Shown piece by piece: positions 1 to 64,000 of a stretch of 64,000 bases of DNA. The DNA comes from Paramoeba atlantica (lineage: Eukaryota > Protista > Discosea). How positions within the stretch are numbered: position 1 is the first letter of the stretch; each line of letters begins with the position of its first letter. The notes under the pieces are model-generated. The model was given only the letters and a program-made list of their open reading frames with translations. It was not told where the DNA came from and ran no database searches. The DNA lies in the NCBI GenBank assembly GCA_977017575.1, contig CDRNVI010000098.1, forward strand, positions 1 to 64,000, in the 5' to 3' direction. The position numbers and the translations under genes are program-made.

Positions 1-75
1 GGGGGGTCCAGGGGGGGTCCAGGGGGGGTCCAGGGGGGGTCCAGGGGGGGTCCAGAGGGGGTCCAGGGGGGGTCT
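1..75. repeat. G-rich tandem repeat (GGGGGGGTCCA)n, ~6.5 units, runs off the window start
   Basis: 11-nt unit read directly from the sequence. Confidence 0.9.
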
Positions 76-82
76 AGGGGTA

Positions 83-190
83 GGGGCATACGTCATTTTT
101 TGAAATTTTCAAATCTTGATTTTCGAAATCGAGCGCGGGGAAGTGGTAGAGTAGGCCGCGGCGATGGCTCCCCATCCCTTCACCTGGGGG
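83..190. repeat. Dispersed repeat, homologous to ~14053-14150
   Basis: Shared GGGGCATACGTCA...AAATCGAGCGC..GGAAGTRGTAG.GTA.GCCGCGGCGATG. Confidence 0.6.
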
Positions 191-512
191 TACCCCCCCT
201 GGTGCGCGCAGGAGGGGTCCGACAAGGTCAAAAATTCCGAAAAATTTGGGATGACCAAAAAAAAGCTTTTTGCCCAAAAAGAAGCAAAAATACTATTTTT
301 CCAAAATCGACGCCTAAACCGTATTTGGAGAGTTTGGGACCTCAGCTACCATTCTACGACGTTTTTGTCGTCAGATTCGCCTCCTACCCCTATTCGTAAG
401 GCATCAAAACCAGCCCAAAATTGGGTAAAAAGTTCGCAAGTTTTGCCGAAAAATCGAGCATTTTCCCCCAAAAAAGTAGATTATTCATGATAATCTGGAG
501 ATTTTCCTTTTT

Positions 513-611
513 TAGGCTCTTCGTTAAACGAGGTGGTAGTTTTCAACGCGAAGCGCACAGCATGAGTGACTTCTAAGTTGAAAACAACCACCGCGTTTAA
601 CGAAGAACCTA
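513..611. mobile_element. ~100-bp palindromic MITE, TA-flanked (second copy at 41010-41108)
   Basis: TA-GGCTCTTCGTTAAACG...CGTTTAACGAAGAACC-TA long imperfect TIRs with central CGCGAAGCGC. Confidence 0.8.
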
Positions 612-624
612 TTGTAATACTAAT

Positions 625-806
625 GGGAGGGGGGGGCTAAGTTTCATTTTATGATTTTTTTTGGAAAAAAGTATTTTACCTATTTTTAGAAAGTGACAGA
701 TAACTAGGTGGGGTAGTCGACGAAAAAAAAGAATCGAAGTCCCAAAAAGTGACAGATAACTAGGGGGGGGGGGTGACGTGTGACAGATAAATAAGGGGGT
801 ACAGTA
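625..806. mobile_element. MITE remnant (right end), same family as the left end at 4532
   Basis: Repeated GTGACAGATAACTAGG(G)n and terminal GGGGGTACAGTA, the reverse complement of TACTGTACCCCC at 4532. Confidence 0.6.
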
Positions 807-1033
807 ATTATGTTCACATGGAGATCCCTGTTGAAGATACCGAAGTCGATCGAACAATGCAATGTCTCAATAGTACTTTCTTTCTTCCTCTGTTAAAGGA
901 TGCTTCTCGTGCTTCCGATATCGATATCTGTAACGTCTATCGTGCTGATCTTCATCTCTCTTGGTGACGAATTTTCTAAGGCATACGATCGGTCTGACCT
1001 AAACACTGAATACATACATACGTACATAAAATT

Positions 1034-1828
1034 ATGGCCGAAGCACCATGTACGCTGATTGACGCTATATTACACTTTGTATCTATGGCAACGGAAGTCG
1101 ATTATACTTCCGACAGTCTTCTTGAACTACTCGGTCAACATGTCTCCCAGTTTTCTCAGGCGTACAAATTTATGCTTGACGTGAGCATTCTTCCAGACAT
1201 TTTGCACATTTCCACGTTTCTAGAAATTACCGACATTACAATGTCGTTTCACTATCGAAATTTTATACTTTTCGCACTTCGAGTAATGGCTTCAGTATTC
1301 GGTGTTCCTACTGTTGTGTACAGGCCGCACGTCAAACTCATTGACATCATTCCCCCTTTTCTAGTTGTCGATACTTTTCCCGTTACAGAACTCCATCTTT
1401 TCACGTTTATTGCGAACGGCGTCAGCAACTTGATACCAGCTACTTTTCGGAGTGAAATAAAGCTCCTTGCTCCTCAGCCCTTAAGCTCAATTCAGAATAC
1501 AACGCCCGCAGAAAAATTCTTGGTCACTAGTGATGCACCCGAGCCCCAAAGGTTTGGAATAGAAGAAGGCCGAGCTCTGGCCACTACGTACAAATGTGCC
1601 GCAGATTTATATCCGCGTAGAGCCCGTAGAGCGCATCACGTTTTAGCACCCTCGTGCACAGAGAAGATTAACCCGTCGGGGTCAGCTAGAAATAATTGGC
1701 CCAATGATGAGTATGAGGCATTTTTATCGAAGGTGCATCGTTGTCTAGAAACAGTGACGAAGAAAACGTCTGATAGGATCGTAACAGAGTGTGTTACATT
1801 TCGCGCCGCACAGATGGAAACGTTATGA
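1034..1828 (+). CDS. Hypothetical 264-aa ORF, opposite to the host gene strand; possibly TE-derived
   Basis: Long ORF only; no family recognised. Confidence 0.3.
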   Translation: MAEAPCTLIDAILHFVSMATEVDYTSDSLLELLGQHVSQFSQAYKFMLDVSILPDILHISTFLEITDITMSFHYRNFILFALRVMASVFGVPTVVYRPHVKLIDIIPPFLVVDTFPVTELHLFTFIANGVSNLIPATFRSEIKLLAPQPLSSIQNTTPAEKFLVTSDAPEPQRFGIEEGRALATTYKCAADLYPRRARRAHHVLAPSCTEKINPSGSARNNWPNDEYEAFLSKVHRCLETVTKKTSDRIVTECVTFRAAQMETL

Positions 1829-2676
1829 AAAGATATCCGAACTGCCAATCCCACTTTCACTTCGCGCACAGCTGCCTGTGGGGAATGGGGAAGTTTTCAA
1901 AATACACGCAAACTAGCTCTTGCCCTCGAAGAAGTCAAAAAAATGACATCGCAATTTAGATCCTAATGAAGCCCCTTCATATAAAGACCTAATGAGTTCC
2001 GCTGAGCGCGCTGGTGAGCAGAAGAAGCTCGAGCGCCTGCAATGATAAAAAGGTTATTTTTTTAGGTCTGATACCGTATTTGTCTGCTTTAGATTTTATT
2101 CGTATATTGGGTTTATTATTTATACAGATATTATCTTCTGTGAATACGAGCTTAAAGGAGTTTAGTTTACCTCTCGGGTTTTTTTACGCTGATTCCTTCG
2201 CCAAACATACGACAAAATTCGAGATCTATCGAATGCCGAAGGAATTAGGTAAAACGATCCCAAAAGTTAAGGGGGGAAAGTTATCTTTTAAGGGGTGTAT
2301 CATCCGCAACTCCTCACATGAATTCTCTTTCATAATTCATTACTATCGTGCATGCAAAATTCTTTTATGCGACGCCTCTCAATCAAGAAAGCACAAACGA
2401 ATACTCGTGTTCGCGACGATCTTTCGTACTGCATGACTCTTTTGTAGAACAGACGGAAGTTTCTTCAATTCTAACGTACCTTCCAGAAGATTATTATTCG
2501 CCAAAAAAAGGTCGTTAAGAGTTGCAGGAAGACATGATAAGTCCACGAGTCCTTGAAACTCATTCGCGTTCATATAAACTTTATATGAGCCAAACCAAAC
2601 TTCTTTATAAGCCGCATAAAGTGCTCGGGAGTGATTGCAAATCGATTTTTCCTGTTAAATAATTCTCACTGATGTC

Positions 2677-3144
2677 TGTTTTATCATGCACTTATAGTGC
2701 AGAGATTTACTCACCATGTCCTTATCCCGCATACGACGGGTGGATCATGTGAGGTTTCGTCCTCGCCGGAGGTGTGCGGGTGCGGAGAGCTGGCGTCCCA
2801 GGTGCAGAGAGCTCGGTTGTCATGTGCAGGTGCAGAGAGCCGGATGCGTAATCCCCATATTACAGTTTCGGGGGCAATCCGGGTGCAGAGAGCTGCGACA
2901 GAGCCGAGGTGCGGAGAGCTGGGCGACCGCCAGGTGCAGAGAGCCGAGTCTCGTCGGCGGAGGACACGTCTAGTGGTCCTCAAGGGAGGCCACCGTGACG
3001 CATGGCCCTCTCGGAGAGGAAAAAGACAAGTCGAAAAAAGCCGAGAGGGGGAAGCACACTCACCCCAGGGGAGTGAGTCGGGGAGGGGTGAAGGGGTGAA
3101 AGCGCGTCCCCTGCTTCAGCGACAAGAGGGACAGTTCCGACCTT
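2677..3144 (-). mobile_element. Element X copy 1: non-coding structured SINE-like retroelement
   Basis: Near-identical to 33307-33775; interrupts an LRR reading frame; 3' CCCG-TCGTATG-CGGG hairpin shared with the LINE 3' UTR; ends GATAAAACA. Confidence 0.8.
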
Positions 3145-3147
3145 TTT

Positions 3148-3204
3148 AATTCAAATACAGATAATTCAATACAGATAATTTCAAATACAGATAATTCAAA
3201 TACA
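3148..3204. repeat. ~4 tandem copies of a ~15-nt target-derived unit (AATTCAAATACAGAT) at the X1 5' junction
   Basis: Read directly; on the minus strand the unit encodes the LRR segment YLNYL. Confidence 0.8.
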
Positions 3205-3854
3205 TACTAGGTAACTTCGTAAGGCATATTTTGCCGGAAAATTCGTTGCTATCCATCCATGCGCCATACAAATTCACAGGCAGAGCTGTGAGGTCTGGAT
3301 TTCCTCTAAATGCATTCCCACTAATGAGCAAATGAGTGAGATCCATGAGAGGAGATAAATCGCTCAGAAATATTTCCCCTGAGAACAAATTGTTGTGAAT
3401 TTCCAAGCGAGTGATCGAGATTGGGATGTATGCAAAGTTGAAGGCCCTCCAAATATCGACAGAACCATTTTTTTTTGTAATTATCTGCTCTGAATTGCAC
3501 TCTATGCCATTCCATTTACAAGGCGCGATATCGGAACTCCAACTCTCATGTTGCGGATGTACGTCAACAATGAGGCGCTCAATATCCATTTCCTGTGGTA
3601 AACGTACGCCACGAATTTTGGCGTTGTTTTAGGGAATGGATTCGGGCAATCCATTTTCTCGTTGCGTAAAAAATATTGCAAAAAAGAAATCAAATCCTAA
3701 TAATTGATCTAGCTTCAATGTATTATTCGTAATTTTGTTCGACTACCAATAGAGGAAAGTTTTGCTTTTCACAGAATGTGTGTACATCGCCCCTCTTGTT
3801 CAACCTAGAGAGAAGCTCCTTATAGAGGGCATATCTTGAAGCTCATTATTATCA

Positions 3855-4954
3855 TACTGTCCTCCCCCACTTAAGCGCAACCAGGTTTTGGCCTAAAATT
3901 GCGCATAAGTAGCCGGGTCAAAAAAAAAGGGGTGAAAAAAAAAATTCGCGTCGCTTCGCGGCGCGTGTTTCAATCATGAGTTACGCGGGGTGCCCTCGGG
4001 GCTGCTTTTGTATACTATCCCCCCTATCCTAGCGTGGCTGGGTTGGGATGAAATGCAACGCTAGGAGGGGGGGCAAAAACTGGGGACGAAGAATTGCTAA
4101 GCCGAAGATGTTGTGGGATTACTGAGGAACATTTTCAAAAAAATCGCTGTTCACGGTACATTTTTACCATAGCTTCGCGGCAAGAGACAGTCTAAAAAGC
4201 AACACTGGCCCCCTGGGTGCCATGGGGGGGGCTGCTTTTAATATACTATCTCCCCTATCCTAGCGTGGCTTTGTCGGGATGAAATGCAACGCTAGGAGGG
4301 GGGGCAAAAACTGGGGCCGAAGAATTGCTAAGTCGAAGATGTTGTGGGATTACTGAGGAACAGTTTCAAAAAAATCGCTGTTCAGGGTAGGTTTTTACCA
4401 TAGCTTCACGGCAAGAGACACAAAAAGCAACACTAAAGCAACAGACACAAAAGCAACAGACACAAAAGCAACTGGCACAAAAGCAACACTAATGGGGGGC
4501 TACCGAGGCAACGCTAGGATAGGGGGGATAGTACTGTACCCCCCCTAGTTATCTGTCAAAACTTTTCGTGGAAAGGTGACAGATAACTAGGGGGGGGTAA
4601 GTTTCGTTTTAAGATTTTTTTTGGAAAGCAATAGCTAAGACAAAAGCGTACAGTACGTGGCAGGAGCGTTCCTCTGATGTACAGTACAGTATAGTATGCA
4701 AAGACTCGCCGTACAGATCGGTGGAGGTCAGTGTGGATCAGAGGAGATCGCTGGAGATCGATGAAGATCATTTTTGAACGTCCAAAGGGACTACCTGCAG
4801 ACTTTCCATTTCAATAGCGGCGAAAATTGGTACAAAAATTCGTACCACGAAAAAAAAACGCGCCGCTTTGCGGCGCTGTTCTTCTGAACGATGCGTCAAT
4901 ATTGCGCTTAAGTGGCCGGGTCAAACGGTTGCGCATAAGTAGGGGGGGACAGTA
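3855..4954. mobile_element. Stack of TA-flanked MITEs
   Basis: Outer TIRs TACTGTCCTCCCCCACTTAAGCGCAACC / GGTTGCGCATAAGTAGGGGGGGACAGTA. Inner element 4013-4533 has TACTATCCCCCCTATCCTAGCG TIRs, an internal ~230-bp tandem duplication and AAAAGCAACAGACAC repeats. A third element starts at 4532. Confidence 0.75.
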
Positions 4955-4993
4955 AGTATCCAAGATAACTTATCCCTCCATTAGAGGAACAAC

Positions 4994-5641
4994 TTACTTC
5001 TTCGTATTTTGCTCTATTAAGGAATTACCACTGAGATTAATTTTATTCAAGTGGATCGGAAGCATCGACAAATCAACGAGACCGCACAGTTTATTATTAT
5101 GTAAGTACAATATACGCAGTTGGGTCGGGAGTGACCGCAAGTCAAGACTTCCTGCTAATAAATTGTCACTGAGATCAAGATACCACAGGGTAGGGGGCAA
5201 CTGTGTGAGGCATATCTCTCCTGAAAGTTTGTTTCCTTCCATCCACAACGAAACCATTCTCTTAGGCAAAGCCGTAAAATCCGGATTTCCGGTAAATTCA
5301 TTTTTACCCATAATTAAATCATTAAGGTGAGTAATGGAAGATAACTCACAAAGCTTTACCTCCCCTTTTATCGTATTTTCCTCAATATCAAAGCCTTTAA
5401 CCGTTTCAGGAACAAACACAAAATTTAATGACCCCATCAGCTTCATACGGCTCCATCGTATTTCTGAAACGTTTTCATCCGGGTTGCACATGATGCCTTG
5501 TCATTTACATGCGGGTGTCTGTGAACTCCAAGTGCGCTCTCGTGTGATTATATCACGAGTGAGACGCTCCAGATCCATTTCTTGCGGTACTTTTAGACCA
5601 CGTACCTTTGCAAGACGCATCTTACGTGCCGGATACTCCAT
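4994..5641 (-). pseudogene. LRR gene with in-frame TGA at the conserved cap Trp (CK*QGI)
   Basis: ORFs 5501-5641 and 4994-5491 are in the same frame, separated by one TGA. Confidence 0.75.
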
Positions 5642-6059
5642 TGTGTGGCAGAAACAATCTATGGAATGTAAAAAGAGTAAGAAAATCAAATAAAAAAACG
5701 AAAGCTCACACCACATGTGTTTTTGTTGAATGTATTACAAACGGTGTGCTTCCAACGACAAACGGACAAAGTAGTTTACTGGTGAATAGAAGAGCGCGAC
5801 AAGGGAATGCCGCTTTCAAAGATGGTGCAATTGTAAATTTGCACATTTCCTCCACAAGTTTACACATTTAACGGAGAGAGAATAAACCGAGTTTCGGTTT
5901 TAAAAGTTTAAAAAAGTTATATTTAACGGAGTATGTATAATTTGTACTCCATTAAATACAGTTTGAAATATAGTTTGAAAAGCCCCACAATCATGCTAGC
6001 CTCGACGGTGCCATTAAAAATGGCTTATCAGATTCTAAAACGTCCCCAAGCAAAACGTG

Positions 6060-6389
6060 AAGTGTGCACCACAATTGATTCAGTCCCACATAGACTTCAA
6101 AAAGTGTTGCAAAACAATAGGCGCCATTTCGGATGCTAGTTCTTTGCCTTCAGAGTTAACCTTTGACGAATTCCTTTTTTTGGTCCATTTTATATAGGTA
6201 AAAAAATTGCTGTTTTTTGATTTTGGTCAACTTTCGGGCCGCCCAGGGGGCACGAGGGGGTCTATATGAAAAAGAGGCGACAAAGCTCTTCGCTAGGGGA
6301 ATGAGATCTCTCCAACGCTGCAAAAATGAGAAAAAAACGGAGAAAAAAAAATCCGCGGAGGGGGAGCAAGATCAACGGAAACCACTGTA
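6060..6389. mobile_element. Right end of a non-autonomous Tc1-like family (second copy ~15470-15986; partial ~23790-23860)
   Basis: Both copies align over ~300 bp and end GCAAGATCAACNGAAACCACTG-TA, the reverse complement of a TA-CAGTG Tc1-type terminus. Confidence 0.65.
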
Positions 6390-6691
6390 TAATACTGTAC
6401 CCCCTGTGTAGGCGAATCTCACTCTGATTCGTCTTCTTTTCGTAAATGTAAGTTTCGCTTCTTTTCTCGGAAGTCGTTCACTCGGTCCGTTCATGGTTGA
6501 AACGGGCAGTGAAGGACGAAATGCACGAACTACGCTTACAAGCTTAAAAACGTTTTACAAAACTTCTTTCACAAAAAGACAGCCATTACATATTAAGCTC
6601 TCACTTCCATAGGCCTCCCTATGAGATGTTTGAAATCTTTTCAAATGCGGAGAACATTCTTTCCTTTAGCGTACAACGTTCATCATACACG

Positions 6692-7318
6692 TTACATCAG
6701 TCTGCAATATTTCGATTCCACGATGCCCGTGTTATGATAAAAAAAGCCTTTCCCTAATCCAACTGGAAGGGCTTCACGATGAAAGCGTCCGACAAGCTTA
6801 TGATTTCCTAAAATAGAAAAATAAGAAAGTTCACTAGGGAGTGAAGAGAGGCACACATTCCCCTCGAATTGGTTACAACTTAAATCGAGGCGAACTATCG
6901 TACTTGGTAATTTGCCGAGACTTAACTTACCCGTGAGCTGATTGTAATCTACCAGAAAAACAATTAACGTTGGTGGCAGATCTTGCAATGGGAGAAAACC
7001 CGTCAACGCATTTTCGGACAAGTAAATAGTCTCCAGAGTCTGCGGTAGGTGAACCCATTTGGGCGGACCTCGTAGGCTCAAACCTTTCCATGACAGTGAA
7101 GTCACTTCTCCATCGGTGTTACAATCCACTCCTCCCCATAAACATGCCGATTTTTCGATACTCCATGATCCCAGGGCGTTCTGAACTTCCTGCAGGAAAC
7201 GGGTTAGAAGGCATTCTGGTGGCAGCCCTGCGGCACGTACTCTTCCCAAACGACAACCAGAGTGAGGAGTGTCAGCTGTCAAAATGAAAATTGAATCGTT
7301 CATAAGAAACATTACCAT
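6692..7318 (-). CDS. Short LRR protein with W..C.W.GV.C N-terminal cap (true start uncertain)
   Basis: SACLWGGVDC; repeats LPxxLxxLxLSxNxLTG. Confidence 0.75.
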   Translation of the reverse strand: MVMFLMNDSIFILTADTPHSGCRLGRVRAAGLPPECLLTRFLQEVQNALGSWSIEKSACLWGGVDCNTDGEVTSLSWKGLSLRGPPKWVHLPQTLETIYLSENALTGFLPLQDLPPTLIVFLVDYNQLTGKLSLGKLPSTIVRLDLSCNQFEGNVCLSSLPSELSYFSILGNHKLVGRFHREALPVGLGKGFFYHNTGIVESKYCRLM

Positions 7319-7470
7319 TTTCTGATTCAGAAAATAAAGAGTTCAGCTTTCTGGAAGAGTCCTTTCTGAAGAGATATTTCATTGTATTACATGTACTGAT
7401 ACTACACGTAGGGACTGCATGTAAGGGGCTGCGGAAATAGTACAACAAAGTAAAACTATTCACAAGTAAG

Positions 7471-8785
7471 TATAAACCCCTGGCCAAAATAAGGCACCCC
7501 CCTCTAAAAATTCGATGCTTTGTTTGTTTGAGCTAATTTCAATGGCATTTTGCAGATCTCAATTCGGGATTTATGTCCTCCCACACTTGGTCACTAGTCC
7601 TATAGCTATATATAAAGTGGAAACTATTTACCACTTTTTTACCTTTTCGCCACCTAGTTCGACGCAGGCCTTCAGTCTACGATCGAAACTTAAGATGGTA
7701 TCATTTATCATCTCAGTCGGTAAAGAACTCCATGTGTTTAGAATACACCTTTGCAGTTCGGAAACTGTAGATGGTGGCTTTTCATTTACGTCTTGTACCA
7801 TTGACCATATGTTTTCAATGGGAGAAAGATCGGGAGAATTTGGGGGCCAATTTTTTAGTAGATTAATTTTTCGTTTGTTCAGGTAATTTATGGTGGCCTT
7901 GGCCGTATGAGCGGTGGCACCATCTTGTTGAAATATTCTTTTGTATGTATGTTTCGTGGGTAATAGAGGTCCTGCTGGATAAAATTTTTAAGCATCTCCA
8001 GTTAATTCCTATAACACCCCACACCTGACACTTAGGCGCCCAGCGCACCTTTAGTCTCTTTGCAGGGGTCTCTCCTTTTTTTACCCACATTTTCATTCGA
8101 TTATCGTTTGTATCAAATACCTTCTCATCTGAGAATATCAATTTCGATGTGTCCTCTTTGTAATTTAAAGAAAACTGTACGCGTTTTTCTTTTTGTACAG
8201 CGGTGAGCCCTTGTGAAATTGGGCGTGGCCTATATTGATGCCCTGCTTGCCTCAAATCTCGACGAACAGTTCGAGGGCTTGCAGTAACACCCTTTCTGCA
8301 CAAAACAATAGAAATACGCTTTGAACTGTTGTACTTTGGCACCCCTGCCGCATCTTTCTTAGAAATAATGGTTTCAATCCCTTTTTTACGAGACTTTATT
8401 TTTTTTTCTGTGGGGATTTCTTTAGGCTTTTTTTCGTCTCAATTTTGGGGTGATCACGGAGGCATTTTCGAATGTATTTCACGCTTACATTCAATTCACG
8501 TGCTATTCGTTTCTTTGGGATGCCATCTTGAAACCTTAAAAGCATGAGTTCCTTCCCCAGGGGGCTGAGGCCACCTTTCGGAGGCCTGCGGAATGATTTT
8601 TTCATAAATCGACCCCAATGTTAAAGTGGTAAAATATTTTTTTATTTTTTTATTTTTCATGAGCTAAAAACAGCGGGAACGTACAGATCTCAAAATTTTG
8701 AACGAAAACATGGTATGATAACCCTACCATACCCCCTCATGCAAAAAATAAGGGGGGGTGCCTTATTGGTGGCCAGGGGTTTATA
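7471..8785 (-). mobile_element. Tc1/mariner (IS630-Tc1-mariner) transposon with frameshifted transposase
   Basis: TIRs TATAAACCCCTGGCCA(A/CC)AATAAGGCACCCCCC at both ends; HTH ORF 8396-8605; SPRTVRRDL, IFSDEKVF and QVWGVIG motifs in ORF 7863-8342. Confidence 0.9.
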
Positions 8786-8812
8786 ATAAGTAAAAATATA
8801 TATTTAATAACC

Positions 8813-9125
8813 TACTGTGACCCCCCCTTTACACTTCTCCCATTTTGAGCAATAACGAAGTATAAAGGGGGGTCTGAATTTTTTCCCCGCTGTGAAAAAA
8901 GGCCGCGCCGCTTCCCGGCGCGGCTCATCCAGTTTTCCTGTCTTTCCTTCTATATCACCTTCCATTTCTAGGAAGATTTAGAACGTTCTTGTTTTTTTCC
9001 AATTTTTAAAAAAAAAAATTTAAAAAATTTAAAAAACAGTCGTTCCCCCTTCGGGAGGGCACACGAAAAAAGAAGCATAGGGGGGGTCTGACCAGTGAAG
9101 TATAAAGCGGGGGGGGGTCATAGTA
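8813..9125. mobile_element. TA-flanked MITE
   Basis: TACTGTGACCCCCCC...GGGGGGGTCATAGTA; internal GAAGTATAAAG(C)GGGGGG repeats. Confidence 0.75.
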
Positions 9126-9180
9126 AATTAATATTTAATAATTTAATAAGTAAAAATACATAAGTAAATAATAAGTAAAT

Positions 9181-9909
9181 CTATTCATATATCACAATTT
9201 TCGTCTCCAAGAAGGATTGTGCAATTTGGAACTTTCCTCCAAGTTTAGGAGGCATTTTATCCAATATTACTCTACCTTCTAGGAGTTTGTTATCTCCCAA
9301 CTTGAGTGTAGAAAGATTTTCCGGGAGGTACGACAAGTCCACGCTTCCAACAAAATTATTTCCCTTCAGATACAAGCTTACTAGAGTAGCGGGAAGAGAC
9401 CGCAGGTCAATTGTCCCCGTCAAAAAATTGCTGCTGACGTCAAGGTATTTTAGACCAGGAGGCAATTGAGTAAGACACACGTCCCCTGATAATCTGTTAC
9501 TTTCCATCCATGCTGAAGTCATACGTCCGGGGAAAACAGTAAGATCTGGATTTCCTGTAAAAAGATTCCCACCGAGAAACAAACCAGCAAGATTTGAAAG
9601 CGGGGAGAGGTCACAAAGGTCGGTTCGTTCTCCAGACAGCGAGTTTTCTTCAATGTCAAACTCCGTAACGGAGCTCGGAATATGCACGAGCTTCAAGGAC
9701 CCACTCAGCTCTTCATGGTCCCATACTATTTCTGTGACCAGCATATCAGCGCTGCATGCTATACCTTTCCATTCACAAGCAGGTGTCAGTGAACTCCAAC
9801 TTTGGTGTTGCGGGTATATTCCACTAATGAGTCGTTCCATCCCCATCTCTTGCGGTAGATTTGAGCCAGAGACCTTGGCCGCACGCGACTTGTGTCTCAC
9901 GGAATCCAT
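9181..9909 (-). CDS. Short LRR protein (242 aa)
   Basis: SWSSLTPACEWKGIAC cap and ~6 LRR repeats. Confidence 0.85.
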   Translation of the reverse strand: MDSVRHKSRAAKVSGSNLPQEMGMERLISGIYPQHQSWSSLTPACEWKGIACSADMLVTEIVWDHEELSGSLKLVHIPSSVTEFDIEENSLSGERTDLCDLSPLSNLAGLFLGGNLFTGNPDLTVFPGRMTSAWMESNRLSGDVCLTQLPPGLKYLDVSSNFLTGTIDLRSLPATLVSLYLKGNNFVGSVDLSYLPENLSTLKLGDNKLLEGRVILDKMPPKLGGKFQIAQSFLETKIVIYE

Positions 9910-10429
9910 TGTAAAGTTCTACGAAATGGAGAAGAACAATTGTGAGAAAAAAAACTTCCTATTGTAGGTCCGGGGTCTCCTTTAACCCTGCTAAACCGGC
10001 CCAAATCCCGGGGGCTATGTAAACAAATACATAGAAAGGTGATTGAAGGATTTGTAACTTTATAAAAAGTGTAGGATGGAAAATTGTTTAGGGGTCCGAA
10101 AAACTTCAAAAACTATAGATATAGGACTTTATAGTACTATAATCTTTTTTTTGCTATATATTGACAAACTATATTAAATACAGAAAAATATTATTTTTCA
10201 CCGGAAGTTTGCGATTATCGAAGAGTGACAGAACATCTTTAATTAATTTTCTCTTGTTCAGTAAAATGTAAACCTTAGTGGTGTATTGCCTCAAATCTAA
10301 TCTTTTTGTGTCTATAGAGCTTCAAATCTTATTTTTCAGACCAAGTAGCCCAATATGGGAAACAACAAATTCAATGATGAGTCCCGAGATGCTTTCGTAT
10401 CATCACATTTCGCACCTGTTGCTGGGCAG

Positions 10430-11340
10430 GGAAAAAAATTGAGTGCCAAGTTTGCTCCGAAGGGTCGCGAAAAGCTTTCTTATGTGAGAAGGGTATACGG
10501 TCGTCGTATACCGATCCTCTCTCGCATTTAACAAATTCCCACAAGGTTGCTTTTGATGAGTGGAAAAGCGAAACGAGAAATAAAAAGAGGCTCTCCGAAC
10601 AAACTTTGAAAGGTTTTACTACGGGTCCAAACTTACAAAGTATGAAACGACTGATAAGATGGAAATGCAAGCATGGTGTTTCTAATGCGAGCCTACAAGA
10701 TGAAGATTTTAATTGGATGGTGACGAAAGGACTTGTTTCAGTTCCTAGTGAGCCTACCATGAATAATCTCATTTTACAATATGCTCAAGAATGTCGTACA
10801 GAGTTTTGCAGGTCAAACATAGGTTGCAAGCATTGCAATTGATGGGGAGACGTTTTGTAAGCTTCTTGTTCAGTTTGTATTGTGAGCGCGGAAACGTCGT
10901 TTCCGTGGAGCATAAAAGAGCTGCCTCCCGTCCGAGATGCCGACGCGTACAAAGAGTTAATAGTCACAATCATCTCAGAACTACAGGAGCAACGCGTATG
11001 CATCACCCATGTAGTTTCTGGTGGTGACTACACAATTCGGAAAGCGCTCCGATTGGCATGCAAGGAAACAGCAACAGTTGAAACTGTGTGTGTTGCACAC
11101 GCACTCCAACTTTCAATGAATCCAATTTTCTTCTTGGAGAAAACTTCCGATGTAACAGCTCTGGCGGAGGATTGTTCGGTCTGGCGAACACCCGTTTGAA
11201 CACGGTGGTGGTCCGTTGTAACCGAAGTACAGCGGGCACTAAAGTGCGCCGCATGGGAAAATCATGTAGCCGAAGGAACCTTACAAACTTTGTTGGATGT
11301 CATGATTTCCTTCCAAAAAGTGGGAAGGTTGTTTGAACGA
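10430..11340 (+). pseudogene. Degenerate hAT-like transposase
   Basis: BED-like finger CQVC...SHLTNSH (~10440-10555), DGETF, THVVSG and CVAHALQL (hAT CxxH motif) in broken frames. Confidence 0.55.
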
Positions 11341-12080
11341 GACGATTGCTCTCTCGCAATTTCCCTTGGACTAAATCGTGACAAAGGGAAACGCGACCCG
11401 GAACCAAGAGTCAAAACCTAATCCAATTATAGGGCAACATGATTTTAGCAAGAAACTGATTTTTACTATAGCGAAAATGAGCACGGTTTCATACTCTTCT
11501 TTAATTCTTCTTTAGTTCTGAGATACTCCAATTCTGAGACATAATTCTTTTAGCTGAGCGCAAATTCCTGGTTTCGTCGAATATTTATCGTTTTTCGTTG
11601 CAATGTTAGTTTCATTGTTCGTGCAGTCAATTTCGTATTAAATTTCTGTTCAAGTTGATGCTTACACGCGAGTTTTCAATACATACCTGTAGTACTTATA
11701 ATAATTAAAAGAAAAAACACGTTCAATAGCGGGGTTTGTTTCCTTTCTTATTTAAATATCATAAGCATTCCGGCAGAGGTAAAATGCTCTACAGTGTATA
11801 GTAGTACTTTTACATACGTATTAAACACAAAGTAGTTGTTCTATAGTTTACTTCCAGTAATGAAAGTTTACAAGTATAGTACAAGTATAGCATCACGAAA
11901 TATAGCGTAGAAGGCATAAGATACCTAGAAGATATCTCTTTACGGGGAGTTTGGCGTTACAGCCAGGCAGATCTGAGTGAGATTAGTAACCTTATGGGTT
12001 AATAGTTTATGAAGAATATCGTACATTAGAAGTAGAAGATAGAAATTCGAGAAAGATACGAAAGATACCGTTCTCTTGAC

Positions 12081-14600
12081 GTGCACCGCCACCTTGCTCA
12101 GCTTGCAGTTACGAGACAAACTGCCGCGAGACGAGAATGTTACTTTGCAAGACTGGAAAGCCTCTTGCAGGTCCGCGGCGTGGTTAATGTACTTGAGAAA
12201 CACATTTTAGCCTTGTGCGCAAGTCTAGCGCGTTTCTATCGTGCCTCCACATTACAATCATTTCATGCCGCCCTCGTGTGCTGCCAGGTAGAAGACATGC
12301 CCATAGAGGCATGCTGGACGCAGTCTATTCGGTTTCGTAGACGATAGAGGTGCACTGAAGCTTTGTTTGGATCCCGTGCCCCTGGGATCTGTAACGTTCG
12401 GTCAGTTGCGAACTTTAGCAAGTCACTGCTCTGAGCGAGGTGAAATAGACTATGCCAGAGGTTTTATCGTCGCCTTATACGGGCTGTTGCGACATAGCGA
12501 AATCACTTCATTAAGACGAAGCGATATAGAATGACCGTTCATCGAAGGTGCGGCACCTTCGATGAATCATTCATCTAACGGTTCAAAACTGCTTTTCCGA
12601 GAAAAATCCAAAAAAAATCACCCCCAAAAAAAAGTTCCCCCCCAAAAAATTCAGTTCGCTATATGAGTAAGCGTATTCTTTTTTATGCGTATTCTTTTCT
12701 AGTTTGCGTGTCTGGAGGCAAGGCCCAACTGTTAGCGAAGCCAACTTCTGCGAACAAGGCCCCAGTTTGCGAGCAAGGCCCAACTGTGTGCGAAGCCAAT
12801 TTATGGAGGCGAAAGCCCCCGTTTAAGAGCAAGGCCCAACTGTGAGCGTAGCCCTGGGACAGAAATATATTTTTTGACAAACCGCGCGCTCCCGCGCGCG
12901 GGTCGCGCGCTAAGAACCTGGATGTCTGTCACTTCCGCAGGATTCTGTATTAATTTTGCTCTGCTGCGATACCGAGTTTACGAGTCTGGAGCTATGACCC
13001 AACTCTGAGATTTTGTTTACATGACAGGATTAAATGACGACATTTTTTTTTATTTTTTTCTCGAAAAGCACTTTCAAACCCTTCGATGAAAGATTCATCG
13101 AAGGTGTCGCACCTTCAATGACCGTTCATCGAAGGACCATACTCTACTTCGGAGCATACTCCTGTGTTTCGAGGACATCGGAGTTTATCGAAGTGGTTTT
13201 GAAAGTTCGAAAAGTTCTGAAAGTTCACTTATCTCCACAATAGGCTAAAGTGTAATATTTATACTGCGTGTAAAACGACAATACGCGTAATTCTTCACTC
13301 GCTGTCAGTATTTCAAGAACGAAACCTTATCATTTCGAGCTTGTACATTTGCATTACCTCTTACTTCGCTCGCTTCACTCATGCAAATGGATTCTCTTCT
13401 AGTCTCTGACAAGTCAGACTGTCTGGTCGAACCAGACTGCTTTCTCCCTCCCTGCGATATCAGGTGAGGCCGTGGAGCGTACGCTACGGATAATGATGTT
13501 TTATGTCCGCTTGTGAACGTGGCCGGAATGAAACTTTGTCCTTCACTTTTTAAATATGCTCCTTTCGCGAAAGGAGCGTTGGAACTTCTAAGCAGGGACC
13601 CATTTAAGTCTAATTACGAGGAAAGAAAATTGGAAGAGACACCAAACTCAGAGTGCTTCAGGTCTCACATACAAACGCTAGAGAATGCAAAGGTTCTAGT
13701 GCCCGCCTCGTGGGAAGTGCCTCACGCTATAGGAAATTATATGGCCGCACTCAAGGACCAAACTTACGCTAGAGCCATATTCGACTTGCGATGGACGAAC
13801 GAGCGGATCACCGTAGTCGATTTAGCGTTTCATACCTTAGGCACCAGCGAACTGGTGAGAGCCCTCATTCAATTAGGTAATACTGCCTAATCCAAAATTT
13901 GATTTCTTCACGGGAACATAAAGAATATGTATCAAATACCCATCTCTGCGGCACTTAGTTAGGCATGCTGTATTAGGCAAGGTAAAAGATTATTACGCCC
14001 TACAGTACTTTCTATGGGCTACAAACATGACTGTAGCACTGCACAGTCCATGGGGGGGCATACGTCACGATTTGTTTTTCGAATTTTTCGCTTCTGAAAA
14101 TCGAGCGCACGGAAGTAGTAGGGTATGCCGCGGCGATGATTTTCGCGATGAATCAAGGCGGGTGATAAAATCGCGAAAAAAGGGGGGGTATGGTCGATGA
14201 AAGGAATACTCATGATTTTCATTTTCGCCAGGGGGTGTGATTAGACGAGTCGTTAGGTCCAGTAACTCTACATCTAAGATTGTTGGGTTCGATTCCCACG
14301 GAGGTACTTTTCGTCCGGCTACACAGGGATTAGCTAAGAAGCTTGGGTCCACGATATCTGAACGGATTGGTCCATTTTTCAATCCCACCCAATAGCATGT
14401 GCGTTGGACGCGACTTGTAGTTTTTTTACACGAACTACATGCAGCACGAACGTCGTTAGTGGGAAGCAAGTTGCGAAGTCGAAGGAGTGGTAGGGTGAGG
14501 AGCGCAACGATGATGCGGATACCACTAAAAGAAAGCGACAACGCACTTTCGAATCTAGTGGGTATAAGATGCACGATATTGATGATTGGTTGTTATCGTT
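12081..14600 (+). mobile_element. Degenerate tyrosine-recombinase + RT retroelement (TATE/VIPER/DIRS-like)
   Basis: YR box GSVTFGQLRTL...LYGLLRHSEITSLRRSDI (~12390-12528); RT motifs RAIFDLRWTN (ORF 13513-13890) and NIKNMYQIPI; interrupted by other elements. Confidence 0.65.
12529..13137. mobile_element. Element with ~80-bp imperfect terminal inverted repeats, inserted after a TA in the YR gene
   Basis: TTCATCGAAGGTGCGGCACCTTCGATGAA palindromic arms at both ends; internal AAGGCCCAACT repeats. Confidence 0.6.
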
Positions 14601-14660
14601 TCATTGATGTTGAAATTTATTGCGGTCAATGCATAACCGGATTTCCTTATTTACGGAATT

Positions 14661-14927
14661 TCTTAATTTCGGTTCCTCTCTAATTACGGCTCCCCCTAAT
14701 TACGGTTTCTCTTTAATTACGGTTCCTCTTTAATTACGGTTCCTCTCTAATTACGGCTCCCCCTAATTACGGTTTCTCTCTAATTACGGTTCCTCTCTAA
14801 TTACGGTTCCTCTCTAATTACGGTTCCTCTCTAATTACGGTTCCTCTCTAATTACGGTTCCTCTCTAATTACGGTTCCTCTCTAATTACGGTTCCTCTCT
14901 AATTACGGTTTCTCTCTAATTACGGTT
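14661..14927. repeat. 17-bp minisatellite (TAATTACGGTTCCTCTC), ~15-16 units
   Basis: Read directly. Confidence 0.9.
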
Positions 14928-15004
14928 AACCGATTTAAGGTTAAAATTCTCGGCACTGGTGGAATAACCGTAAAACAGCGTTCCAAGGACCTGAAATCGC
15001 CGAT

Positions 15005-15193
15005 CCACGAGAGTGCGCTTTGTCTGGCGCCTCGTTTTCGTGAGAATCAACAGTCATTAAATGGATGAAGGGAACTACGCCGCGTACACTATACGCAGTC
15101 CAATGCCCTGCATGGAAGGGCCACGAGTGTGCGCTTTGTCCGGCGCCTCATTTTCGTGAGAACCAGCAGTCATGGAATGGATGAGGGGAACTA
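15005..15193. repeat. Two direct copies of a ~73-bp unit
   Basis: CCACGAG...GCGCTTTGTC.GGCGCCTC.TTTTCGTGAGAA...GGATGA.GGGAACTA at 15005 and 15121. Confidence 0.75.
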
Positions 15194-16082
15194 AAAATAA
15201 AGTCTCAATGATTTCCAGAAATGAAAATGTTAGAAATTTACACCATATTTACTCTACCTTTTTGGTCAAAAAAATTGGTCAATTTTTTTCGGACATTTTT
15301 TTTTCAAAACAGCACTATAAGTGTTCTAAATTGATATTTTGAAAGCTCTATGTCTAGTACCCTCTCTATTCCCTAGTTTTAGTAAACACCTCTACATTAT
15401 TAAGATCAGACCCTCTAACCCCAAACAGGGGGAGTACATAGAACGATGTAATATCAAAAGAGAAGACAACCCCACAATATGTGCAACACAATCTATTCCG
15501 TCCCTATTAGACTTCGAAACGTGTTGCAAAACAATGGAAGCCATTCCAGATACTACACCCCCCCTGCTTGCGAGTTCCCCCAATTCTGGTACGCTTATCA
15601 GTTCCTTTTTCTAAGGCGAATGTTTTTGTACCCCAAAAAGAATTTGTACCCACTTTTCGCGAAGCGATTTTTTTTGGACTGAACAAAAATTCATAATTTT
15701 CCCAACTATTGTACGTCAGGCTGCTGTACAGACTAGTTCTTTACCCTCATAGTTAACTTTTGGACACAAATTCCGTTTTTTGTTTCATTTTTCATAGGCA
15801 AAAAAATGTCATTTTTAATTTTGGTAAACTTTCGGGTCATCCATGGGGCACCTGGGGTCTATGAAAAAAAAGCGGCAATGCTCTTCGATAGGGGAACAAG
15901 ATCTCTCCAATGTGGCAAAGATGAGCAAAAACGGATATAGAAAATCAAAATTCCGAGGGGGGGCAAGATCAACTGAAACCACTGTACATCTGATACGCGA
16001 ACTAGAATGAGAAGTACGCGTATTTCAGTATACTGATATTATACGTAGGGACTACAGGTAAGGGGCCGCGGGAATAGAAAAA

Positions 16083-16748
16083 CTATTCATAAATCACAAT
16101 TTTCGTCTCCAAGAAGGATTGTGCAATTTGGAACTTTCCTCCAAGTTTAGGAGGCATTTTATCCAATATTACTCTACCTTCTAGGAGTTTGTTATCTCTT
16201 AACTTGAGTGTAGAAAGATTTTCCGGGAGGTACGACAAGTCCACGCTTCCAACAAAATTATTTCCCTTCAGATACAAGCTTACTAGAGTAGCGGGAAGAG
16301 ACCGCAGGTCAATTGTCCCCGTCAAAAAATTGCTGCTGACGTCAAGGTATTTTAGACCAGGAGGCAATTGAGTAAGACACACGTCCCCTGATAATCTGTT
16401 ACTTTCCATTCATGCTGAAGTCATACGTCTGGGGAAAACAGTAAGATCTGGATTTCCTGTAAAAAGATTCCCACCGAGAAACAAACCAGCAAGATTTGAA
16501 AGCGGGGAGAGGTCACAAAGGTCGGTTCGTTCTCCAGACAGCGAGTTTTCTTCAATATCAAACTCCATAACGGAGCTCCATAACGCAGCTTTGCATGCTA
16601 TACCTTTCCATTCACAAGCAGGTGTCAGTGAACTCCAACTTTGGTGTTGCGGGTGTATTCCACTAATGAGTCGTTCCAGCCCCATCTCTTGCGGTAGATT
16701 TGAGCCAGAGACCTTGGCCGCACGCGACTTGTGTCTCACGGAATCCAT
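16083..16748 (-). pseudogene. Near-identical paralog of LRR 9181-9909 with a ~60-bp deletion and TGG>TGA
   Basis: MTSA*MESNRL versus MTSAWMESNRL; KAALWSSV replaces ~28 residues. Confidence 0.85.
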
Positions 16749-17014
16749 TGTAAAGTTCTACGAAATGGAGAAGAACGATTGTCCGAAAAAACATATTGAA
16801 AGCTGTTATTTAAAAAGACTGTTTTACAAAATATTTTTTGTCGCGTGATAGGCTGATGTCAAAGAAAGTGCTCTATAATGGGAGCGAAGGACATTTTTGT
16901 TCGTTTGCAGAGTTAATGAGCAAACACATAAACAGATGTGGGACTGTAGATGTACATATCTGTATTCCAAAGGGGAACATAGATTAACTAAACAAAACGC
17001 TGTATAACCCATCA

Positions 17015-17347
17015 TTAGTCCTGCTCTTTCGGTTTTTTCTTCCACACCTTTTCCCATTTTTGTATCGCCTCCTCATCTTTAAATGGGGCACGATACGCCG
17101 CCCACTGCCGATATCGCACCCACACATTGCCCCACGATAGAGCACATGCATCCACAATATTTTTGCCTTCCATTCTGGCCTCCTGTAAGCATTTTCGGTG
17201 ATCCTCCTGGGCTTGTGTAAGCAGTGCAACTAAGGCATCGGAGGGTTTCATGTTATTTTGCTCCTCTTTCGAGACACCTCGCAAACCACCATCTACCGGA
17301 TCGGGATAAAGCCGCGGATTCGTCTCGTCGATTTGACTGATTGGCAT
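17015..17347 (-). CDS. Hypothetical 110-aa protein
   Basis: ATG-started ORF on the host strand with protein-like composition; no family assigned. Confidence 0.55.
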   Translation of the reverse strand: MPISQIDETNPRLYPDPVDGGLRGVSKEEQNNMKPSDALVALLTQAQEDHRKCLQEARMEGKNIVDACALSWGNVWVRYRQWAAYRAPFKDEEAIQKWEKVWKKKPKEQD

Positions 17348-17772
17348 TACAACGAAGGACGAATTGTCTGAATGAAGAAAAGATGATTTAACACAAACTA
17401 TTTAACAAGAAAAGTGCGATTACTTTTTATGTAGAACACCGAAGCGTTATTCTTTTGTCGCTTTTAGTCCTAGTAGGAAAAGTAATACAAACATCCCGAA
17501 CAACACCTATTTACAACGGAAAGAGTCTTTAAGACTAACAAAAAGAATATTATTAAAAGTAAGCAAAGCAAGAAATACAATGAAACGATGTTCAAAATAA
17601 TCCAGGATAGTAAGGCATGCTTTCTAGTGCAAAAATCGATTTACAACAAAACAGAATGTACGAAAAGGTTTCCTAAAGAATTACAGCATCTGCATTACAT
17701 CCAAAGCAAAATGAGCTCGCAATAAATGGGCTTGCGATAAAAGAAGCCAACTGCCCTTCATCCCCATCTGGG

Positions 17773-20700
17773 CTAGTCATACAGCGCAAATACCTCACAT
17801 TGAATAATGTGAAACTCATTTCTCACACAGCCCTGCACAAGGGGAGGGCTGCAAAAGGAGGGACAGCACTCCGTGGTGCCGGTGTGGAGGTCAGCGGCGA
17901 GACACAGGGCTGGACCGTAGCACGTTCCCTTCTCACTCACCTCCACACCACGGCTGTTACACGGTTGTTCGGTTTCCACTACCTCCTTATGGGGTAACCC
18001 TCCCGAAGCCTGCGCCTTCACAGCGCTGATGATGTTTGTGTTCACATCAGAACAAGCACCTAATTCTTGTTTGAAGATTGTCTTAATAGATTGGTTATCT
18101 TGTGAGATGCATGGCGTCTCACTCGGTCCCGTCATATCCTTCGCGGGATCTACAAGATTGGCTCCACAGGAGTCTTTGTCTTGCGAGATGAATTCTGTCT
18201 CACCAGGATAAATATTATCCTTTGTTAGATTGGCTCTACAAGAGTCGTTTTCCTCTTGTGAGATGAATTCACCAGGACGCCTCATGTCCTTTGCTCGACT
18301 TGACCCACAAGAGTCTTTTTTATCCTGTGAGGGGAGTCGATGCAACGAAGGGGATGGTGTTCCCCGGGAGCTGTGCTTTCCAATGGAAAGGGTTTGAGGG
18401 GCGCATCGAAGCACCCCGGGCTCTGCCGCAACAAAGCGCTGCGCATGAGGAAAAAGGGTAAAGACTAAACCGTGTTCTGGAAAGGAACCTTTTTCGGGTG
18501 GGATGGGCCTTGGAGAATCTAAGCAAAAGGGAGAGGATGGAGAGGGCGTGTCGATGGGTTTCTGGGGTCGGGGCAGAGGCGAACGTGCAGGGCTGAGACT
18601 GGGATTATGAGGGCTTCGGGTCAGGGAACACTCAAAGGTTCCAGGAAGGATGGCGCCGATAAGAACCCGACGGGTTTTAGGAGGAACGGTTTCTTTTTTG
18701 GAATTTGAGTCGTGTTCGGATGGCTCCAAGATTCTTTCAGTAGAACTCGGTTTTGTTGCGTCTTCTGTTGTTTCCAAAATTCGGACACCTTTTTCAAAAA
18801 CTCGTGGAGGAGACTTTGGGACGTATGGAAGTGAAGAATCAAACGGGAAAGAAGAAAACTCCGAAGCTGATTTGGATTTCAAATTCTCTGTTTTGTCATA
18901 AGATTTGCTTTCGGTATTCAGATCAGCACGTATCTCCGTATGCTTCGGCGTGGCATGAAGCAAAAGTAACGTACTGACAACTCCTTTCTTTCGAGCTTTT
19001 TTCATACTCTCGTTAAGTGTTTTTATACGCGCGTAAAGTGTATGAAGAGACCATCCATGTACCGATGTGCTGTACGCTAACGCAAGCGTATGGCCACAGG
19101 AAAATCCGAGTGAGTCATACCAGAGCACAAAAAGATCCTCCCAAATCATTGGTGTAGTAAGAATTACGCTTTCTCCCTCAATTTCGGGGCGATTGGAAAT
19201 GGAGAGACGACCAACGCCTCTTCGAAGTTCATCCCAAAGTGTGCTTGCAGATTTTGACGTAAATGAATCGGGATCTCGATGGTAATCGCTGCACGTGCGA
19301 GATGAAGAAACTTTCGAGGAGTGTTGCTCTACGTCTTGATGCTCTTCTAAGGTCAGTAATTCTCGTCGGCTCAATTTCCATTTGTAAGAACGAGTCATGA
19401 AAGTATCCCAGTATTCCTTTGCGAAGGTCTTCTTTTTTGCAAGCTCCAGAAGAGAAGACACAGAGCGACAAGTGGGTAAGTGTTCAGCGAAATCAACTGT
19501 CAGCGTTAGAGCGAAACGAAGTAACACTTTGACACCTTCATTTAAGTACGCATCAAATAGGTGTACCGCATAGTGTAATGGGAAAACCGTCGTAAACATT
19601 GTACACAACAAATGATGCAGCAAATGGGCAAGATCCACACGATGTGCGACAAATAACGATGCAGTGCGAGCGCTTTTATAAGACACTAAGGCTGGAAAGC
19701 TGCACAACGTTTTTGTATAGCTCGTAAAACACACTGGAAGATAATACACTGCTTCGTTTCGCCAAGGCAGCTTCGAGACACGAATCATTCCTACAATACT
19801 CGAAAGAGCCTCCTCGGGAGATAGAAACAAAAGGAGTAAGGAGAGAGCGACGGGTAACATGGGAGCGCAATGTATTTCTGGAAACTTATGTGCCACCACC
19901 CCAAGTAAGAGCTTGAAAATCTTTTCTCCATAACTCGTGAGCCACTTAGCTACCTGGGTAAGATCATGCAATGCAAAACAAGGTGTTTTGCGGGGACAAA
20001 AATCTGGAAATCGTTGCAATAAATTTTCCCAATGATAGGTTTGACTTAGCGCGACATCGAAATAGTGGGGCCGCGTGTCCAGCATTTGCCGGGCTTGTGT
20101 GAGTGTAAGCCAAACCGGCCTGCGAAATACGAAAGGGATCCCATCACGGATTAGTTTTTTCCACTGTACCTCTTTGTAATTCACGACGGGGGCCGTATTT
20201 TTTTCAAATCGTGCTGACCAAATTGCCTTCCGAGCTTCTTCTGTTTCTGAGGCTGTTGCCGGATAGGTCGCAAAAAAGTAGTTCACATCGACTTGAGCAA
20301 CTTGGAGTTGGTGTTCACGTTTAATATTTTGAAGCGAATGAGAAGGAAGAGATCCTTCTTTTACGTCTTCCAAGCTCTGACTAGGCTTACGATGGAAAGG
20401 CATGAGTAGAGAAAACGATCTACGTGGTCGGGTTGCGCAGGAAATTTTCGAGGATTCCTTCTCGACATTTGTTTGAGGGAAAGCAGAAAAATTCTGGATA
20501 TGTTCGTTGTGTTCATCTTTTCTTCGCGGGTTCAGCACACTAGTTTTTCTTCTGGGTTTCGGATACTGTGATTTGATTCCAGGTCCAGGCAGAGATTTCG
20601 AGGAGACGTTGTATTTTAATGCTTCATTTCCCGGCTCTAAATTTGATTCCCACGCGCATGAATGTTCAATCATTTCCCAAACCAATACAATCGAGTTATG

Positions 20701-21480
20701 GACAAAGCACTCAGAAGGAATCACCCAAGAGTTACGTTTCGTCAATCGTACGTAACCTTTGTGTGTGGAATCAAAATAGCGAAGCGCAGACGAAGTTGGT
20801 AGATTGGCTGCTCCATGGAAATTTGTGTTCTCTGCGACACGTGCTGTAAAAGGATCTGTGTTTGAATGATCTTGATCTGTATACAACTTGTCAGAAATTA
20901 CATTTTCAACGCCGGCAAACGAAATCTGACACTCGTTCGAAGATTGCAGCTTACTCCGTAGCAAATGTCTTCGAATGCAGTGCGCGTTGTGGAGATTTTC
21001 ATTCTGGTAGCACAACTCCACATCAAAAATATTTACAACCTTTGGGGTGATATGAAATACTTTATCCGGTTCATGAGATGTGGGCCTTGAAGACGTGATG
21101 AAGCCTGAGTCTTGAATATCTGTGAGCGGGTTTATTCCGGTGGCATTATTTTGATAAAGCCGCGATTGCTGAAACACGTTCAGATATTCCTGCGGACGCT
21201 TAATTTCGATCCAACCAGTGGAATCATTTACGAAAATAGACTGTAGAGGCTGAAAGTGAAGCAGAAGTTCGTCTTCGAAAAGCACGTTAAGGAAGAGGTC
21301 ATGGGATAGTATGTGAGAGGTGGTGGCTGGGTCAAACTGTTCGGATCTCGTGTGCTCTTCTATTTTTGATTCATCAACTGAAATCGATAACGTGCGCTGA
21401 ATCACTCGAACAAAATCTTCGTCGAATTCATCAAATACACGGAGCAAAACGGAAATGTGAATCTCATCTTTGAGAGGCAT
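17773..21480 (-). CDS. TBC (Rab-GAP) + TLDc domain protein, TBC1D24/Skywalker-like
   Basis: LIRDGIPFVFRRPVW (TBC); LAYSTSVHGWSLHTLY and GPALCLAADL...CSPPL...CEVF (TLDc). Confidence 0.8.
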   Translation of the reverse strand: MPLKDEIHISVLLRVFDEFDEDFVRVIQRTLSISVDESKIEEHTRSEQFDPATTSHILSHDLFLNVLFEDELLLHFQPLQSIFVNDSTGWIEIKRPQEYLNVFQQSRLYQNNATGINPLTDIQDSGFITSSRPTSHEPDKVFHITPKVVNIFDVELCYQNENLHNAHCIRRHLLRSKLQSSNECQISFAGVENVISDKLYTDQDHSNTDPFTARVAENTNFHGAANLPTSSALRYFDSTHKGYVRLTKRNSWVIPSECFVHNSIVLVWEMIEHSCAWESNLEPGNEALKYNVSSKSLPGPGIKSQYPKPRRKTSVLNPRRKDEHNEHIQNFSAFPQTNVEKESSKISCATRPRRSFSLLMPFHRKPSQSLEDVKEGSLPSHSLQNIKREHQLQVAQVDVNYFFATYPATASETEEARKAIWSARFEKNTAPVVNYKEVQWKKLIRDGIPFVFRRPVWLTLTQARQMLDTRPHYFDVALSQTYHWENLLQRFPDFCPRKTPCFALHDLTQVAKWLTSYGEKIFKLLLGVVAHKFPEIHCAPMLPVALSLLLLFLSPEEALSSIVGMIRVSKLPWRNEAVYYLPVCFTSYTKTLCSFPALVSYKSARTASLFVAHRVDLAHLLHHLLCTMFTTVFPLHYAVHLFDAYLNEGVKVLLRFALTLTVDFAEHLPTCRSVSSLLELAKKKTFAKEYWDTFMTRSYKWKLSRRELLTLEEHQDVEQHSSKVSSSRTCSDYHRDPDSFTSKSASTLWDELRRGVGRLSISNRPEIEGESVILTTPMIWEDLFVLWYDSLGFSCGHTLALAYSTSVHGWSLHTLYARIKTLNESMKKARKKGVVSTLLLLHATPKHTEIRADLNTESKSYDKTENLKSKSASEFSSFPFDSSLPYVPKSPPRVFEKGVRILETTEDATKPSSTERILEPSEHDSNSKKETVPPKTRRVLIGAILPGTFECSLTRSPHNPSLSPARSPLPRPQKPIDTPSPSSPFCLDSPRPIPPEKGSFPEHGLVFTLFPHAQRFVAAEPGVLRCAPQTLSIGKHSSRGTPSPSLHRLPSQDKKDSCGSSRAKDMRRPGEFISQEENDSCRANLTKDNIYPGETEFISQDKDSCGANLVDPAKDMTGPSETPCISQDNQSIKTIFKQELGACSDVNTNIISAVKAQASGGLPHKEVVETEQPCNSRGVEVSEKGTCYGPALCLAADLHTGTTECCPSFCSPPLVQGCVRNEFHIIQCEVFALYD

Positions 21481-21816
21481 TTCGGAGTAATTGTTCGAAA
21501 AACAAATCTTCTCTTGAGAGCAAATTTCGTAAAAATGAAAAGAATAGAGATTTCTGAATTATTCCTCTTCTCAATATGATCCTCTATCTCAATACAAAAT
21601 ACTACAAAAGTGCACTTAATCCATTTTCATTCAACAGTATCTTAATCAAACTTATCCAGCTTTAACAGTATCCCTCATGAATTTGTATCCAGAGCTGCTT
21701 TCTTCATTTCTTCCTTTCCACTTCGCTATTTCCACTTCTTCATTGTTTTCTTTATTTCTCAACTTCTCCCTCTTTTATCTCCACCCTTCCTCCCCACCCC
21801 TTCCTTCCCCCTCTCC

Positions 21817-22338
21817 TCACCGTCTTCCTCCTCCCCTCCCTCCTTTCCCTCCCCCCCTCCCCCCTTGTCGAGCATACCCCCCCTGTCCCCTCCCCGCGGC
21901 GGACTGCGGCATCGCCACACTCACCCCCGCCTCCCCCGCCCCCCCGTGCTGTCCCCCGCGCTCCCCCGCCGCGCGCTGCACGGTGCTGGGGCGGGAGCAC
22001 GGCAGCCCCTCGACCATCCTCCACGTCTCCTCATCCACCACGATCCCGGAGGTGGCGGTCTGGTCCACGATGGAGACCTCGGGGACGTAGTCCATCCGCT
22101 TCTCCCGCTCCTCCTCCTGGAGCCTCAGCGAGATGCCGCGGACGGGCCCGAGCGCGATGCGTTTGATCAGGTGGGTGGTGTACCCGGTGATCTTGTTCCG
22201 CAGGCGCCGGGAGGGGATGGTCCCGATGTCGAGGAGGATGCGCTTGTTGGTGTAGTAGTCCCGGGTGAGTTTGGGGTAGTACCGCTCGACAATGAGCCGG
22301 GAGGCACGTTTGATGGTCTTGGTACGGACTTTGCCCAT
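21817..22338 (-). CDS. RPS17: 40S ribosomal protein S17 (eS17) with RGG-rich tail
   Basis: MGKVRTKTIKRASRLIVERYY...RNKITGYTTHL...GPVRGISLRLQEEEREKRMDYVPEVS. Confidence 0.95.
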   Translation of the reverse strand: MGKVRTKTIKRASRLIVERYYPKLTRDYYTNKRILLDIGTIPSRRLRNKITGYTTHLIKRIALGPVRGISLRLQEEEREKRMDYVPEVSIVDQTATSGIVVDEETWRMVEGLPCSRPSTVQRAAGERGGQHGGAGEAGVSVAMPQSAAGRGQGGYARQGGRGGGKGGRGGGRR

Positions 22339-22504
22339 GGTGGAGGGGAAAAAAGTAGAGTAGGAAAGAAAGTAAAGAATGTGAAAAAAGGTGCAAAAAT
22401 AGAGGAAGAGAACATTATGGAAAATAAAAGAGTAGAGAACAGAAAATACGAAAAATAGAAAATAGAACGAAAATGCTACCCTGTAAGTTCCACTTCCAGA
22501 ACGT

Positions 22505-23113
22505 TTATTGAAGTGGAGCATACTCTATCCATGATGCAGGAATCTTCCAACATGCTTGAGTAGGCATGTGACTTCGAGCTATCTTTCCACGAAGTCCAGG
22601 ATTCCCCGTTATGTCGAATGCAGCAGTAGGCTTCATAAGAGTCGTGTGCTGCAAACACGAAAGATCCACAAATCCGGTGAATCTACAACTGGATACATTT
22701 AACACATCAATGTTAGGCGGAAGATGGGCAAAGTCTGGCTCCCCTGTAAAAAAATTGTGTTGAAGCCACATGCACGTCAAAGGCTGAGGTAAGGTTGTGA
22801 AGTCAACATCGCCACCCAACCGATTCATCAGCAGCCGGGCTTGTTGTATCGTACGCGGTAAATACAGCCAGTGTAATGTCCCATTCAGTTCGCGTTGACG
22901 CCATCTTAAATCAACTATACTCTTAGATTTGTCACATTCCACGCCGTCCCACTCGCAGGCAGCCGTATGCGTATCCCACGAGAGGTGCGGGTTCCTAACA
23001 TCACGGACAAATTTAGCAAGTTCGTATTCTTGCGGCAGAGCAACGCCCTTTACCTTACCTGCACGTGCTGCTGAGGATGCAACGTCGGCTGCCTCATACA
23101 ATAGGAGTGACAT
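22505..23113 (-). CDS. Short LRR protein (subfamily 2)
   Basis: GKVKGVALPQEYEL, SWDTHTAACEWDGVEC cap, LRRs. Confidence 0.8.
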   Translation of the reverse strand: MSLLLYEAADVASSAARAGKVKGVALPQEYELAKFVRDVRNPHLSWDTHTAACEWDGVECDKSKSIVDLRWRQRELNGTLHWLYLPRTIQQARLLMNRLGGDVDFTTLPQPLTCMWLQHNFFTGEPDFAHLPPNIDVLNVSSCRFTGFVDLSCLQHTTLMKPTAAFDITGNPGLRGKIARSHMPTQACWKIPASWIEYAPLQ

Positions 23114-23195
23114 GGATACCTTAATTCTATGGGGATACCATTGATATTAATTTGAACTAGAAAGGTTCTAATTAAAAAAATCTAATTGAATAATG

Positions 23196-23379
23196 TACTG
23201 CCCCCCCCGTTTAAGTGTACCTCGCTTTCCGTGAAAGGTGCGCTTAAACGGGGGGGGTCTGAATCAGTACATAAAAAAGATTTGGCGCCGCTTCGCGGCG
23301 CCGAAGTCTGCACCTCAACTCTATGTGCGCTTAAACGGGGGCGTCTGACCGGGTGCGCTTAGGGGGAGGGGGGACAGTA
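23196..23379. mobile_element. 184-bp TA-flanked MITE
   Basis: TACTGCCCCCCCC...GGGGGGACAGTA; internal GTGCGCTTAAACGGGG repeats; central GGCGCCGCTTCGCGGCGCC. Confidence 0.8.
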
Positions 23380-24106
23380 ATCGAAAAAAAAGTTTCTGAT
23401 GATCGCTTACTTAGTAATGCAGAAAATGCCGATCAGTAAGAACTAATACGTGATTTAAACTTTGTAGATTAGTACCCAGAATGTCCGCCGTCATTTTCTA
23501 ATTCGGAGTCTTTTGTGTTTAGGGTTTGTAGGTCTTGTTTTCATAGTTTCACAAAAGGGAAAAATGTACGTGAGGGATACAAATTTGCTAAACATCATGT
23601 TTTATATTCCATGAGAGCTCTAAGGAGCCATTAAGAAAGAAATGCAGCAAGGCTATTAGCTATAAGGACGAGATTCATCAAACGCGATTAAAACGAGAAA
23701 AAATGCAAAGGACATAATTTCATAAAACATAAAAAAATGCAAAAAAATGGGTGCGCTCCAGAAAAATGGTATCAAAAAACCATGTTTTTTGGACCTAGGG
23801 GGTCCCAGGGGGTCCCTATGAAAAAAAGGCGGCAAAGGCCTTCGCCAGGAAAACCTTCCCGACCCGTCTCCGAAACACACAACTCGCAGACAATTCAACA
23901 TCCCTTTTTGTTCTCCAAAATCAGAAAACCCTTCCTTTTAAGTAGTTCCGGAAGCATTCTCCAGTCGCTTCCGGTCCCCTAGAAAAAAGGTCGGGGTGTG
24001 TCCATTAGCTCAAACAATTTGGCACAGGATTGCAGGGGCGGGTTACATGGGTTCTAATGTCCCAGCCTTTATGGATGCTATCTTTAGCGTCCATAAAGTC
24101 TTTTGC

Positions 24107-26798
24107 GAGCGAACGCGGGCACAAATTAAGGAATGTCGCAAAGCGATCAAGCTGAGGGAGGAGGAAGCTACAATGCAACGCAGAGAACTAGGTGAAAGAT
24201 GGGCCGCACAGAGATTCTCTAGAAACTCGTGGACCGCGGCATCCGAAACGATTGATAAGCCTAACGGAAGAGAGGTAGAAAACACCGCATTTCCCAGCTG
24301 TGACAGATCTAGCATTGAATCATACTTTCAAGAAAGTTTTAACCCCAATGAGCAATCCTCGCGTCTCCCTCCTTCAGATCTACTAGGTCCGACAGCTAGC
24401 CAGCCAATGCAATGGAACCCGATCTCCCGTGAGGATGTCACTGCAGCTGTCACAATGAAGCGCAACGCCAGTTCTCCAGGAACCGACACGATAACTAACA
24501 AAATACTCAAAAACTGCCCATCGACACGCGAATACTTTGCATCTGTGTTCAACGATCTAATGACTTTCTCTGTGTGCCCGCTATCATGGAAAACCGCAGT
24601 AACCAGGCTGATATATAAAGCAGGTAGCAAAGAAAATCCGAAAAACTGGCGCCCGATCTCCCTTACTAGTGCTCTAGGTAAAACCTTTCACACGATCATC
24701 GCACATCGACTGACTCAACACCTGACTGAACACCATGTCATTGACCCTCAAATACAAAAAGGCTTTCTCCCTTCCATTAACGGTACACTGGAACACACCC
24801 AAACTCTTTGCTCACTCCTGCGACATTACCAGAAACACAAAACTCAATATTGCCTCGCACAACTCGACCTGAGCAATGCCTTCGGGTCTGTCCCACATCA
24901 TATCATACATGCCGCTCTGAAATGGGCCCAAGTACCGCCGGAGGTCATCCACTACATCAAAAATACCCTAACGGATGCGCACATGCGCATTAAGTGCTAC
25001 GAAGGTCTTACGCAACCTATCTCTATACGAAAAGGTGTCCTCCAAGGGGATACCCTCTCTCCTATTGTCTTCCTGATAGTGATGGAAATTGTTTTGCGAT
25101 ATGTCCGATTCTCCTGCCCGCACTTCGGTATGAAACTCCCAAACGGTCTGAACAACTTCCTTAAGGCTTTTGCTGATGACTTAACTATTCTTACTGAAAG
25201 CGACGGAGACATGCAACACGCACTTGATGCAGTTACCAAAGTGCTGGGCGAGCTAAGCCTTAAGATTAACGTGAACAAGAGTCGAATACAGTGCATGAGC
25301 ACCCGTAAAGGCGAGGAACATCCAGGCTATATGACAAGACGTCCGGAAATAAAAGTCTACGGAGAGACCATACCACACATATGTGATGTCGGTAGCACCT
25401 TCCTCGGGATGACCTTGGCACCGGGGTCCCAACAACTGAAAGAGCTGTTTCGTAAACTCGACTCAAAACTAAAACAGTGGATGGAGAACATCACACAAAG
25501 TGCCCACAGCCTTCCCGCTAAGCTTTTGATGTACAAAAATGCCGTTCTCTCACGTCTCCGTTTTCAGTTCGTTATTCACCCGTCGTTAATTTCACCCATC
25601 GTTATTCGGATCCGTGCTACGCCTTCAGAAGCGAGCCACGTCTCACATACGGAAATGGATAAACATGGCGCGTGCCGGAAGCTCTGAAGTCCTGTACTCT
25701 TGCCGAGGCTGGAACCTTACGAGTCTGTCAAAACTTTGGTACGAATGCACGGGAGAATCTATGACGCAAATGAACAAATCCAAAGATCCAAATGTCCTAC
25801 ATACACTTCGCATACGCATACAGGAAGAGCAACACAAACGTCAAAGAGGTCAAATACGACCCGCTACTTTAATTACAGAACATCTGGATGATCCCCGAAT
25901 GACTCGTCAACGGCTTCGTGAAGCACATGAGGAGGAAATAATCACGCGCTTGCAGCAACGCGCGCCCATCGCAGCCCTATGGTGGCAGTTTCCTACGGAT
26001 CCAGAAATGGCCCAAGAATTCGCTTCTGCCATAAATGGGATCCGGAATGCGAAGATCTCCCGCTTTGTAGCATCCGTCATGACTCTTACACCGCTCCCTT
26101 CCCGAGCAGCGCTTGTTCAATGGGGCCGCAGCACCTACAGTAACATGAAATGCCCTATTTGCAACGACCGAGTGCAAACCGTCAGACACACCCTTTCCGC
26201 CTGCACCACTTCACTTCAGCAAGGACGATATACTTTCCGTCATAACCTTGTCCTTGCCGAATTTGCGAAACATATTAGGGAAGCACAGGGAACTGAGTTT
26301 TCATATTTCGACCTACCAGGAGAGCGTAACCCACCAGCTTGGCTGAGGGAACACGATACACTGCTCCGTCCCGACGGTTACATTAAACTTCACAATGGGA
26401 CAGAGTTCCTCATCGAACTCACAGTCCCATGGGAGGAGAATGCGGAGAACGCTCATCGGAGAAAATCCGAGAAGTACAACATCCTTTTACATACACGGCG
26501 ACAGGAAAACCCGGACACCTACATAATAGCCTTTGAAATAGGTGCCCGGGGATTCCCCAATGGGTCATGCAAATATATTAATGCCATCTTTAACGGCGAC
26601 CATATTTTGGCCACAAAGTGTCGAGAAAGCATGACACAGATGGCCCTCAGGGGGAGTTACATACTCTGGGCTCGCCGAAATGAGGCGACATGGTCGGAGG
26701 AGGAAACGTATTGACATTGTCTTCTAAAAAGGGGGCAATCCCGTTGAATGCGGGTCATACCCCCGACTTACTCTACTGGAAAGTATGAAAAATAAAAA
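24107..26798 (+). mobile_element. 5'-truncated RLE-type non-LTR retrotransposon (HERO-like), copy 1
   Basis: RT motifs (NWRPISL, QKGF, DLSNAFGSVPH, GVLQGDTLSP, AFADDL), CPIC..HTLSAC knuckle, RHN, RPDG and ELTVPWE endonuclease; ends ATGAAAAATAAAAA. Confidence 0.92.
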
Positions 26799-26925
26799 TC
26801 TATTTACAGCTATTTCTACTTTGGGACCCTGCACTTTGTGACATGTTTTGGCATTTGTACGACGACTGTTTCACTCCTTTCGTAACGAACCTGCAACAGG
26901 CATCTCCATTTATTTTAAATACATT

Positions 26926-27510
26926 TCAAGACTCCTTTTGAACCCATAATGCAGGAATCTTCCACCATGCTTTAGTTGGAAAAATACTGCGAGCTATTGT
27001 TCCATTAAGCCCAGGATTCCCCAGTATAGCGAGTGTAGCAGTGGGCTTTGCAAGACTCGAGTGCACCAGACAGGAAAGATCCACAAATCCTGTGAATCGA
27101 CAATTCGATACATTTAATATATTAATGTTGGGGGGTAGATGGGTCAAGTCCAGCTCCCCTGTAAATAAATTGTTTTGAACCCACAAGTTCAGCAAAAGTT
27201 CAGGCAGGGCTGAGAAGTCAACATCGCCACCCAACTGATTCGTCATCACCCGGGCTCGTTGTATCGTACGCGGTAAATACAGCCAATGTAATGATCCTTT
27301 CAGCGCACGTGAATACCAGCTTACTTCGCTTATACTTTTAGATTCGTCACATTCCACACCGTTCCACTCGCAGGCAGGCGTATGCGTATCCCACGAGGGG
27401 TGCGGGTTCCTAACATCACGGACAAATTTAGCAAGTTCGTATTCTTGCGGCAGAGCAACGCCCTTTACCTTACCTGCGCGTGTCGCTGAGGATGTAGCAT
27501 CGGCTGCCAT
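26926..27510 (-). CDS. Short LRR protein (subfamily 2)
   Basis: Paralog of 22505 and 39991. Confidence 0.8.
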   Translation of the reverse strand: MAADATSSATRAGKVKGVALPQEYELAKFVRDVRNPHPSWDTHTPACEWNGVECDESKSISEVSWYSRALKGSLHWLYLPRTIQRARVMTNQLGGDVDFSALPELLLNLWVQNNLFTGELDLTHLPPNINILNVSNCRFTGFVDLSCLVHSSLAKPTATLAILGNPGLNGTIARSIFPTKAWWKIPALWVQKES

Positions 27511-27844
27511 AATAGGAGCGAAGAACGTGTCATAATATTCTCGGGAGTGAACTCGGATGAATCAAGACTAGTTCTAGAACAAAAAACATTGCAATCGAAA
27601 TTCTCTCAATCGTTTTCCGTACATTGTGCTGCCCCGCACATAAATAAACTTATAAATGACTATGCAGTTTATCATACCCCCCGGTATTCTGCGAAAGTAC
27701 GGATACCTTATGTTAAATAGCACTATGTAATTGCTGATTAAGTTGATTTGATGATCATGCGCTCGTTGGCACAGATATAATTCCCCTATTGCGATGGCCG
27801 ATATCACCACGAAGGTCCACTCGGGCCCTACATTGGGTCCACTG

Positions 27845-28367
27845 TAAACCCTGTTCTGGGTTAATGTGCCTATAGCTAATTATTGTGCCGGGGGGCACAA
27901 TAAGTGGGAAGGACCGCTATTATTATGCCCCCCGCAAGTAAAAAGGGGTCTTAAGACAATTTTCGCGACTGCTGCAGACCAGGCATTGCGGTAGTCGAAA
28001 AATCTAAACCAAAAAATTCATCACGTTGGCTTGGCATTGACATTTCATAAGTATTTTCGGCCTCTATAACAAAAAGGTACTGCGAAGCGGCGCCATTTTT
28101 TGGGGGGGGGCTTTTTCACGAAGGCTAATTAAAGGGCTGAAACCAGTAAAATGCAAACCCAGGTAAATACAGTCAGGTCCCAAGAGAAACCAATGGCAAA
28201 GGTATCTGGCGTTTTTTCGGTTATGGAGTTCGCTGGAGGATCCGGGTAGGGGGTCTAGGAGGCTACAGTGGGATATATGGAAGGTATTGGGGGTGACTAT
28301 AGCCACGTATTTTGCCTATAGCTGGTTATTGTGCCGGGGGGGGGCACAATTACTCGGAACAGGGTTA
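27845..28367. mobile_element. ~520-bp TA-flanked MITE-like element
   Basis: Imperfect TIRs AACCCTGTTC.G.GT.A.TGTGCC; internal TTATTGTGCC(G)nGCACAAT palindromes. Confidence 0.6.
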
Positions 28368-28671
28368 TTTTGTAATTAATGAGCAGATGTGGGTGAGGCC
28401 AAAACGAGATCACGCGAGATCACATGAGATCGCGCTAGCCCCTCAAATGAAACAGTTTGTTTTCGCAAATCGAAGAAAAGAACCGAATTAGAAGTTTTAA
28501 CTAGAAGACCTTTCTGTTGGAGAGGGGTTACGTTCTAAACATCGAAATGTAAAAGGGGTTCTGACAAGACACATGCATGTACGATCGAGGGGTCACCGCA
28601 ACTACTTTGTCTCTTGCAAAAGGATTGATAAATACTTAAAGTACGTTACTTGTAGAAACTCTGAGAGAATG

Positions 28672-29391
28672 TTACTCTACAACAACAAGATTCGTGTTCG
28701 AAACAATCTTAAGTATATTTTTTTTTAACTCTGGATGAAGTTTACTCACTGCTATTGTACCTTCGAGAAGGGTATTGTTCTCTAATGATAAACTCTCAAG
28801 GTTTTCGGGAAAAAATGAGAAATCAACGAATCCTTCAAAAGTATTGTCAGCCAAGTATAAAGCTTCCAGAGTGCGAGGAAGTGCCCCGAAATTAAGTTTT
28901 TCTGTCAATAAATTATCACTGATGTCCAAATACCACAAATCAGCAGGTAATTGTGTAAGGCATACATCACCATACAATTTATTTCTCTCCAGCCATGCGG
29001 CATTCAAACATTGCGGGAGCTCTGTGAGATCCGGATTTCCTGTGAACGTATTTCTCCCCAGAAAAAAATCTGTCAACTCTTCTAATCGAGAAAAATCGCT
29101 GAGTCCTATTTCACCACCGACAGAGTTGTATTCAATGTCAAAACTGGAAACGGATCTTGGAATATACTGAAATTTCATGAATCCTGTTAACTTTTTACCA
29201 CTCCAGCGTACCTCTTTAATTAGTTTATCTGCATCGCACGCTATGCCTTCCCATTCACAAGCCGAGCGGTCTGCGGTCCAACTCGCTGCTCGGTTATGTA
29301 AACCACTAGTGAGTCTCTCAAGATCGAATTCTTGTGGCACATTCACTGCACGAACCTTTGACGGACATGTTGAACGTTGAGGGTGATCCAT
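28672..29391 (-). CDS. Short LRR protein (239 aa)
   Basis: SWTADRSACEWEGIAC cap, LRRs. Confidence 0.85.
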   Translation of the reverse strand: MDHPQRSTCPSKVRAVNVPQEFDLERLTSGLHNRAASWTADRSACEWEGIACDADKLIKEVRWSGKKLTGFMKFQYIPRSVSSFDIEYNSVGGEIGLSDFSRLEELTDFFLGRNTFTGNPDLTELPQCLNAAWLERNKLYGDVCLTQLPADLWYLDISDNLLTEKLNFGALPRTLEALYLADNTFEGFVDFSFFPENLESLSLENNTLLEGTIAVSKLHPELKKNILKIVSNTNLVVVE

Positions 29392-29690
29392 TTTGCGGGA
29401 GAAGGTTCAGATATTCGGTAGGTAAAATAGACAATAGAATATAAACTTATATTGCTCTTTTGGTAATCAACATGCATGTAGCAGTGTTTGGAAGTTCGTC
29501 CCAATGCAATGCATCTCCAACCGGTAAAACCATTTGAAAAAATAATGAGTATCGTATACCATATACCAAGAGTCAAGTGTACCATATACCAGTGTAAAGT
29601 ACAGGTTAAGGCGAACCTAAACATTTACTTACTCTTTCGGTTCGCTCATCTCGCCTGGTCGGCTTTGTACACAAATGGGATACTGCACCG

Positions 29691-31784
29691 CTACCCGTTG
29701 GCACGTCCCCACGTAGAGCAGCGAATGTACCTTGCCTGCACGCCCTCCTCCGTTTCCCCGTCGTCGTACTCTACGCGATATCGAATGTGTTGAGGCGACA
29801 CCGATCGGTTCGGTTTCACAGGCGACAGCGCTATAATTTTTGCCCGACACCACAGTGTGCCTTGTTGCCACCGCACCTCCACGGTATCCCCCACATTATA
29901 TGGGGCTGCTTTTTGTGTGTTTTCAAATCCAATCGGGTTGGAAGGGGTTTCGAGGCTCAGCCTTGTTGTCGAAGCCATAAAGGTCTCGGATTTGGATGAC
30001 TCGGAAAGTCCAGATACGCCGGTAAAGGGTAACAGGGTAGTGCTGGAGATATTCGAATCGGGTTTCACATCCGTCCGTTTTCGTATACGCGTCGTTTCGG
30101 GGGAGTACACCTCCCTTCTCCTGTCACTGTCTTTGTTGGTAAAATTTGCTATCTTGGGCTCCGGCATGTCAGGAGCAGAGTGTGCAGTGACGTTCGGAGA
30201 GTGGGGATACTCGTTTTGATTTTTCGTCTTTCTGCATTCAGGCTCCTTGACGCAGCCATAATCCATATCCAAACAAAAGCGCGTGCCCTCCTCGAGATAA
30301 TGTCGTGGATTCAGCACAATGAGCACCACCGAAATGTCATCATGGAAGTGACGACGTTTCCCACATGGGATGGAGAGTAGATCGGGAAGACTCATGGCGT
30401 GAGCCGAGGCCACTTTGGTGCGCAGTGCGTGTCGGATTAAGTCCGCGGGCACGGCGCTGCACCACTCACTGGCATCCGCAGCCTCGGGTCGTGCAAAAAC
30501 CCGGAAAGGGCTGGATGCGGTCGAAGAGTCACGATGATGTACAAAGGAGGGAAACTGAGACTCGGCTGGGGTGTGTTTGTGAGTTGAAGGCAATTCTTTT
30601 GACTCCGAGGACGCCTTAATTTGTTCGTCTCTCCACACAACGCTTTTGGAGTGATTCTCCAAGTCTCGGTCCGGCAGGCATTCATCGGTAAATCGTTGAG
30701 CGGCTCTCCTTAACAGCCCGTCCGTGAGATACACAATCTCCTCATTTGTGAGTAAATTATGTAACCCATCGGACATCAAAACTACAAAAAGATCACTAAC
30801 GGAGACCAGACGAGAAGTAATCTCCGGGCTGGCATGGATATAAGGGATATAATCAGAATACGGCGTCATGGAGAGATTTTTATGTTTTAAATAACCGTCC
30901 CCGAGACTCCGGGTGACCATTAAGCTCCCCGCAACCCGCAAAGGGGCGCCTGGGACTTTCAAATGGAAAGGAGTACGGCGTAGGGGGGTGGGATCCGAGG
31001 TGCGGGCTTGAAGATCGGAAACCTCGGATTCGTTCTCAACATCGTGGTCCCGGGTCAGGGGAATGGCCTCGAGTATGGAGATGTATCCGTTCTGTGAGAT
31101 AGAACAGCTGCGCGTGCTCGAAATCCTGGACACGGGTGGCTCCATAGCAGAAAACGAAAATGGCTTTGATTTTTTTGACGCGGGTGAAATGATCCGGATT
31201 TTTTCTTCCTCCGCGAATTGCAAGGATGCGGATTGAGACGCCCTTTTTTCCTTTGAATTTTTACAGAACTGTGCTTCGTTATTTTCCAAATTAGCGTTTC
31301 CATACTCCCGAACAATACGCATCCTACTTCCTGACCTTCCTTTAGAAATTTTCATTTCCTTCGACATTTTCTCATTTTTTTCTGTTTCTTCTTCTCGCGT
31401 AATGCGACGGCGACACAACACAGCTCGACAGTCCCCGACATGGGCTGTCGTAATCCGCTCTTTTCCCAACACCAACGTCAGAGCACACGCCCCGGATGTC
31501 TTCTTCCGTACCCCCTCCGTAGCCAGAAATTCCCTGTCCATGTTCTCGTAGCTCGCGCGTAACGCTGCCTCGATGGAGCTCGCGTTTGTATTGTGGATTT
31601 GAGAAAAATAAGTATCCGCAATTTCGGGAAATTCTGCAGCACAATAGGAGGAGCATACCGGCCCTCCGTGGCCATCAAACAAGGAGAACAAGGCAAGGCT
31701 TTGGTTGCGAACATAGCCGAAGCAAGCGCGGTCCTCGTTGTGGGTGTTGGCTGCGACGGTCGCGAAAGAAACAGGGCGCGTCAT
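29691..31784 (-). CDS. PP2C-family phosphatase with C-terminal Tudor/Agenet-like domain
   Basis: NEDR, LFDGHGG, AHVGDCRAVL, TRSLGDGYLK, SDGL, HDDISV; C-terminus VGDTVEVRW...YRVEYDDGETE. Confidence 0.85.
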   Translation of the reverse strand: MTRPVSFATVAANTHNEDRACFGYVRNQSLALFSLFDGHGGPVCSSYCAAEFPEIADTYFSQIHNTNASSIEAALRASYENMDREFLATEGVRKKTSGACALTLVLGKERITTAHVGDCRAVLCRRRITREEETEKNEKMSKEMKISKGRSGSRMRIVREYGNANLENNEAQFCKNSKEKRASQSASLQFAEEEKIRIISPASKKSKPFSFSAMEPPVSRISSTRSCSISQNGYISILEAIPLTRDHDVENESEVSDLQARTSDPTPLRRTPFHLKVPGAPLRVAGSLMVTRSLGDGYLKHKNLSMTPYSDYIPYIHASPEITSRLVSVSDLFVVLMSDGLHNLLTNEEIVYLTDGLLRRAAQRFTDECLPDRDLENHSKSVVWRDEQIKASSESKELPSTHKHTPAESQFPSFVHHRDSSTASSPFRVFARPEAADASEWCSAVPADLIRHALRTKVASAHAMSLPDLLSIPCGKRRHFHDDISVVLIVLNPRHYLEEGTRFCLDMDYGCVKEPECRKTKNQNEYPHSPNVTAHSAPDMPEPKIANFTNKDSDRRREVYSPETTRIRKRTDVKPDSNISSTTLLPFTGVSGLSESSKSETFMASTTRLSLETPSNPIGFENTQKAAPYNVGDTVEVRWQQGTLWCRAKIIALSPVKPNRSVSPQHIRYRVEYDDGETEEGVQARYIRCSTWGRANG

Positions 31785-32011
31785 ATAAAATCGTACAAAG
31801 TATACCGCAAGGTGATATAAATGGTAAGTCGGAGTTGTGAGTTAGAACTAATTCTTCTTAAACCACCGGTGTGAACTGTAGTTAAGGTTGGTGAAAGAAA
31901 ATGATAATATAATAATAATAATAATGATAATATAATAATAAAGTTTACTTTCTGCAATATTACACATATAACTATGAACAAAAACTAGAAAGATATAGAA
32001 AATTTATTGCT

Positions 32012-32350
32012 TTAGTCTTCCACGGTTATCAGCGTGTTCACCCAACTTTTCTGTCCAGTGCAGCAGTGTTTCTGTCCCTCTAATAGCCAACGGTAGCCCT
32101 GTAAGACGAACCTGTTCATACATTTCTCGATTATCGTCCAACAACAAACCATGCAATCCCCACGGAAGAGCAGCAAAATCGAAAAACCCCGAAAAACGAT
32201 TTTTAGATATACTGTAGATAAGAAGGCTAACGATCGAGGGAGAAGTGATACATCAATTTCCCCAGTAAATAGATTTCCTGTTAAACAAAACGATTCCAGT
32301 CCAGGGGGCAAAACTGTAAAGTCCACTGACCCCGCAAGTCCGCAATAAGC
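32012..32350 (-). pseudogene. LRR gene fragment
   Basis: DFTVLPPGLESFCLTGNLFTGEIDVSLLPRSL, then degenerate. Confidence 0.6.
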
Positions 32351-32370
32351 AGCAGAAAAATGAATGATTA

Positions 32371-33011
32371 TTGATGGAAAGTGCTCTCACTTTAGGTTTC
32401 CACCCAGATCGTACAAGGCCCATTGTATTTCATCGATGTTACCAGAGGAGCTTTGCATTGTTTTTATGCCATTCCACTCACATACAGGATCCTAACATTA
32501 TTCGAAATTCTTCATTATCAATAGCATTCTTACGTATGTATTTTATACGTTCTAACCCTCCTGTCTCCCGGTGGCGTTTAACCCATCGAGAGACAGTTGC
32601 TTCACTGCATTTCGTAAAAGCAGCACTGTCTGCAATCGAACGCCCCTGGTTTTGTATCTCATGGACGCAAAATACACGTGTTTCATAAGTGATTTGTTGC
32701 GTCCAGAAGGTGCGCCTCTGGCGGCGAAGTGTTTTCGGCATAAAATGGGTTAGAAAGAGTTAAATGGTATTTTATTCATAGTTTGATGCGCTAGAATGAC
32801 AAAAAATGATAAAAATCTGATTTTTTGCAGAATTTGTGGTTAAGAATTTCAGTAATTTATTCTCAAGTCGTCATATCTGCTTCAGGGGCGGCAACAATGG
32901 TGCCAGTAGTCTTAAAATTTCGTGATCTGTTGAATGCCGTAGGAATTAGGTCAAAAGCTCGCACGATACAAATTTTAGACCCCCTCCACCTTTTTCGTGA
33001 CCCCCCCTGTA
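32371..33011 (-). mobile_element. Truncated Tc1/IS630-like element (HTH N-terminus); 5' part duplicated at 39537-39880
   Basis: ORF 32478-32741 GRSIADSAAFTKCSEATVSRWVKRHRETG; candidate terminus TA-CAGGGGGGGTC at 33011. Confidence 0.55.
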
Positions 33012-33306
33012 TAGTAGCGATGCCGCATTTTATGCATACCCCCTTACTATTCGCAATAAAAAAAGTTAAGAACACGATCCTACGAATATTGAGACGGATA
33101 GGTTCGCGTAATAAATACGTTTCAAGACTCTTCTTGAATCCACGACGGAGGAATGTTCCACCATGCTCGAGTAGGCATGTGACTCGGGCTATTGTTCCAT
33201 TAAGCCCAGGATTCCCTGTTATGTCGAATCCAGCAACAGGCTTTGCAAGATTCGAGTGCACCAGACAGGAAAGATCCACAAATCCGGTGAATTGACAATT
33301 GGATAG

Positions 33307-33775
33307 TGTTTTATCATGCACTTATAGTGCAGAGATTTACTCACCATGTCCTTATCCCGCATACGACGGGTGGATCATGTGAGGTTTCGTCCTCGCCGGA
33401 GGTGTGCGGGTGCGGAGAGCTGGCGTCCCAGGTGCAGAGAGCTCGGTTGTCATGTGCAGGTGCAGAGAGCCGGATGCGTAATCCCCATATTACAGTTTCG
33501 GGGGCAATCCGGGTGCAGAGAGCTGCGACAGAGCCGAGGTGCGGAGAGCTGGGCGACCGCCAGGTGCAGAGAGCCGAGTCTCGTCGGCGGAGGACACGTC
33601 TAGTGGTCCTCAAGGGAGGCCACCGTGACGCATGGCCCTCTCGGAGAGGAAAAAGACAAGTCGAAAAAAAGCCGAGAGGGGGAAGCACACTCACTCCAGG
33701 GGAGTGAGTCGGGGAGGGGTGAAGTGGTGAAAGCGCGTCCCCTGCTTCAGCGACAAGAGGGACAGTTCCGACCTT
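33307..33775 (-). mobile_element. Element X copy 2
   Basis: Near-identical to 2677-3144; inserted in an LRR segment at GGATA^(CA)TTTAACAC. Confidence 0.8.
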
Positions 33776-33880
33776 AGTGCCGGCCGGCAACGGGCATGAA
33801 AATACAGTAAGAGTATGCCCGTTGCCGGGGAAAGAAAGGATGAACTAAGGAAAAAGTACCAACAAGGTACAGAAACTGTA
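33776..33880 (-). ncRNA. Spliced-leader RNA fragment (last 21 nt of exon plus ~84-nt putative intron)
   Basis: TACAGTTTCTGTACCTTGTTG|GTAC: euglenozoan SL core followed by a GT donor. GTACC-TTGTT-GGTAC stem spans the donor; 14-bp hairpin at 33784-33828. No clear Sm site seen. Confidence 0.65.
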
Positions 33881-34321
33881 GGTCATGATCATACGCTCGT
33901 GGCGCAGAGATACGTCTCTCTGTGTGACGGCCGATACCATCGGCGCATGACCCGCATACGACGGGTGTCACACAGAGAGTGGAGTGCGAGGTAGGAGACG
34001 AGACGCCCATCGGTCATGCTACAGCACGTATAGCCATGGTTCATGCTGCAACACGGTCAAGCCGTGGGTTCATGCTGTCAGATGGTCTATCGTGGATCAT
34101 GATGCATCATGGGGAGGTCCGTTACCGCCGCACTCGCTACAGCATGTAGGGAGAGAGGGGTGCAAGTTCGCATCCCCTATACACGCATACAACGTGTCCT
34201 CCCGCTGTAGCACGCCCAGTGGTCCTCAAGGGAGGCCACCATGGCGCATAGCTCCCGGGAGAAGAAAGCACGAGAAGGAGAGAGCCGGGCTTTAGCACAG
34301 CCGGGCTTTAGAGAGCCGGGC
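33881..34321 (-). mobile_element. Element Y: second structured SINE-like element related to X
   Basis: Shares CCCGCATACGACGGGTG and AGTGGTCCTCAAGGGAGGCCACC with X; otherwise dissimilar. Confidence 0.7.
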
Positions 34322-34381
34322 TTTAACACATCAATGTTGGGAGGTAAATGAGCAAAGTCCAGCTCGCCTGTGAATAAATTG

Positions 34382-37300
34382 TTTTTATTTTTTCATACTT
34401 TCCAGTAGAGTAAGTCGGGGGTATGACCCGCATTCAACGGGATTGCCCCCTTTTTAGAAGACAATGTCAATACGTTTCCTCCTCCGACCATGTCGCCTCA
34501 TTTCGGCGAGCCCAGAGTATGTAACTCCCCCTGAGGGCCATCTGTGTCATGCTTTCTCGACACTTTGTGGCCAAAATATGGTCGCCGTTAAAGATGGCAT
34601 TAATATATTTGCATGACCCATTGGGGAATCCCCGGGCACCTATTTCAAAGGCTATTATGTAGGTGTCCGGGTTTTCCTGTCGCCGTGTATGTAAAAGGAT
34701 GTTGTACTTCTCGGATTTTCTCCGATGAGCGTTCTCCGCATTCTCCTCCCATGGGACTGTGAGTTCGATGAGGAACTCTGTCCCATTGTGAAGTTTAATG
34801 TAACCGTCGGGACGGAGCAGTGTATCGTGTTCCCTCAGCCAAGCTGGTGGGTTACGCTCTCCTGGTAGGTCGAAATATGAAAACTCAGTTCCCTGTGCTT
34901 CCCTAATATGTTTCGCAAATTCGGCAAGGACAAGGTTATGACGGAAAGTATATCGTCCTTGCTGAAGTGAAGTGGTGCAGGCGGAAAGGGTGTGTCTGAC
35001 GGTTTGCACTCGGTCGTTGCAAATAGGGCATTTCATGTTACTGTAGGTGCTGCGGCCCCATTGAACAAGCGCTGCTCGGGAAGGGAGCGGTGTAAGAGGG
35101 AAGGGAGCGGTGTCATGACGGATGCTACAAAGCGGGAGATCTTCGCATTCCGGATCCCATTTATGGCAGAAGCGAATTCTTGGGCCATTTCTGGATCCGT
35201 AGGAAACTGCCACCATAGGGCTGCGATGGGCGCGCGTTGCTGCAAGCGCGTGATTATTTCCTCCTCATGTGCTTCACGAAGCCGTTGACGAGTCATTCGG
35301 GGATCATCCAGATGTTCTGTAATTAAAGTAGCGGGTCGTATTTGACCTCTTTGACGTTTGTGTTGCTCTTCCTGTATGCGTATGCGAAGTGTATGTAGGA
35401 CATTTGGATCTTTGGATTTGTTCATTTGCGTCATAGATTCTCCCGTGCATTCGTACCAAAGTTTTGACAGACTCGTAAGGTTCCAGCCTCGGCAAGAGTA
35501 CAGGACTTCAGAGCTTCCGGCACGCGCCATGTTTATCCATTTCCGTATGTGAGACGTGGCTCGCTTCTGAAGGCGTAGCACGGATCCGAATAACGATGGG
35601 TGAAATTAACGACGGGTGAATAACGAACTGAAAACGGAGACGTGAGAGAACGGCATTTTTGTACATCAAAAGCTTAGCGGGAAGGCTGTGGGCACTTTGT
35701 GTGATGTTCTCCATCCACTGTTTTAGTTTTGAGTCGAGTTTACGAAACAGCTCTTTCAGTTGTTGGGACCCCGGTGCCAAGGTCGTCCCGAGGAAGGTGC
35801 TACCGACATCACATATGTGTGGTATGGTCTCTCCGTAGACTTTTATTTCCGGACGTCTTGTCATATAGCCTGGATGTTCCTCGCCTTTACGGGTGCTCAT
35901 GCACTGTATTCGACTCTTGTTCACGTTAATCTTAAGGCTTAGCTCGCCCAGCACTTTGGTAACTGCATCAAGTGCGTGTTGCATGTCTCCGTCGCTTTCA
36001 GTAAGAATAGTTAAGTCATCAGCAAAAGCCTTAAGGAAGTTGTTCAGACCGTTTGGGAGTTTCATACCGAAGTGCGGGCAGGAGAATCGGACATATCGCA
36101 AAACAATTTCCATCACTATCAGGAAGACAATAGGAGAGAGGGTATCCCCTTGGAGGACACCTTTTCGTATAGAGATAGGTTGCGTAAGACCTTCGTAGCA
36201 CTTAATGCGCATGTGCGCATCCGTTAGGGTATTTTTGATGTAGTGGATGACCTCCGGCGGTACTTGGGCCCATTTCAGAGCGGCATGTATGATATGATGT
36301 GGGACAGACCCGAAGGCATTGCTCAGGTCGAGTTGTGCGAGGCAATATTGAGTTTTGTGTTTCTGGTAATGTCGCAGGAGTGAGCAAAGAGTTTGGGTGT
36401 GTTCCAGTGTACCGTTAATGGAAGGGAGAAAGCCTTTTTGTATTTGAGGGTCAATGACATGGTGTTCAGTCAGGTGTTGAGTCAGTCGATGTGCGATGAT
36501 CGTGTGAAAGGTTTTACCTAGAGCACTAGTAAGGGAGATCGGGCGCCAGTTTTTCGGATTTTCTTTGTTACCTGCTTTATATATCAGCCTGGTTACTGCG
36601 GTTTTCCATGATAGCGGGCACACAGAGAAAGTCATTAGATCGTTGAACACAGATGCAAAGTATTCGTGTGTCGATGGGCAGTTTTTGAGTATTTTGTTAG
36701 TTATCGTGTCGGTTCCTGGAGAACTGGCGTTGCGCTTCATTGTGACAGCTGCAGTGACATCCTCACGGGAGATCGGGTTCCATTGCATTGGCTGGCTAGC
36801 TGTCGGACCTAGTAGATCTGAAGGAGGGAGACGCGAGGATTGCTCATTGGGGTTAAAACTTTCTTGAAAGTATGATTCAATGCTAGATCTGTCACAGCTG
36901 GGAAATGCGGTGTTTTCTACCTCTCTTCCGTTAGGCTTATCAATCGTTTCGGATGCCGCGGTCCACGAGTTTCTAGAGAATCTCTGTGCGGCCCATCTTT
37001 CATCTAGATCTCTGCGTTGCATTGTAGCTTCCTCCTCCCTCAGCTTGATCGCTTTGCGACATTCCTTAATTTGTGCCCGCGTTCTCTCGCGTTCCGCCCG
37101 GTTCCTCGTGTAACGTAGCGATCGTTTCATCGTTTCTAAATGGTGTTTGAGATCGGTTACGGTTCTTTCCGCCGCGAGTGGTCGGTATCTACGTCGTGCA
37201 TGTCCGGTACTGGTCCTTATCAGGAAACCTTTCGTCGGATTTGCTTCTATGGCGACTTCATGTGCTGAGACTGCTAATGCGGCACTGAGTAATTCCGCGT

Positions 37301-39504
37301 TTCGTACAGCTGCCTCTTTATCCGGTGTAGGGGTAAGTAGTTGAATGCATCTCTCTTTCGCTCTCGATTCGACAATCCGCCACTGTACCTCATTTAGTCG
37401 TATCGTAACCTTACCTCCGCTTATGGCTTCGTGCTTCTGGAGAAGTTGCGTTTGCAATCTGGTTCGAGAGTAGGCTTCTTGCTCGGGGGAGGCAGGGTAC
37501 TCTGCAGCCGGAGGAGGGCTGTTCGGGTGCTGGATGGCTGCTGCATCGGTCTCTGAGTCTTCGGTGTCTCTTTGCGTAGTGTTCCTCCGGGCATACACTG
37601 GTCCGTATACTTTGCAGCACTTGTGGGCACATTCCACTTTGTTTCGACATGTGTGCTGACACGGGTGCAAACTAAGCTTCGTAGGTGCCCTACTGATAGT
37701 TTGGATGCGGTGAGGGGATGCTTCTCGGCGCGGGTTCTTTTCATAGTGTACGTCTGAGGGATCTTCCTCCCGCTTATGTAGTGTAATATGCAGATGTTGA
37801 AGGAGGGGCACATCCCGTCCGGCAAGAACCTTGAGGATTGCGCGGCCGAGTGCTCCCGCGGAGCTGTATGACTCACCAAGTTTGAAGGTATCATCTTTGT
37901 AGAGGGAAGTCCAGCTGGCGTGCCGTCGGTGTTCTTGCGCGTGCGCTTGTTTTACAACCCTTATGTAGTCACATCCCTGGTGATCCATGAGCTCGTCCAG
38001 TGAGGCTGGCTGAACAATTAGGTCGTGGGAGCTTCCGTTCCCTGAAAGCATTTTACTGAGTGCCGCTTGCGCTGCTTGATGAGAAGCAATTCTGGCCTTG
38101 ACTAGAGGGGATTCGCTGGCGGCCCGGACGTCTGGAAAATACCGCCAGGTGAGATCTGTGAGTGTTCTTATTTTTAAGGGGCGCGCCCGGCTTTGGACAA
38201 AATGAAGATTTTGTTTGTGTTGAAGCGATGCACTCAGTCCAGTAGGTGTTGTGGCGGCGTCATCTAGGTTTCCCGAGTGTTGGTTGTTGAACACCCAGGT
38301 GGGAACTTCGTCCGTGCTTTCTTCCAGTAGGATGTGATGGTCTACGGAGACGCTAGGTACCGGTAGTGGGGAAGGGAGGCGAGCGAGCACCTCGGGATAC
38401 AGAGATTCTGTATTTTGGTTTTCGTATCCAGGGATCTCGTCGTTTTTAGTGGCACTGCATGAGGTAGCTATCGAGGCGTCGTTTTTGCTGTCGCAGTTTG
38501 GTTGCTCGGGAGCGCGATTTTCAAGGTGCAATAGTGGATTCGTACAATTGGGTTCATCATTCTCTGCTTGTACATTATGCGCGCTTGGAGCTTTGGGGGT
38601 AAGGAAGTCTATGTACCAGAGAAAGATGCGTAGTGGTAATTTTACAAGTTCCAAAATGATGGTCGATGTTGATGTCTTCTTGGTCTTCGCAAGTAGCAAC
38701 CAAAGTTCATCGTATTTCCGTGAGACAGGCGTTTTGAAGTTGGAGAGGGTTAGATAGATCTGGTTGATTGCCACTGGAACTAGAGGTATGCTGCTTCGCA
38801 AAAGACTGAGCGCATACCATGTGAGTGCGAATATTAAGTGGACAAGTGTGCAGAATAGTTTCATGAGGTACTTCACGTTATGAAATAGTATTGCAACCTT
38901 GAGGGTCTGCTCCGTGTAGGGGTTGCTCGTTTGATCTGGAGTAGTGTGTACTAAGTGGCGTTTGCAGCAGGCATGCTTGCATGTGTTTTTGTTTAGACAT
39001 TTATGTTTACATGGCTTCGTTTGAGGTGGTTCTGTAGAGTTTCAGCAATATGCAGGTTGGGTTACGAAGTAGGGTATTTTCATGAATATTGTCGCCAGTA
39101 ATGCTTCGATGATGCAATATACTCTCCCGAAGAATCTCGGTGGGGTGCTTATATTCGTCAAGTTCGGTGCTGTAGGAATATCGATTTTGTTTATGCGAGG
39201 CTGTTGCCTCTTACAACACGGGTGAAGACATGTTCGTTTGTTGAGGCACCTGTGTTTACATGGTGTTCCGTGGGTCATGGGGGTTTGCGGTACCATATTT
39301 GCAGTCACTAGTTCGGTTGGCGTGACGCATGATGGTGGTTCGGAGGGGGCACCATTCTCGTCGACGGGACGTCCATGGTCTAAGAGATCAACGGTTGACA
39401 TATCAACGCCGCGTGGTCCTCCCGTAAGGTCCTGCGGCGCATCAGCATGAGTGCAATGTGAAGGGGGTCGCGTCATTGTAACGATAAAGATAAGAGAAAA
39501 AAAA
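34382..39504 (-). mobile_element. Full-length RLE-type non-LTR retrotransposon (HERO-like), copy 2
   Basis: ATG at 39476; in-frame TGA at 39042-39044; Cys/His fingers; RT (ORF 35508-38876); frameshifts; RLE (34467-35216); 3' tail identical to copy 1. Confidence 0.92.
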
Positions 39505-39536
39505 CAACAAGGTACAGAAACTGTATCTTTATCGTT
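39505..39536 (-). other. SL exon at the 5' end of LINE copy 2
   Basis: AACGATAAAGATACAGTTTCTGTACCTTGTTG; last 21 nt identical to 33860-33880; not followed by GT. Confidence 0.8.
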
Positions 39537-40237
39537 CAAATTACACGTGTTTCATAAGTGATTTGTTGCGTCCAGAAGGTGCGCCTCTGGCGGCGAAGTG
39601 TTTTCGGCATAAAATGGGTTAGAAAGAGTTAAATGGTATTTTATTCATAGTTTGATGCGCTAAAATGACAAAAAATGATAAAAATCTGATTTTTTGCAGA
39701 ATTTGTGGTTAAGAATTTCAGTAATTTATTCTCAAGTCGTCATATCAGCTTCAGGGGCGGCAACAATGGTGCCAGTAGTCTTAAAATTTCGAGATCTGTT
39801 GAATGCCGTAGGAATTAGGTCAAAAGCTCGCACGATACAAATTTTAGACCCCCTCCACCTTTTTCGTGACCCCCCCTGTATAGTAGCGATGCCGCATTTT
39901 ATGCATACCCCCCTACTATTCGCAATAAAAAAAGTTAAGAACACGATCCTACGAATATTGAGACGCATAGGTTCGCGTAATAAATACGTTTCAAGACTCT
40001 TCTTGAATCCACGACGGAGGAATGTTCCACCATGCTCGAGTAGGCATGTGACTGCGGGCTATTGTTCCATTAAGCCCAGGATTCCCTGTTATGTCGAATC
40101 CAGCAACAGGCTTTGCAAGATTCGAGTGCACCAGACAGGAAAGATCCACAAATCCGGTGAATTGACAATTGGATACATTTAACACATCAATGTTGGGAGG
40201 TAAATGGGCAAAGTCCAGCTCTCCTGTGAATAAATTG
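39537..40237. repeat. Right copy of the ~700-bp direct repeat
   Basis: See 32668-34381. Confidence 0.85.
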
Positions 40238-40602
40238 TTTTGAACCCACAAGTTCAGCAAAAGTTCAGGCAGGGCTGAGAAGTCAACATCGCCACCCAAC
40301 TGATTCGTCATCACCCGGGCTCGTTGTATCGTACGCGGTAAATACAGCCAATGTAATGATCCTTTCAGCGCACGTGAATACCAGCTTACTTCGCTTATAC
40401 TTTTAGATTCGTCACATTCCACACCGTTCCACTCGCAGGCAGGCGTATGCGTATCCCACGAGGGGTGCGGGTTCCTAACATCACGGACAAATTTAGCAAG
40501 TTCGTATTCCTGCGGCAGAGCAACGCCCTTTACCTTACCTGGGCGCGCTGCTGGGGGTGTAGCGTCGGCTGCCTCACACAATAGGAGCGAAGAACGTGGC
40601 AT
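39991..40602 (-). CDS. Short LRR protein (subfamily 2), intact
   Basis: Paralog of 22505 and 26926. Confidence 0.8.
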   Translation of the reverse strand: MPRSSLLLCEAADATPPAARPGKVKGVALPQEYELAKFVRDVRNPHPSWDTHTPACEWNGVECDESKSISEVSWYSRALKGSLHWLYLPRTIQRARVMTNQLGGDVDFSALPELLLNLWVQNNLFTGELDFAHLPPNIDVLNVSNCQFTGFVDLSCLVHSNLAKPVAGFDITGNPGLNGTIARSHMPTRAWWNIPPSWIQEES

Positions 40603-41009
40603 AATATTCTCCGGAATGAACTCGGTTGATTAAAGCTACATGTATGTAGTTCTAGAAATAAAGAATTTGCAATTGTAGTTTTATCAATTGTTTTCCATAC
40701 ATAATAAAGCATATTCCAGGATAGTATACCTTGTAGGTATATTAAATGGGTACGGTATACTAAATGTTGTCTAAAAAGCCAAAAAAACGCGGCGCTTCGT
40801 GGCGCATTCCTTATCTGTAGTTGCTAGAAAAATGGTGGATTGGCCTTCAAATAAGATTTCTTGGGTTGCGCTTGCTAGAAAAGTTGCTCTGTCGCTTCTA
40901 AAAATGGGACGTCTACCGCTTATGTTGTGTTGAAGGGGGTAGGTTTGCAAAATGGCCTTGGGTAGTAGGTCCCGAAATTATTAATGATCTTTTTGCGATT
41001 TTTCTTTTT

Positions 41010-41108
41010 TAGGCTCTTCGTTAAACGCGGAGGTAGTTTTCAACGCGAAGCGCGACGCATGAGTGACTTCTAAGTTGAAAACAACTACCGCGTTTAACGA
41101 AGAGGCTA
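41010..41108. mobile_element. ~100-bp palindromic MITE, copy 2
   Basis: Matches 513-611. Confidence 0.8.
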
Positions 41109-41131
41109 ATAAAGAAAAATTGTCATTAATA

Positions 41132-41748
41132 CTACAAATTCATGTATACTTCACGGCGCTGCTCTCCGTTCGACGTTGTAATCTGTGTGTACTGGAAATC
41201 ATAACTCAAGTAGGCGCAGTATAAAGCTACGTCGAAAACCCCATGAAGGTTTCCATTCATTTCTAACGAAAGAACCCGAAGAGTTGAAGGAAGTGAGCTC
41301 AAATCTACGGTCCCGGTAAAAAACATTCGATTACTTAGCAATTGCCTTAACATAGGCGGTAGGCAAAGAAGATTGGGTGTACCAGTGAAATCATTTCCAG
41401 CTATCAAAATATGCGTCATGTTCGGAGGAAACTCTTCAAAAGGAACTTCACCTCGTAAGCCTCACTGCTGTATGTTGAGAAAAACTAAGCTTGCTGGGAG
41501 GTATTTCCAAACTAGTACTCCACGCAGCTCCCGGAGACGCCAATCAATTTTATCAACTTGTTTCTTCTCATTGCATGCAATGCCGACCCATTCACACGCA
41601 GGTGCTTTTTATCTGCGTTTTCAACAAGTCTCTCTAAATTATATTCGTCTGGTAAAGAAATAGAACGGATTTTTGCTGCACGGCGATTGTTTGCAGATTG
41701 AGTGTCTGTCGTACGCAGCGCGCAGGCAAACGCAACGAAGATGAACAT
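41132..41748 (-). pseudogene. Frameshifted LRR gene
   Basis: AAKIRSISLPDEYNLERL cap; GNDFTGTPNL...LPSTLRVLSL. Confidence 0.7.
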
Positions 41749-41913
41749 TAAAAGTAGAAAGACAAAAACACACTGAGCTAAAATTATTTTATTCTTTTTT
41801 CGAACACAACTTTATACAACAGTAAAATCGGCACCTTAACGCTCAGTAAATGCTGAAGAACTTAAAATGAGTGCATAATAAGGGTTGCGGAGAGTTTTCG
41901 CGGGAGATATCTT

Positions 41914-42774
41914 TTAAGAACGAACGTGTCCAATGTAAGGAGTACGCACTTTGGGATTGCAGCTTCTCTCCCGGATCCTGCGCAACGCTCCTCCATACCA
42001 CATAATTTGTAGGGCAATGAGCCCATTTAATACGCAGCTGAGTGCATGCTGGGTAGCAAGAACCACTTTTCCTTGATCGAGTGCCACACGGACCAGAGTG
42101 GTAAGAACACGCACCGCAGACCCCGCAGACGAAAGAAAGAACGTTGTAAAACTTAACACCCCGGTGGTATGTCGGGAATAATTGACAATGAGCTGTGGAA
42201 TCCGCGAACACAGCGAGGCGGCGGTTTGTATAGCGAATAAGAAACAGGAGTAGTGAGTAAAAGGCAAAATACGACCCGGGATCACAACAATCCCGGTCAG
42301 AGAGATGAGAAGCGCAGACCAAACAAGCGCCGGATTCCGGGAGTGATCTGCTACGAAATGTTTTGGCACTGTACTCAAACGCGTACCTTGTAGGAATCGC
42401 GGCAATGAAGATATTGATTTCTGAGTATTTTTCGTGGTTATGCGTTGCCTTGTACTTTTGGCTGTTGTCTTTTCCGCTACCGATGGGGTTCGATACCAGA
42501 AATAGAGATAAAGGATTACTGTGTTTTGTGTGAGTAAAATAAGTGCCTCACCAAAATCCCAGAAAGATAATTTGTTTAAAAGCGCAGTCTGAGCTACTGC
42601 GAGAAGTGACAGAATATCAAGCATCACCATGGCCAAGCTGAGATTCTGAACACTTCTTAATTTGATGATTCGAAACAATTGTGGAAATTTCACGGCGGCG
42701 GAGCCTAGAACAATAAAAACGCTTACATAATAGGAGACGAGGTCCATCGTTTCTACATTAACGGGCATATTCAT
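41914..42774 (-). CDS. PQ-loop protein, mannose-P-dolichol utilization defect 1 (MPDU1/Lec35)-like
   Basis: Two PQ loops (VKFPQLFRIIKLRSVQNLS; SRIPQLIVNY...TGVLSF) with transmembrane helices. Confidence 0.8.
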   Translation of the reverse strand: MNMPVNVETMDLVSYYVSVFIVLGSAAVKFPQLFRIIKLRSVQNLSLAMVMLDILSLLAVAQTALLNKLSFWDFGEALILLTQNTVILYLYFWYRTPSVAEKTTAKSTRQRITTKNTQKSISSLPRFLQGTRLSTVPKHFVADHSRNPALVWSALLISLTGIVVIPGRILPFTHYSCFLFAIQTAASLCSRIPQLIVNYSRHTTGVLSFTTFFLSSAGSAVRVLTTLVRVALDQGKVVLATQHALSCVLNGLIALQIMWYGGALRRIRERSCNPKVRTPYIGHVRS

Positions 42775-43373
42775 GGATCACCACGTTTTCTAAGGCTAAG
42801 TTACGGATCACGCTAATGAAATTAGAATTATTACTGAATCATAATACTTTTCTATGATTTTTTCTGTTCCCTCCCTATTATGTAAACGAAGGGTTTGTGC
42901 ACGAATTCTACTTCTATTTCTCACTTGAATTTTGTAACTATTTGTACATCGCAGTATTATGAGCTACATCGTAGCTAATAATATTTGGGTTATGCAGAAA
43001 TCGCTAAATCGCAGAGTACATTCTACTAAAAATATGGGGTCCTCTCATTATGGTTTTACATTGAACTGCGAAGATCCATACATCGCGAAAGACAAATTCA
43101 ATTGGTACGAAGGCGTCCTTTGCACCTGTTGCATAAAGTTGGATTCCGCCATTCAGTTGTGTTCTGTCCTTTAAACATCCGTCGAGAACTCAACGCCGTG
43201 CATCCTGTTTGGGCTATAACATACGACACTCCTCGGACATTTCAACAGAATCCTGCACGTACCTATCTTCTCGAAAACTTCCCAACCCAGTACCAAATAC
43301 AGTACAAGTCGGGATATCTCTCCATTCAGCGTTCAATGTCTCTTTTCCGCTGTTCTCTTCCGCCATTTTCTTC

Positions 43374-44768
43374 CTACCCCCAACGATACATCAAACTCCC
43401 CCACACAAAATGCCCCACAAACAACACCACCCCAAGGGCCACAAACGGGACCATGGCGCCCATCATGAAGAGCACAAAAAGCAGCAACGGAATCAGCACC
43501 ACCCCGGCCACAAAAACATCAAAACTGGAGGACACGATACTCCGAAACGATTGAAATCCCGACACCAGCGCGTCCCGCGGGTCGCTGTACTCTGCGAGAT
43601 TCGCCGTTCGAGCCCCAAGGGTAAACGGGAGTTTCGGTAACGTCCGCAACCAGCGGGAGTAAAAAGGCCGAGAATTAAACGAGCGCAATAAGAAACCTAA
43701 ATCATGCCCGTAATAGGAAGGAGGAACAGAGTGGTCAATCACCCAATGACCCCTTTGTTTTCCACCTCCACCTTCCTCCCTTTCTCTCCTCTGTGCTAAA
43801 CCCTCTGAAACCCCCTCCTCGCTCCCTTCGACCTTCACCCCTTCCCCGTGGTCCTCCCCCTCCCACCCCCCCTCCTTTCCCCCCTTTCGCGCCCCCTCTC
43901 GTTTTTCTCCCTTTTTCTCCCCCTCCCCCCACCTCTTTTTTCCTTCTCCCCTTTCTTCACTCTCCCCCTCCACCCACCTATAGTAATACCGCCGCCCCCG
44001 CCGCACCGCCTCCCCCACACAGGCCTCCACCGACACCTGCGGCAGCAGCCGTACCCGGGCCTCCACCCCCTGCCCCCTCGAGAGCCCGTGGACCCTCTCC
44101 GCACTGACCGGCACATCCTCCAGGGTCAGGTGCGTGCAGTTCCCTTTCTTTGAATACTCAATGTATTCGACAAAGGTCTCCTCAAAGGCGGCAATCAACG
44201 CCTCCCGTATCCCGTGGAGCAGATTTTGATCCACCGGGAAGGAGGGGGCGGAGGGGGGGAGGGGGGGGAAGGCATCCCCGTGGAGGGAGAGGGAGGGGGA
44301 GGGGGCGTAGCAGTGGCCCGGGGGGTCGGGGAGGATTTGGATTTTGTTCCTTCGGGGAGAAGAAGTAGGGTTGGAAAAAAGAGGGGGGGGAAAAAAAGAG
44401 GAGCGATTTTTGGAAAGGGTATTTTGAGGGTTGGAACGACCAACGGAGATGTTGGAGCGACCCATGCCGTAGAGATCGTGGGGTTCAGATTTTGGGGGTG
44501 AAGGGTTTTGGTTTCGGTTTTGGTTTCTGAGGTTCGCTGCGGAGGACCGACGGGGGGAGGGGGTCCATTTTTCGTTTTCCTTGGAGGTTGTCTCGGAAGG
44601 GAGAGGTTTTAAGGTGTGGTAATGGAGATGGGAGCGTCGTTTGGAGCGGGGGGGGTGGGGAGGAGGAGGAGGGGAGGCGTCATAGGGTGTGATTTTTGTG
44701 AAGGTGGGGGGTTGGGGAGAGAGGAGGAGGAGGCTGTAGAGAAATAAGAGGAGAAAGCAGCGGTCCAT
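43374..44768 (-). CDS. Hypothetical protein with C-terminal hydrophobic helices
   Basis: 464-aa ORF; G/C-run-rich interior, so frame is uncertain. Confidence 0.5.
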   Translation of the reverse strand: MDRCFLLLFLYSLLLLSPQPPTFTKITPYDASPPPPPHPPRSKRRSHLHYHTLKPLPSETTSKENEKWTPSPRRSSAANLRNQNRNQNPSPPKSEPHDLYGMGRSNISVGRSNPQNTLSKNRSSFFPPPLFSNPTSSPRRNKIQILPDPPGHCYAPSPSLSLHGDAFPPLPPSAPSFPVDQNLLHGIREALIAAFEETFVEYIEYSKKGNCTHLTLEDVPVSAERVHGLSRGQGVEARVRLLPQVSVEACVGEAVRRGRRYYYRWVEGESEERGEGKKRWGEGEKKGEKREGARKGGKEGGWEGEDHGEGVKVEGSEEGVSEGLAQRREREEGGGGKQRGHWVIDHSVPPSYYGHDLGFLLRSFNSRPFYSRWLRTLPKLPFTLGARTANLAEYSDPRDALVSGFQSFRSIVSSSFDVFVAGVVLIPLLLFVLFMMGAMVPFVALGVVLFVGHFVWGSLMYRWG

Positions 44769-45031
44769 GGTGAGTTTTGAAAATAAGAAGACGGGCTAAA
44801 AATAATGTCATTTTTTGCGAGATCAAGGGGTCTTATTGTATGCAAACGTAATGAAACCTGTTTAGCCGTAGTTTAAATACATTGTGATTTTTTACATTGT
44901 ATTTTTGTGGTTTACTTCAAGTGTTTGCGCAACTTGTCTGTGTACTATTCATGTTCAAAATATACCAAAATACACTTCCTACATATAATACAAGCCAAAA
45001 ACAAAAGAATCAAGGCTTACATCTCCTTCGG

Positions 45032-48000
45032 TCACGGAAAGTGTGGAATCTCTCGTACGATTTTTGCCAATTGCTCAAACTCTTGTGTGCGCAGCACCTC
45101 TAGATACGCCTTTCGAAACTGATCTCCCACGTTCTTTACCTTCTTTGCACTAAAATTCGCATTTCGCCCAGACGCCGCATAACACTCAAACGAACTCACC
45201 AAACGACGCAACACCTCACTGCACAATCGCGAGAACCGACGTTTTAACATTTCAAGCACGTTTTTGCATGTTAATTCTTCACCCTCTTCTTCCTTACCGA
45301 ATCCACCGTCTATTCTTTCACACCAGTGCACAATTTTCACTACTTGTTGCAGGGCTTTCTGTTGTACCCAAAAAACGGCCGGGTCCTCATTGGGTCGCGT
45401 AAAGCGAGCGGAAAGAAAAGTAGAGGGTGGGGTGAGTTGATTTTCCCTGGCCTGCTCCTGGGCATTTTGAATCAACTGGTCGCGCTGCTTCCATTCCCGT
45501 GCAAGGAGATCAAAATGGAGAAGAAAGAAACCAATGTAGGATAAACCGGCGCGTATGGTTTGTACGCTATTCGGGTCGGTTTGGGAGAGCAAGGTATCGG
45601 CTTGTTCCCAGGCATGGGAGGTTAGTTTTTTCATCGAGGCGTAGAGCTCACGCAGTCGAAGAATGAGATCCGCCTCCGGATGGACTTCGGTTTGGGTAAG
45701 ATTGAGCTCAATTTCACGGAAAGTGAGTTGGAGAGTGCGAAGTTGGGTTTCACGGACTCCGGTCGGGTTGTGTAGACTCCGGTAAGCACTTTCGGCTTTG
45801 CTGAGTAAGTCATAGATGTCATCTTCTTTAGGGGATTTAGTGGAAAATGAAGAGTTCTCTTTCTTATTTTCAACTCTCTTATTTTCCTCACCTTTTTCAG
45901 CCCTCCCGTTTTCGGAATCCCGTAATGTTTTGGGAGACTCCCATTGATCGGCTACTAGTCGCATGGTGACCTTTGCCATAAGCTGCATTTCGGGAATCAT
46001 ACGTTTCGGGCGGGTTTTACGGAATAAAATATCCAATGCCTCAAGATAGTCTTCTTTTTGTGAACAAGAAAGGGCAGGATGGGAAGTCCAAGGGAGGAAC
46101 AAGAAATCGTAAAGAGGTGTTTTCGTTTTTTTTGGTTTCGTACATACCAGATTAGTCTGATCTTCCGATTCGGAATTATTAGACTCATGCTCTTCGAATC
46201 TTTCATTCTCTGATGAAGAGAAAACGCTTGTCGTTTTCATGTGCGCTCGCTTTACGTATGCCAATGCTCGATTTAAATCCGTAATGGACAGATTAACGTC
46301 ATCTGCACTTTTTAACATGTAATCTCGAGCGGTCTCGAAATACTTCAAAGCATCATTAAAGTTATCTGTGGCGAAACAGGACTCTCCACGTAAGTTGTAG
46401 AGGTCACCTAATTTTCGACAGATTGTTTTTGTCGTCGAACTCGCAGAGCTTAGCCTCCGCAGAAAAGGGTTGGAAAGAGTAATATCAGTTTGCTCAGTTA
46501 AAAGCGGAGGTTCTGCGAGTGATGAGACTGGAATGAGTTGCATTTCAGAAGGATTGGTTTTCTTCGCTCGTTTGGTACCTCCCATTGCTTCATCCAGTAA
46601 TGCGAGGTAGTATTTCAGGGAATGGGAAAAATGTACGTCCACAGACTCACTCATATTTCGCATGACCAAAGTGTTTGCATCCACAAGAGGTAGAACAATT
46701 TCGTTTTCATCAGACTTCAACTGCGAACTATTCCCCCAATGGTTGGTGTCGATGTCCGAATTAGTATCTCGTTCCTTTTCAGTAGATACCTCACGCAAAG
46801 AATTCAAAGCTTTGCATTCATTCTGGTTCATAATTTGCAAAACATTTCTACTTTCGTTTTTCACTTCACTAGCAGCCCATTCTTTCATTCGTGTTTGCAA
46901 ATCTTTAATTTTTATTTTCTTCTTAAAACACGCAGTAGCAACATGATGATGCCAATCTCCCAGTATTTCTGCCAACCTTTCTTCTCGGCTGGTAGGAGAC
47001 AACTCGTTCAGCCAATTGGGCTTCAAGTTCAACCCGGTTTGTAAATTTTGCAATAATTGCCAAGTATCGAATAATTCGTATTTCTCCAACTGGATGTGAA
47101 GCAAAACATATTGAGCCTCCCATAGACGTGTTCGAGAAATACTTTTCGCGTCCAGGCGCAATGCATGCTCCATATGATTCACCAAAAGATCGTGATAGCG
47201 TAGATTTTCCTCATCTTCCGTTTCTTTCGCTTCCGCATTCGGTACGGTTTCTGCTATCTTATCCTCCCTTGTTGCTACATCCATTCCCTTTCCTTTTCCT
47301 GCCGATTTTTTATTTCCGTGTGGTTTCGACTTCAGTTTCACTTCCACAGCAACGGGCGCCGACACGGTTCTCCGCTTCTGCTCCAAAGTACGAATAGCTT
47401 TTTCATACAAATCAATGAGCAAAAGTAGTGCTTGAACGGTCGTCACGGGTTGACTCTTTTCATCGATCAGGGCGACGCATTTCTCCAGTAGTCCCCGAGC
47501 ATGGAGATATTCTGTAGATCCTTTGCGCGGTTGTGCGAGTGCCATTTCTGCCATACGAAAGTAGAGTGTAGACATAGGAAGGGAAAGTTCGGATGGCGAT
47601 GTTCCCTTCATTGCACTCCCGGTTTCTTTCCCAACATTTCGGTCGGATAACAGTGTTGCAGAATCCTGTTGTCCTTCCATAATTTGTCGTGGAATCTTGT
47701 CCTTCGCATTTCCTTCCCCTTTTCTTTCTTCATCACTCTGTGCCGTGTAATACTTTGTAAATCCGCATAAATCATATAATTTTAAGCTCCCACTATTTGG
47801 GTCTTTTAGCACCAAATAACTTGCGCCTTTTCGCGTACAATGCGCTCGAAGCCATTTCAGGACACGTCCAGAAAACTGTTGCAACTCCACGGGCTCAAAC
47901 GAGGCGGACGGAAAAGAATTGGGCAGCTCACTTGTGGGAATAATTTGATACCCCTCGACAATGCCCTCATTGTGGTAACAAAGCGCTACGTGACTTACCG

Positions 48001-49429
48001 CACTGAGTACATTTTCCAGCCACAGTTCTAAAAGTTCAAGCTGGGAGAGAGAAGCAACCGCGGAGGATTTGTTGCTTTGTTCAGAACCGGAAGATGAAGA
48101 CACATTTTGAAGATGAAGCCTTAAATCGGTACCATGCTCCTCACTATGGACCAAGGGGAGGTTGGAGCCGACCAGCATTTTAAGCTCACCCATACGCCAG
48201 CATACGGAGCGAGCGTAAGTATCGGGGGAAGGTTTGTCGGGAGGTGAATCCAAAGATGGTCTAATTCTTTGGCGTGTGGAAAGTTGTGGAGAACTCGCGT
48301 CCGTGTGGCTTTCATTCGATTTGTAGGATTTGTTTCCCAAATTATTTTCATCTTTTTCTTCCTCTGTTTTCCTTCCGGTTGATCCTGTTGTTGCTTCTTT
48401 ATTTTCCTCTGCACTTTCCACGCCTGCGAGCACAGAGTAATACAACAATTTTGTTTGTAGTGAACGATAATGCGTTTCCGAGACATTCGCACAGGATTGC
48501 ATCGGTTGTGTGCTACTGGATTCAATTACAATTGCCCGTCCGACTTTGTGGACGGCTAGAGCCAATGCTTTTTTGGAAGGTGTCGCGGGAGTACTTAGCA
48601 AATCCCGCAAAGTATCGACAGAGGAAATGACATCAAACTGATCGGCGGCGCTGGTTTCAGAGGAATATGTGTTTGGGTCTTTTTCATGTTCTAGATGGGA
48701 ATGAGAAAATTGGGAAATATTTTCGGAAATGGACTGAGCGCTGGAATTTTCAGTCGATGGTTTCGAAGGCGACTCGAATTTGTTATCTGTTGGCTGAACC
48801 GTATGGGAAAGAGCTAAGGCACTTTCGGGAAAGACAGAAATCGCGTGAGGAGATCGAGATGCTGTTCTGAGGTAAGATGTTTTGGACTTTCTTCCCGAGT
48901 ACATCCCAGAGGGCGTCTCGTTGAGATTCGTGCCTGAGAGGTCGGAAAATTTAGGAATCGGTTCAGTAGATAGTGCAGGAGACATTTTCGACATTTGATT
49001 TGACGCAGAAGTGTTTGATTTGAATATTGGCAGCTTCGCATGCGCTTTGGCATCTTTGTGTCGATTGTTGAGATTTTTCTCATCACACGACATTTTAGAT
49101 AACTTTTTGATCGCCAGATTCGCAGTTTCTTCCCCTACACTCTTAGGCTCGTCTTGTTCCTTGTCTTTCAATGTTATGACAGATGATGTGCCTCGGGGAG
49201 GGTGGATGCGCGTAACGTCGAACTCACTTAAAAAGTTTGGAGGGAGAAGAGTGTAGGACGCTGTTAATGGATTCCATGCGCGAGCTGAGGGATCCGAAAA
49301 CGAAGAATGGACATGGGACCTCTCTGACGAAAACTTCGAATTCACTGCCGATGTGTGTTTGTGGGAGAAAACGTCGCCTGTAGACATGGAAAAGTGGTTG
49401 TTTTCTACGCAATAGAATACGAATTCCAA
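45032..49429 (-). CDS. EDRF1-like protein
   Basis: AVHKVGRAIVI, MLVGSNLP, LELWLENVL...VALCYHNEGIVEGYQII, WLRAHCTRKGASY...LKLYDL. Confidence 0.7.
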   Translation of the reverse strand: MEFVFYCVENNHFSMSTGDVFSHKHTSAVNSKFSSERSHVHSSFSDPSARAWNPLTASYTLLPPNFLSEFDVTRIHPPRGTSSVITLKDKEQDEPKSVGEETANLAIKKLSKMSCDEKNLNNRHKDAKAHAKLPIFKSNTSASNQMSKMSPALSTEPIPKFSDLSGTNLNETPSGMYSGRKSKTSYLRTASRSPHAISVFPESALALSHTVQPTDNKFESPSKPSTENSSAQSISENISQFSHSHLEHEKDPNTYSSETSAADQFDVISSVDTLRDLLSTPATPSKKALALAVHKVGRAIVIESSSTQPMQSCANVSETHYRSLQTKLLYYSVLAGVESAEENKEATTGSTGRKTEEEKDENNLGNKSYKSNESHTDASSPQLSTRQRIRPSLDSPPDKPSPDTYARSVCWRMGELKMLVGSNLPLVHSEEHGTDLRLHLQNVSSSSGSEQSNKSSAVASLSQLELLELWLENVLSAVSHVALCYHNEGIVEGYQIIPTSELPNSFPSASFEPVELQQFSGRVLKWLRAHCTRKGASYLVLKDPNSGSLKLYDLCGFTKYYTAQSDEERKGEGNAKDKIPRQIMEGQQDSATLLSDRNVGKETGSAMKGTSPSELSLPMSTLYFRMAEMALAQPRKGSTEYLHARGLLEKCVALIDEKSQPVTTVQALLLLIDLYEKAIRTLEQKRRTVSAPVAVEVKLKSKPHGNKKSAGKGKGMDVATREDKIAETVPNAEAKETEDEENLRYHDLLVNHMEHALRLDAKSISRTRLWEAQYVLLHIQLEKYELFDTWQLLQNLQTGLNLKPNWLNELSPTSREERLAEILGDWHHHVATACFKKKIKIKDLQTRMKEWAASEVKNESRNVLQIMNQNECKALNSLREVSTEKERDTNSDIDTNHWGNSSQLKSDENEIVLPLVDANTLVMRNMSESVDVHFSHSLKYYLALLDEAMGGTKRAKKTNPSEMQLIPVSSLAEPPLLTEQTDITLSNPFLRRLSSASSTTKTICRKLGDLYNLRGESCFATDNFNDALKYFETARDYMLKSADDVNLSITDLNRALAYVKRAHMKTTSVFSSSENERFEEHESNNSESEDQTNLVCTKPKKTKTPLYDFLFLPWTSHPALSCSQKEDYLEALDILFRKTRPKRMIPEMQLMAKVTMRLVADQWESPKTLRDSENGRAEKGEENKRVENKKENSSFSTKSPKEDDIYDLLSKAESAYRSLHNPTGVRETQLRTLQLTFREIELNLTQTEVHPEADLILRLRELYASMKKLTSHAWEQADTLLSQTDPNSVQTIRAGLSYIGFFLLHFDLLAREWKQRDQLIQNAQEQARENQLTPPSTFLSARFTRPNEDPAVFWVQQKALQQVVKIVHWCERIDGGFGKEEEGEELTCKNVLEMLKRRFSRLCSEVLRRLVSSFECYAASGRNANFSAKKVKNVGDQFRKAYLEVLRTQEFEQLAKIVREIPHFP

Positions 49430-49828
49430 AGTTTAAATATTTTTGTAAACTTGGCAATACCACAGCAAGTCACGGGTCACTCACTAAACAAAGAAGTATT
49501 TTTTGGCCTCGCATTTCGTGATGTTTCTATTCTAGAACTGTAAAATTGCGCATGTCATGTCGCTGTATAAAAGGCGTACACGAATCACACCCTTCGAGGG
49601 CATCACGGTTGAATATGAATGCAACACATTCTCATCGGAATTTTAATCTATGTACACAGCGCTCCAAAAAATGCGACGGTTGACTCCCTGGTAAAAACTT
49701 GGAGATCAACTCTTTTATAAAAAAAAACCATGGTTTCAAATGTGTATAAAATCAGCAAGTTATCCAAACTATACTTTTTCGATTTGGTTCTGAATCATTT
49801 TTTTAACCCAACGTTTTCCGTCATCATC

Positions 49829-50902
49829 TTAAAAAGGTACAAAACAGGCCACCAAACAAAGGAAAACACTTGCGAGCATCCAAAAAAGCGAACCCCAAAG
49901 CGAGCTGGACGTCCCGAGCTCAGCTTCCGTTTCCCCTTCCTCCACTGACATCGATTTTTCCTCTTGCATCCTCTGCGGGGTGCGTTTTCCAATAAAAGGT
50001 CCATGGAGACTTCCTCCCAAGCCATCCATTCCGGCATAAAAGGGGGAACTCCCTGCTTCCTCCCCCAGTGCGCTCGAAGAGGTCCATCGGCGTAGAAACT
50101 GAGACGCGGAGTAGGACAGCGGGGAGGTATACGCACTTGCGGCATTCACCACGCACTGCCCCGTGCGCTCACTGTTGCTACAGACCCGGATGCCGACCAC
50201 AGACACCGCAGAGCTCTCGAGCGGACGGTTCTCGTTTTGGAAGCACGCAACGGTGTGCGGGTTGGTCCCAGAGCGCTCTTCATCGGAGGCCGTTTTCCCG
50301 GTCTGATTTTTAGCTTCCTCCTTGGAGGTTCCACCTTCCTCCTGCGCACGCTCCGCCTCCCCTGTTGGAAACGCTTTCGAGGAGCGTGGAAGCGCTGAGT
50401 GGGCATAGTACCCCTCCGCCGATAAATCGTTCATGTCCATCGAGGTCGAGTGTCGTGTCCTGTGAAGCTGCAAATCCCCTTTGGGGAGGAGACGCTTACT
50501 CACAAACGGGTTGCCCACCATAATCAGTTTCCCTCGCGGCATATGCCAGCACGGGGACTTCTCCGAAATCTCGTTAAACGACAAGTCAATGAGCCGCGCA
50601 GGAGGCGTGGGGAGTTTCGAAAAAGGCGTTTCCCCCCTCTCTGAGGACCCATAAAACTCCGAGCGATACCCCACCCTACTCACCCCTCGCTCCAGCCACC
50701 CTTTTCTCGAAAACAACGGCCACTTTGTCAGTTTGTTCTGCGCCATGTCAATCTTCACCACACTCTCCGGGAGCTCTGAAAAATCAACCTCCGTCGGAAC
50801 CTCCTCCTCCCCACTCCCCTCCCCATTCGTCAAAAACAACCCCGGCTCTCGACAATGCTCATTAAAACACAACCCCCGGGGAACCGGCCGAAACGGCACC
50901 AC
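49829..50902 (-). CDS. LRR-containing protein with C-terminal TM; probably the 3' part of a longer frameshifted gene
   Basis: VDFSELPESVVKIDMAQNKL, RLIDLSFNEI; terminal hydrophobic helix. Confidence 0.5.
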   Translation of the reverse strand: MVPFRPVPRGLCFNEHCREPGLFLTNGEGSGEEEVPTEVDFSELPESVVKIDMAQNKLTKWPLFSRKGWLERGVSRVGYRSEFYGSSERGETPFSKLPTPPARLIDLSFNEISEKSPCWHMPRGKLIMVGNPFVSKRLLPKGDLQLHRTRHSTSMDMNDLSAEGYYAHSALPRSSKAFPTGEAERAQEEGGTSKEEAKNQTGKTASDEERSGTNPHTVACFQNENRPLESSAVSVVGIRVCSNSERTGQCVVNAASAYTSPLSYSASQFLRRWTSSSALGEEAGSSPFYAGMDGLGGSLHGPFIGKRTPQRMQEEKSMSVEEGETEAELGTSSSLWGSLFWMLASVFLCLVACFVPF

Positions 50903-51103
50903 GCCTCCCCCCTCCCCCCCCTCCTCCCCCCCCCTCCCTCCCCCCCGGCCTCACCGAAAACGTCAAATACCCCGCAACCCTCCGCGTCGTCTCCCCCGCA
51001 AACGTCACCGTCACCCTCACATACCCCTGTCCCCGCGTCAACGGGGCCAAATCCCTCCCCCGTACCCGTCTCACCCGCGCCCGTGGACACCGTCCCAGGT
51101 GTC

Positions 51104-53102
51104 TTACCCCCCCACCCCCCCCTCCCCCCCCCCTCCCCCCCCCTGTCTCCGTCGTCTCGGCGAGACGTGCACCACGCGCAGCCCCCCGAGGAACCCGTTC
51201 ACCTTCGCCAGCCCCGTGACCGCGTCCCGGAGGTAGGCCTCGCACCGCGGGATCCCCCCCGGGGGCTCGACCCGGACCCAGGGGACGCCGCGGAGCTCGA
51301 GGCAGGCGGCCCCGCGGAGGGAGACGGCGGTGAGGTCGAGGATGGCGCGGTGGGTGGGGGGGGCGTGGGTGAGGGGGCAGAGGAAGGCGTGGTCGAGGGT
51401 GGCGGGGGCGGCGCGGGGGGCGTAGCCGGGGCGGAAGGCGTGGCTGAGGTTGAGGAGGCGGAGGGCGCGGGGGGGGGAGGGGGGGGCGAGGGGGGAGGCG
51501 AGCGCGTTGGCGCTGAGGTCGCAGATGTCGGTGGCGGGGGGGAGGAGGCCGAGGTCGAGGGGGGGGCGGGGGGCGGGGGTGGGGGGGGCGCTCGTTCGGT
51601 GCATGGGGGGGAGGGGGGGGATTGCGTTCCTTTGGGACATGTTGAGGATTTCGTTCCTTTGGGGCATGTTGAGGATTTCGTTCCTTTCGCGCATGTTGTG
51701 CATTTTGCGGGTGTTGTGCATTTCGCTCATTTTGTGCATTTCGTGCATTTTGTGCCTTTTGCGGATTTTGGGCATTTTGTGCATTTTGTGCCTTTTGCGG
51801 ATTTGAAGATTTTGCTGTGCTTCTTTGGGTTTCGTTTTGGGTTTCGTTTTGGTTTTGGCTTTGGTTTTAGATTGCGATGCCTCTGAGGTGGGTGGGGGTT
51901 AGGGAAGGGGAAGGGGAAGGGGAAGAAGCTGCGGATGAACGGGAAGAGGGTGATGCGGAGGCGTGGGTTGTGCTTACCCTTCGAGGATAGGTCGTGAGGG
52001 TACAGATGGGGGAGGGAGTTTCCGAGGGCGGGGGGTCGTATTGGGGATGAGGTTGGGAGAGGTAGGCAGGCCATGGGGGGGTACCGGGGGCGGAGAGGGT
52101 GGCGCTGGCATTCATCATCTCTTTTGTGGTTCCGGTGGTGGGGGGTTGATGGCCTCGTCGTCGCTGTTGTTGTTCATAGATGGCACGTCGGTAGGACCCG
52201 CTGAGGTCGAGGGCATAGGAGAGATGCACCCAGAGCACGACTAGACCGGTAGGGGCGTCGGAGGGGTTTTTTCCCATGGCGTACTCGCTGGAGCTTCGTC
52301 GACGGTAGGTCGTGGGGGAATGGCCGTTGTCGGTGGTGTGCTGCGCAGTACCGCTATGGGCGTGATGTTGTGGCATCCCGGCTTCCTCCCCCTTCTCCCA
52401 GTGATGGGTAATATCCTCACTTGGTGTATTCAACGGCGAACGCTGAAGTGTCCACCCGCGACGTGTGGCGAAACGGGACGTTAGCGCGGCTTCGTTGGGG
52501 TTGATGCGCGCAACGGTGAGGGAGTACAATGAGGCAATCTGTTCCTGTGGAATGAGCTGGGCATGGGTGAGAATGTACTCCTCTTTGCCCGGGACGGGGC
52601 TACTTCCTGCCCCCGAAGGTCCATAGAAACTGGTCGATCCTGTGGTTTTTGAAGGCCTTCCACTCTCGGAAGGATGTCGCCGACTTCCTGTAGGCGTAGT
52701 TCGCGATGAGGAGAAACTCCCATGTTGGCGTTCTCCTTTTGGGGGATGCGCTCGTCGTTCGACACTTCGCGAGCGCCCGGATTTGATGGAATTCGGATTC
52801 TTATGGGGAGTGCTTGGGGGAGACTCGTTCGCGCCCGGATTTGCGCACGAACCAGCCATCGTCCCACAGGCGTCTCTTCTCGTTGGCGTGATTGGGAGCG
52901 AAAATCGGAATCTCCAGCCGATGAGTCGGGGGCAATGGTTCTTGTGGCATAGAGGCAAAGGAGAGCGTATTGTTCTTGGGAGAAAACTGTCCAAAAGAGG
53001 GAAACGACGAAGCCCCATGCATCGGATGGGGTGCCGAATGTGCCGCACTCGGCCGGCCAAACGCATTTTGCCCGCTGTGTAACAATACCATTCGTGGATC
53101 AT
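51104..53102 (-). CDS. Fragmented hypothetical/LRR-like coding region (ORFs 51104-51784 and 51867-53102)
   Basis: CDLSANAL, LLNLSH and ILDLT patches; breaks fall near G/C homopolymers. Confidence 0.35.
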
Positions 53103-53237
53103 TAGGGGAGGACAGTGTCGCGCCAGCGGAGCCTGTCGGGTTAATCAAGTGTGCTTTTTCCGCTGCGTTCTGCACCCCCATCTCCTCTAAATCCAACGCC
53201 TCCCGTACCCATCGCAGCACCGGATCCTCCCATGACG

Positions 53238-53990
53238 CTAGGGGGTGAATATAACTTCGTGAGACCTCGGGATGCAAAGGCTTTGTTTTTTTCGGGGTGG
53301 CGCTGACAGATTGGGCTCGCTGTTTTCCTTTTCGTAATGTTCAACCGTAAAGGTTCGTAAAAACGCGTTTAACCCACTAACGTCCCGCCGGAGTAGCTGC
53401 ACTAATTGTGTAGCTAGACTCGAGGGGAGGCCAGAGGGGTGAGGACTGTCTTGGGGTAATGCCAATGGAGTAGGGGTCGAGCCAAGACTGCGGGCATTCA
53501 TTCGAGGTGCTTGGGTGGCTTGCGCCAATAAGGTAGGCGAAACGTGTACATTTGCGGAAGATCCCGAAGCGCGAGAACGGGGATCATTTGGTGAATTGGT
53601 TCCACTTCCTTTTCCCTCAAGGGGGGCGCTGGAAATCGGATTTGCTGTCACAGTCTTTGGGCTTGGATTGGAATTTAGGGATGTTTGTCGTGAGGGACTG
53701 CTGTGAATTTCTTGTCGCAGCGCTTTGGCTTTCGCAAGAGCCGATTCAGTAGGGGAATTGGTAAGGGATCGTTCAGCCGCAGCGGCTCGTCGAGCCCCGG
53801 CTCGTATGGACGAAGCAGATTGTGCGCTTTCGCGTCCCGCAGGAGGGCTACGTGCTTTGGAGTATCCTGAGGCGCCTGAGGAAGACACGCTCCGGGTTTG
53901 AAAGCTCTTGTCGTCCTCAAGGTTGTCAGAAGGAAATTTCGGTCTACGTCGAATCGGATCGCTGGTTGTAACGCCCAAGGAGGAACCCAC
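53238..53990 (-). CDS. Hypothetical Ser/Pro-rich protein
   Basis: 250-aa ATG ORF on the host strand. Confidence 0.4.
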   Translation of the reverse strand: MGSSLGVTTSDPIRRRPKFPSDNLEDDKSFQTRSVSSSGASGYSKARSPPAGRESAQSASSIRAGARRAAAAERSLTNSPTESALAKAKALRQEIHSSPSRQTSLNSNPSPKTVTANPISSAPLEGKGSGTNSPNDPRSRASGSSANVHVSPTLLAQATQAPRMNARSLGSTPTPLALPQDSPHPSGLPSSLATQLVQLLRRDVSGLNAFLRTFTVEHYEKENSEPNLSAPPRKKQSLCIPRSHEVIFTP

Positions 53991-54850
53991 GAAACGGGTG
54001 ATAGTTCGTACTTAGAAATCTTTTCGCAGGATGAACCTCCGATCGAATGAATCGAAAAGACGGCAAAGCATATCGCAAGATGAGAGAGGACAGGAATACG
54101 AGTGCGGCGCATAGGAGTATTCTCTCGAGATATTGTCTTCCGCATGTTTACAGCAGAGCACTGCAGAGTTGCCGTGTCAAGGAGTGCACAGAAAACAATG
54201 AGACAACGAGAAATAACAAAGGTAAGAGTAAACGAAGCGTTTCTAGGCTTTTCAATGGCAAAAAAGTGGATCGACCATACACAAAGGGAAGTTCGGTTTT
54301 CGTAACCAATTGTTAGTTTTCACGTATTGTAGTCTATAACGTTTGCCAAAAGCCAACGTACTTGTACTACTATATAATGTACTAAGGAAGGTGCAATTGA
54401 GGCAAAGTCATACACGAATATACTGGTATCACGTTGGAAAAACTACTTCACAAATTGCTGGGAAAATCTCCCGTCTACAAACGCATGGGAAAAATTTTCC
54501 AAAAGATATATATAAATATGAAGAACATAGCATATGAAAGTGTTACAACACAAATAAAAAAAATCTCAAACAAAAGCGTACAACGCATTTTAAGGGCTAG
54601 GCTATCTGAACTTGATAACGTATCATTAGACTTCTTTCAAATAATTACTAAAATGTCAAACAAAAATACAACTCAATCAATTCCGCGGCTTATTACGGTA
54701 GTTTTTCATAACAACGTATTGATTCTTCCTTATTTGAGAGCTAGGTTAGGCTACTATCGATCAGTGCTGCTTTCTTCAAAGTTTTTTGAGCTTGAAAAGA
54801 AGCTGCTTACGCCAAGCACGAGTGATACGGCCAACTAACGTTTTGGACAT

Positions 54851-57637
54851 CTATAACTTTTTTTTCTCGACATGAAGCAAAGGGGCAAGCATTGAGAATT
54901 GAACGCCAGGCGAACTGCCAACGCCATCCATAGAGTACTCCCCACTGTTCGCGTCTTTGACAGAGGTACATTGACGGAGCGAGTCAAGCGTCGTCGGTTT
55001 CCAGCCCCTTTCCATTTTCATATCACTGTCAGTACCTATTTGAGTAGAAATAGAATTCTCCGCGTTCCTCCCTTCTTTTTTTGTTTTCCCAACATCGGTC
55101 ATTAAGATTACAGAGCTTTCTTGTTTCGTTTTTAATATCCCAGAATGTGACGGTTCATGAAAATCCCATTTACATGTAGCGTTAGACTCATGTGGCTGCA
55201 CCCATTCATTTGTTGTCTCTTTTTGACCACCTGAATCAAAGAAGTCAGAATTTAATGGAGAACTTGTCTGGACTTCATTCTCCGTCGTCCTTTTGAGAGG
55301 CTCAAAATCCTTTTTTATGACTTCCATAAAATTACATTCGGCTGGAAACATCACTTCACCGACAATATCGTCCAAGTCCTTTTCAATTTCCGCAGAGAAC
55401 GAATCTGAATCCGCACCAGATTCTTCTCTCTCCTCTATTTCCGTTTCTTTTTCCGAATTTTCAGATTTCGTTCCCAATTTTTCTTTCTCAAATTCTTCTT
55501 CTCCCTTGTCTTCTTCCTCGAAGACGCGACTAAATGATCGAACGAGCTGTGTCAGCTGGAATTCACTCCGTGTGTTATGGACTCCATCGCTTAACATTTC
55601 AGAGGCTTTAGGACTTGCCAATGCATTGCTGAGCCAATCCTGAGAAAGGGCTTCGGTTGTTTGTGAAATCTCAGGCGTTTCCAACAATGTTGGAGATGAA
55701 ATTGCTTCAGGTATTTTCTGTGCAAATGTTGATTTTGATCTCGACTTGGAAATATTCGTAACCACAGATTTTTTCTTTTGAACGATTTTCACCTCTTCTC
55801 GTGACGACGCGCTTATTTGTTTCCTGACTTCATAGGGCTCGTCTTGCATTTTACTGATGCGGAGTTCCTTTTGACGCACACTCATTTCATTTTCATCCCA
55901 CCTTTTCCGATAATGTAATCCCAATTCTTCGCGATAGCACCATAGGAATCGCCAGTACATTTGAAACACATGATCGACTTCCTTTAGACCTTGAAAATGG
56001 GGCGATTTCAGCGAATAGACACGCAAACGATCTTCCATGCCTTGAATCGATTTGTTTTTGCATCCAATTTCATTCGCATCCAGCGCAAAGCCAAGCTCGA
56101 ACGGAAGATAAAACAACCGAGGTAATTCGTGAAGCAGAATGTCCTTCCGTGTTTGTTGCGCACAAAAGGTTTTAAACGAGGTAAAGGAACTTCGGGTTAA
56201 CGTACTCTGAGCCTCTTTAAAGGTAAAACCCGTCACAGGCTTTCCACTACAAATACGGGAATGCCATAAATCATATCTTTTTTCACAGCAAACGTTAAAA
56301 TGGTGTTGGGCTAAGGTACGAAATGTTGGGGTAAAGATACCAGAGGTGCGCTTTGTCTTCGTTTCTCCGATAAGAAGTGGAGCCAAAAGCAGAAACGCTT
56401 GAAATAAGGATCGGCAGAGGTTGGGGGTGGTCGATATATTTTTTATGTGACTCGGGCTGGTAGGGTCGCCATCTAAACTTTTTTGAGTATCTTTGGGAAA
56501 AAGGCAAAGGGCGTTACTTAGGGCGTCTAGAATCCCGCGTAAAAAGATTGATAAAAGTTTATCCATCGTAAAATCTTTTGTGTTTTTTGAAGGGGTGGAT
56601 TGAACTTCGGATTTCTCACTACGAAGACTCTGAATACACAGAAGACAAGCCGCGAGACTCGGGGAAATTGTGAAGGGCTGATCTTCTGCCTGGGAATCAA
56701 ATGACTCATCCATGGTACGCTTCCAAAGTGTTGTCGCTCGATCCATGAGTACCTGGTCTACTTCTTCTTTTACACAGATCGTAGCAAAAAGATGGCAAAT
56801 ACTTGATTCCATTTTCTTTATTTTTTGTTCCTCGGTCACAACTTTATCGTTCTCGCTGCCTTCGTCTCTAACGGACCAGCCTGTCGCTTTTCGAATAGCA
56901 TTCATATTTCGCTGCGCATTTTCAGATCCAAAAAGAATAAAAGGCCTAGCCGCCGACATGGAGAGAAGAGAGTAAAGTAACGCGTCCACATAGCGTTTCT
57001 TTTGAAGATAGCACACCGAGAGTTGATTGTACGCATGGCCCCAGGTGGGATTCAAATGGGTTGCACTTTGATAATATTCAATCGCATGTGACATTGTTTT
57101 GTGATCAAAGGCATAGCTCGCATGATCGTTAACTTGATATTTTTTATCCTCTTTGCGAGATTCAGTATTTACTTCCGTTCGTTCGGTGGCATTCAAATCA
57201 GTTAATTGTTTCGGAAGCTGAGCTTCATATCGCCATAAGTCTCCCAAATTCATTACGCATTGATAACGAAGATCGCGTGAAACGCTACCCAATTCTGGGA
57301 CTTCCGACCTTGCGAATTCAGAAAGCGCTACCTCAATGTCAACAAAAAAACAACGGGCATTTCCAAGTGCTTGTGCGTATACTATCGAGGGTACATTTTT
57401 TTGCATCTCCTTCAAAAGTTCGTACATCAATTTCCAGATCAAGGCGAGCCTTTTCTTCTTTAAAAGAGTGGCTGCAAATGTCTCGCATTCGGTACTTTTC
57501 AAGCCGTTTTGGACTTCTTTCGCCATAGAGGCAAGAAGGGAAGAATTGTACTCTTTTGTCATGTCTTTCTTGTTCAGACTTCCGCGGACGATATCCATCG
57601 GCTTCACCACATCAACCGCATCATCTGAGTCCTTCAT
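54851..57637 (-). CDS. EST1/SMG5-7-like protein
   Basis: CVMNLGDLWRYE, YYQSATHLNPTWGHAYNQLSV and SLLSMSAARPF match the EST1 14-3-3/TPR-like domain. Confidence 0.7.
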   Translation of the reverse strand: MKDSDDAVDVVKPMDIVRGSLNKKDMTKEYNSSLLASMAKEVQNGLKSTECETFAATLLKKKRLALIWKLMYELLKEMQKNVPSIVYAQALGNARCFFVDIEVALSEFARSEVPELGSVSRDLRYQCVMNLGDLWRYEAQLPKQLTDLNATERTEVNTESRKEDKKYQVNDHASYAFDHKTMSHAIEYYQSATHLNPTWGHAYNQLSVCYLQKKRYVDALLYSLLSMSAARPFILFGSENAQRNMNAIRKATGWSVRDEGSENDKVVTEEQKIKKMESSICHLFATICVKEEVDQVLMDRATTLWKRTMDESFDSQAEDQPFTISPSLAACLLCIQSLRSEKSEVQSTPSKNTKDFTMDKLLSIFLRGILDALSNALCLFPKDTQKSLDGDPTSPSHIKNISTTPNLCRSLFQAFLLLAPLLIGETKTKRTSGIFTPTFRTLAQHHFNVCCEKRYDLWHSRICSGKPVTGFTFKEAQSTLTRSSFTSFKTFCAQQTRKDILLHELPRLFYLPFELGFALDANEIGCKNKSIQGMEDRLRVYSLKSPHFQGLKEVDHVFQMYWRFLWCYREELGLHYRKRWDENEMSVRQKELRISKMQDEPYEVRKQISASSREEVKIVQKKKSVVTNISKSRSKSTFAQKIPEAISSPTLLETPEISQTTEALSQDWLSNALASPKASEMLSDGVHNTRSEFQLTQLVRSFSRVFEEEDKGEEEFEKEKLGTKSENSEKETEIEEREESGADSDSFSAEIEKDLDDIVGEVMFPAECNFMEVIKKDFEPLKRTTENEVQTSSPLNSDFFDSGGQKETTNEWVQPHESNATCKWDFHEPSHSGILKTKQESSVILMTDVGKTKKEGRNAENSISTQIGTDSDMKMERGWKPTTLDSLRQCTSVKDANSGEYSMDGVGSSPGVQFSMLAPLLHVEKKKL

Positions 57638-58195
57638 TTTCTAATCGTTGAACGCGAGGACCAGAACAGCTTTTCCGGCACCAATTTGCGAAGCGAGTCG
57701 GATCTAAATGATGCGGTTCATAGATCCGAATAAATGCCAACGCTTCCTGAAAGTCAGATTACTTGTCGTGTTCGAAAGAACTGTACATGCGCCGAATTTC
57801 CTCCCATGATGGATTAAGAATGAGTTTCCGATTTATAAAATGAACATAAAATGCTGAATTTTACATGTAATTTTATTTCCGTGTGATCGCTAAAATATGA
57901 GGAAAGAGACAGCCTCTGATTGAATATCCGTAACATGAAATGAGGACATGAAATGAATCAACACGTTCTAAGGCTCACAGAGGCAATTACTGAGGCAAGT
58001 AAAACGGCAAGAAAATACATGTTTTTTCCTAATGCTACTCAAGACACACTGAAAAAATTAGAGTCACACAAGGGGCTGGAAAAATGCTGCCCATAAGTGT
58101 TTTGTGCACGAATTCTATCTATTTGTATTCTATTTGTCAAACTGTTTCCAAAAATCTTTTGCACGAAAACGTCGAGTTCCTTTCCAGTTTTAGTC

Positions 58196-59028
58196 TTAAA
58201 GCAAGAAAATTAAGTTGGACGTACGTATCGCTTCCACAACTAAATTATTCTTACCCAAGTTTAGATAAGTTAAGTTCCGTGGCAAGTTAAGTTCCACGCT
58301 TCCTTTCAATTGGTTGGAAGATAAATCCAGCTCCCTCAGCGACATTGCGATTTGTGAAACCGAGTCCTTAAATGGGGCACTCTGAGAAGAATTCAGTTTC
58401 CTTTTCTTGTTTGAATCCTGAAAATGTTCTCTCAGTAGAGTAGTATCAACTGAAATCCACGGATTTTCATGCAAGCCTTTATTCTTAAGCCTTTATTATT
58501 CTTAAGACGCAATAGTTCCAAATGATTTGGCACGTCGCTTATATGAAGCTTACCCGTAATTTCGTTAGAACTTAAATCTAGGATTCGAAGTGACGGAGGG
58601 AGTGCGGCAAACGTAGCTTGAAGGTTTCCGCTGATAAGATTGTGAGACAAATCTAACACACGGAGGCCAGTGGATAAGAAAGGCAAAGCTTTATCCGTCA
58701 CATTCAACTGATATCATTATGACAAAGAATGAGTTCTTGTAGTTCTCTCATATATACACAGGCAAGTTCCCCCAGTCATCGAATGAAATTTCCACTTTTC
58801 GTAAAGTTTCGGGAAAGACACTCCAATCAAAAGAAATTTCATGCTTGACGGTCGGAAATGAACGCGGCACCTTTTCAAAATTCCAATTAACTTCACGCAG
58901 CGCACACCCTTCCCAATGCAAAGTTTTGCTAAACAATTCATCAAATTCATGCGGGCGCTTTTCGATCGCGCTAGCATCTAAAAATTCTCCAAAATACGCA
59001 TTTAGACCTTGTTTCTGATCTGTTTCAT
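58196..59028 (-). pseudogene. Fragmented LRR gene, cut at the eukaryote/bacterium junction
   Basis: LRVLDLSHNLISG, LRILDLSSNEITG, LRELDLSSNQLKG in broken frames. Confidence 0.65.
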
Positions 59029-59436
59029 GTGCCGGTTCACATTGATATTAAAGAAGTACGCAAGCCAGAATTAAACGCAACCTTAGTGGCAATCAGTATT
59101 GCACAACAATTGGAGCGTCGAGTGATGTTTCGTCGTGCAATGAAACGTGCGGTGAGTAGTGCAATGCGCTTGGGTGCTGAGGGCATCAAAATTAATGTTG
59201 CTGGTCGTTTAGGTGGTGCTGAGATCGCGCGTAATGAATGGTACCGTGAAGGGCGTGTACCGTTACACACGTTCCGTGCGGATATCGATTATGGCGTTGC
59301 CAGAGCACAAACGACATATGGGGTGATTGGGGTTAAAGTATGGATCTTTAAAGGTGAGATCGTGAGCCCTAGTCAAAAAGAAGACCGTCAACAGGGTAGT
59401 GGTGATGTAGCATCAACCACTGAGACGGCAGTGTAA
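59029..59436 (+). CDS. rpsC: 30S ribosomal protein S3, 5'-truncated
   Basis: [13 protein letters not shown]...[14 protein letters not shown]; N-terminal ~100 aa missing. Confidence 0.93.
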
Positions 59437-59448
59437 TTGAGGTGAAAC

Positions 59449-59862
59449 ATGCTGCAACCAAAGCGCACTAAATTTAGAAAACAGCAAAAAGGGCGTAATC
59501 GTGGCTTAGCACAGCGCGGTAGTAAAGTCAGTTTTGGTGATTTTGGCTTGAAAGCCACAGGGCGTGGGCGGTTAACGTCACGTCAAATCGAAGCAGCGCG
59601 TCGCGCAATTTCGCGTGCGGTAAAGCGTGGTGGAAAAGTATGGATTCGGGTATTTCCCGATAAACCAATTACTAAAAAACCATTAGAAGTGCGTCAAGGG
59701 AAAGGTAAGGGTAGTGTCGAGTATTGGGTTGCATTAATCCAGCCTGGGCGTGTGTTATTTGAATTAGAGGGTGTACCTGAAGAGTTAGCACGTGATGCTT
59801 TTGAAAAAGCAGCGTCTAAATTACCGTTTAAAACCCTCTTTGTATCGCGGACGGTGATGTAA
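59449..59862 (+). CDS. rplP: 50S ribosomal protein L16
   Basis: [19 protein letters not shown]; GAGG SD. Confidence 0.97.
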
Positions 59863-60068
59863 TGAAAGCAGTTGAGTTACGTAAAAAATCGTTAACGGAG
59901 TTGCAACAAGAATTACGTGAATTGTTGCGTGAACAATTTAACTTAAAAATGCAGCGTGGTGCTGGGCATGCAACGCGTACTCATTTATTTAAAGAAGTAC
60001 GATGTAATATTGCTCGGGTAAAAACACTGATGCATGAGCAACAAACGGCAAAAGGTGGTGAGCAATAA
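59862..60068 (+). CDS. rpmC: 50S ribosomal protein L29
   Basis: MKAVELR...[11 protein letters not shown]; operon order. Confidence 0.95.
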
Positions 60069-60343
60069 TGGCGGAAGTAGAACAAAAGCAGCGTACAGTT
60101 ACCGGTATCGTTGTTAGCGATGCCATGGATAAAACAATTGTGGTGCGTGTTGAGCGTCGAGTAAAACATCCATTGTATGGTAAAGTGATACGTCGCTTTA
60201 GTAAATTGCATGCACATGATGAAGACAATCAATGTCGTTTAGGTGATACCGTTGCTGTGTGTGCATCGCGCCCACTGTCAAAGAAAAAACGTTGGTGTTT
60301 AGTTGAGATTAAACAACGTCAGTTTGCCGGAGAACAGCCATGA
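60068..60343 (+). CDS. rpsQ: 30S ribosomal protein S17
   Basis: [12 protein letters not shown]...KHPLYGK...RPLSKKK. Confidence 0.96.
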
Positions 60344-60705
60344 TTCAAATGGGAAGCAAATTGGCAATAGCCGACAACAGTGGTGCACGTGCGGTCGAAT
60401 GCATTAAAGTACTGGGCGGTTCTAAGCGTCGTTATGCTGCTGTGGGTGATGTGATTAAAGTCTCAGTAAAAGAAGCGATCCCACGCAGCAAAGTGAAAAA
60501 AGGCGATGTGGTTAATGCTGTGGTGGTACGTACTAAAAAAGGTGTGCGCCGTCAGGACGGTTCGTTAATTCGTTTTGATGGTAATGCAGCTGTATTACTG
60601 AATGCACAATTGCAGCCGATTGGTACTCGGATCTTTGGTCCGGTTACTCGTGAATTGCGTGAACGTTTCATGCGAATTATTTCATTGGCGCCAGAGGTCT
60701 TATAG
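60340..60705 (+). CDS. rplN: 50S ribosomal protein L14
   Basis: [18 protein letters not shown]...ISLAPEVL. Confidence 0.97.
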
Positions 60706-60725
60706 GTTTATTAAGCGAGTTTATG

Positions 60726-61080
60726 ATGGCAAAGGCAGATTCAAAAAAAAATAGCACGCAATAAATACCGCATCAAAAAAAATGATGAAGTGGTAGTGAT
60801 TGCAGGGCGTTCTAAAGGTGTGCAGGGTAAAGTATTACGCATGTGCCCAGATGAACGTGTGTATGTGGAAGGGGCGAATATGGTGACTAAACACGTGCGT
60901 CCTAATCCAAACATTGGTGAAGCAGGTGGACGTAAGCAGCAAGAAGCACCTCTACACATTTCTAATGTAGCGATATTCAACCCGAAGACTAAAAAAGCCG
61001 ATCGGGTTGGTTATAAATATTTAGCTGATGGTAAAAAAGTACGGGTATTTTGCTCGACTAAAGAAGAAATTGATCTCTGA
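60726..61080 (+). CDS. rplX: 50S ribosomal protein L24 (1-nt frameshift in the A9 run at 60743-60751)
   Basis: Removing one A joins MAKADSKKIARNKYRIKKNDEVVVIAG to ORF 60790-61080. Confidence 0.9.
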
Positions 61081-61098
61081 TATAGGTGATAAGCAGTC

Positions 61099-61644
61099 AT
61101 GATACGCTTTGAAGAGTTATACAAAACACAAATACACCAGAAATTAATGCAACAGTTTGGCATGAATGCAATGCAAGTGCCGCGCATTGAAAAAATCACT
61201 TTGAATATGGGATTGGGTGAAGCGGCTGCAGATAAGAAAATCATTCAAGCAGCAGTTGGTGATATGACAGCGATTGCTGGGCAAAAGCCAGTGGTTACTG
61301 TGGCGCGTAAATCAATTGCTGGGTTTAAAATTCGTGATGGGTGGCCTATTGGTTGTAAAGTAACATTACGTGGCAAGCGCATGTATGAATTTTTAGAGCG
61401 CTTGGTGTGCATTGCTATTCCACGGGTGCGTGATTTTCGTGGACTTGGCCCAAAATCATTTGATGGCCGTGGTAATTACAGTTTAGGTATCAATGAACAG
61501 ATCGTGTTTCCTGAAATTGATTATGACACGATTGATACGATTCGTGGATTAGATATCACGATCACCACCACTGCCAACACCAACGAACATGCCAAAGCAT
61601 TATTAGCTGGTTTTGATTTTCCGTTTAAGAAAGAGGGTAATTGA
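61099..61644 (+). CDS. rplE: 50S ribosomal protein L5
   Basis: [14 protein letters not shown]...[10 protein letters not shown]. Confidence 0.97.
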
Positions 61645-61646
61645 TA

Positions 61647-61946
61647 ATGGCGAAAAAATCAGTCATTGCACGCAATCAACAACGTCGCGCTACTGTTGCA
61701 AAGTATGCTGACAGACGTGCTGAGTTAAAAAAGCAAGCACGTTCATTAGATCCGGAAGTGCGTATGGCTGCAATAGCGAAGTTACAAGCATTACCACGCA
61801 ATGCAAGTCCGGTTAGGTTGCGTAATCGTTGTGAAGAAACTGGGCGTGGGCGTGGTGTTTACCGTCGCTTTAATTTAAGTCGTCATAAGTTACGCGAGTT
61901 TGCTATGAAAGGGCAAATTCCAGGTTTACGTAAATCAAGTTGGTAA
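61647..61946 (+). CDS. rpsN: 30S ribosomal protein S14 (Zn-independent type)
   Basis: [19 protein letters not shown]...IPGLRKSSW. Confidence 0.95.
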
Positions 61947-61971
61947 AAGATTGATGAGGATGAAATAGAGT

Positions 61972-62370
61972 ATGAGCATGCAAGATCCTATCGCCGATAT
62001 GTTAATTCGCATCAAGAATGCGCAGGCGGTATTCAAGCAACATGTCAGCATGCCAGCATCTAATGTAAAGCAGGCAATTGCGGCTGTGTTGATGCAAGAA
62101 GGTTATGTCAACGATGTTGACTTAGTTGATGATGTTGAGGGTAAATCGCAATTGCGTATCACCTTAAAATACCACCAAGGTAAAGGTGTTATTTGGCAAT
62201 TGAAACGGATTAGTCGACCAGGATTACGTATTTATAAAACGTGTAAACAGTTACCACGGGTAATGGGTGGTTTAGGTGTGGCGATTATTTCCACCTCGCA
62301 GGGAGTAATGGCTGATCACAAAGCACGCCAATGTGGCTTGGGTGGTGAAGTGCTTGTTGAAGTCAAATAG
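61972..62370 (+). CDS. rpsH: 30S ribosomal protein S8
   Basis: [16 protein letters not shown]...[10 protein letters not shown]. Confidence 0.97.
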
Positions 62371-62398
62371 CCTGAAGATGAATTAGGAGACAGATAGT

Positions 62399-62935
62399 AT
62401 GTCATTACGTGTTGCAAACAAGCCGATTCAAGTGCCAACGGGCGTTGACGTTAATGTCAACGGTCAGCAACTTGATATTAAAGGCAGCAAAGGCGCACTG
62501 ACTCATGTATTACACGATGCAGTGAATATCACTCATCAAGATGGTGTGTTGCAATTGTCGGCGAGTAATAACCAGCCAGACAACATTGCGTTGACGGGCA
62601 CCATGCGTGCCTTAATCAATAATATTGTGATTGGGGTCAGTCAGGGTTTTGAACGCAAACTTGAATTAAAAGGGGTAGGTTACCGCGCACAAGTGCAAGG
62701 TAAGAACTTGAATTTAACTGTTGGTTTTTCGCATCCGGTTGTTTTCCCGGTGCCTGAGGGAATTACCATTGAAACACCCAGTCAAACTGAGATTGTGGTC
62801 AAAGGTGCAGATAAGCAATTGGTGGGGCAAGTGACGGCTAATATTCGCCGTATTCGTCCACCTGATGCGTATAAAGGTAAAGGCATTCGTTATGCCGATG
62901 AACGAATTAGTTTGAAAGAAACTAAGAAAAAATAA
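62399..62935 (+). CDS. rplF: 50S ribosomal protein L6
   Basis: [10 protein letters not shown]...[13 protein letters not shown]. Confidence 0.97.
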
Positions 62936-62938
62936 CGC

Positions 62939-63010
62939 TATACTCAACGCATTTTGAATTTAGGCGAGGCGTAGCCAACAAAGACCTAAATTTAAAACGT
63001 GAAGAGTATA
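62939..63010. repeat. Palindromic REP-like insert between rplF and rplR
   Basis: TATACTC...GAATTTAGG / CCTAAATTT...GAGTATA arms around GCGAGGCGTAGCCAAC. Confidence 0.6.
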
Positions 63011-63073
63011 TTCTTGGTGGTTTCATCAGGGTTGTTATTTGGGTATTAAAACAATTTAAGTTGAGTAAAGCAG

Positions 63074-63424
63074 ATGAATTTACGTAAACAATCACGCCTA
63101 CGCCGCGCTAAGCGTAGCCGCAAAAAGATGCAAGAGTTGTGCGCAACACGATTATCAGTGCACCGCACACCAAAGCATATCTATGCACAAATGATCGATG
63201 CCAGCGGTAAAGTGGTTGCTGCTGCATCCAGTATTGAAAAAGAAATGGCGCAGCAAGGTTATACCGGCAATGTAGCTATGGCAAAACGCGTAGGTGAAGC
63301 TGTTGCTAAGCGTGCTAAGCAAGCCGGTGTTGAACGAGTCGCGTTTGATCGTTCTGGGTTTAAGTACCATGGTCGTGTTAAAGCGTTGGCAGACGCTGCA
63401 CGTGAAGGTGGTATTGAGTTTTAA
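63074..63424 (+). CDS. rplR: 50S ribosomal protein L18
   Basis: [14 protein letters not shown]...[23 protein letters not shown]. Confidence 0.97.
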
Positions 63425-63438
63425 TAAAGGGTAATAGC

Positions 63439-63990
63439 ATGGCAACATACGATCAATCAACAAGTAGTGATGGCTTAATTGAAAAATTAGTAGCAGTTAA
63501 CCGTACCGCAAAAGTGGTTAAAGGTGGGCGCATCTTTGGTTTTACTGCAACAGTAGTTGTTGGTGATGGTAAAGGACGTATTGGTTATGGTCGTGGTAAA
63601 GCACGCGAAGTCCCCCCAGCAATTCAAAAAGCATTAGAGCAAGCACGTCGTGACATGACCAGTGTCGCTTTAAAAGGATCGACATTGCATTATGCGATAA
63701 CCGCTAACCATGGCGCTTCTAAAGTATTTATGCAACCTGCTACCGAGGGTACTGGAATTATTGCAGGTGGTGCGATGCGTGCAGTGTTTGAAGTATTAGG
63801 CGTGCACAATGTGTTAGCTAAGTGTTTTGGTTCAACCAATCCAATGAATGTTGTGTTGGCAACAATTAAGGGGTTAAGACAAATTGCCGCCCCTGAAGCG
63901 ATTGCTGAAAAACGCGGCAAACCGATTCATGCATTGTGGCATGGTACTAAGAAGCAATCTAAAGATACTGATCAGGCAGCAGCGGAGTAA
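63439..63990 (+). CDS. rpsE: 30S ribosomal protein S5
   Basis: [16 protein letters not shown]...[11 protein letters not shown]. Confidence 0.97.
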
Positions 63991-64000
63991 ATGCCATGGC

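Follow-up and report, generated by a model that had tools for sequence, protein, structure and literature searches.

Element X is, with high confidence, a young non-autonomous retroposon which is about 580 nt long and non-coding. The middle part of its RNA is predicted with good confidence to fold into a 207-nt rod with three two-fold-symmetric internal loops of 10x10 nt, formed by motifs 1/6, 2/5 and 3/4. All six are copies of one motif, and this motif resembles one strand of the 3' signal of LINEs. By analogy with R2, we favour at a probability of roughly 0.4 the reading that the rod loops would be extra docking sites which raise the avidity of X RNA for the LINE protein.

When the window (the whole stretch of DNA analysed, 64,000 nt) was searched for GGTGCRGAGAGC, it was found at 2779, 2801, 2829, 2882, 2908 and 2933 and again at 33409, 33431, 33459, 33512, 33538 and 33563. 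Only 0.26 matches are expected, and a count of 12 was reached in none of 100 shuffles. No match was observed elsewhere in the window, even when one mismatch was allowed. The earlier note had reported six motifs and the same pattern in a second copy, and its six positions and the span of the second copy are exact. On the RNA strand the motif reads G-CUCUCYGCAC-C, and its outer G and C close the neighbouring helices. The motifs, all on the minus strand, are M1 (2933-2944; copy 2, 33563-33574), which faces M6 (2779-2790; 33409-33420) in loop 1, M2 (2908-2919; 33538-33549), which faces M5 (2801-2812; 33431-33442) in loop 2, and M3 (2882-2893; 33512-33523), which faces M4 (2829-2840; 33459-33470) in loop 3. 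The dinucleotide AG stands directly before four of the six motifs (2779-2944, minus strand), and thus potential acceptor sites for trans-splicing may be masked by the rod as well.

The window contains two copies of X. Copy 2 (33307-33880, minus strand) is near full-length and consists of a spliced-leader head, a pyrimidine-rich hairpin head, a LINE-like 5' module, the rod and a two-hairpin tail. Copy 1 (2677-3144, minus strand) is 99.4 % identical to 33307-33775 of copy 2 over 469 nt and has a 15-nt tandem repeat (3147-3204) before it on the RNA strand; a short tandem repeat of this kind (15-16 nt) also lies at the truncated 5' junction of element Y (34279-34330). Beyond the first-noted end of copy 2, the element continues for about 105 nt up to the spliced-leader head (33776-33880), and the same segment was found in at least six other copies. 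As this segment and the leader head the full-length copies, X is about 580 nt long and copy 1 is 5'-truncated. The boundaries 2677-3144, previously taken for the whole element, therefore miss about 105 nt and the spliced-leader head. The description as a SINE-like RNA of about 470 nt holds for its kind (short, dispersed and non-coding) and fails for its length, which is about 580 nt on the minus strand.

When a spurious ORF within X was used as bait, eleven loci were collected from the ENA assembly ERZ24900291 of the same organism (cited by labels such as L074). In these loci, copies or fragments of X number at least 14; their identity to X is 86-99 % and their flanks are unrelated, and more near-identical copies are implied beyond these and the two in the window. 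Four features indicate that X moves via RNA. All copies have the same 3' end, their 5' truncation varies, the full-length copies are headed by 26-32 nt of leader and then this 105-nt segment, and empty sites exist. An LRR gene is split by the block 33307-34321. Its paralogues are empty, as is the site at 40175-40178, and 1-2 nt were lost on insertion into the LRR gene. A direct LRR duplication of 639 bp (32668-33305 and 39537-40175, 98.9 % identical) flanks the block of X, Y and LINE. Contigs of three runs cover X, and their coverage of the head is several-fold deeper than that of the motif region, which is consistent with a head common to other families. None of the runs with X is recorded as RNA, and the contigs of the single RNA-like run contained none on X.

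The 3' 21 nt of the spliced-leader exon head copy 2 (33860-33880, minus strand; 26-32 nt in other copies), and the same leader heads the LINE of the window (39505-39536, minus strand), where it is of kinetoplastid type by its consensus. Because of the orientation of the leader and of the LINE-tail hairpin, the RNA corresponds to the minus strand and the plus strand was rejected; counts of G-U wobbles are about equal for both strands and leave the choice undecided. A head segment (33762-33769, minus strand; 3132-3139 in copy 1) is complementary to X's own leader and is predicted to sequester it. Decayed leader relics were also observed before sequence unlike X (L068 3760-3779, L069 3929-3948, L075 11511-11531 and L076 1185-1205).

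The host is a kinetoplastid as judged from sequence: the nearest relative of the ribosomal protein S17 of the window is the trypanosomatid S17, the window genes have no introns, a spliced leader of kinetoplastid type occurs in the window, and a protein related to that of the window LINE was found in the prokinetoplastid transcriptome PhF-6 (PMC7859406). The S17 gene (21817-22521, minus strand) encodes a long glycine/arginine-rich (RGG) C-terminal extension.

X works like a SINE, yet it departs from classical SINEs in two respects. Its head is the spliced leader and not a tRNA, 7SL or 5S head with an internal Pol III promoter, and a tRNA search of X with ARAGORN found none. In addition, no flank match above chance that would indicate a target-site duplication was found in eight insertions. 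A protein-coding origin was rejected as the ORFs called in X carry indels and frameshifts that vary among copies, contain no Pfam domain over the element and have no match outside X's own assembly; they served only as bait. X is not a simple tandem repeat (TRF finds 2.5 units only), and a DNA transposon, MITE or Helitron was rejected since terminal inverted repeats are absent, the 3' end is fixed and the 5' end is truncated. A hammerhead or HDV-like ribozyme was considered because a GGACGAAAC stretch closes the outer stem; however, the CUGANGA core is missing and Rfam returned nothing. The earlier note recognised no known family, and the Rfam covariance models agree, with none reaching the gathering score on X and a best E-value of 1.5 in a relaxed search. 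When metagenomes were scanned with a two-motif pattern, all 67 matches were ordinary tandem repeats that resemble X in the motif alone. Within the limits of the literature collection searched, no description of X's leader sequence or architecture was found.

The predicted rod spans 33389-33595 in copy 2 (minus strand), as judged from folding and the eleven-copy alignment, and 2759-2965 in copy 1 (minus strand), which has the same fold. When the ten-base cores were held unpaired, the real spacers gave -67.3 kcal/mol and the shuffled spacers -40.7 ± 4.1 kcal/mol (z = -6.5; 0 of 300 shuffles), in keeping with the claim that the spacers are not random. Unconstrained RNAalifold on eleven aligned copies also returned the rod. 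Of the features proposed before, the outer stem, the helices M2-M5 and M3-M4 and the unpaired state of the cores are confirmed. In the case of the two local CTGG/CCAG hairpins, the spacers concerned pair with each other instead: S1 (the M1-M2 spacer; 2920-2932, minus strand) pairs over long range with S5 (the M5-M6 spacer; 2791-2800) through 11 bp in the constrained fold. Four different arm pairs (UGG/CCA, UCG/CGA, CGG/CCG and UGC/GCA) nest so that core faces core in the 10x10 loops. This arm pairing is the best of 720 assignments and was reached by 0 of 3000 null sets.

The collected copies were checked for covariation, and two compensatory changes were observed, both in the S1-S5 helix, which is specific to the rod. 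At one pair, five copies have C-G and four related copies G-C, and the adjacent pair changes from G-C to A-U in L074. Both halves of the latter change (33560 C>T and 33423 G>A) are present in contigs of another sample. This diagnostic helix shows two independent compensatory events only, and L068 and L073a are mismatched there. Folded freely, a single sequence does not stand out (z = -0.8 for the core), and in the window copy the ensemble probability of the outer rod helix is only 0.28. A four-way junction with two local hairpins and one symmetric loop, as first proposed, is very improbable: although 4 bp are possible in each local hairpin of the window copies and one hairpin reaches an ensemble probability of about 0.2, the other reaches 0.01, the rod is more stable in all ten copies tested (by 1.3-10.9 kcal/mol), and both compensatory changes keep the long-range pairs while they break or miss local pairs or land in loops of the junction.

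The LINE of the window encodes a reverse transcriptase (RT) and a restriction-like endonuclease (RLE), is headed by the spliced leader (34375-39536, minus strand) and belongs to the likely helper group. The first tail hairpin of X (2726-2740, minus strand; copy 2, 33356-33370) is common to the 3' UTR of this LINE and to element Y. The terminal hinge and hairpin (2684-2706, minus strand; copy 2, 33314-33336) are those of the L074 LINE tail save one G-U wobble; the protein of the L074 LINE, which is also of RLE type, is 45-54 % identical to that of the window LINE, whose own tail has a variant stem. X thus shares its 3' end with autonomous LINEs. The dependence on a LINE that had been suggested is borne out by these common hairpins, and copying in trans would be its probable form. 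A partial seventh motif had also been reported near the 3' end, and we located it at 2697-2705, where it makes up the hinge and the 5' stem strand of the terminal hairpin. The CUCUCYGCAC core agrees with this hinge and 5' stem strand, in X and in the L074 LINE, at nine of ten bases (chance about 1e-4). This agreement lends indirect support to the earlier idea that the RNA may recruit the LINE protein. When the LINE tails of L071, L074, L079 and L080 were compared with those of X, Y and Z, UCUCUG before the stem and AUGA after it were found to be fixed and the stem to covary. A fixed UCUCUG next to a covarying stem is as expected of a sequence that is read out.

On its 5' side the rod is adjoined by a hairpin module common to X, Y and Z (33603-33624, minus strand; 2973-2994 in copy 1), 16 of 17 bases of which correspond to the LINE ORF start in L079. 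Derivation of the SINE head from a LINE 5' UTR was rejected for both full-length LINEs seen. A partner of the CRE clade (SLACS/CZAR/CRE1) was rejected as well, since the copies lie in LRR genes and dispersed sites and the leader is a head, not a split target. The N-terminal part of the window LINE protein (35508-38876, minus strand) has CxHxCxxKxxCxHxCCK in place of the usual C2H2 finger, and its C-terminal part is spread over several frames in this copy of the LINE. In L074 (1138-2930, plus strand) a SINE head of leader and first hairpin is fused directly to the 3' 1.7 kb of a LINE. This is likely a template-switch chimera and suggests that the enzyme handles SINE and LINE RNAs together. The leader start is shortly reiterated at the L074 locus.

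In the docking reading, X would be made as a spliced-leader-capped, trans-spliced RNA and copied in trans by an R2-like (RT and RLE) LINE protein that binds the tail, where the two-hairpin 3' signal is evident from the sequence. The rod sits just upstream of this LINE-type signal, and its loop strands would be copies of the hinge and the first stem strand. In vertebrates, the R2 protein recognises the individual bases of a single-stranded hinge which lies 5' of the 3' stem (bioRxiv 10.1101/2024.11.11.623112). By analogy, each loop would present two copies of hinge and stem start, and as UGCA is self-complementary, the facing copies could rebuild the first four pairs of the stem, minus the terminal UGA of the true signal. 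The UGCA:UGCA register is predicted in loop 3, and overall it gives no gain in stability over the open loops (-66.0 against -67.3). Pairing of the internal motifs with the terminal 3' strand, considered as an alternative, gave only -3 to -7 kcal/mol and cannot outcompete the local hairpin. Up to six non-priming docking sites would thereby capture the LINE protein and then hand it over to the real 3' end, and the avidity gained would counter the preference of the LINE protein for its own mRNA.

What speaks most against an essential role of the motif is the spread of the sister families Y and Z, whose head is the same as that of X, whose tail is related and whose repeats are different; the X motif is thus not needed for mobility. 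In addition, the U of UGCA is invariant in the terminal hairpins, yet it toggles between U and C at three to four of the six internal positions (the Y position of the motif; p = 0.002 against the other motif columns). To our knowledge, how non-autonomous elements overcome the own-mRNA preference of a LINE protein is known in outline only for Alu. The SRP9/14 domain of Alu is an internal module that is thought to help the SINE to reach the LINE protein, and it borrows the host 7SL fold; X, in contrast, contains no host RNA that Rfam recognises besides the leader. A helper signal multiplied in a regular rod would, if true, be a direct and testable answer to the own-mRNA preference. The motif would then also point at the bases read by an R2-like enzyme and be relevant to R2-based tools for RNA-templated gene insertion.

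The loops may alternatively bind a host protein, most plausibly a PTB-like one (DRBD3/DRBD4, CUCUCU) or else an RRM protein that recognises UGCAC; the bound protein would make the non-coding RNA more stable or protect it against trans-splicing and polyadenylation at internal sites. We consider this possible and somewhat unlikely. The U/C toggle retains a pyrimidine, and two-fold-symmetric loops that end in UGCAC recall the U1A polyadenylation-inhibition element. This element and the HIV Rev response element are rod-shaped RNAs, in whose repeated or two-fold-symmetric internal loops one protein binds in multiple copies. Both act in cis within mRNAs and are not parts of mobile elements, and their likeness to X is a resemblance only. 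The U1A consensus is AUUGCAC in a 7x1 loop, whereas X has CUCUCYGCAC in 10x10 loops and its motif does not contain the A that starts the U1A site. Moreover, GCAC is conserved as much as the CU tract, and a host protein would leave the identity of the motif with the LINE 3' signal strand unexplained. The preferred sites of PTB are UCUU and CUCUCU, and RRM3/4 of this protein contact two tracts that lie apart (PMC3856098). In trypanosomes, tethered DRBD3 and DRBD4 repress trans-splicing and DRBD3 can stabilise mRNA; however, the reported DRBD3 motif UUCCCCUCU differs from the X motif (PMC9639853), and the trypanosome U1 snRNA has no stem-loop II (PMC4041458).

The motif copies could also be by-products of reverse transcription. 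RT re-priming or jumping at copies of the terminal signal would multiply and homogenise the motif, and selection would act on a compact, interrupted rod only, for stability or for avoidance of long double-stranded RNA, and not on the loop sequence. Jumps at the motif were indeed observed: one 26-nt unit is lost in L073b, a motif fragment is inserted in L072, the terminal signal is triplicated in L077, and contigs show motif-to-motif skips. Homogenisation through such jumps could mimic part of the motif conservation, for which the p-value is weak (shared variants in 1 of 54 non-Y motif columns and in 38 of 358 flank columns, p = 0.04). The spacers S1 and S5 resemble each other and are both nearly palindromic, hence duplication alone would permit their cross-pairing, and the one to four internal repeats of EhSINE1 have been attributed to slippage (PMC2996970). 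On the other hand, the nesting of four arm pairs with core facing core is made by neither tandem nor fold-back duplication. Subfamily representatives differ from each other by 3-8 % in the rod, 8-16 % in the head and 9-20 % in the tail, and the six-motif layout persists among subfamilies whose heads are 8-16 % apart. We regard a by-product origin as doubtful.

Another reading, which we consider unlikely, is that the rod would be a multivalent decoy arm, in which six mimics of the LINE signal and an anti-leader loop pull the reverse transcriptase off leader-bearing LINE mRNA. If this were true, the other modules that the sister families carry in the same slot would be a natural series of evolved RNA scaffolds.

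The rod might instead mainly present its anti-leader loop, docking X via the leader of other RNAs including LINE mRNA; this would be compatible with the docking sites proposed above, and as the main role of the rod we give it little credence. The first 9 nt of the 13-nt apical loop (2857-2869, minus strand; copy 2, 33487-33499) are perfectly complementary to the leader (-11.5 kcal/mol; 2 of 2000 shuffles), the loop is predicted to be unpaired, X's own leader is predicted to be paired, and the 13 columns of the loop contain no shared variant. However, this conservation is not significant (p = 0.38), the segment may merely copy the anti-leader stretch of the head, and the leader is present on all mRNAs and hence confers no specificity for LINE mRNA.

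Returning to the docking reading and to described elements, EhSINE1 of Entamoeba histolytica is the nearest described case to X. EhSINE1, with EhLINE1 as its partner, is likewise non-autonomous, 500-600 nt long, shares only a short 3' end with the LINE and has internal repeats of variable number; these are 26-27-nt tandem units for which no structure is reported there (PMC2996970). In contrast, the repeats of X are nested in symmetric rod loops and copy a LINE signal strand, and X has a spliced-leader head. RIME, NARTc and SIDER are also short non-autonomous kinetoplastid retroposons and derive from ingi/L1Tc (apurinic-endonuclease type) and share the 5' Pr77 signature (PMC12278014, PMC2996970). 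X differs from these ingi-clade elements as it pairs with RLE-type LINEs, and through its 3' end. The available portion of a mobilome survey names short versions for INGI only (PMC12278014). The R2 3' UTR element resembles the X tail in its single-stranded hinge just 5' of the terminal stem; it has one such site and a pseudoknot, and multiplied internal copies are not described there (bioRxiv 10.1101/2024.11.11.623112). No description of nested symmetric loops built from a LINE signal was found within the limits of the literature collection searched. Irrespective of function, the 10x10 two-fold-symmetric loop is an RNA module not in Rfam and is small enough for structure work.

Element Y (33881-34321 of the window, minus strand) has the same hairpin module, a related two-hairpin tail and a different middle repeat containing GCAUGA, which is similar to the terminal signal in its 3' strand. 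More distant relatives of Y were found in L068 (14847-15340), L073 (10785-11256) and L079 (13530-13700). A three-way junction for Y was suggested by eye and dropped, as RNAalifold does not recover it. Element Z (L071 10178-10745, minus strand; L079 11422-12000, plus strand) has a head of X type and contains twice a 67-nt multibranch module, in which two hairpins have loops that look able to pair mutually. Z has no match in Rfam, and its module is possibly a new structured RNA or ribozyme. A further leader-headed element (L076 3700-4271, minus strand, and a duplicate) contains two bulged hairpins of about 65 nt with an A-rich loop in a long self-complementary frame. In L073 (10487-11267, minus strand) a mosaic element was found that is Y in its head and middle and X in its rod and tail, with the common hairpin module as the point of fusion, which indicates that modules are swapped between families. 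Head-to-tail trains, in which leader-headed elements stand directly behind a LINE or SINE tail, were observed in L079 (11400-11450, plus strand) and L073 (10470-10495), and likewise for Y and X in the window. The window also contains tandem arrays at 1-80, 3998-4434 and 14664-14927, with units of 11, 231 and 17 nt, respectively, and palindromic MITE-like elements at 480-611, 4539-4627 and 40977-41120.

What the first reader, a model, noticed from the sequence alone, without database searches (positions are those of the whole stretch)
26740..26798. LINE and elements X/Y share a 3' recognition hairpin (LINE-SINE partnership)
Seen: sense-strand CCCG-TYGWATG-CGGG lies 44-70 nt from the 3' end in both LINE copies (26740-26754, 34426-34440), both X copies (2726-2740, 33356-33370) and Y (33951-33965). 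LINE and Y also share the following TCAT. Established: stringent LINEs mobilise SINEs that share their 3' stem-loop. Inference: X and Y are non-autonomous partners of this HERO-like LINE. Unlike trypanosomatid RIME/SIDER elements, they show no other obvious LINE-derived sequence.
Basis: partly seen in the sequence, partly recalled or inferred. Interest (0 to 1): 0.8.

Follow-up and report, generated by a model that had tools for sequence, protein, structure and literature searches.

The report
Hitchhiker retroposons sharing a LINE's tail
Two short non-coding mobile elements in this spliced-leader-using protist end in the same folded RNA tail as a family of R2-like jumping genes, so they most likely borrow that family's copying enzyme; the principle is known from other organisms, but I found no report of it for this kind of jumping gene in kinetoplastids.

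Summary
CCCG-N7-CGGG occurs five times in the window (0.79 expected), each 46-66 nt from the 3' end of a LINE copy, an X copy or Y. The hairpin is one part of a larger tail. An outer helix encloses hairpin 1. Then come CTCT, a second hairpin and AUGA. Nine LINE lineages of the same genome (40-70% protein identity) and at least six short-element subfamilies carry this tail. Both hairpins covary (0 of 500 shuffles). A covariance model hits only element 3' ends.

X is a true retroposon. Five copies end at the same nucleotide in unrelated flanks, 5' ends are variably truncated, and there are no terminal inverted repeats. LINEs and short elements often land in the same small LRR genes.

- Partnership with this R2-like (restriction-like endonuclease) LINE family is well supported.
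- Partnership with the window's own LINE is not. That LINE is frameshifted, and X's tail is closer to another lineage.
- "No other LINE-derived sequence" is wrong. The elements also share a 28-nt spliced-leader head and a ~40-nt 5' box.
- "HERO-like" was not tested.

RT binding to the tail is inferred, not shown. This scan already noted the same partnership on overlapping DNA of this genome (s1-377382).

The parts
26740..26754 (+). Hairpin 1 (CCCG-TTGAATG-CGGG) in the 3' UTR of LINE copy 1
   Evidence: MFE fold
26731..26769 (+). Outer helix GGGGG/CCCCC enclosing hairpin 1, LINE copy 1
   Evidence: MFE; equivalent outer helices with different sequences in the other tails folded and read
26771..26806 (+). 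CTCT + hairpin 2 + ATGA + short A-rich end: the 3' terminus of LINE copy 1
24105..26806 (+). LINE copy 1, 5'-truncated (from about residue 621), with a frameshift near 25605-25615
34375..39536 (-). LINE copy 2, full length (RT, CCHC, restriction-like endonuclease). It has the same frameshift plus a 13-14-nt indel at 35098. The 3' end is ambiguous within 34375-34386
34427..34441 (-). Hairpin 1 of LINE copy 2
39505..39532 (-). 28-nt spliced-leader-derived head at the 5' end of LINE copy 2
39396..39451 (-). 5' box (GCGCC..GACCTT-ACGG-GAGGACC..GGCG) of LINE copy 2, just after a conserved ATG
2677..3144 (-). X copy 1, 5'-truncated (lacks about the first 115 nt), inside an LRR gene in the gene's orientation
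2726..2740 (-). Hairpin 1 (CCCG-TCGTATG-CGGG) of X copy 1
33307..33880 (-). X copy 2, nearly full length. Its head starts at position 8 of the 28-nt leader piece (33860-33880)
33356..33370 (-). Hairpin 1 of X copy 2
33885..34321 (-). Y, a 5'-truncated relative of the S_L006 subfamily with its own central module
33951..33965 (-). Hairpin 1 of Y, inside a 13-bp outer helix together with a second small hairpin
34182..34196 (-). Second, internal hairpin-1-like motif in Y (CACG-TTGTATG-CGTG), just after Y's 5' box
34202..34257 (-). 5' box in Y
33586..33641 (-). 5' box in X copy 2 (the same box lies at about 2956-3011 in X copy 1)
27746..27843 (-). Degenerate, 5'-truncated tail fragment of an S_L006-type short element
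   Evidence: E = 0.084
40175..40178 (.). Empty-site paralogue of the X2+Y insertion. The 1016-bp block replaces CA, with no target duplication

Best explanation
X and Y are non-coding, non-autonomous retroposons. They are copied into the genome by the reverse transcriptase and endonuclease of a family of R2-like LINEs in the same genome.

The likely basis is a structured RNA at the 3' end that LINEs and short elements share. An outer helix encloses hairpin 1 (stem NNCG/CGNN; a 7-nt loop starting with U and mostly ending with G). A single-stranded (A)AUCUCU follows, then hairpin 2, AUGA and a few A-rich bases with no poly(A). By analogy with R2 and other 'stringent' LINEs, the LINE protein would bind this tail and start target-primed reverse transcription at its end.

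The short elements also share two 5' features with the LINEs: a 28-nt spliced-leader-derived head and a ~40-nt box. So they resemble R2 SIDE elements (non-autonomous copies that keep both LINE ends) more than classical Pol III SINEs.

Shown here: the shared covarying structure, the retroposon anatomy and the overlapping target preference. Inferred: protein binding to the tail and trans-mobilisation. The helper is a member of the LINE family, not necessarily the frameshifted subfamily in this window.
For: Chance and position:
- The motif occurs 5 times against 0.79 expected, always near element 3' ends.
- tblastn marks the ORF end in nine LINE lineages. Each is followed within about 70-150 nt by the same two-hairpin tail.

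Structure:
- Hairpin 1: 13 sequences, 92% paired, pair 2 seen as CG, GC, AU and UA, 10 double-change cells, 0/500 shuffles.
- Hairpin 2: 14 sequences, 92% paired, 24 double-change cells, 0/500 shuffles.
- All eight tails folded on their own give the same architecture, with z from -1.6 to -3.7.
- Covariance model R1 gives 18 hits in 141 kb on both strands, all at element ends. Two were not in the training set. Five more lie at the tails of the new X/S6 loci.

Retroposon anatomy:
- Five X copies end at the identical nucleotide in unrelated flanks.
- Their 5' ends start at 0, 7, ~35, ~115 and ~133 nt into the element.
- Copies are 90-99.8% identical. There are no terminal inverted repeats.
- In read contigs the summed word depth is 20-50 times higher over X/Y than over the unique flank. 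The tool warns this is not a copy number; many distinct contigs were laid there.

LINE and targets:
- The LINE protein aligns with solved R2 proteins through RT, the CCHC knuckle and the endonuclease.
- LINE_win2, LINE_L007 and LINE_L008 sit in small LRR genes. So do X1, X2+Y, X_L012, S6_L012 and S_L008a/b. All lie within about 15 nt of the same phase of the LRR unit. LRR DNA makes up only 10.7% of the window.
Against: - There is no direct evidence of RNA-protein binding or of mobilisation in trans.
- No RNA data were available, because the runs were held as contigs only.
- Hairpin 2 was part of the pattern that found three of the short elements, so its pairing there is partly ascertained. Hairpin 1 was not used for selection.
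- The sequences are related by descent, so the shuffle controls overstate significance.
- No LINE tail in hand is near-identical to X's or Y's (best 74% and 64%), so the actual helper is unidentified.
- Three of six X copies are not in recognisable LRR genes.
- LINE_L004 lacks a clear hairpin 1 at the aligned position.
Confidence: 0.72

Rival explanations
1. The shared tail is only a relic of common descent. X and Y arose from LINE RNAs by deletion or recombination and kept the tail. They now spread by other means, such as segmental duplication or another RT like an ingi-type LINE, and the hairpins play no role in recognition.
For: The short elements share 5' and 3' pieces with the LINEs, so common descent is certain. 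The region holds large duplications of about 705 bp and about 6.9 kb. No binding data exist.
Against: Base pairing is kept through compensatory changes both within the short-element subfamilies and between them and the LINEs. That argues for continued selection on the structure. Five X copies have identical 3' ends, unrelated flanks and different 5' truncation points. Duplication does not produce that pattern. There is no poly(A) tail of the kind an APE-type LINE with relaxed recognition would use.
Confidence: 0.12
2. The conserved tail is an RNA-processing or stability signal. It would serve 3'-end formation of transcripts cut out of polycistronic units, or protection from decay. Any retroposed RNA in this organism would need it, and it would not be the RT's recognition site.
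For: The most invariant parts are single-stranded (CUCU, AUGA) and lie at the very end. The elements have no poly(A) and carry a spliced-leader piece, which points to host mRNA processing.
Against: The model found the signal only at ends of this element family in 155 kb, not at host gene ends. R2-type enzymes are known to need their own 3' UTR structure (background knowledge; R2 SIDE paper PMC3414825, abstract). The two roles are not mutually exclusive.
Confidence: 0.1
3. The match between the window LINE and X/Y is a chance resemblance of short GC-rich palindromes.
For: The core is only 8 paired bases, and the LINE and X/Y loops differ at 2 of 7 positions.
Against: The motif occurs 5 times against 0.79 expected. 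The position relative to the 3' end is the same, and so is the downstream CTCT-hairpin-ATGA. The same holds in 9 LINE and 6 short-element lineages.
Confidence: 0.02

Closest known systems
R2 SIDEs (short internally deleted elements that parasitise R2; Eickbush & Eickbush 2012, PMC3414825)
   Same: Both are non-autonomous partners of a LINE with a restriction-like endonuclease. Both keep the LINE's 5' and 3' RNA ends and land at the LINE's kind of target. The 3' end is the part the LINE protein needs to start TPRT.
   Different: SIDEs are simple internal deletions, carry an HDV-like ribozyme and sit in 28S rDNA. Here the central modules are unrelated to the LINE and differ between subfamilies. 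No ribozyme family was detected. The 5' end is a spliced-leader piece, and targets are LRR genes and other sites.
Stringent LINE-SINE pairs that share a 3' stem-loop (for example eel UnaL2/UnaSINE1; from my own knowledge, not read here)
   Same: The short element carries the LINE's conserved 3' stem-loop and short terminal sequence instead of poly(A).
   Different: Those LINEs use an APE endonuclease, and the SINE heads are Pol III genes such as tRNA. Here no tRNA, 7SL, 5S or snRNA head is present and the LINE is R2-like.
Trypanosomatid RIME / NARTc / SIDER (partners of ingi/L1Tc; PMC12278014, PMC5814959)
   Same: These are also kinetoplastid non-autonomous retroposons that share terminal sequence with a LINE.
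   Different: They are truncated ingi-clade (APE-type) elements with the Pr77 5' hallmark and poly(A) tails. The review PMC12278014 lists non-autonomous elements only for the INGI clade and none for CRE.
CRE-clade LINEs (SLACS, CZAR, CRE1/2)
   Same: These are kinetoplastid single-ORF LINEs with RT and a restriction-like endonuclease. CZAR and SLACS insert between nt 11 and 12 of the miniexon (PMC5814959). The 28-nt head here would correspond to nt 12-39 of a 39-nt leader.
   Different: The copies seen here are not in spliced-leader gene arrays. The leader piece sits at the 5' end of the element, not as its 3' flank. Clade membership was not tested by phylogeny.

Membership tests
LINE-dependent non-autonomous retroposon (SINE in the broad sense / SIDE-like) | Precise 3' end shared among copies, in unrelated flanks | tested here: met
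   X1, X2, X_L009, X_L010 and X_L011 all end ...GCATGATAAAACA. A second Y copy ends at 33885.
LINE-dependent non-autonomous retroposon (SINE in the broad sense / SIDE-like) | Variable 5' truncation among copies | tested here: met
   X copies start at about 0, 7, 35, 115 and 133 nt of the full-length element.
LINE-dependent non-autonomous retroposon (SINE in the broad sense / SIDE-like) | 3' tail homologous to that of an autonomous LINE in the same genome | tested here: met
   Alignments A2, A3, A4 and A7; model R1.
LINE-dependent non-autonomous retroposon (SINE in the broad sense / SIDE-like) | No coding capacity of its own | tested here: inconclusive
   The only long ORF in X is antisense. 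Its 11 database relatives all come from ENA records, and the four looked up lie in this same assembly. None but one weak partial match carries a Pfam domain. Y was not searched.
LINE-dependent non-autonomous retroposon (SINE in the broad sense / SIDE-like) | Mobilised in trans by the LINE protein | not testable with these tools
   Needs TPRT, binding or retrotransposition assays.
Classical SINE (Pol III head) | 5' head derived from tRNA, 7SL, 5S or snRNA with an internal Pol III promoter | tested here: not met
   ARAGORN finds no tRNA. Rfam finds nothing at gathering scores in the window, nor at E <= 1 over X2/Y. The head is a 28-nt spliced-leader piece.
DNA transposon / MITE (the refuting alternative) | Terminal inverted repeats and a fixed target duplication | tested here: not met
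   No inverted repeat joins the element termini. The X2+Y block replaces 2 bp with no duplication. Flanks of six X copies show no common duplication.
R2-like LINE with restriction-like endonuclease | RT followed by a CCHC knuckle and a PD-(D/E)XK endonuclease in one protein | tested here: met
   P0007 residues 682-1459 align with R2 proteins 9nl3 and 9dou (E about 1e-29), including the Cys/His knuckle and the D..E..K block. RVT_1 and zf-RVT match in Pfam.
The best named relatives are R2 proteins.
CRE clade (SLACS/CZAR/CRE) | Insertion into spliced-leader RNA genes between nt 11 and 12 | tested here: not met
   The copies seen sit in LRR genes, in other LINEs or in unrelated DNA. They do begin with what would be nt 12-39 of the leader (site from PMC5814959).

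The most novel reading that the evidence does not exclude
A whole guild of retroposons in this free-living kinetoplastid uses one modular RNA 'handle' system. The modules are a leader-derived 28-nt head, a 5' box and a two-hairpin 3' tail. Non-coding elements would swap handles among diverging R2/CRE-like LINE lineages (partner switching). The shared machinery would preferentially hit one phase of the repeat unit in a family of small LRR genes, making the elements a built-in source of variation in that gene family.
Probability: 0.25. Interest if true: 0.75.

Novelty: new variant of a known kind. Interest (0 to 1): 0.55.

Why it matters
LINE-SINE partnership through a shared 3' RNA structure is established for APE-type 'stringent' LINEs. 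For R2 it is known only as simple deletion derivatives in rDNA. Here a diversified family of R2-like LINEs and several families of non-coding riders share a covarying two-hairpin tail, together with a leader-derived head and a 5' box.

This gives a natural mutational series of at least 15 different tails. From it one can read which features an R2-type enzyme recognises. R2 enzymes are also being developed for gene insertion.

In kinetoplastids, the one survey I read (PMC12278014) lists non-autonomous retroposons only for the ingi clade. A rider of the endonuclease-bearing, spliced-leader-associated LINEs would be new, and it comes with an apparent preference for a family of small LRR genes.

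Tried and rejected
- Rfam at gathering scores on the window and at E <= 1 on X2/Y, plus ARAGORN: nothing. The elements have no tRNA, 7SL, 5S or snRNA head, no known ribozyme and no known LINE 3' element.
- MAFFT plus RNAalifold on whole 106-nt tails recovered only hairpin 2, because the spacer between the hairpins varies. I then aligned the two hairpins separately and built a covariance model.
- Hammerhead or HDV-like ribozyme in X (GACGAAAC and the GGCCUCCC box): considered by eye, with no support from Rfam.
- Read laying: all runs are contigs, so there is no evidence on RNA, strand or ends. The 'skips 1016' joint at 33305/34322 is explained by the paralogous empty copy at 40175-40178 in the same genome. 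It is not evidence of a presence/absence polymorphism.
- The idea that the leader-plus-hairpin piece between Y and X2 is a separate spliced-leader RNA retrocopy joined by template switching: rejected for that piece. The same head is attached to X in L009 and L011 and to four related subfamilies. Whether it descends from the leader RNA's intron remains open.
- LINE copy 1's flank read as an LRR codon string: not confirmed by BLAST. That copy lies between two LRR genes, not inside one.
I redid it by coordinates.

Full report
**Observation.** CCCG-N7-CGGG occurs five times in the 64-kb window, against 0.79 expected by dinucleotide shuffling. On the sense strand of each element the loop is TTGAATG in the LINE and TCGTATG in X and Y. 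The hairpin lies 46-66 nt from the 3' end in every case.

**Anatomy of the window.**
- A self-comparison shows LINE copy 1 at 24105-26806 (+, 5'-truncated) and LINE copy 2 at about 34380-39536 (-, full length). They are 99-100% identical and have different 3' flanks.
- X copies lie at 2677-3144 and 33307-33880 (-). Y lies at 33885-34321 (-).
- X2+Y form a 1016-bp block that replaces two bases (CA) of a small LRR gene. The intact paralogue is at 40175-40178.
- LINE copy 2 sits 64 bp away in the same gene. It is flanked by a ~705-bp duplication of the target (32668-33305 plus 34322-34385, against 39537-40241).
- The host looks like an intron-poor, spliced-leader-using protist. Earlier notes of this scan call it a free-living kinetoplastid.

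**The LINE.**
- Its RT ORF has close relatives (40-70% identity), all from one ENA assembly. I fetched eight loci.
- Three relatives are intact single ORFs of 1417-1501 residues.
- P0007 aligns over residues 682-1459 with solved R2 proteins (9nl3, 9dou). The alignment covers the RT, the Cys/His knuckle and the D..E..K endonuclease block. So this is an R2-like LINE with a restriction-like endonuclease.
- 'HERO-like' was not tested.
- Both window copies share a frameshift between RT and endonuclease, and copy 2 has a further 13-14-nt indel.

**The tail is a family-wide structure.**
- tblastn fixed the ORF end in nine LINE lineages. Each is followed within about 70-150 nt by the same design: an outer helix enclosing hairpin 1 (sometimes with a second small hairpin), then (A)ATCTCT, hairpin 2, ATGA and a few bases. 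There is no poly(A), and sometimes a microsatellite follows.
- X, Y and further short elements (S_L006, S_L008a, S_L008b, S_L005, S6_L012) have the same design.
- Hairpin 1 (13 sequences): 92% of cells pair. The second pair occurs as CG, GC, AU and UA, and no shuffle of 500 reaches the observed covariation.
- Hairpin 2 (14 sequences): 92% paired, 24 double-change cells, 0/500 shuffles. Caveat: hairpin 2 was part of my search pattern for three short elements. Hairpin 1 was not.
- Independent thermodynamic folds of eight tails all return this architecture.
- A covariance model of the two hairpins found 18 matches in 141 kb on both strands, all at element 3' ends. Two were not used to build it. 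It found five more in four new loci.
- A relaxed hairpin-1 pattern gives 21 hits against 8.7 expected. Fourteen are at tails, one is inside Y, and the six others are scattered, about what the shuffles predict.

**X and Y are retroposons.**
- An antisense pseudo-ORF in X led to four more X loci.
- Five copies end at exactly ...GCATGATAAAACA in unrelated flanks. Their 5' ends start at about 0, 7, 35, 115 and 133 nt of the full-length element. This is the pattern of target-primed reverse transcription.
- There are no terminal inverted repeats and no constant target duplication.
- Contigs of public runs put far more summed word depth on X/Y than on the unique flank or the LINE. The tool warns that this is not a copy number, but many distinct contigs were laid there.
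- No tRNA, 7SL, 5S, snRNA or ribozyme family matches, so these are not classical Pol III SINEs.

- All nine LINE lineages and all full-length short elements begin at the same 28 nt, ATAAAGATACAGTTTCTGTACCTTGTTG. This is the 3' part of a kinetoplastid-type spliced leader.
- The piece between Y and X2 is therefore X's own head. The same head is attached to X in L009 and L011.
- A ~40-nt box (GCGCC..GRCCTYCCTYGAGGACC..GGCG) lies 117-134 nt from the 5' end in 8 of 9 LINE lineages, just after a conserved ATG. It lies 270-330 nt into X and its full-length relatives, and 87 nt into the 5'-truncated Y.
- The box is mostly conserved in sequence, with a few compensatory changes.
- Having both ends in common recalls R2 SIDEs (PMC3414825).

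**Targets.**
- Small LRR genes cover 10.7% of the window.
- Three LINE copies sit in such genes: LINE_win2, LINE_L007 and LINE_L008.
- Six short-element insertions do too: X1, X2+Y, X_L012, S6_L012, S_L008a and S_L008b.
- All lie 6-11 codons upstream of the G in the N-x-F/L-T/S-G motif of a repeat unit.
- Three other X copies and LINE copy 1 do not. The preference is real but not strict. It is what one expects if the riders use the LINE's endonuclease.

**Which LINE is the helper?** Over the two hairpin blocks, X is 74% identical to the LINE_L002 tail and 54% to the window LINE. Y is 64% to the window LINE and 62% to L002. The window LINE's loop TTGAATG recurs exactly in S_L008b and S_L005, not in X or Y. 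The helper of X and Y is therefore a family member that I have not identified.

**Mechanism.** Shown: the shared covarying tail, the retroposon anatomy and the overlapping targets. Inferred from what is known of R2 and of stringent LINE-SINE pairs: the LINE protein binds the tail and primes reverse transcription at its end, so riders carrying the tail are copied in trans. Head-to-tail trains (Y-X2; LINE_L008-S_L008a; S6_L012-X_L012; a contig joint) could arise in two ways. The RT could jump between templates, as R2 RT is known to do (background knowledge), or new copies could insert at resident heads. I could not separate these.

**Comparison and novelty.** The principle is known. New here are an R2-like LINE family with many diverged lineages, riders with unrelated central modules, a leader-derived head and LRR-gene targeting. 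A 2025 survey of trypanosomatid mobile elements lists non-autonomous elements only for the ingi clade (PMC12278014). CZAR and SLACS insert between nt 11 and 12 of the miniexon (PMC5814959). The 28-nt head would be nt 12-39 of a 39-nt leader, which is a striking but unexplained coincidence.

**Earlier notes and limits.** This scan had already noted the partnership on overlapping DNA of this genome (s1-377382). My tests were run independently and agree with it.

Noticed in passing
window 32668-33305 + 34322-34385 versus 39537-40241: LINE copy 2 is flanked by a ~705-bp direct duplication of its target (98.9% identical). The X2+Y block is present in only one of the two copies. In L008 a similar but shorter (~60 bp) target duplication seems to flank LINE_L008+S_L008a.
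   Followed up: partly
window 39505-39532 (-); also L001-L012 heads: Every LINE lineage and every full-length short element starts at the same 28 nt of the spliced leader, never further upstream. If the leader is 39 nt, this is nt 12-39. CZAR and SLACS insert exactly between nt 11 and 12 (PMC5814959). I have no explanation for why the elements start there.
   Followed up: partly
window 3147-3204 and 34279-34330: Both 5' junctions of the truncated short elements carry a ~15-nt unit repeated 3-4 times in tandem: 15 nt x 3.9 at X1 and 15/16 nt x 3.1 at Y. This may be a footprint of how the 5' end of the cDNA is joined.
   Followed up: partly
window 25605-25615 and 35580-35590; 35098: Both LINE copies share one frameshift between RT and endonuclease, yet are 99-100% identical and sit at different sites. 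Either a defective LINE was itself copied in trans, or the shift is read through. Copy 2 has an extra 13-14 nt that other copies in read contigs lack.
   Followed up: partly
window 34182-34196 (-): Y holds a second, internal hairpin-1-like motif (CACG-TTGTATG-CGTG) directly after its 5' box. Relative to CCCG/CGGG it carries a compensatory change.
   Followed up: no
window 2777-2946 (-) and 33407-33576 (-): X's body repeats the motif GCTCTCTGCACC about six times. The motif resembles the conserved AUCUCUGCAC at the start of hairpin 2 in the tail.
   Followed up: no
L002 7345-7385; L004 7690-7765; L007 4885-4900: Several LINE copies end in a microsatellite instead of poly(A): (TA)n, (TG)n and (ATC)n. 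In L004 a short piece of an S_L006-type body lies between the tail and (TG)n.
   Followed up: no
window 2400-58695, 15 blocks: The window holds about 14 small LRR genes or fragments (LRRNT_2-type N-terminus, about 200-240 residues), all on the minus strand. They include a ~6.9-kb duplication (9170-9952 versus 16073-16791).
   Followed up: partly
window 14645-14961: A tandem array of a 17-nt unit (CTAATTACGGTTCCTCT, about 17 copies).
   Followed up: no
window 50000-54000: A G+C-rich island (0.57-0.63, against about 0.44 elsewhere) with long overlapping ORFs on both strands (50855-51886 + and 51104-51784 -).
   Followed up: no

Follow-up and report, generated by a model that had tools for sequence, protein, structure and literature searches.

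A spliced-leader-headed retroposon and a truncated sister element at one LRR target beside an R2-like LINE: a probable case of successive insertion

The block of 1,015 bp that interrupts an LRR gene on contig C98 is best read as two retroposon copies lying head to tail, and it is probable that a spliced-leader-headed element, SL-X, was inserted first and that a second element, Y, arrived later at the same LRR target. What had been taken for a fragment of spliced leader (SL) RNA with a putative intron, followed by a separate element X, is a single 574-bp retroposon family. The window referred to throughout is the whole 64,000-nucleotide stretch of C98 that was analysed, and the genome searched comprises 45.7 Mb in 248 contigs. 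The features of the locus, together with the three states in which the target is found, are collected in Table 1.

Table 1. Features of the interrupted LRR locus and states of the target site (coordinates are those of the window)
Feature	Position	Strand	Remarks
LRR copy B, part downstream of the insertion	32668..33306	-	~99% identical to 39537-40175 and to C101
SL-X, full-length 574-bp SL-headed SINE-like retroposon, one unit	33307..33880	-	at least 30 copies sharing both ends
X 3' tail module, small hairpin then conserved ATGA-type end	33307..33400	-	aligns with Y, Z, X' and LINE tails
15-nt stretch, starts GTAC, ends in pyrimidine run + AG	33845..33859	-	not SL intron
SL-X head, last 21 nt of the 38-nt SL exon	33860..33880	-	exact match; GA missing relative to C101 copies
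Y, 3' 409 nt of a ~620-nt sister retroposon family	33881..34289	-	5'-truncated; without its own SL head and 5' hairpin
Reiterated 5' junction of Y, 32 nt	34290..34321	-	read directly; in no other Y copy
59-bp LRR fragment separating the LINE tail from the Y/X insertion	34322..34380	-	encodes ...GELDFAHLPPNIDVL; collinear with C101
R2-like (RLE-type) LINE, 5.2 kb, presumed RT source	34381..39536	-	RVT_1 match; SL head
Empty target site, LRR copy A	40171..40185	-	uninterrupted copy read directly
Empty state	40171 in window		no insertion
X-only state	C101, two copies		SL-X
Y + X state	window		Y then SL-X

The interruption can be read directly against an intact counterpart. In LRR copy A the site is uninterrupted and reads GTGTTAAA-TG-TATCC on the minus strand, while in copy B the same site is split by 1,015 bp at 33307-34321, or by 1,016 bp if an extra C at 33306 is counted. 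The TG is absent from the interrupted copy, its two bases being replaced by the block, and no target-site duplication was seen at the block in the sequence read. Thus, by comparison with copy A, the insert is real and two target bases were lost. Followed along the minus strand, LRR codons run up to GATGTGTTAAA (34322 upward), the insert extends from 34321 to 33307, and the extra C leads into TATCCAATTG. Within the insert, Y (34321-33881) is followed by a 21-nt piece of the SL exon and then by X. An earlier, sequence-only reading had described an LRR site split by about 1,015 bp and filled by Y, an SL-exon piece and X in head-to-tail order, and both points are borne out; its division of the block into three parts is not, as 33880-33307 is one repeat unit.

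The LRR segment itself forms a direct repeat of ~705 bp flanking the LINE (39537-40241 and 32668-34380), an arrangement which resembles a target-site duplication of great length. Its upstream copy has nothing inserted at the X site, and its downstream copy carries Y and X. The four LRR copies, two in the window and two on C101, differ at ~12 sites, in a pattern that groups window copy B with the C101 copies.

A search with the whole block returned at least 30 genomic places that match block positions 442-1015 only, over 574 bp, at 97-100% identity and with unrelated flanks. The string with which SL-X begins immediately after the leader occurs in exact form 34 times genome-wide, and SL sequence precedes it in 34 of 34. 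The length of SL retained at SL-X heads ranges from 0 to 36 nt among copies, with a cluster at AAAGATACAG..., and the C101 heads keep 23-27 nt. In the window, 33880-33860 corresponds exactly to the last 21 nt of the genuine 38-nt exon, as judged against the SL genes on C97 and C107, so that this part of the sequence-only reading was right; a complete 38-nt exon was not found in the block. The limits earlier given to X, 33775-33307, had been taken from a 5'-truncated copy at an LRR site elsewhere in the window (2677-3144), which matches X as then defined. At the 5' junction of that truncated copy (3145-3205), the final 12 nt of the target form the basis of a 15-nt unit that is reiterated four times.

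The window SL-X agrees with the family majority at all sites except one T-run, and no private mutations were found in it from which it could be dated. In three X copies (L023, L028 and L029), exactly the 15 nt that follow the exon piece are absent and the SL exon is fused to the next base; the AG ending this stretch appears to serve as a trans-splice acceptor in some sister copies. Open reading frames of 133-149 aa inside X and Y have no Pfam match. Rfam gave no match on the window or on the block, and no tRNA, 5S or 7SL-derived head and no pol III promoter was found.

The Y part of the block had been placed at 34321-33881, of which 409 nt (34289-33881) do belong to a Y family and the first 32 nt are a reiteration of the junction. 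Y positions 33-441 have at least 40 genomic matches at 98-100% identity, several of them at 100%, and exact Y tails number 33 genome-wide. Full-length Y elements with an SL head are found at L043/L045 and L022 and share the layout of X, in which a leader head and a short GTA...AG stretch are followed by a long hairpin, then by the body and finally by a tail with a hairpin. Because these full-length members are ~620 nt long and of the same design as X, the window Y represents the 3' two-thirds of a Y element. Its junction unit, of 15-16 nt, combines the last 5 bases of the flank (TAAAG) with the first 10-11 nt of the truncated Y and occurs three times in all. No private mutations were seen in the window Y. 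At two related loci, L022:718-1475 and L024 (contigs C56 and C31), a hybrid element is found in which 477 nt of Y-type sequence at the 5' side are joined to an X'-type 3' part at a point where the families share sequence; recombination could account for it, as could a switch of template from one passenger RNA to another.

The LINE is located directly upstream of the Y/X block on the same strand. Its RVT_1 domain is recognised by Pfam with E=3.3e-31, and its best match among solved structures is the Bombyx R2 protein (E=3.8e-27), compared with ~1e-17 for L1 ORF2. The C-terminal open reading frame holds a Cys/His motif followed by an RPD...E motif, both read by eye, with no significant database match. 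In the window copy the coding region is broken and spread over three reading frames. At its 5' end (39505-39536), nt 7-38 of the SL exon are joined straight to the body, with no GT between them. The tails of the LINE, X, Y, X' and Z align with one another, each having a small CCCG...CGGG hairpin and then a conserved ...ATGA... end; they finish in ...AAAACA or ...ACC and carry no poly(A). From the tail they have in common with it, X and Y are taken to be putatively non-coding passengers of the R2-like LINE beside them. The window also contains the 3' part of a second LINE, oppositely oriented, at 25097-26806 (+); it is 98.3% similar to the C101 LINE, the corresponding figure for the collinear window LINE being 97.7%.

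The order of the two insertions is read from contig C101. Positions 30000-39999 of C101 are collinear with 25615-36098 of the window at 98.8% identity, through a stretch that includes a unique downstream gene and the LINE tail, and the sole difference is the absence from C101 of the 440 bp of Y. Thus C101 carries X without Y at the same site, and does so in two copies. The joint there reads GTGTTAAA-GA-TACAG..., which is a typical SL-X head; the GA is absent in the window. That the X-only state is ancestral to the state with both elements is argued by several features of these joints. Deletion of Y from the window state could not have recreated the GA. The TAAAG of the Y junction unit fits the upstream sequence only if the X head, which supplies the G, was already present, since the empty site reads TAAAT. 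The second event lost one or two nucleotides beside the same TTAAA at which the first event lost its two. Finally, Y and X meet at nt 18 of the SL, as in the joints between elements and flanks, and not at an RNA 5' end.

The comparison of the X sequences themselves is less telling. Three sites distinguish the X of the window from that of C101. At two of them the family is polymorphic, which is what independent insertions could be expected to give; yet these two vary even within pairs of copies that go back by duplication to one insertion (L017/L021 and L022/L024), and both are prone to homoplasy, one being a T-run and the other lying in an internally repeated motif. As a clock, the LRR flank shows 7 differences in 705 bp and X shows 3 in 574 bp where ~5.7 would be expected, a contrast that is not decisive. 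The upstream LRR copy on C101 (L008:2075-2542; C101:44584-45051) carries a 413-bp LINE 3' fragment and X at both of the sites used in the downstream copy, and a private G is common to both C101 X copies. Duplication or gene conversion within the C101 locus is suggested by these sequences.

A mechanism by which successive insertion might have come about can be proposed on the model of target-primed reverse transcription. The LINE protein would nick the LRR site and copy X and Y RNAs into it, the 5' end of each being joined through microhomology between the copy of the leader and the A-rich upstream end of the target. SL-X would have been inserted first, with the loss of two LRR bases, giving the state that is kept on C101. 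As the upstream half of the LRR target was left unchanged, it could later have been cut again and Y copied in. On that occasion the reverse transcriptase would have dropped off Y early and the 5' join would have stuttered, leaving three copies of the 15-nt junction unit, and one or two bases of the X head would have been lost in the same way as two LRR bases at the first insertion.

The rival with most in its favour is a single event at the empty LRR site, in which X RNA was copied, the enzyme jumped to the 3' end of a Y RNA and the product was then joined to the target, the X on C101 being a separate insertion at a hot spot. This account keeps some chance of being right and is nevertheless doubtful. 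R2 reverse transcriptase jumps from template to template, end to end and serially, in vitro (PMC8857657; bioRxiv 10.1101/2021.04.30.442027). The LRR site is a hot spot, neither element in the window has a private mutation, and two of the three X differences from C101 are the family polymorphisms described above. Spacer-free arrays, moreover, are present far above chance frequency. They include X|Y'|Z'|X' on C69, Y'|X' on C64, Z|X on C23 and Z|Y on C40; in addition, some units are nearly adjacent, the Y/X' hybrid on C56/C31 being separated by 11-18 nt from an X, and a Z tail, 18 nt and a head recurring on C11, C24 and C65. As some of the arrays lie away from LRR sites (those on C23, C40 and C64) and the array of four units on C69 is made up for the most part of units truncated at the 5' end, template jumping explains them more easily. 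Against a single event at the window locus, collinear copies would have to have been hit twice, independently, at one and the same nucleotide and with identical bases at the 3' junction, and what C101 carries at that nucleotide is X alone, neither an empty site nor the whole block. The joint at SL nt 18 is not at a capped 5' end, whereas the RNAs carry up to 38 nt of SL, though a degraded template could give the same result; of the seven internal joints seen, not one has a full leader. A single event would also require that the G in TAAAG, within the junction unit, was added without a template.

Both re-use of sites and template jumping may operate in this genome. A broader proposal is that the Y-X dimer and the arrays on C69, C23, C40 and C64 are all fossils of single integrations, made by end-to-end jumps on leader-capped passenger RNAs in vivo. 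This is unlikely; if it were true, serial template jumping by a site-specific LINE would be naturally recorded in this genome.

The successive-insertion reading depends on one target being used twice, and the choice of target can be followed across the family. When upstream flanks were translated, 13 of ~30 independent heads were found at a single LRR codon register, after G.LDL..LP..L..L, and this register is the same whether 36 nt of leader are kept or none. Because the register is constant whatever the length of the head, the upstream break is fixed by the target. The length of the head would then be set by truncation or microhomology. The truncated X at 2677-3144 likewise occupies a site of this kind.

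It had been suggested as an alternative that Y was inserted site-specifically into an SL exon, as are CRE/SLACS/NeSL elements; on such a reading, with specificity of the CRE/SLACS/CZAR kind, the X head would have offered the SL target. The part of this suggestion which makes Y a separate insertion comes nearer to the evidence, but targeting of the SL exon does not, the target being the LRR codon register, and specificity of Y or its enzyme for the SL exon is distinctly improbable. Y does adjoin SL-derived sequence here, and the ATAAAG in the SL exon resembles the A-rich target ends. Of the 33 exact Y tails in the genome, however, a single one has an intact SL core no more than 25 nt away, and one more, on C64, sits beside a damaged head. 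Genuine SL genes in the loci read have complete exons. Some SL units on C74 (L045:1256-5944) do carry a 4.7-kb insertion, which includes a Y-type element in the opposite orientation, but it is placed ~340 bp downstream of the SL gene start and not inside the exon. With the SL genes that were read intact, no poly(A) tail, no target-site duplication and insertions that track LRR codons, a CRE/SLACS-type insertion was rejected.

A mis-join of Y to X during assembly is very improbable. Both elements are high-copy repeats and the contig is small; against this, Y gives way on its 5' side to unique LRR sequence without a break, the junction unit between them being made of bases from the flank and from Y alike, and the flanks on both sides of the block are collinear with C101.

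The nature of the SL piece was settled by comparison with genuine SL RNA genes. A genome search located tandem arrays of these on C97 and C107, with a period of ~2.56 kb, and further copies on C3, C11, C24 and C74; each array unit also contains a 5S rRNA gene on the opposite strand (e.g. L042:1821-4375 on C107, a unit of 2.56 kb). The genuine exon is 38 nt long, and the intron starts with GTATGAGAAGC... and ends in a T-run. Across the genome, 37 SL-core sites have the genuine intron start GTAT, and the exon is complete in every genuine SL gene among the loci read. The 84 nt following the exon piece in the block (33859-33776) had been proposed as an SL intron. In global alignment with the real intron they score -14, compared with -15.1 +/- 4.4 for shuffled sequences, 215 of 500 shuffles reaching the same score. 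Aligned locally with the SL intron, the heads of X, Y and Z likewise score within the shuffle range. The sole match is the GTA after the exon piece, which agrees with the first three bases of the intron. Because the genuine SL intron differs from 33776-33859, the claim falls. With it goes the proposal of a triple template jump that captured a free mature SL RNA, exon and intron, between Y and X, which is almost certainly wrong in spite of the shared GTA, as the SL intron bears no relation to the 84 nt that follow the exon and the 'SL + GTAC...' head is built into the X family, being present in 34 family copies and on the C101 X, which has no Y. An R2-type mechanism, also invoked in the sequence-only reading, stays relevant through the small-scale template switching visible at the 5' junction of Y, though not for the capture of SL RNA.

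A solitary SL RNA copy is present at L033 (the C6:27086-27108 region), where exon nt 3-38 and the genuine intron end in an A-run in place of the T-run and the SL promoter flank is absent; this may be a retro-copy of the SL RNA itself.

The SL heads of the elements themselves are scars of trans-splicing, the RNAs that were copied into DNA having been trans-spliced. SL-X begins with 21 nt of the SL exon because the family RNA carries a trans-spliced leader at the time of its reverse transcription. Several features show this. The join between leader and body in the LINE, which has no GT, looks like that of a trans-spliced mRNA. In L023, L028 and L029 the leader runs directly into the first base beyond the AG that closes the 15-nt stretch. 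On C84, all 38 nt of the leader are fused to a different body. The genome also contains 14 tandem relics, in which a leader end is followed by a leader from TTTCTG on (e.g. L011:1490-1520 on C37), and a reversed control gave none. These tandem relics indicate re-splicing onto an AG within an older leader head. The fusion on C84 (L019/L020), ~960 bp from X copies, consists of the complete leader on an unrelated pyrimidine-rich body with an A-rich run before it, and is apparently another retro-copied trans-spliced RNA.

In the main forms of X, Y and Z, the leader is followed by GTA. Two sources for this arrangement were considered and rejected. A source gene with an AG before the GTAC is contradicted by the leader's TG, which precedes 34 of 34 heads. 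For a master copy in an SL gene, driven by the SL promoter, the one locus pair with at least 36 nt of SL before GTAC proved to be Y-type at an LRR site. A possible route is that re-splicing occurs at the AG of a relic head and that a 16-nt direct repeat then collapses during reverse transcription, which would regenerate the standard head.

If the order of events is as proposed, a single target of an R2-like element can be seen in succession empty (40171), occupied by X alone (C101) and occupied by Y + X (the window), and cut geometry, small target losses, microhomology joins and stuttered 5' junctions can be read from these three states. The locus also contributes to the description of a system in which trans-spliced RNAs serve as templates for the reverse transcription of a LINE and its passengers, LRR codons being the sites to which these home. 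A literature search returned no description of an SL-headed LINE with passengers homing to LRR codons in kinetoplastids, and no paper was found for the leader sequence. If occupied sites are cut again, this would explain both the building of arrays and the erosion of the LRR gene family.

Among known systems, the likeness to R2 is the most extensive. Bombyx R2 gives the closest match to the RT of any solved structure, the tail at the 3' end is structured and lacks poly(A), the insertion site is defined, target deletions are small, 5' junctions are stuttered, and the C-terminal order of a Cys/His motif and then RPD...E, as read by eye, is the same. In contrast to R2, whose target is the 28S rDNA, the element described here uses a codon register of a protein-coding LRR family, its copies start with a spliced-leader relic, and its enzyme has putatively non-coding passengers.

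The sharing of a 3' tail between a LINE and a SINE is characteristic of stringent-type pairs such as UnaL2 and UnaSINE1 of the eel, and the short elements here similarly end in the hairpin tail of an autonomous LINE. Unlike in that pair, the head here is a trans-spliced leader, and neither a tRNA, 5S or 7SL-derived head nor a pol III promoter is present. Chimeric retrocopies of the U6-L1 type arise by template switching of L1 and resemble the block in that two RNA-derived units are joined head to tail with no spacer; here, however, a collinear copy exists with the 3' unit alone, which favours two events.

CRE1/CRE2, SLACS and CZAR are kinetoplastid LINEs that interrupt the SL RNA gene at a fixed position in the exon, with target-site duplications and poly(A) (PMC12278014). 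Like them, the present elements are found in a host of kinetoplastid type, involve an RLE-type LINE and are associated with SL sequence. They differ in that the SL sequence belongs to the element, whose 5' end it forms; insertion is into LRR genes, with the SL genes seen left intact; and there is neither a poly(A) tail nor a target-site duplication.

Dinoflagellate retrogenes provide the precedent for the heads, since DNA copies of trans-spliced RNAs keep 5' leader relics in these organisms and re-splicing produces tandem relics (PMC6050394, PMC5585692). Both kinds of relic are found here, 14 of them in tandem. The RNAs recycled here, however, are those of a LINE and its putatively non-coding passengers in a kinetoplastid-type genome, not cellular mRNAs, and the relics are usually trimmed by microhomology at the target. 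By analogy with these systems, the elements at this locus may be regarded as an R2-type site-specific LINE with passengers of the stringent 3'-tail kind and leader relics like those of dinoflagellates.
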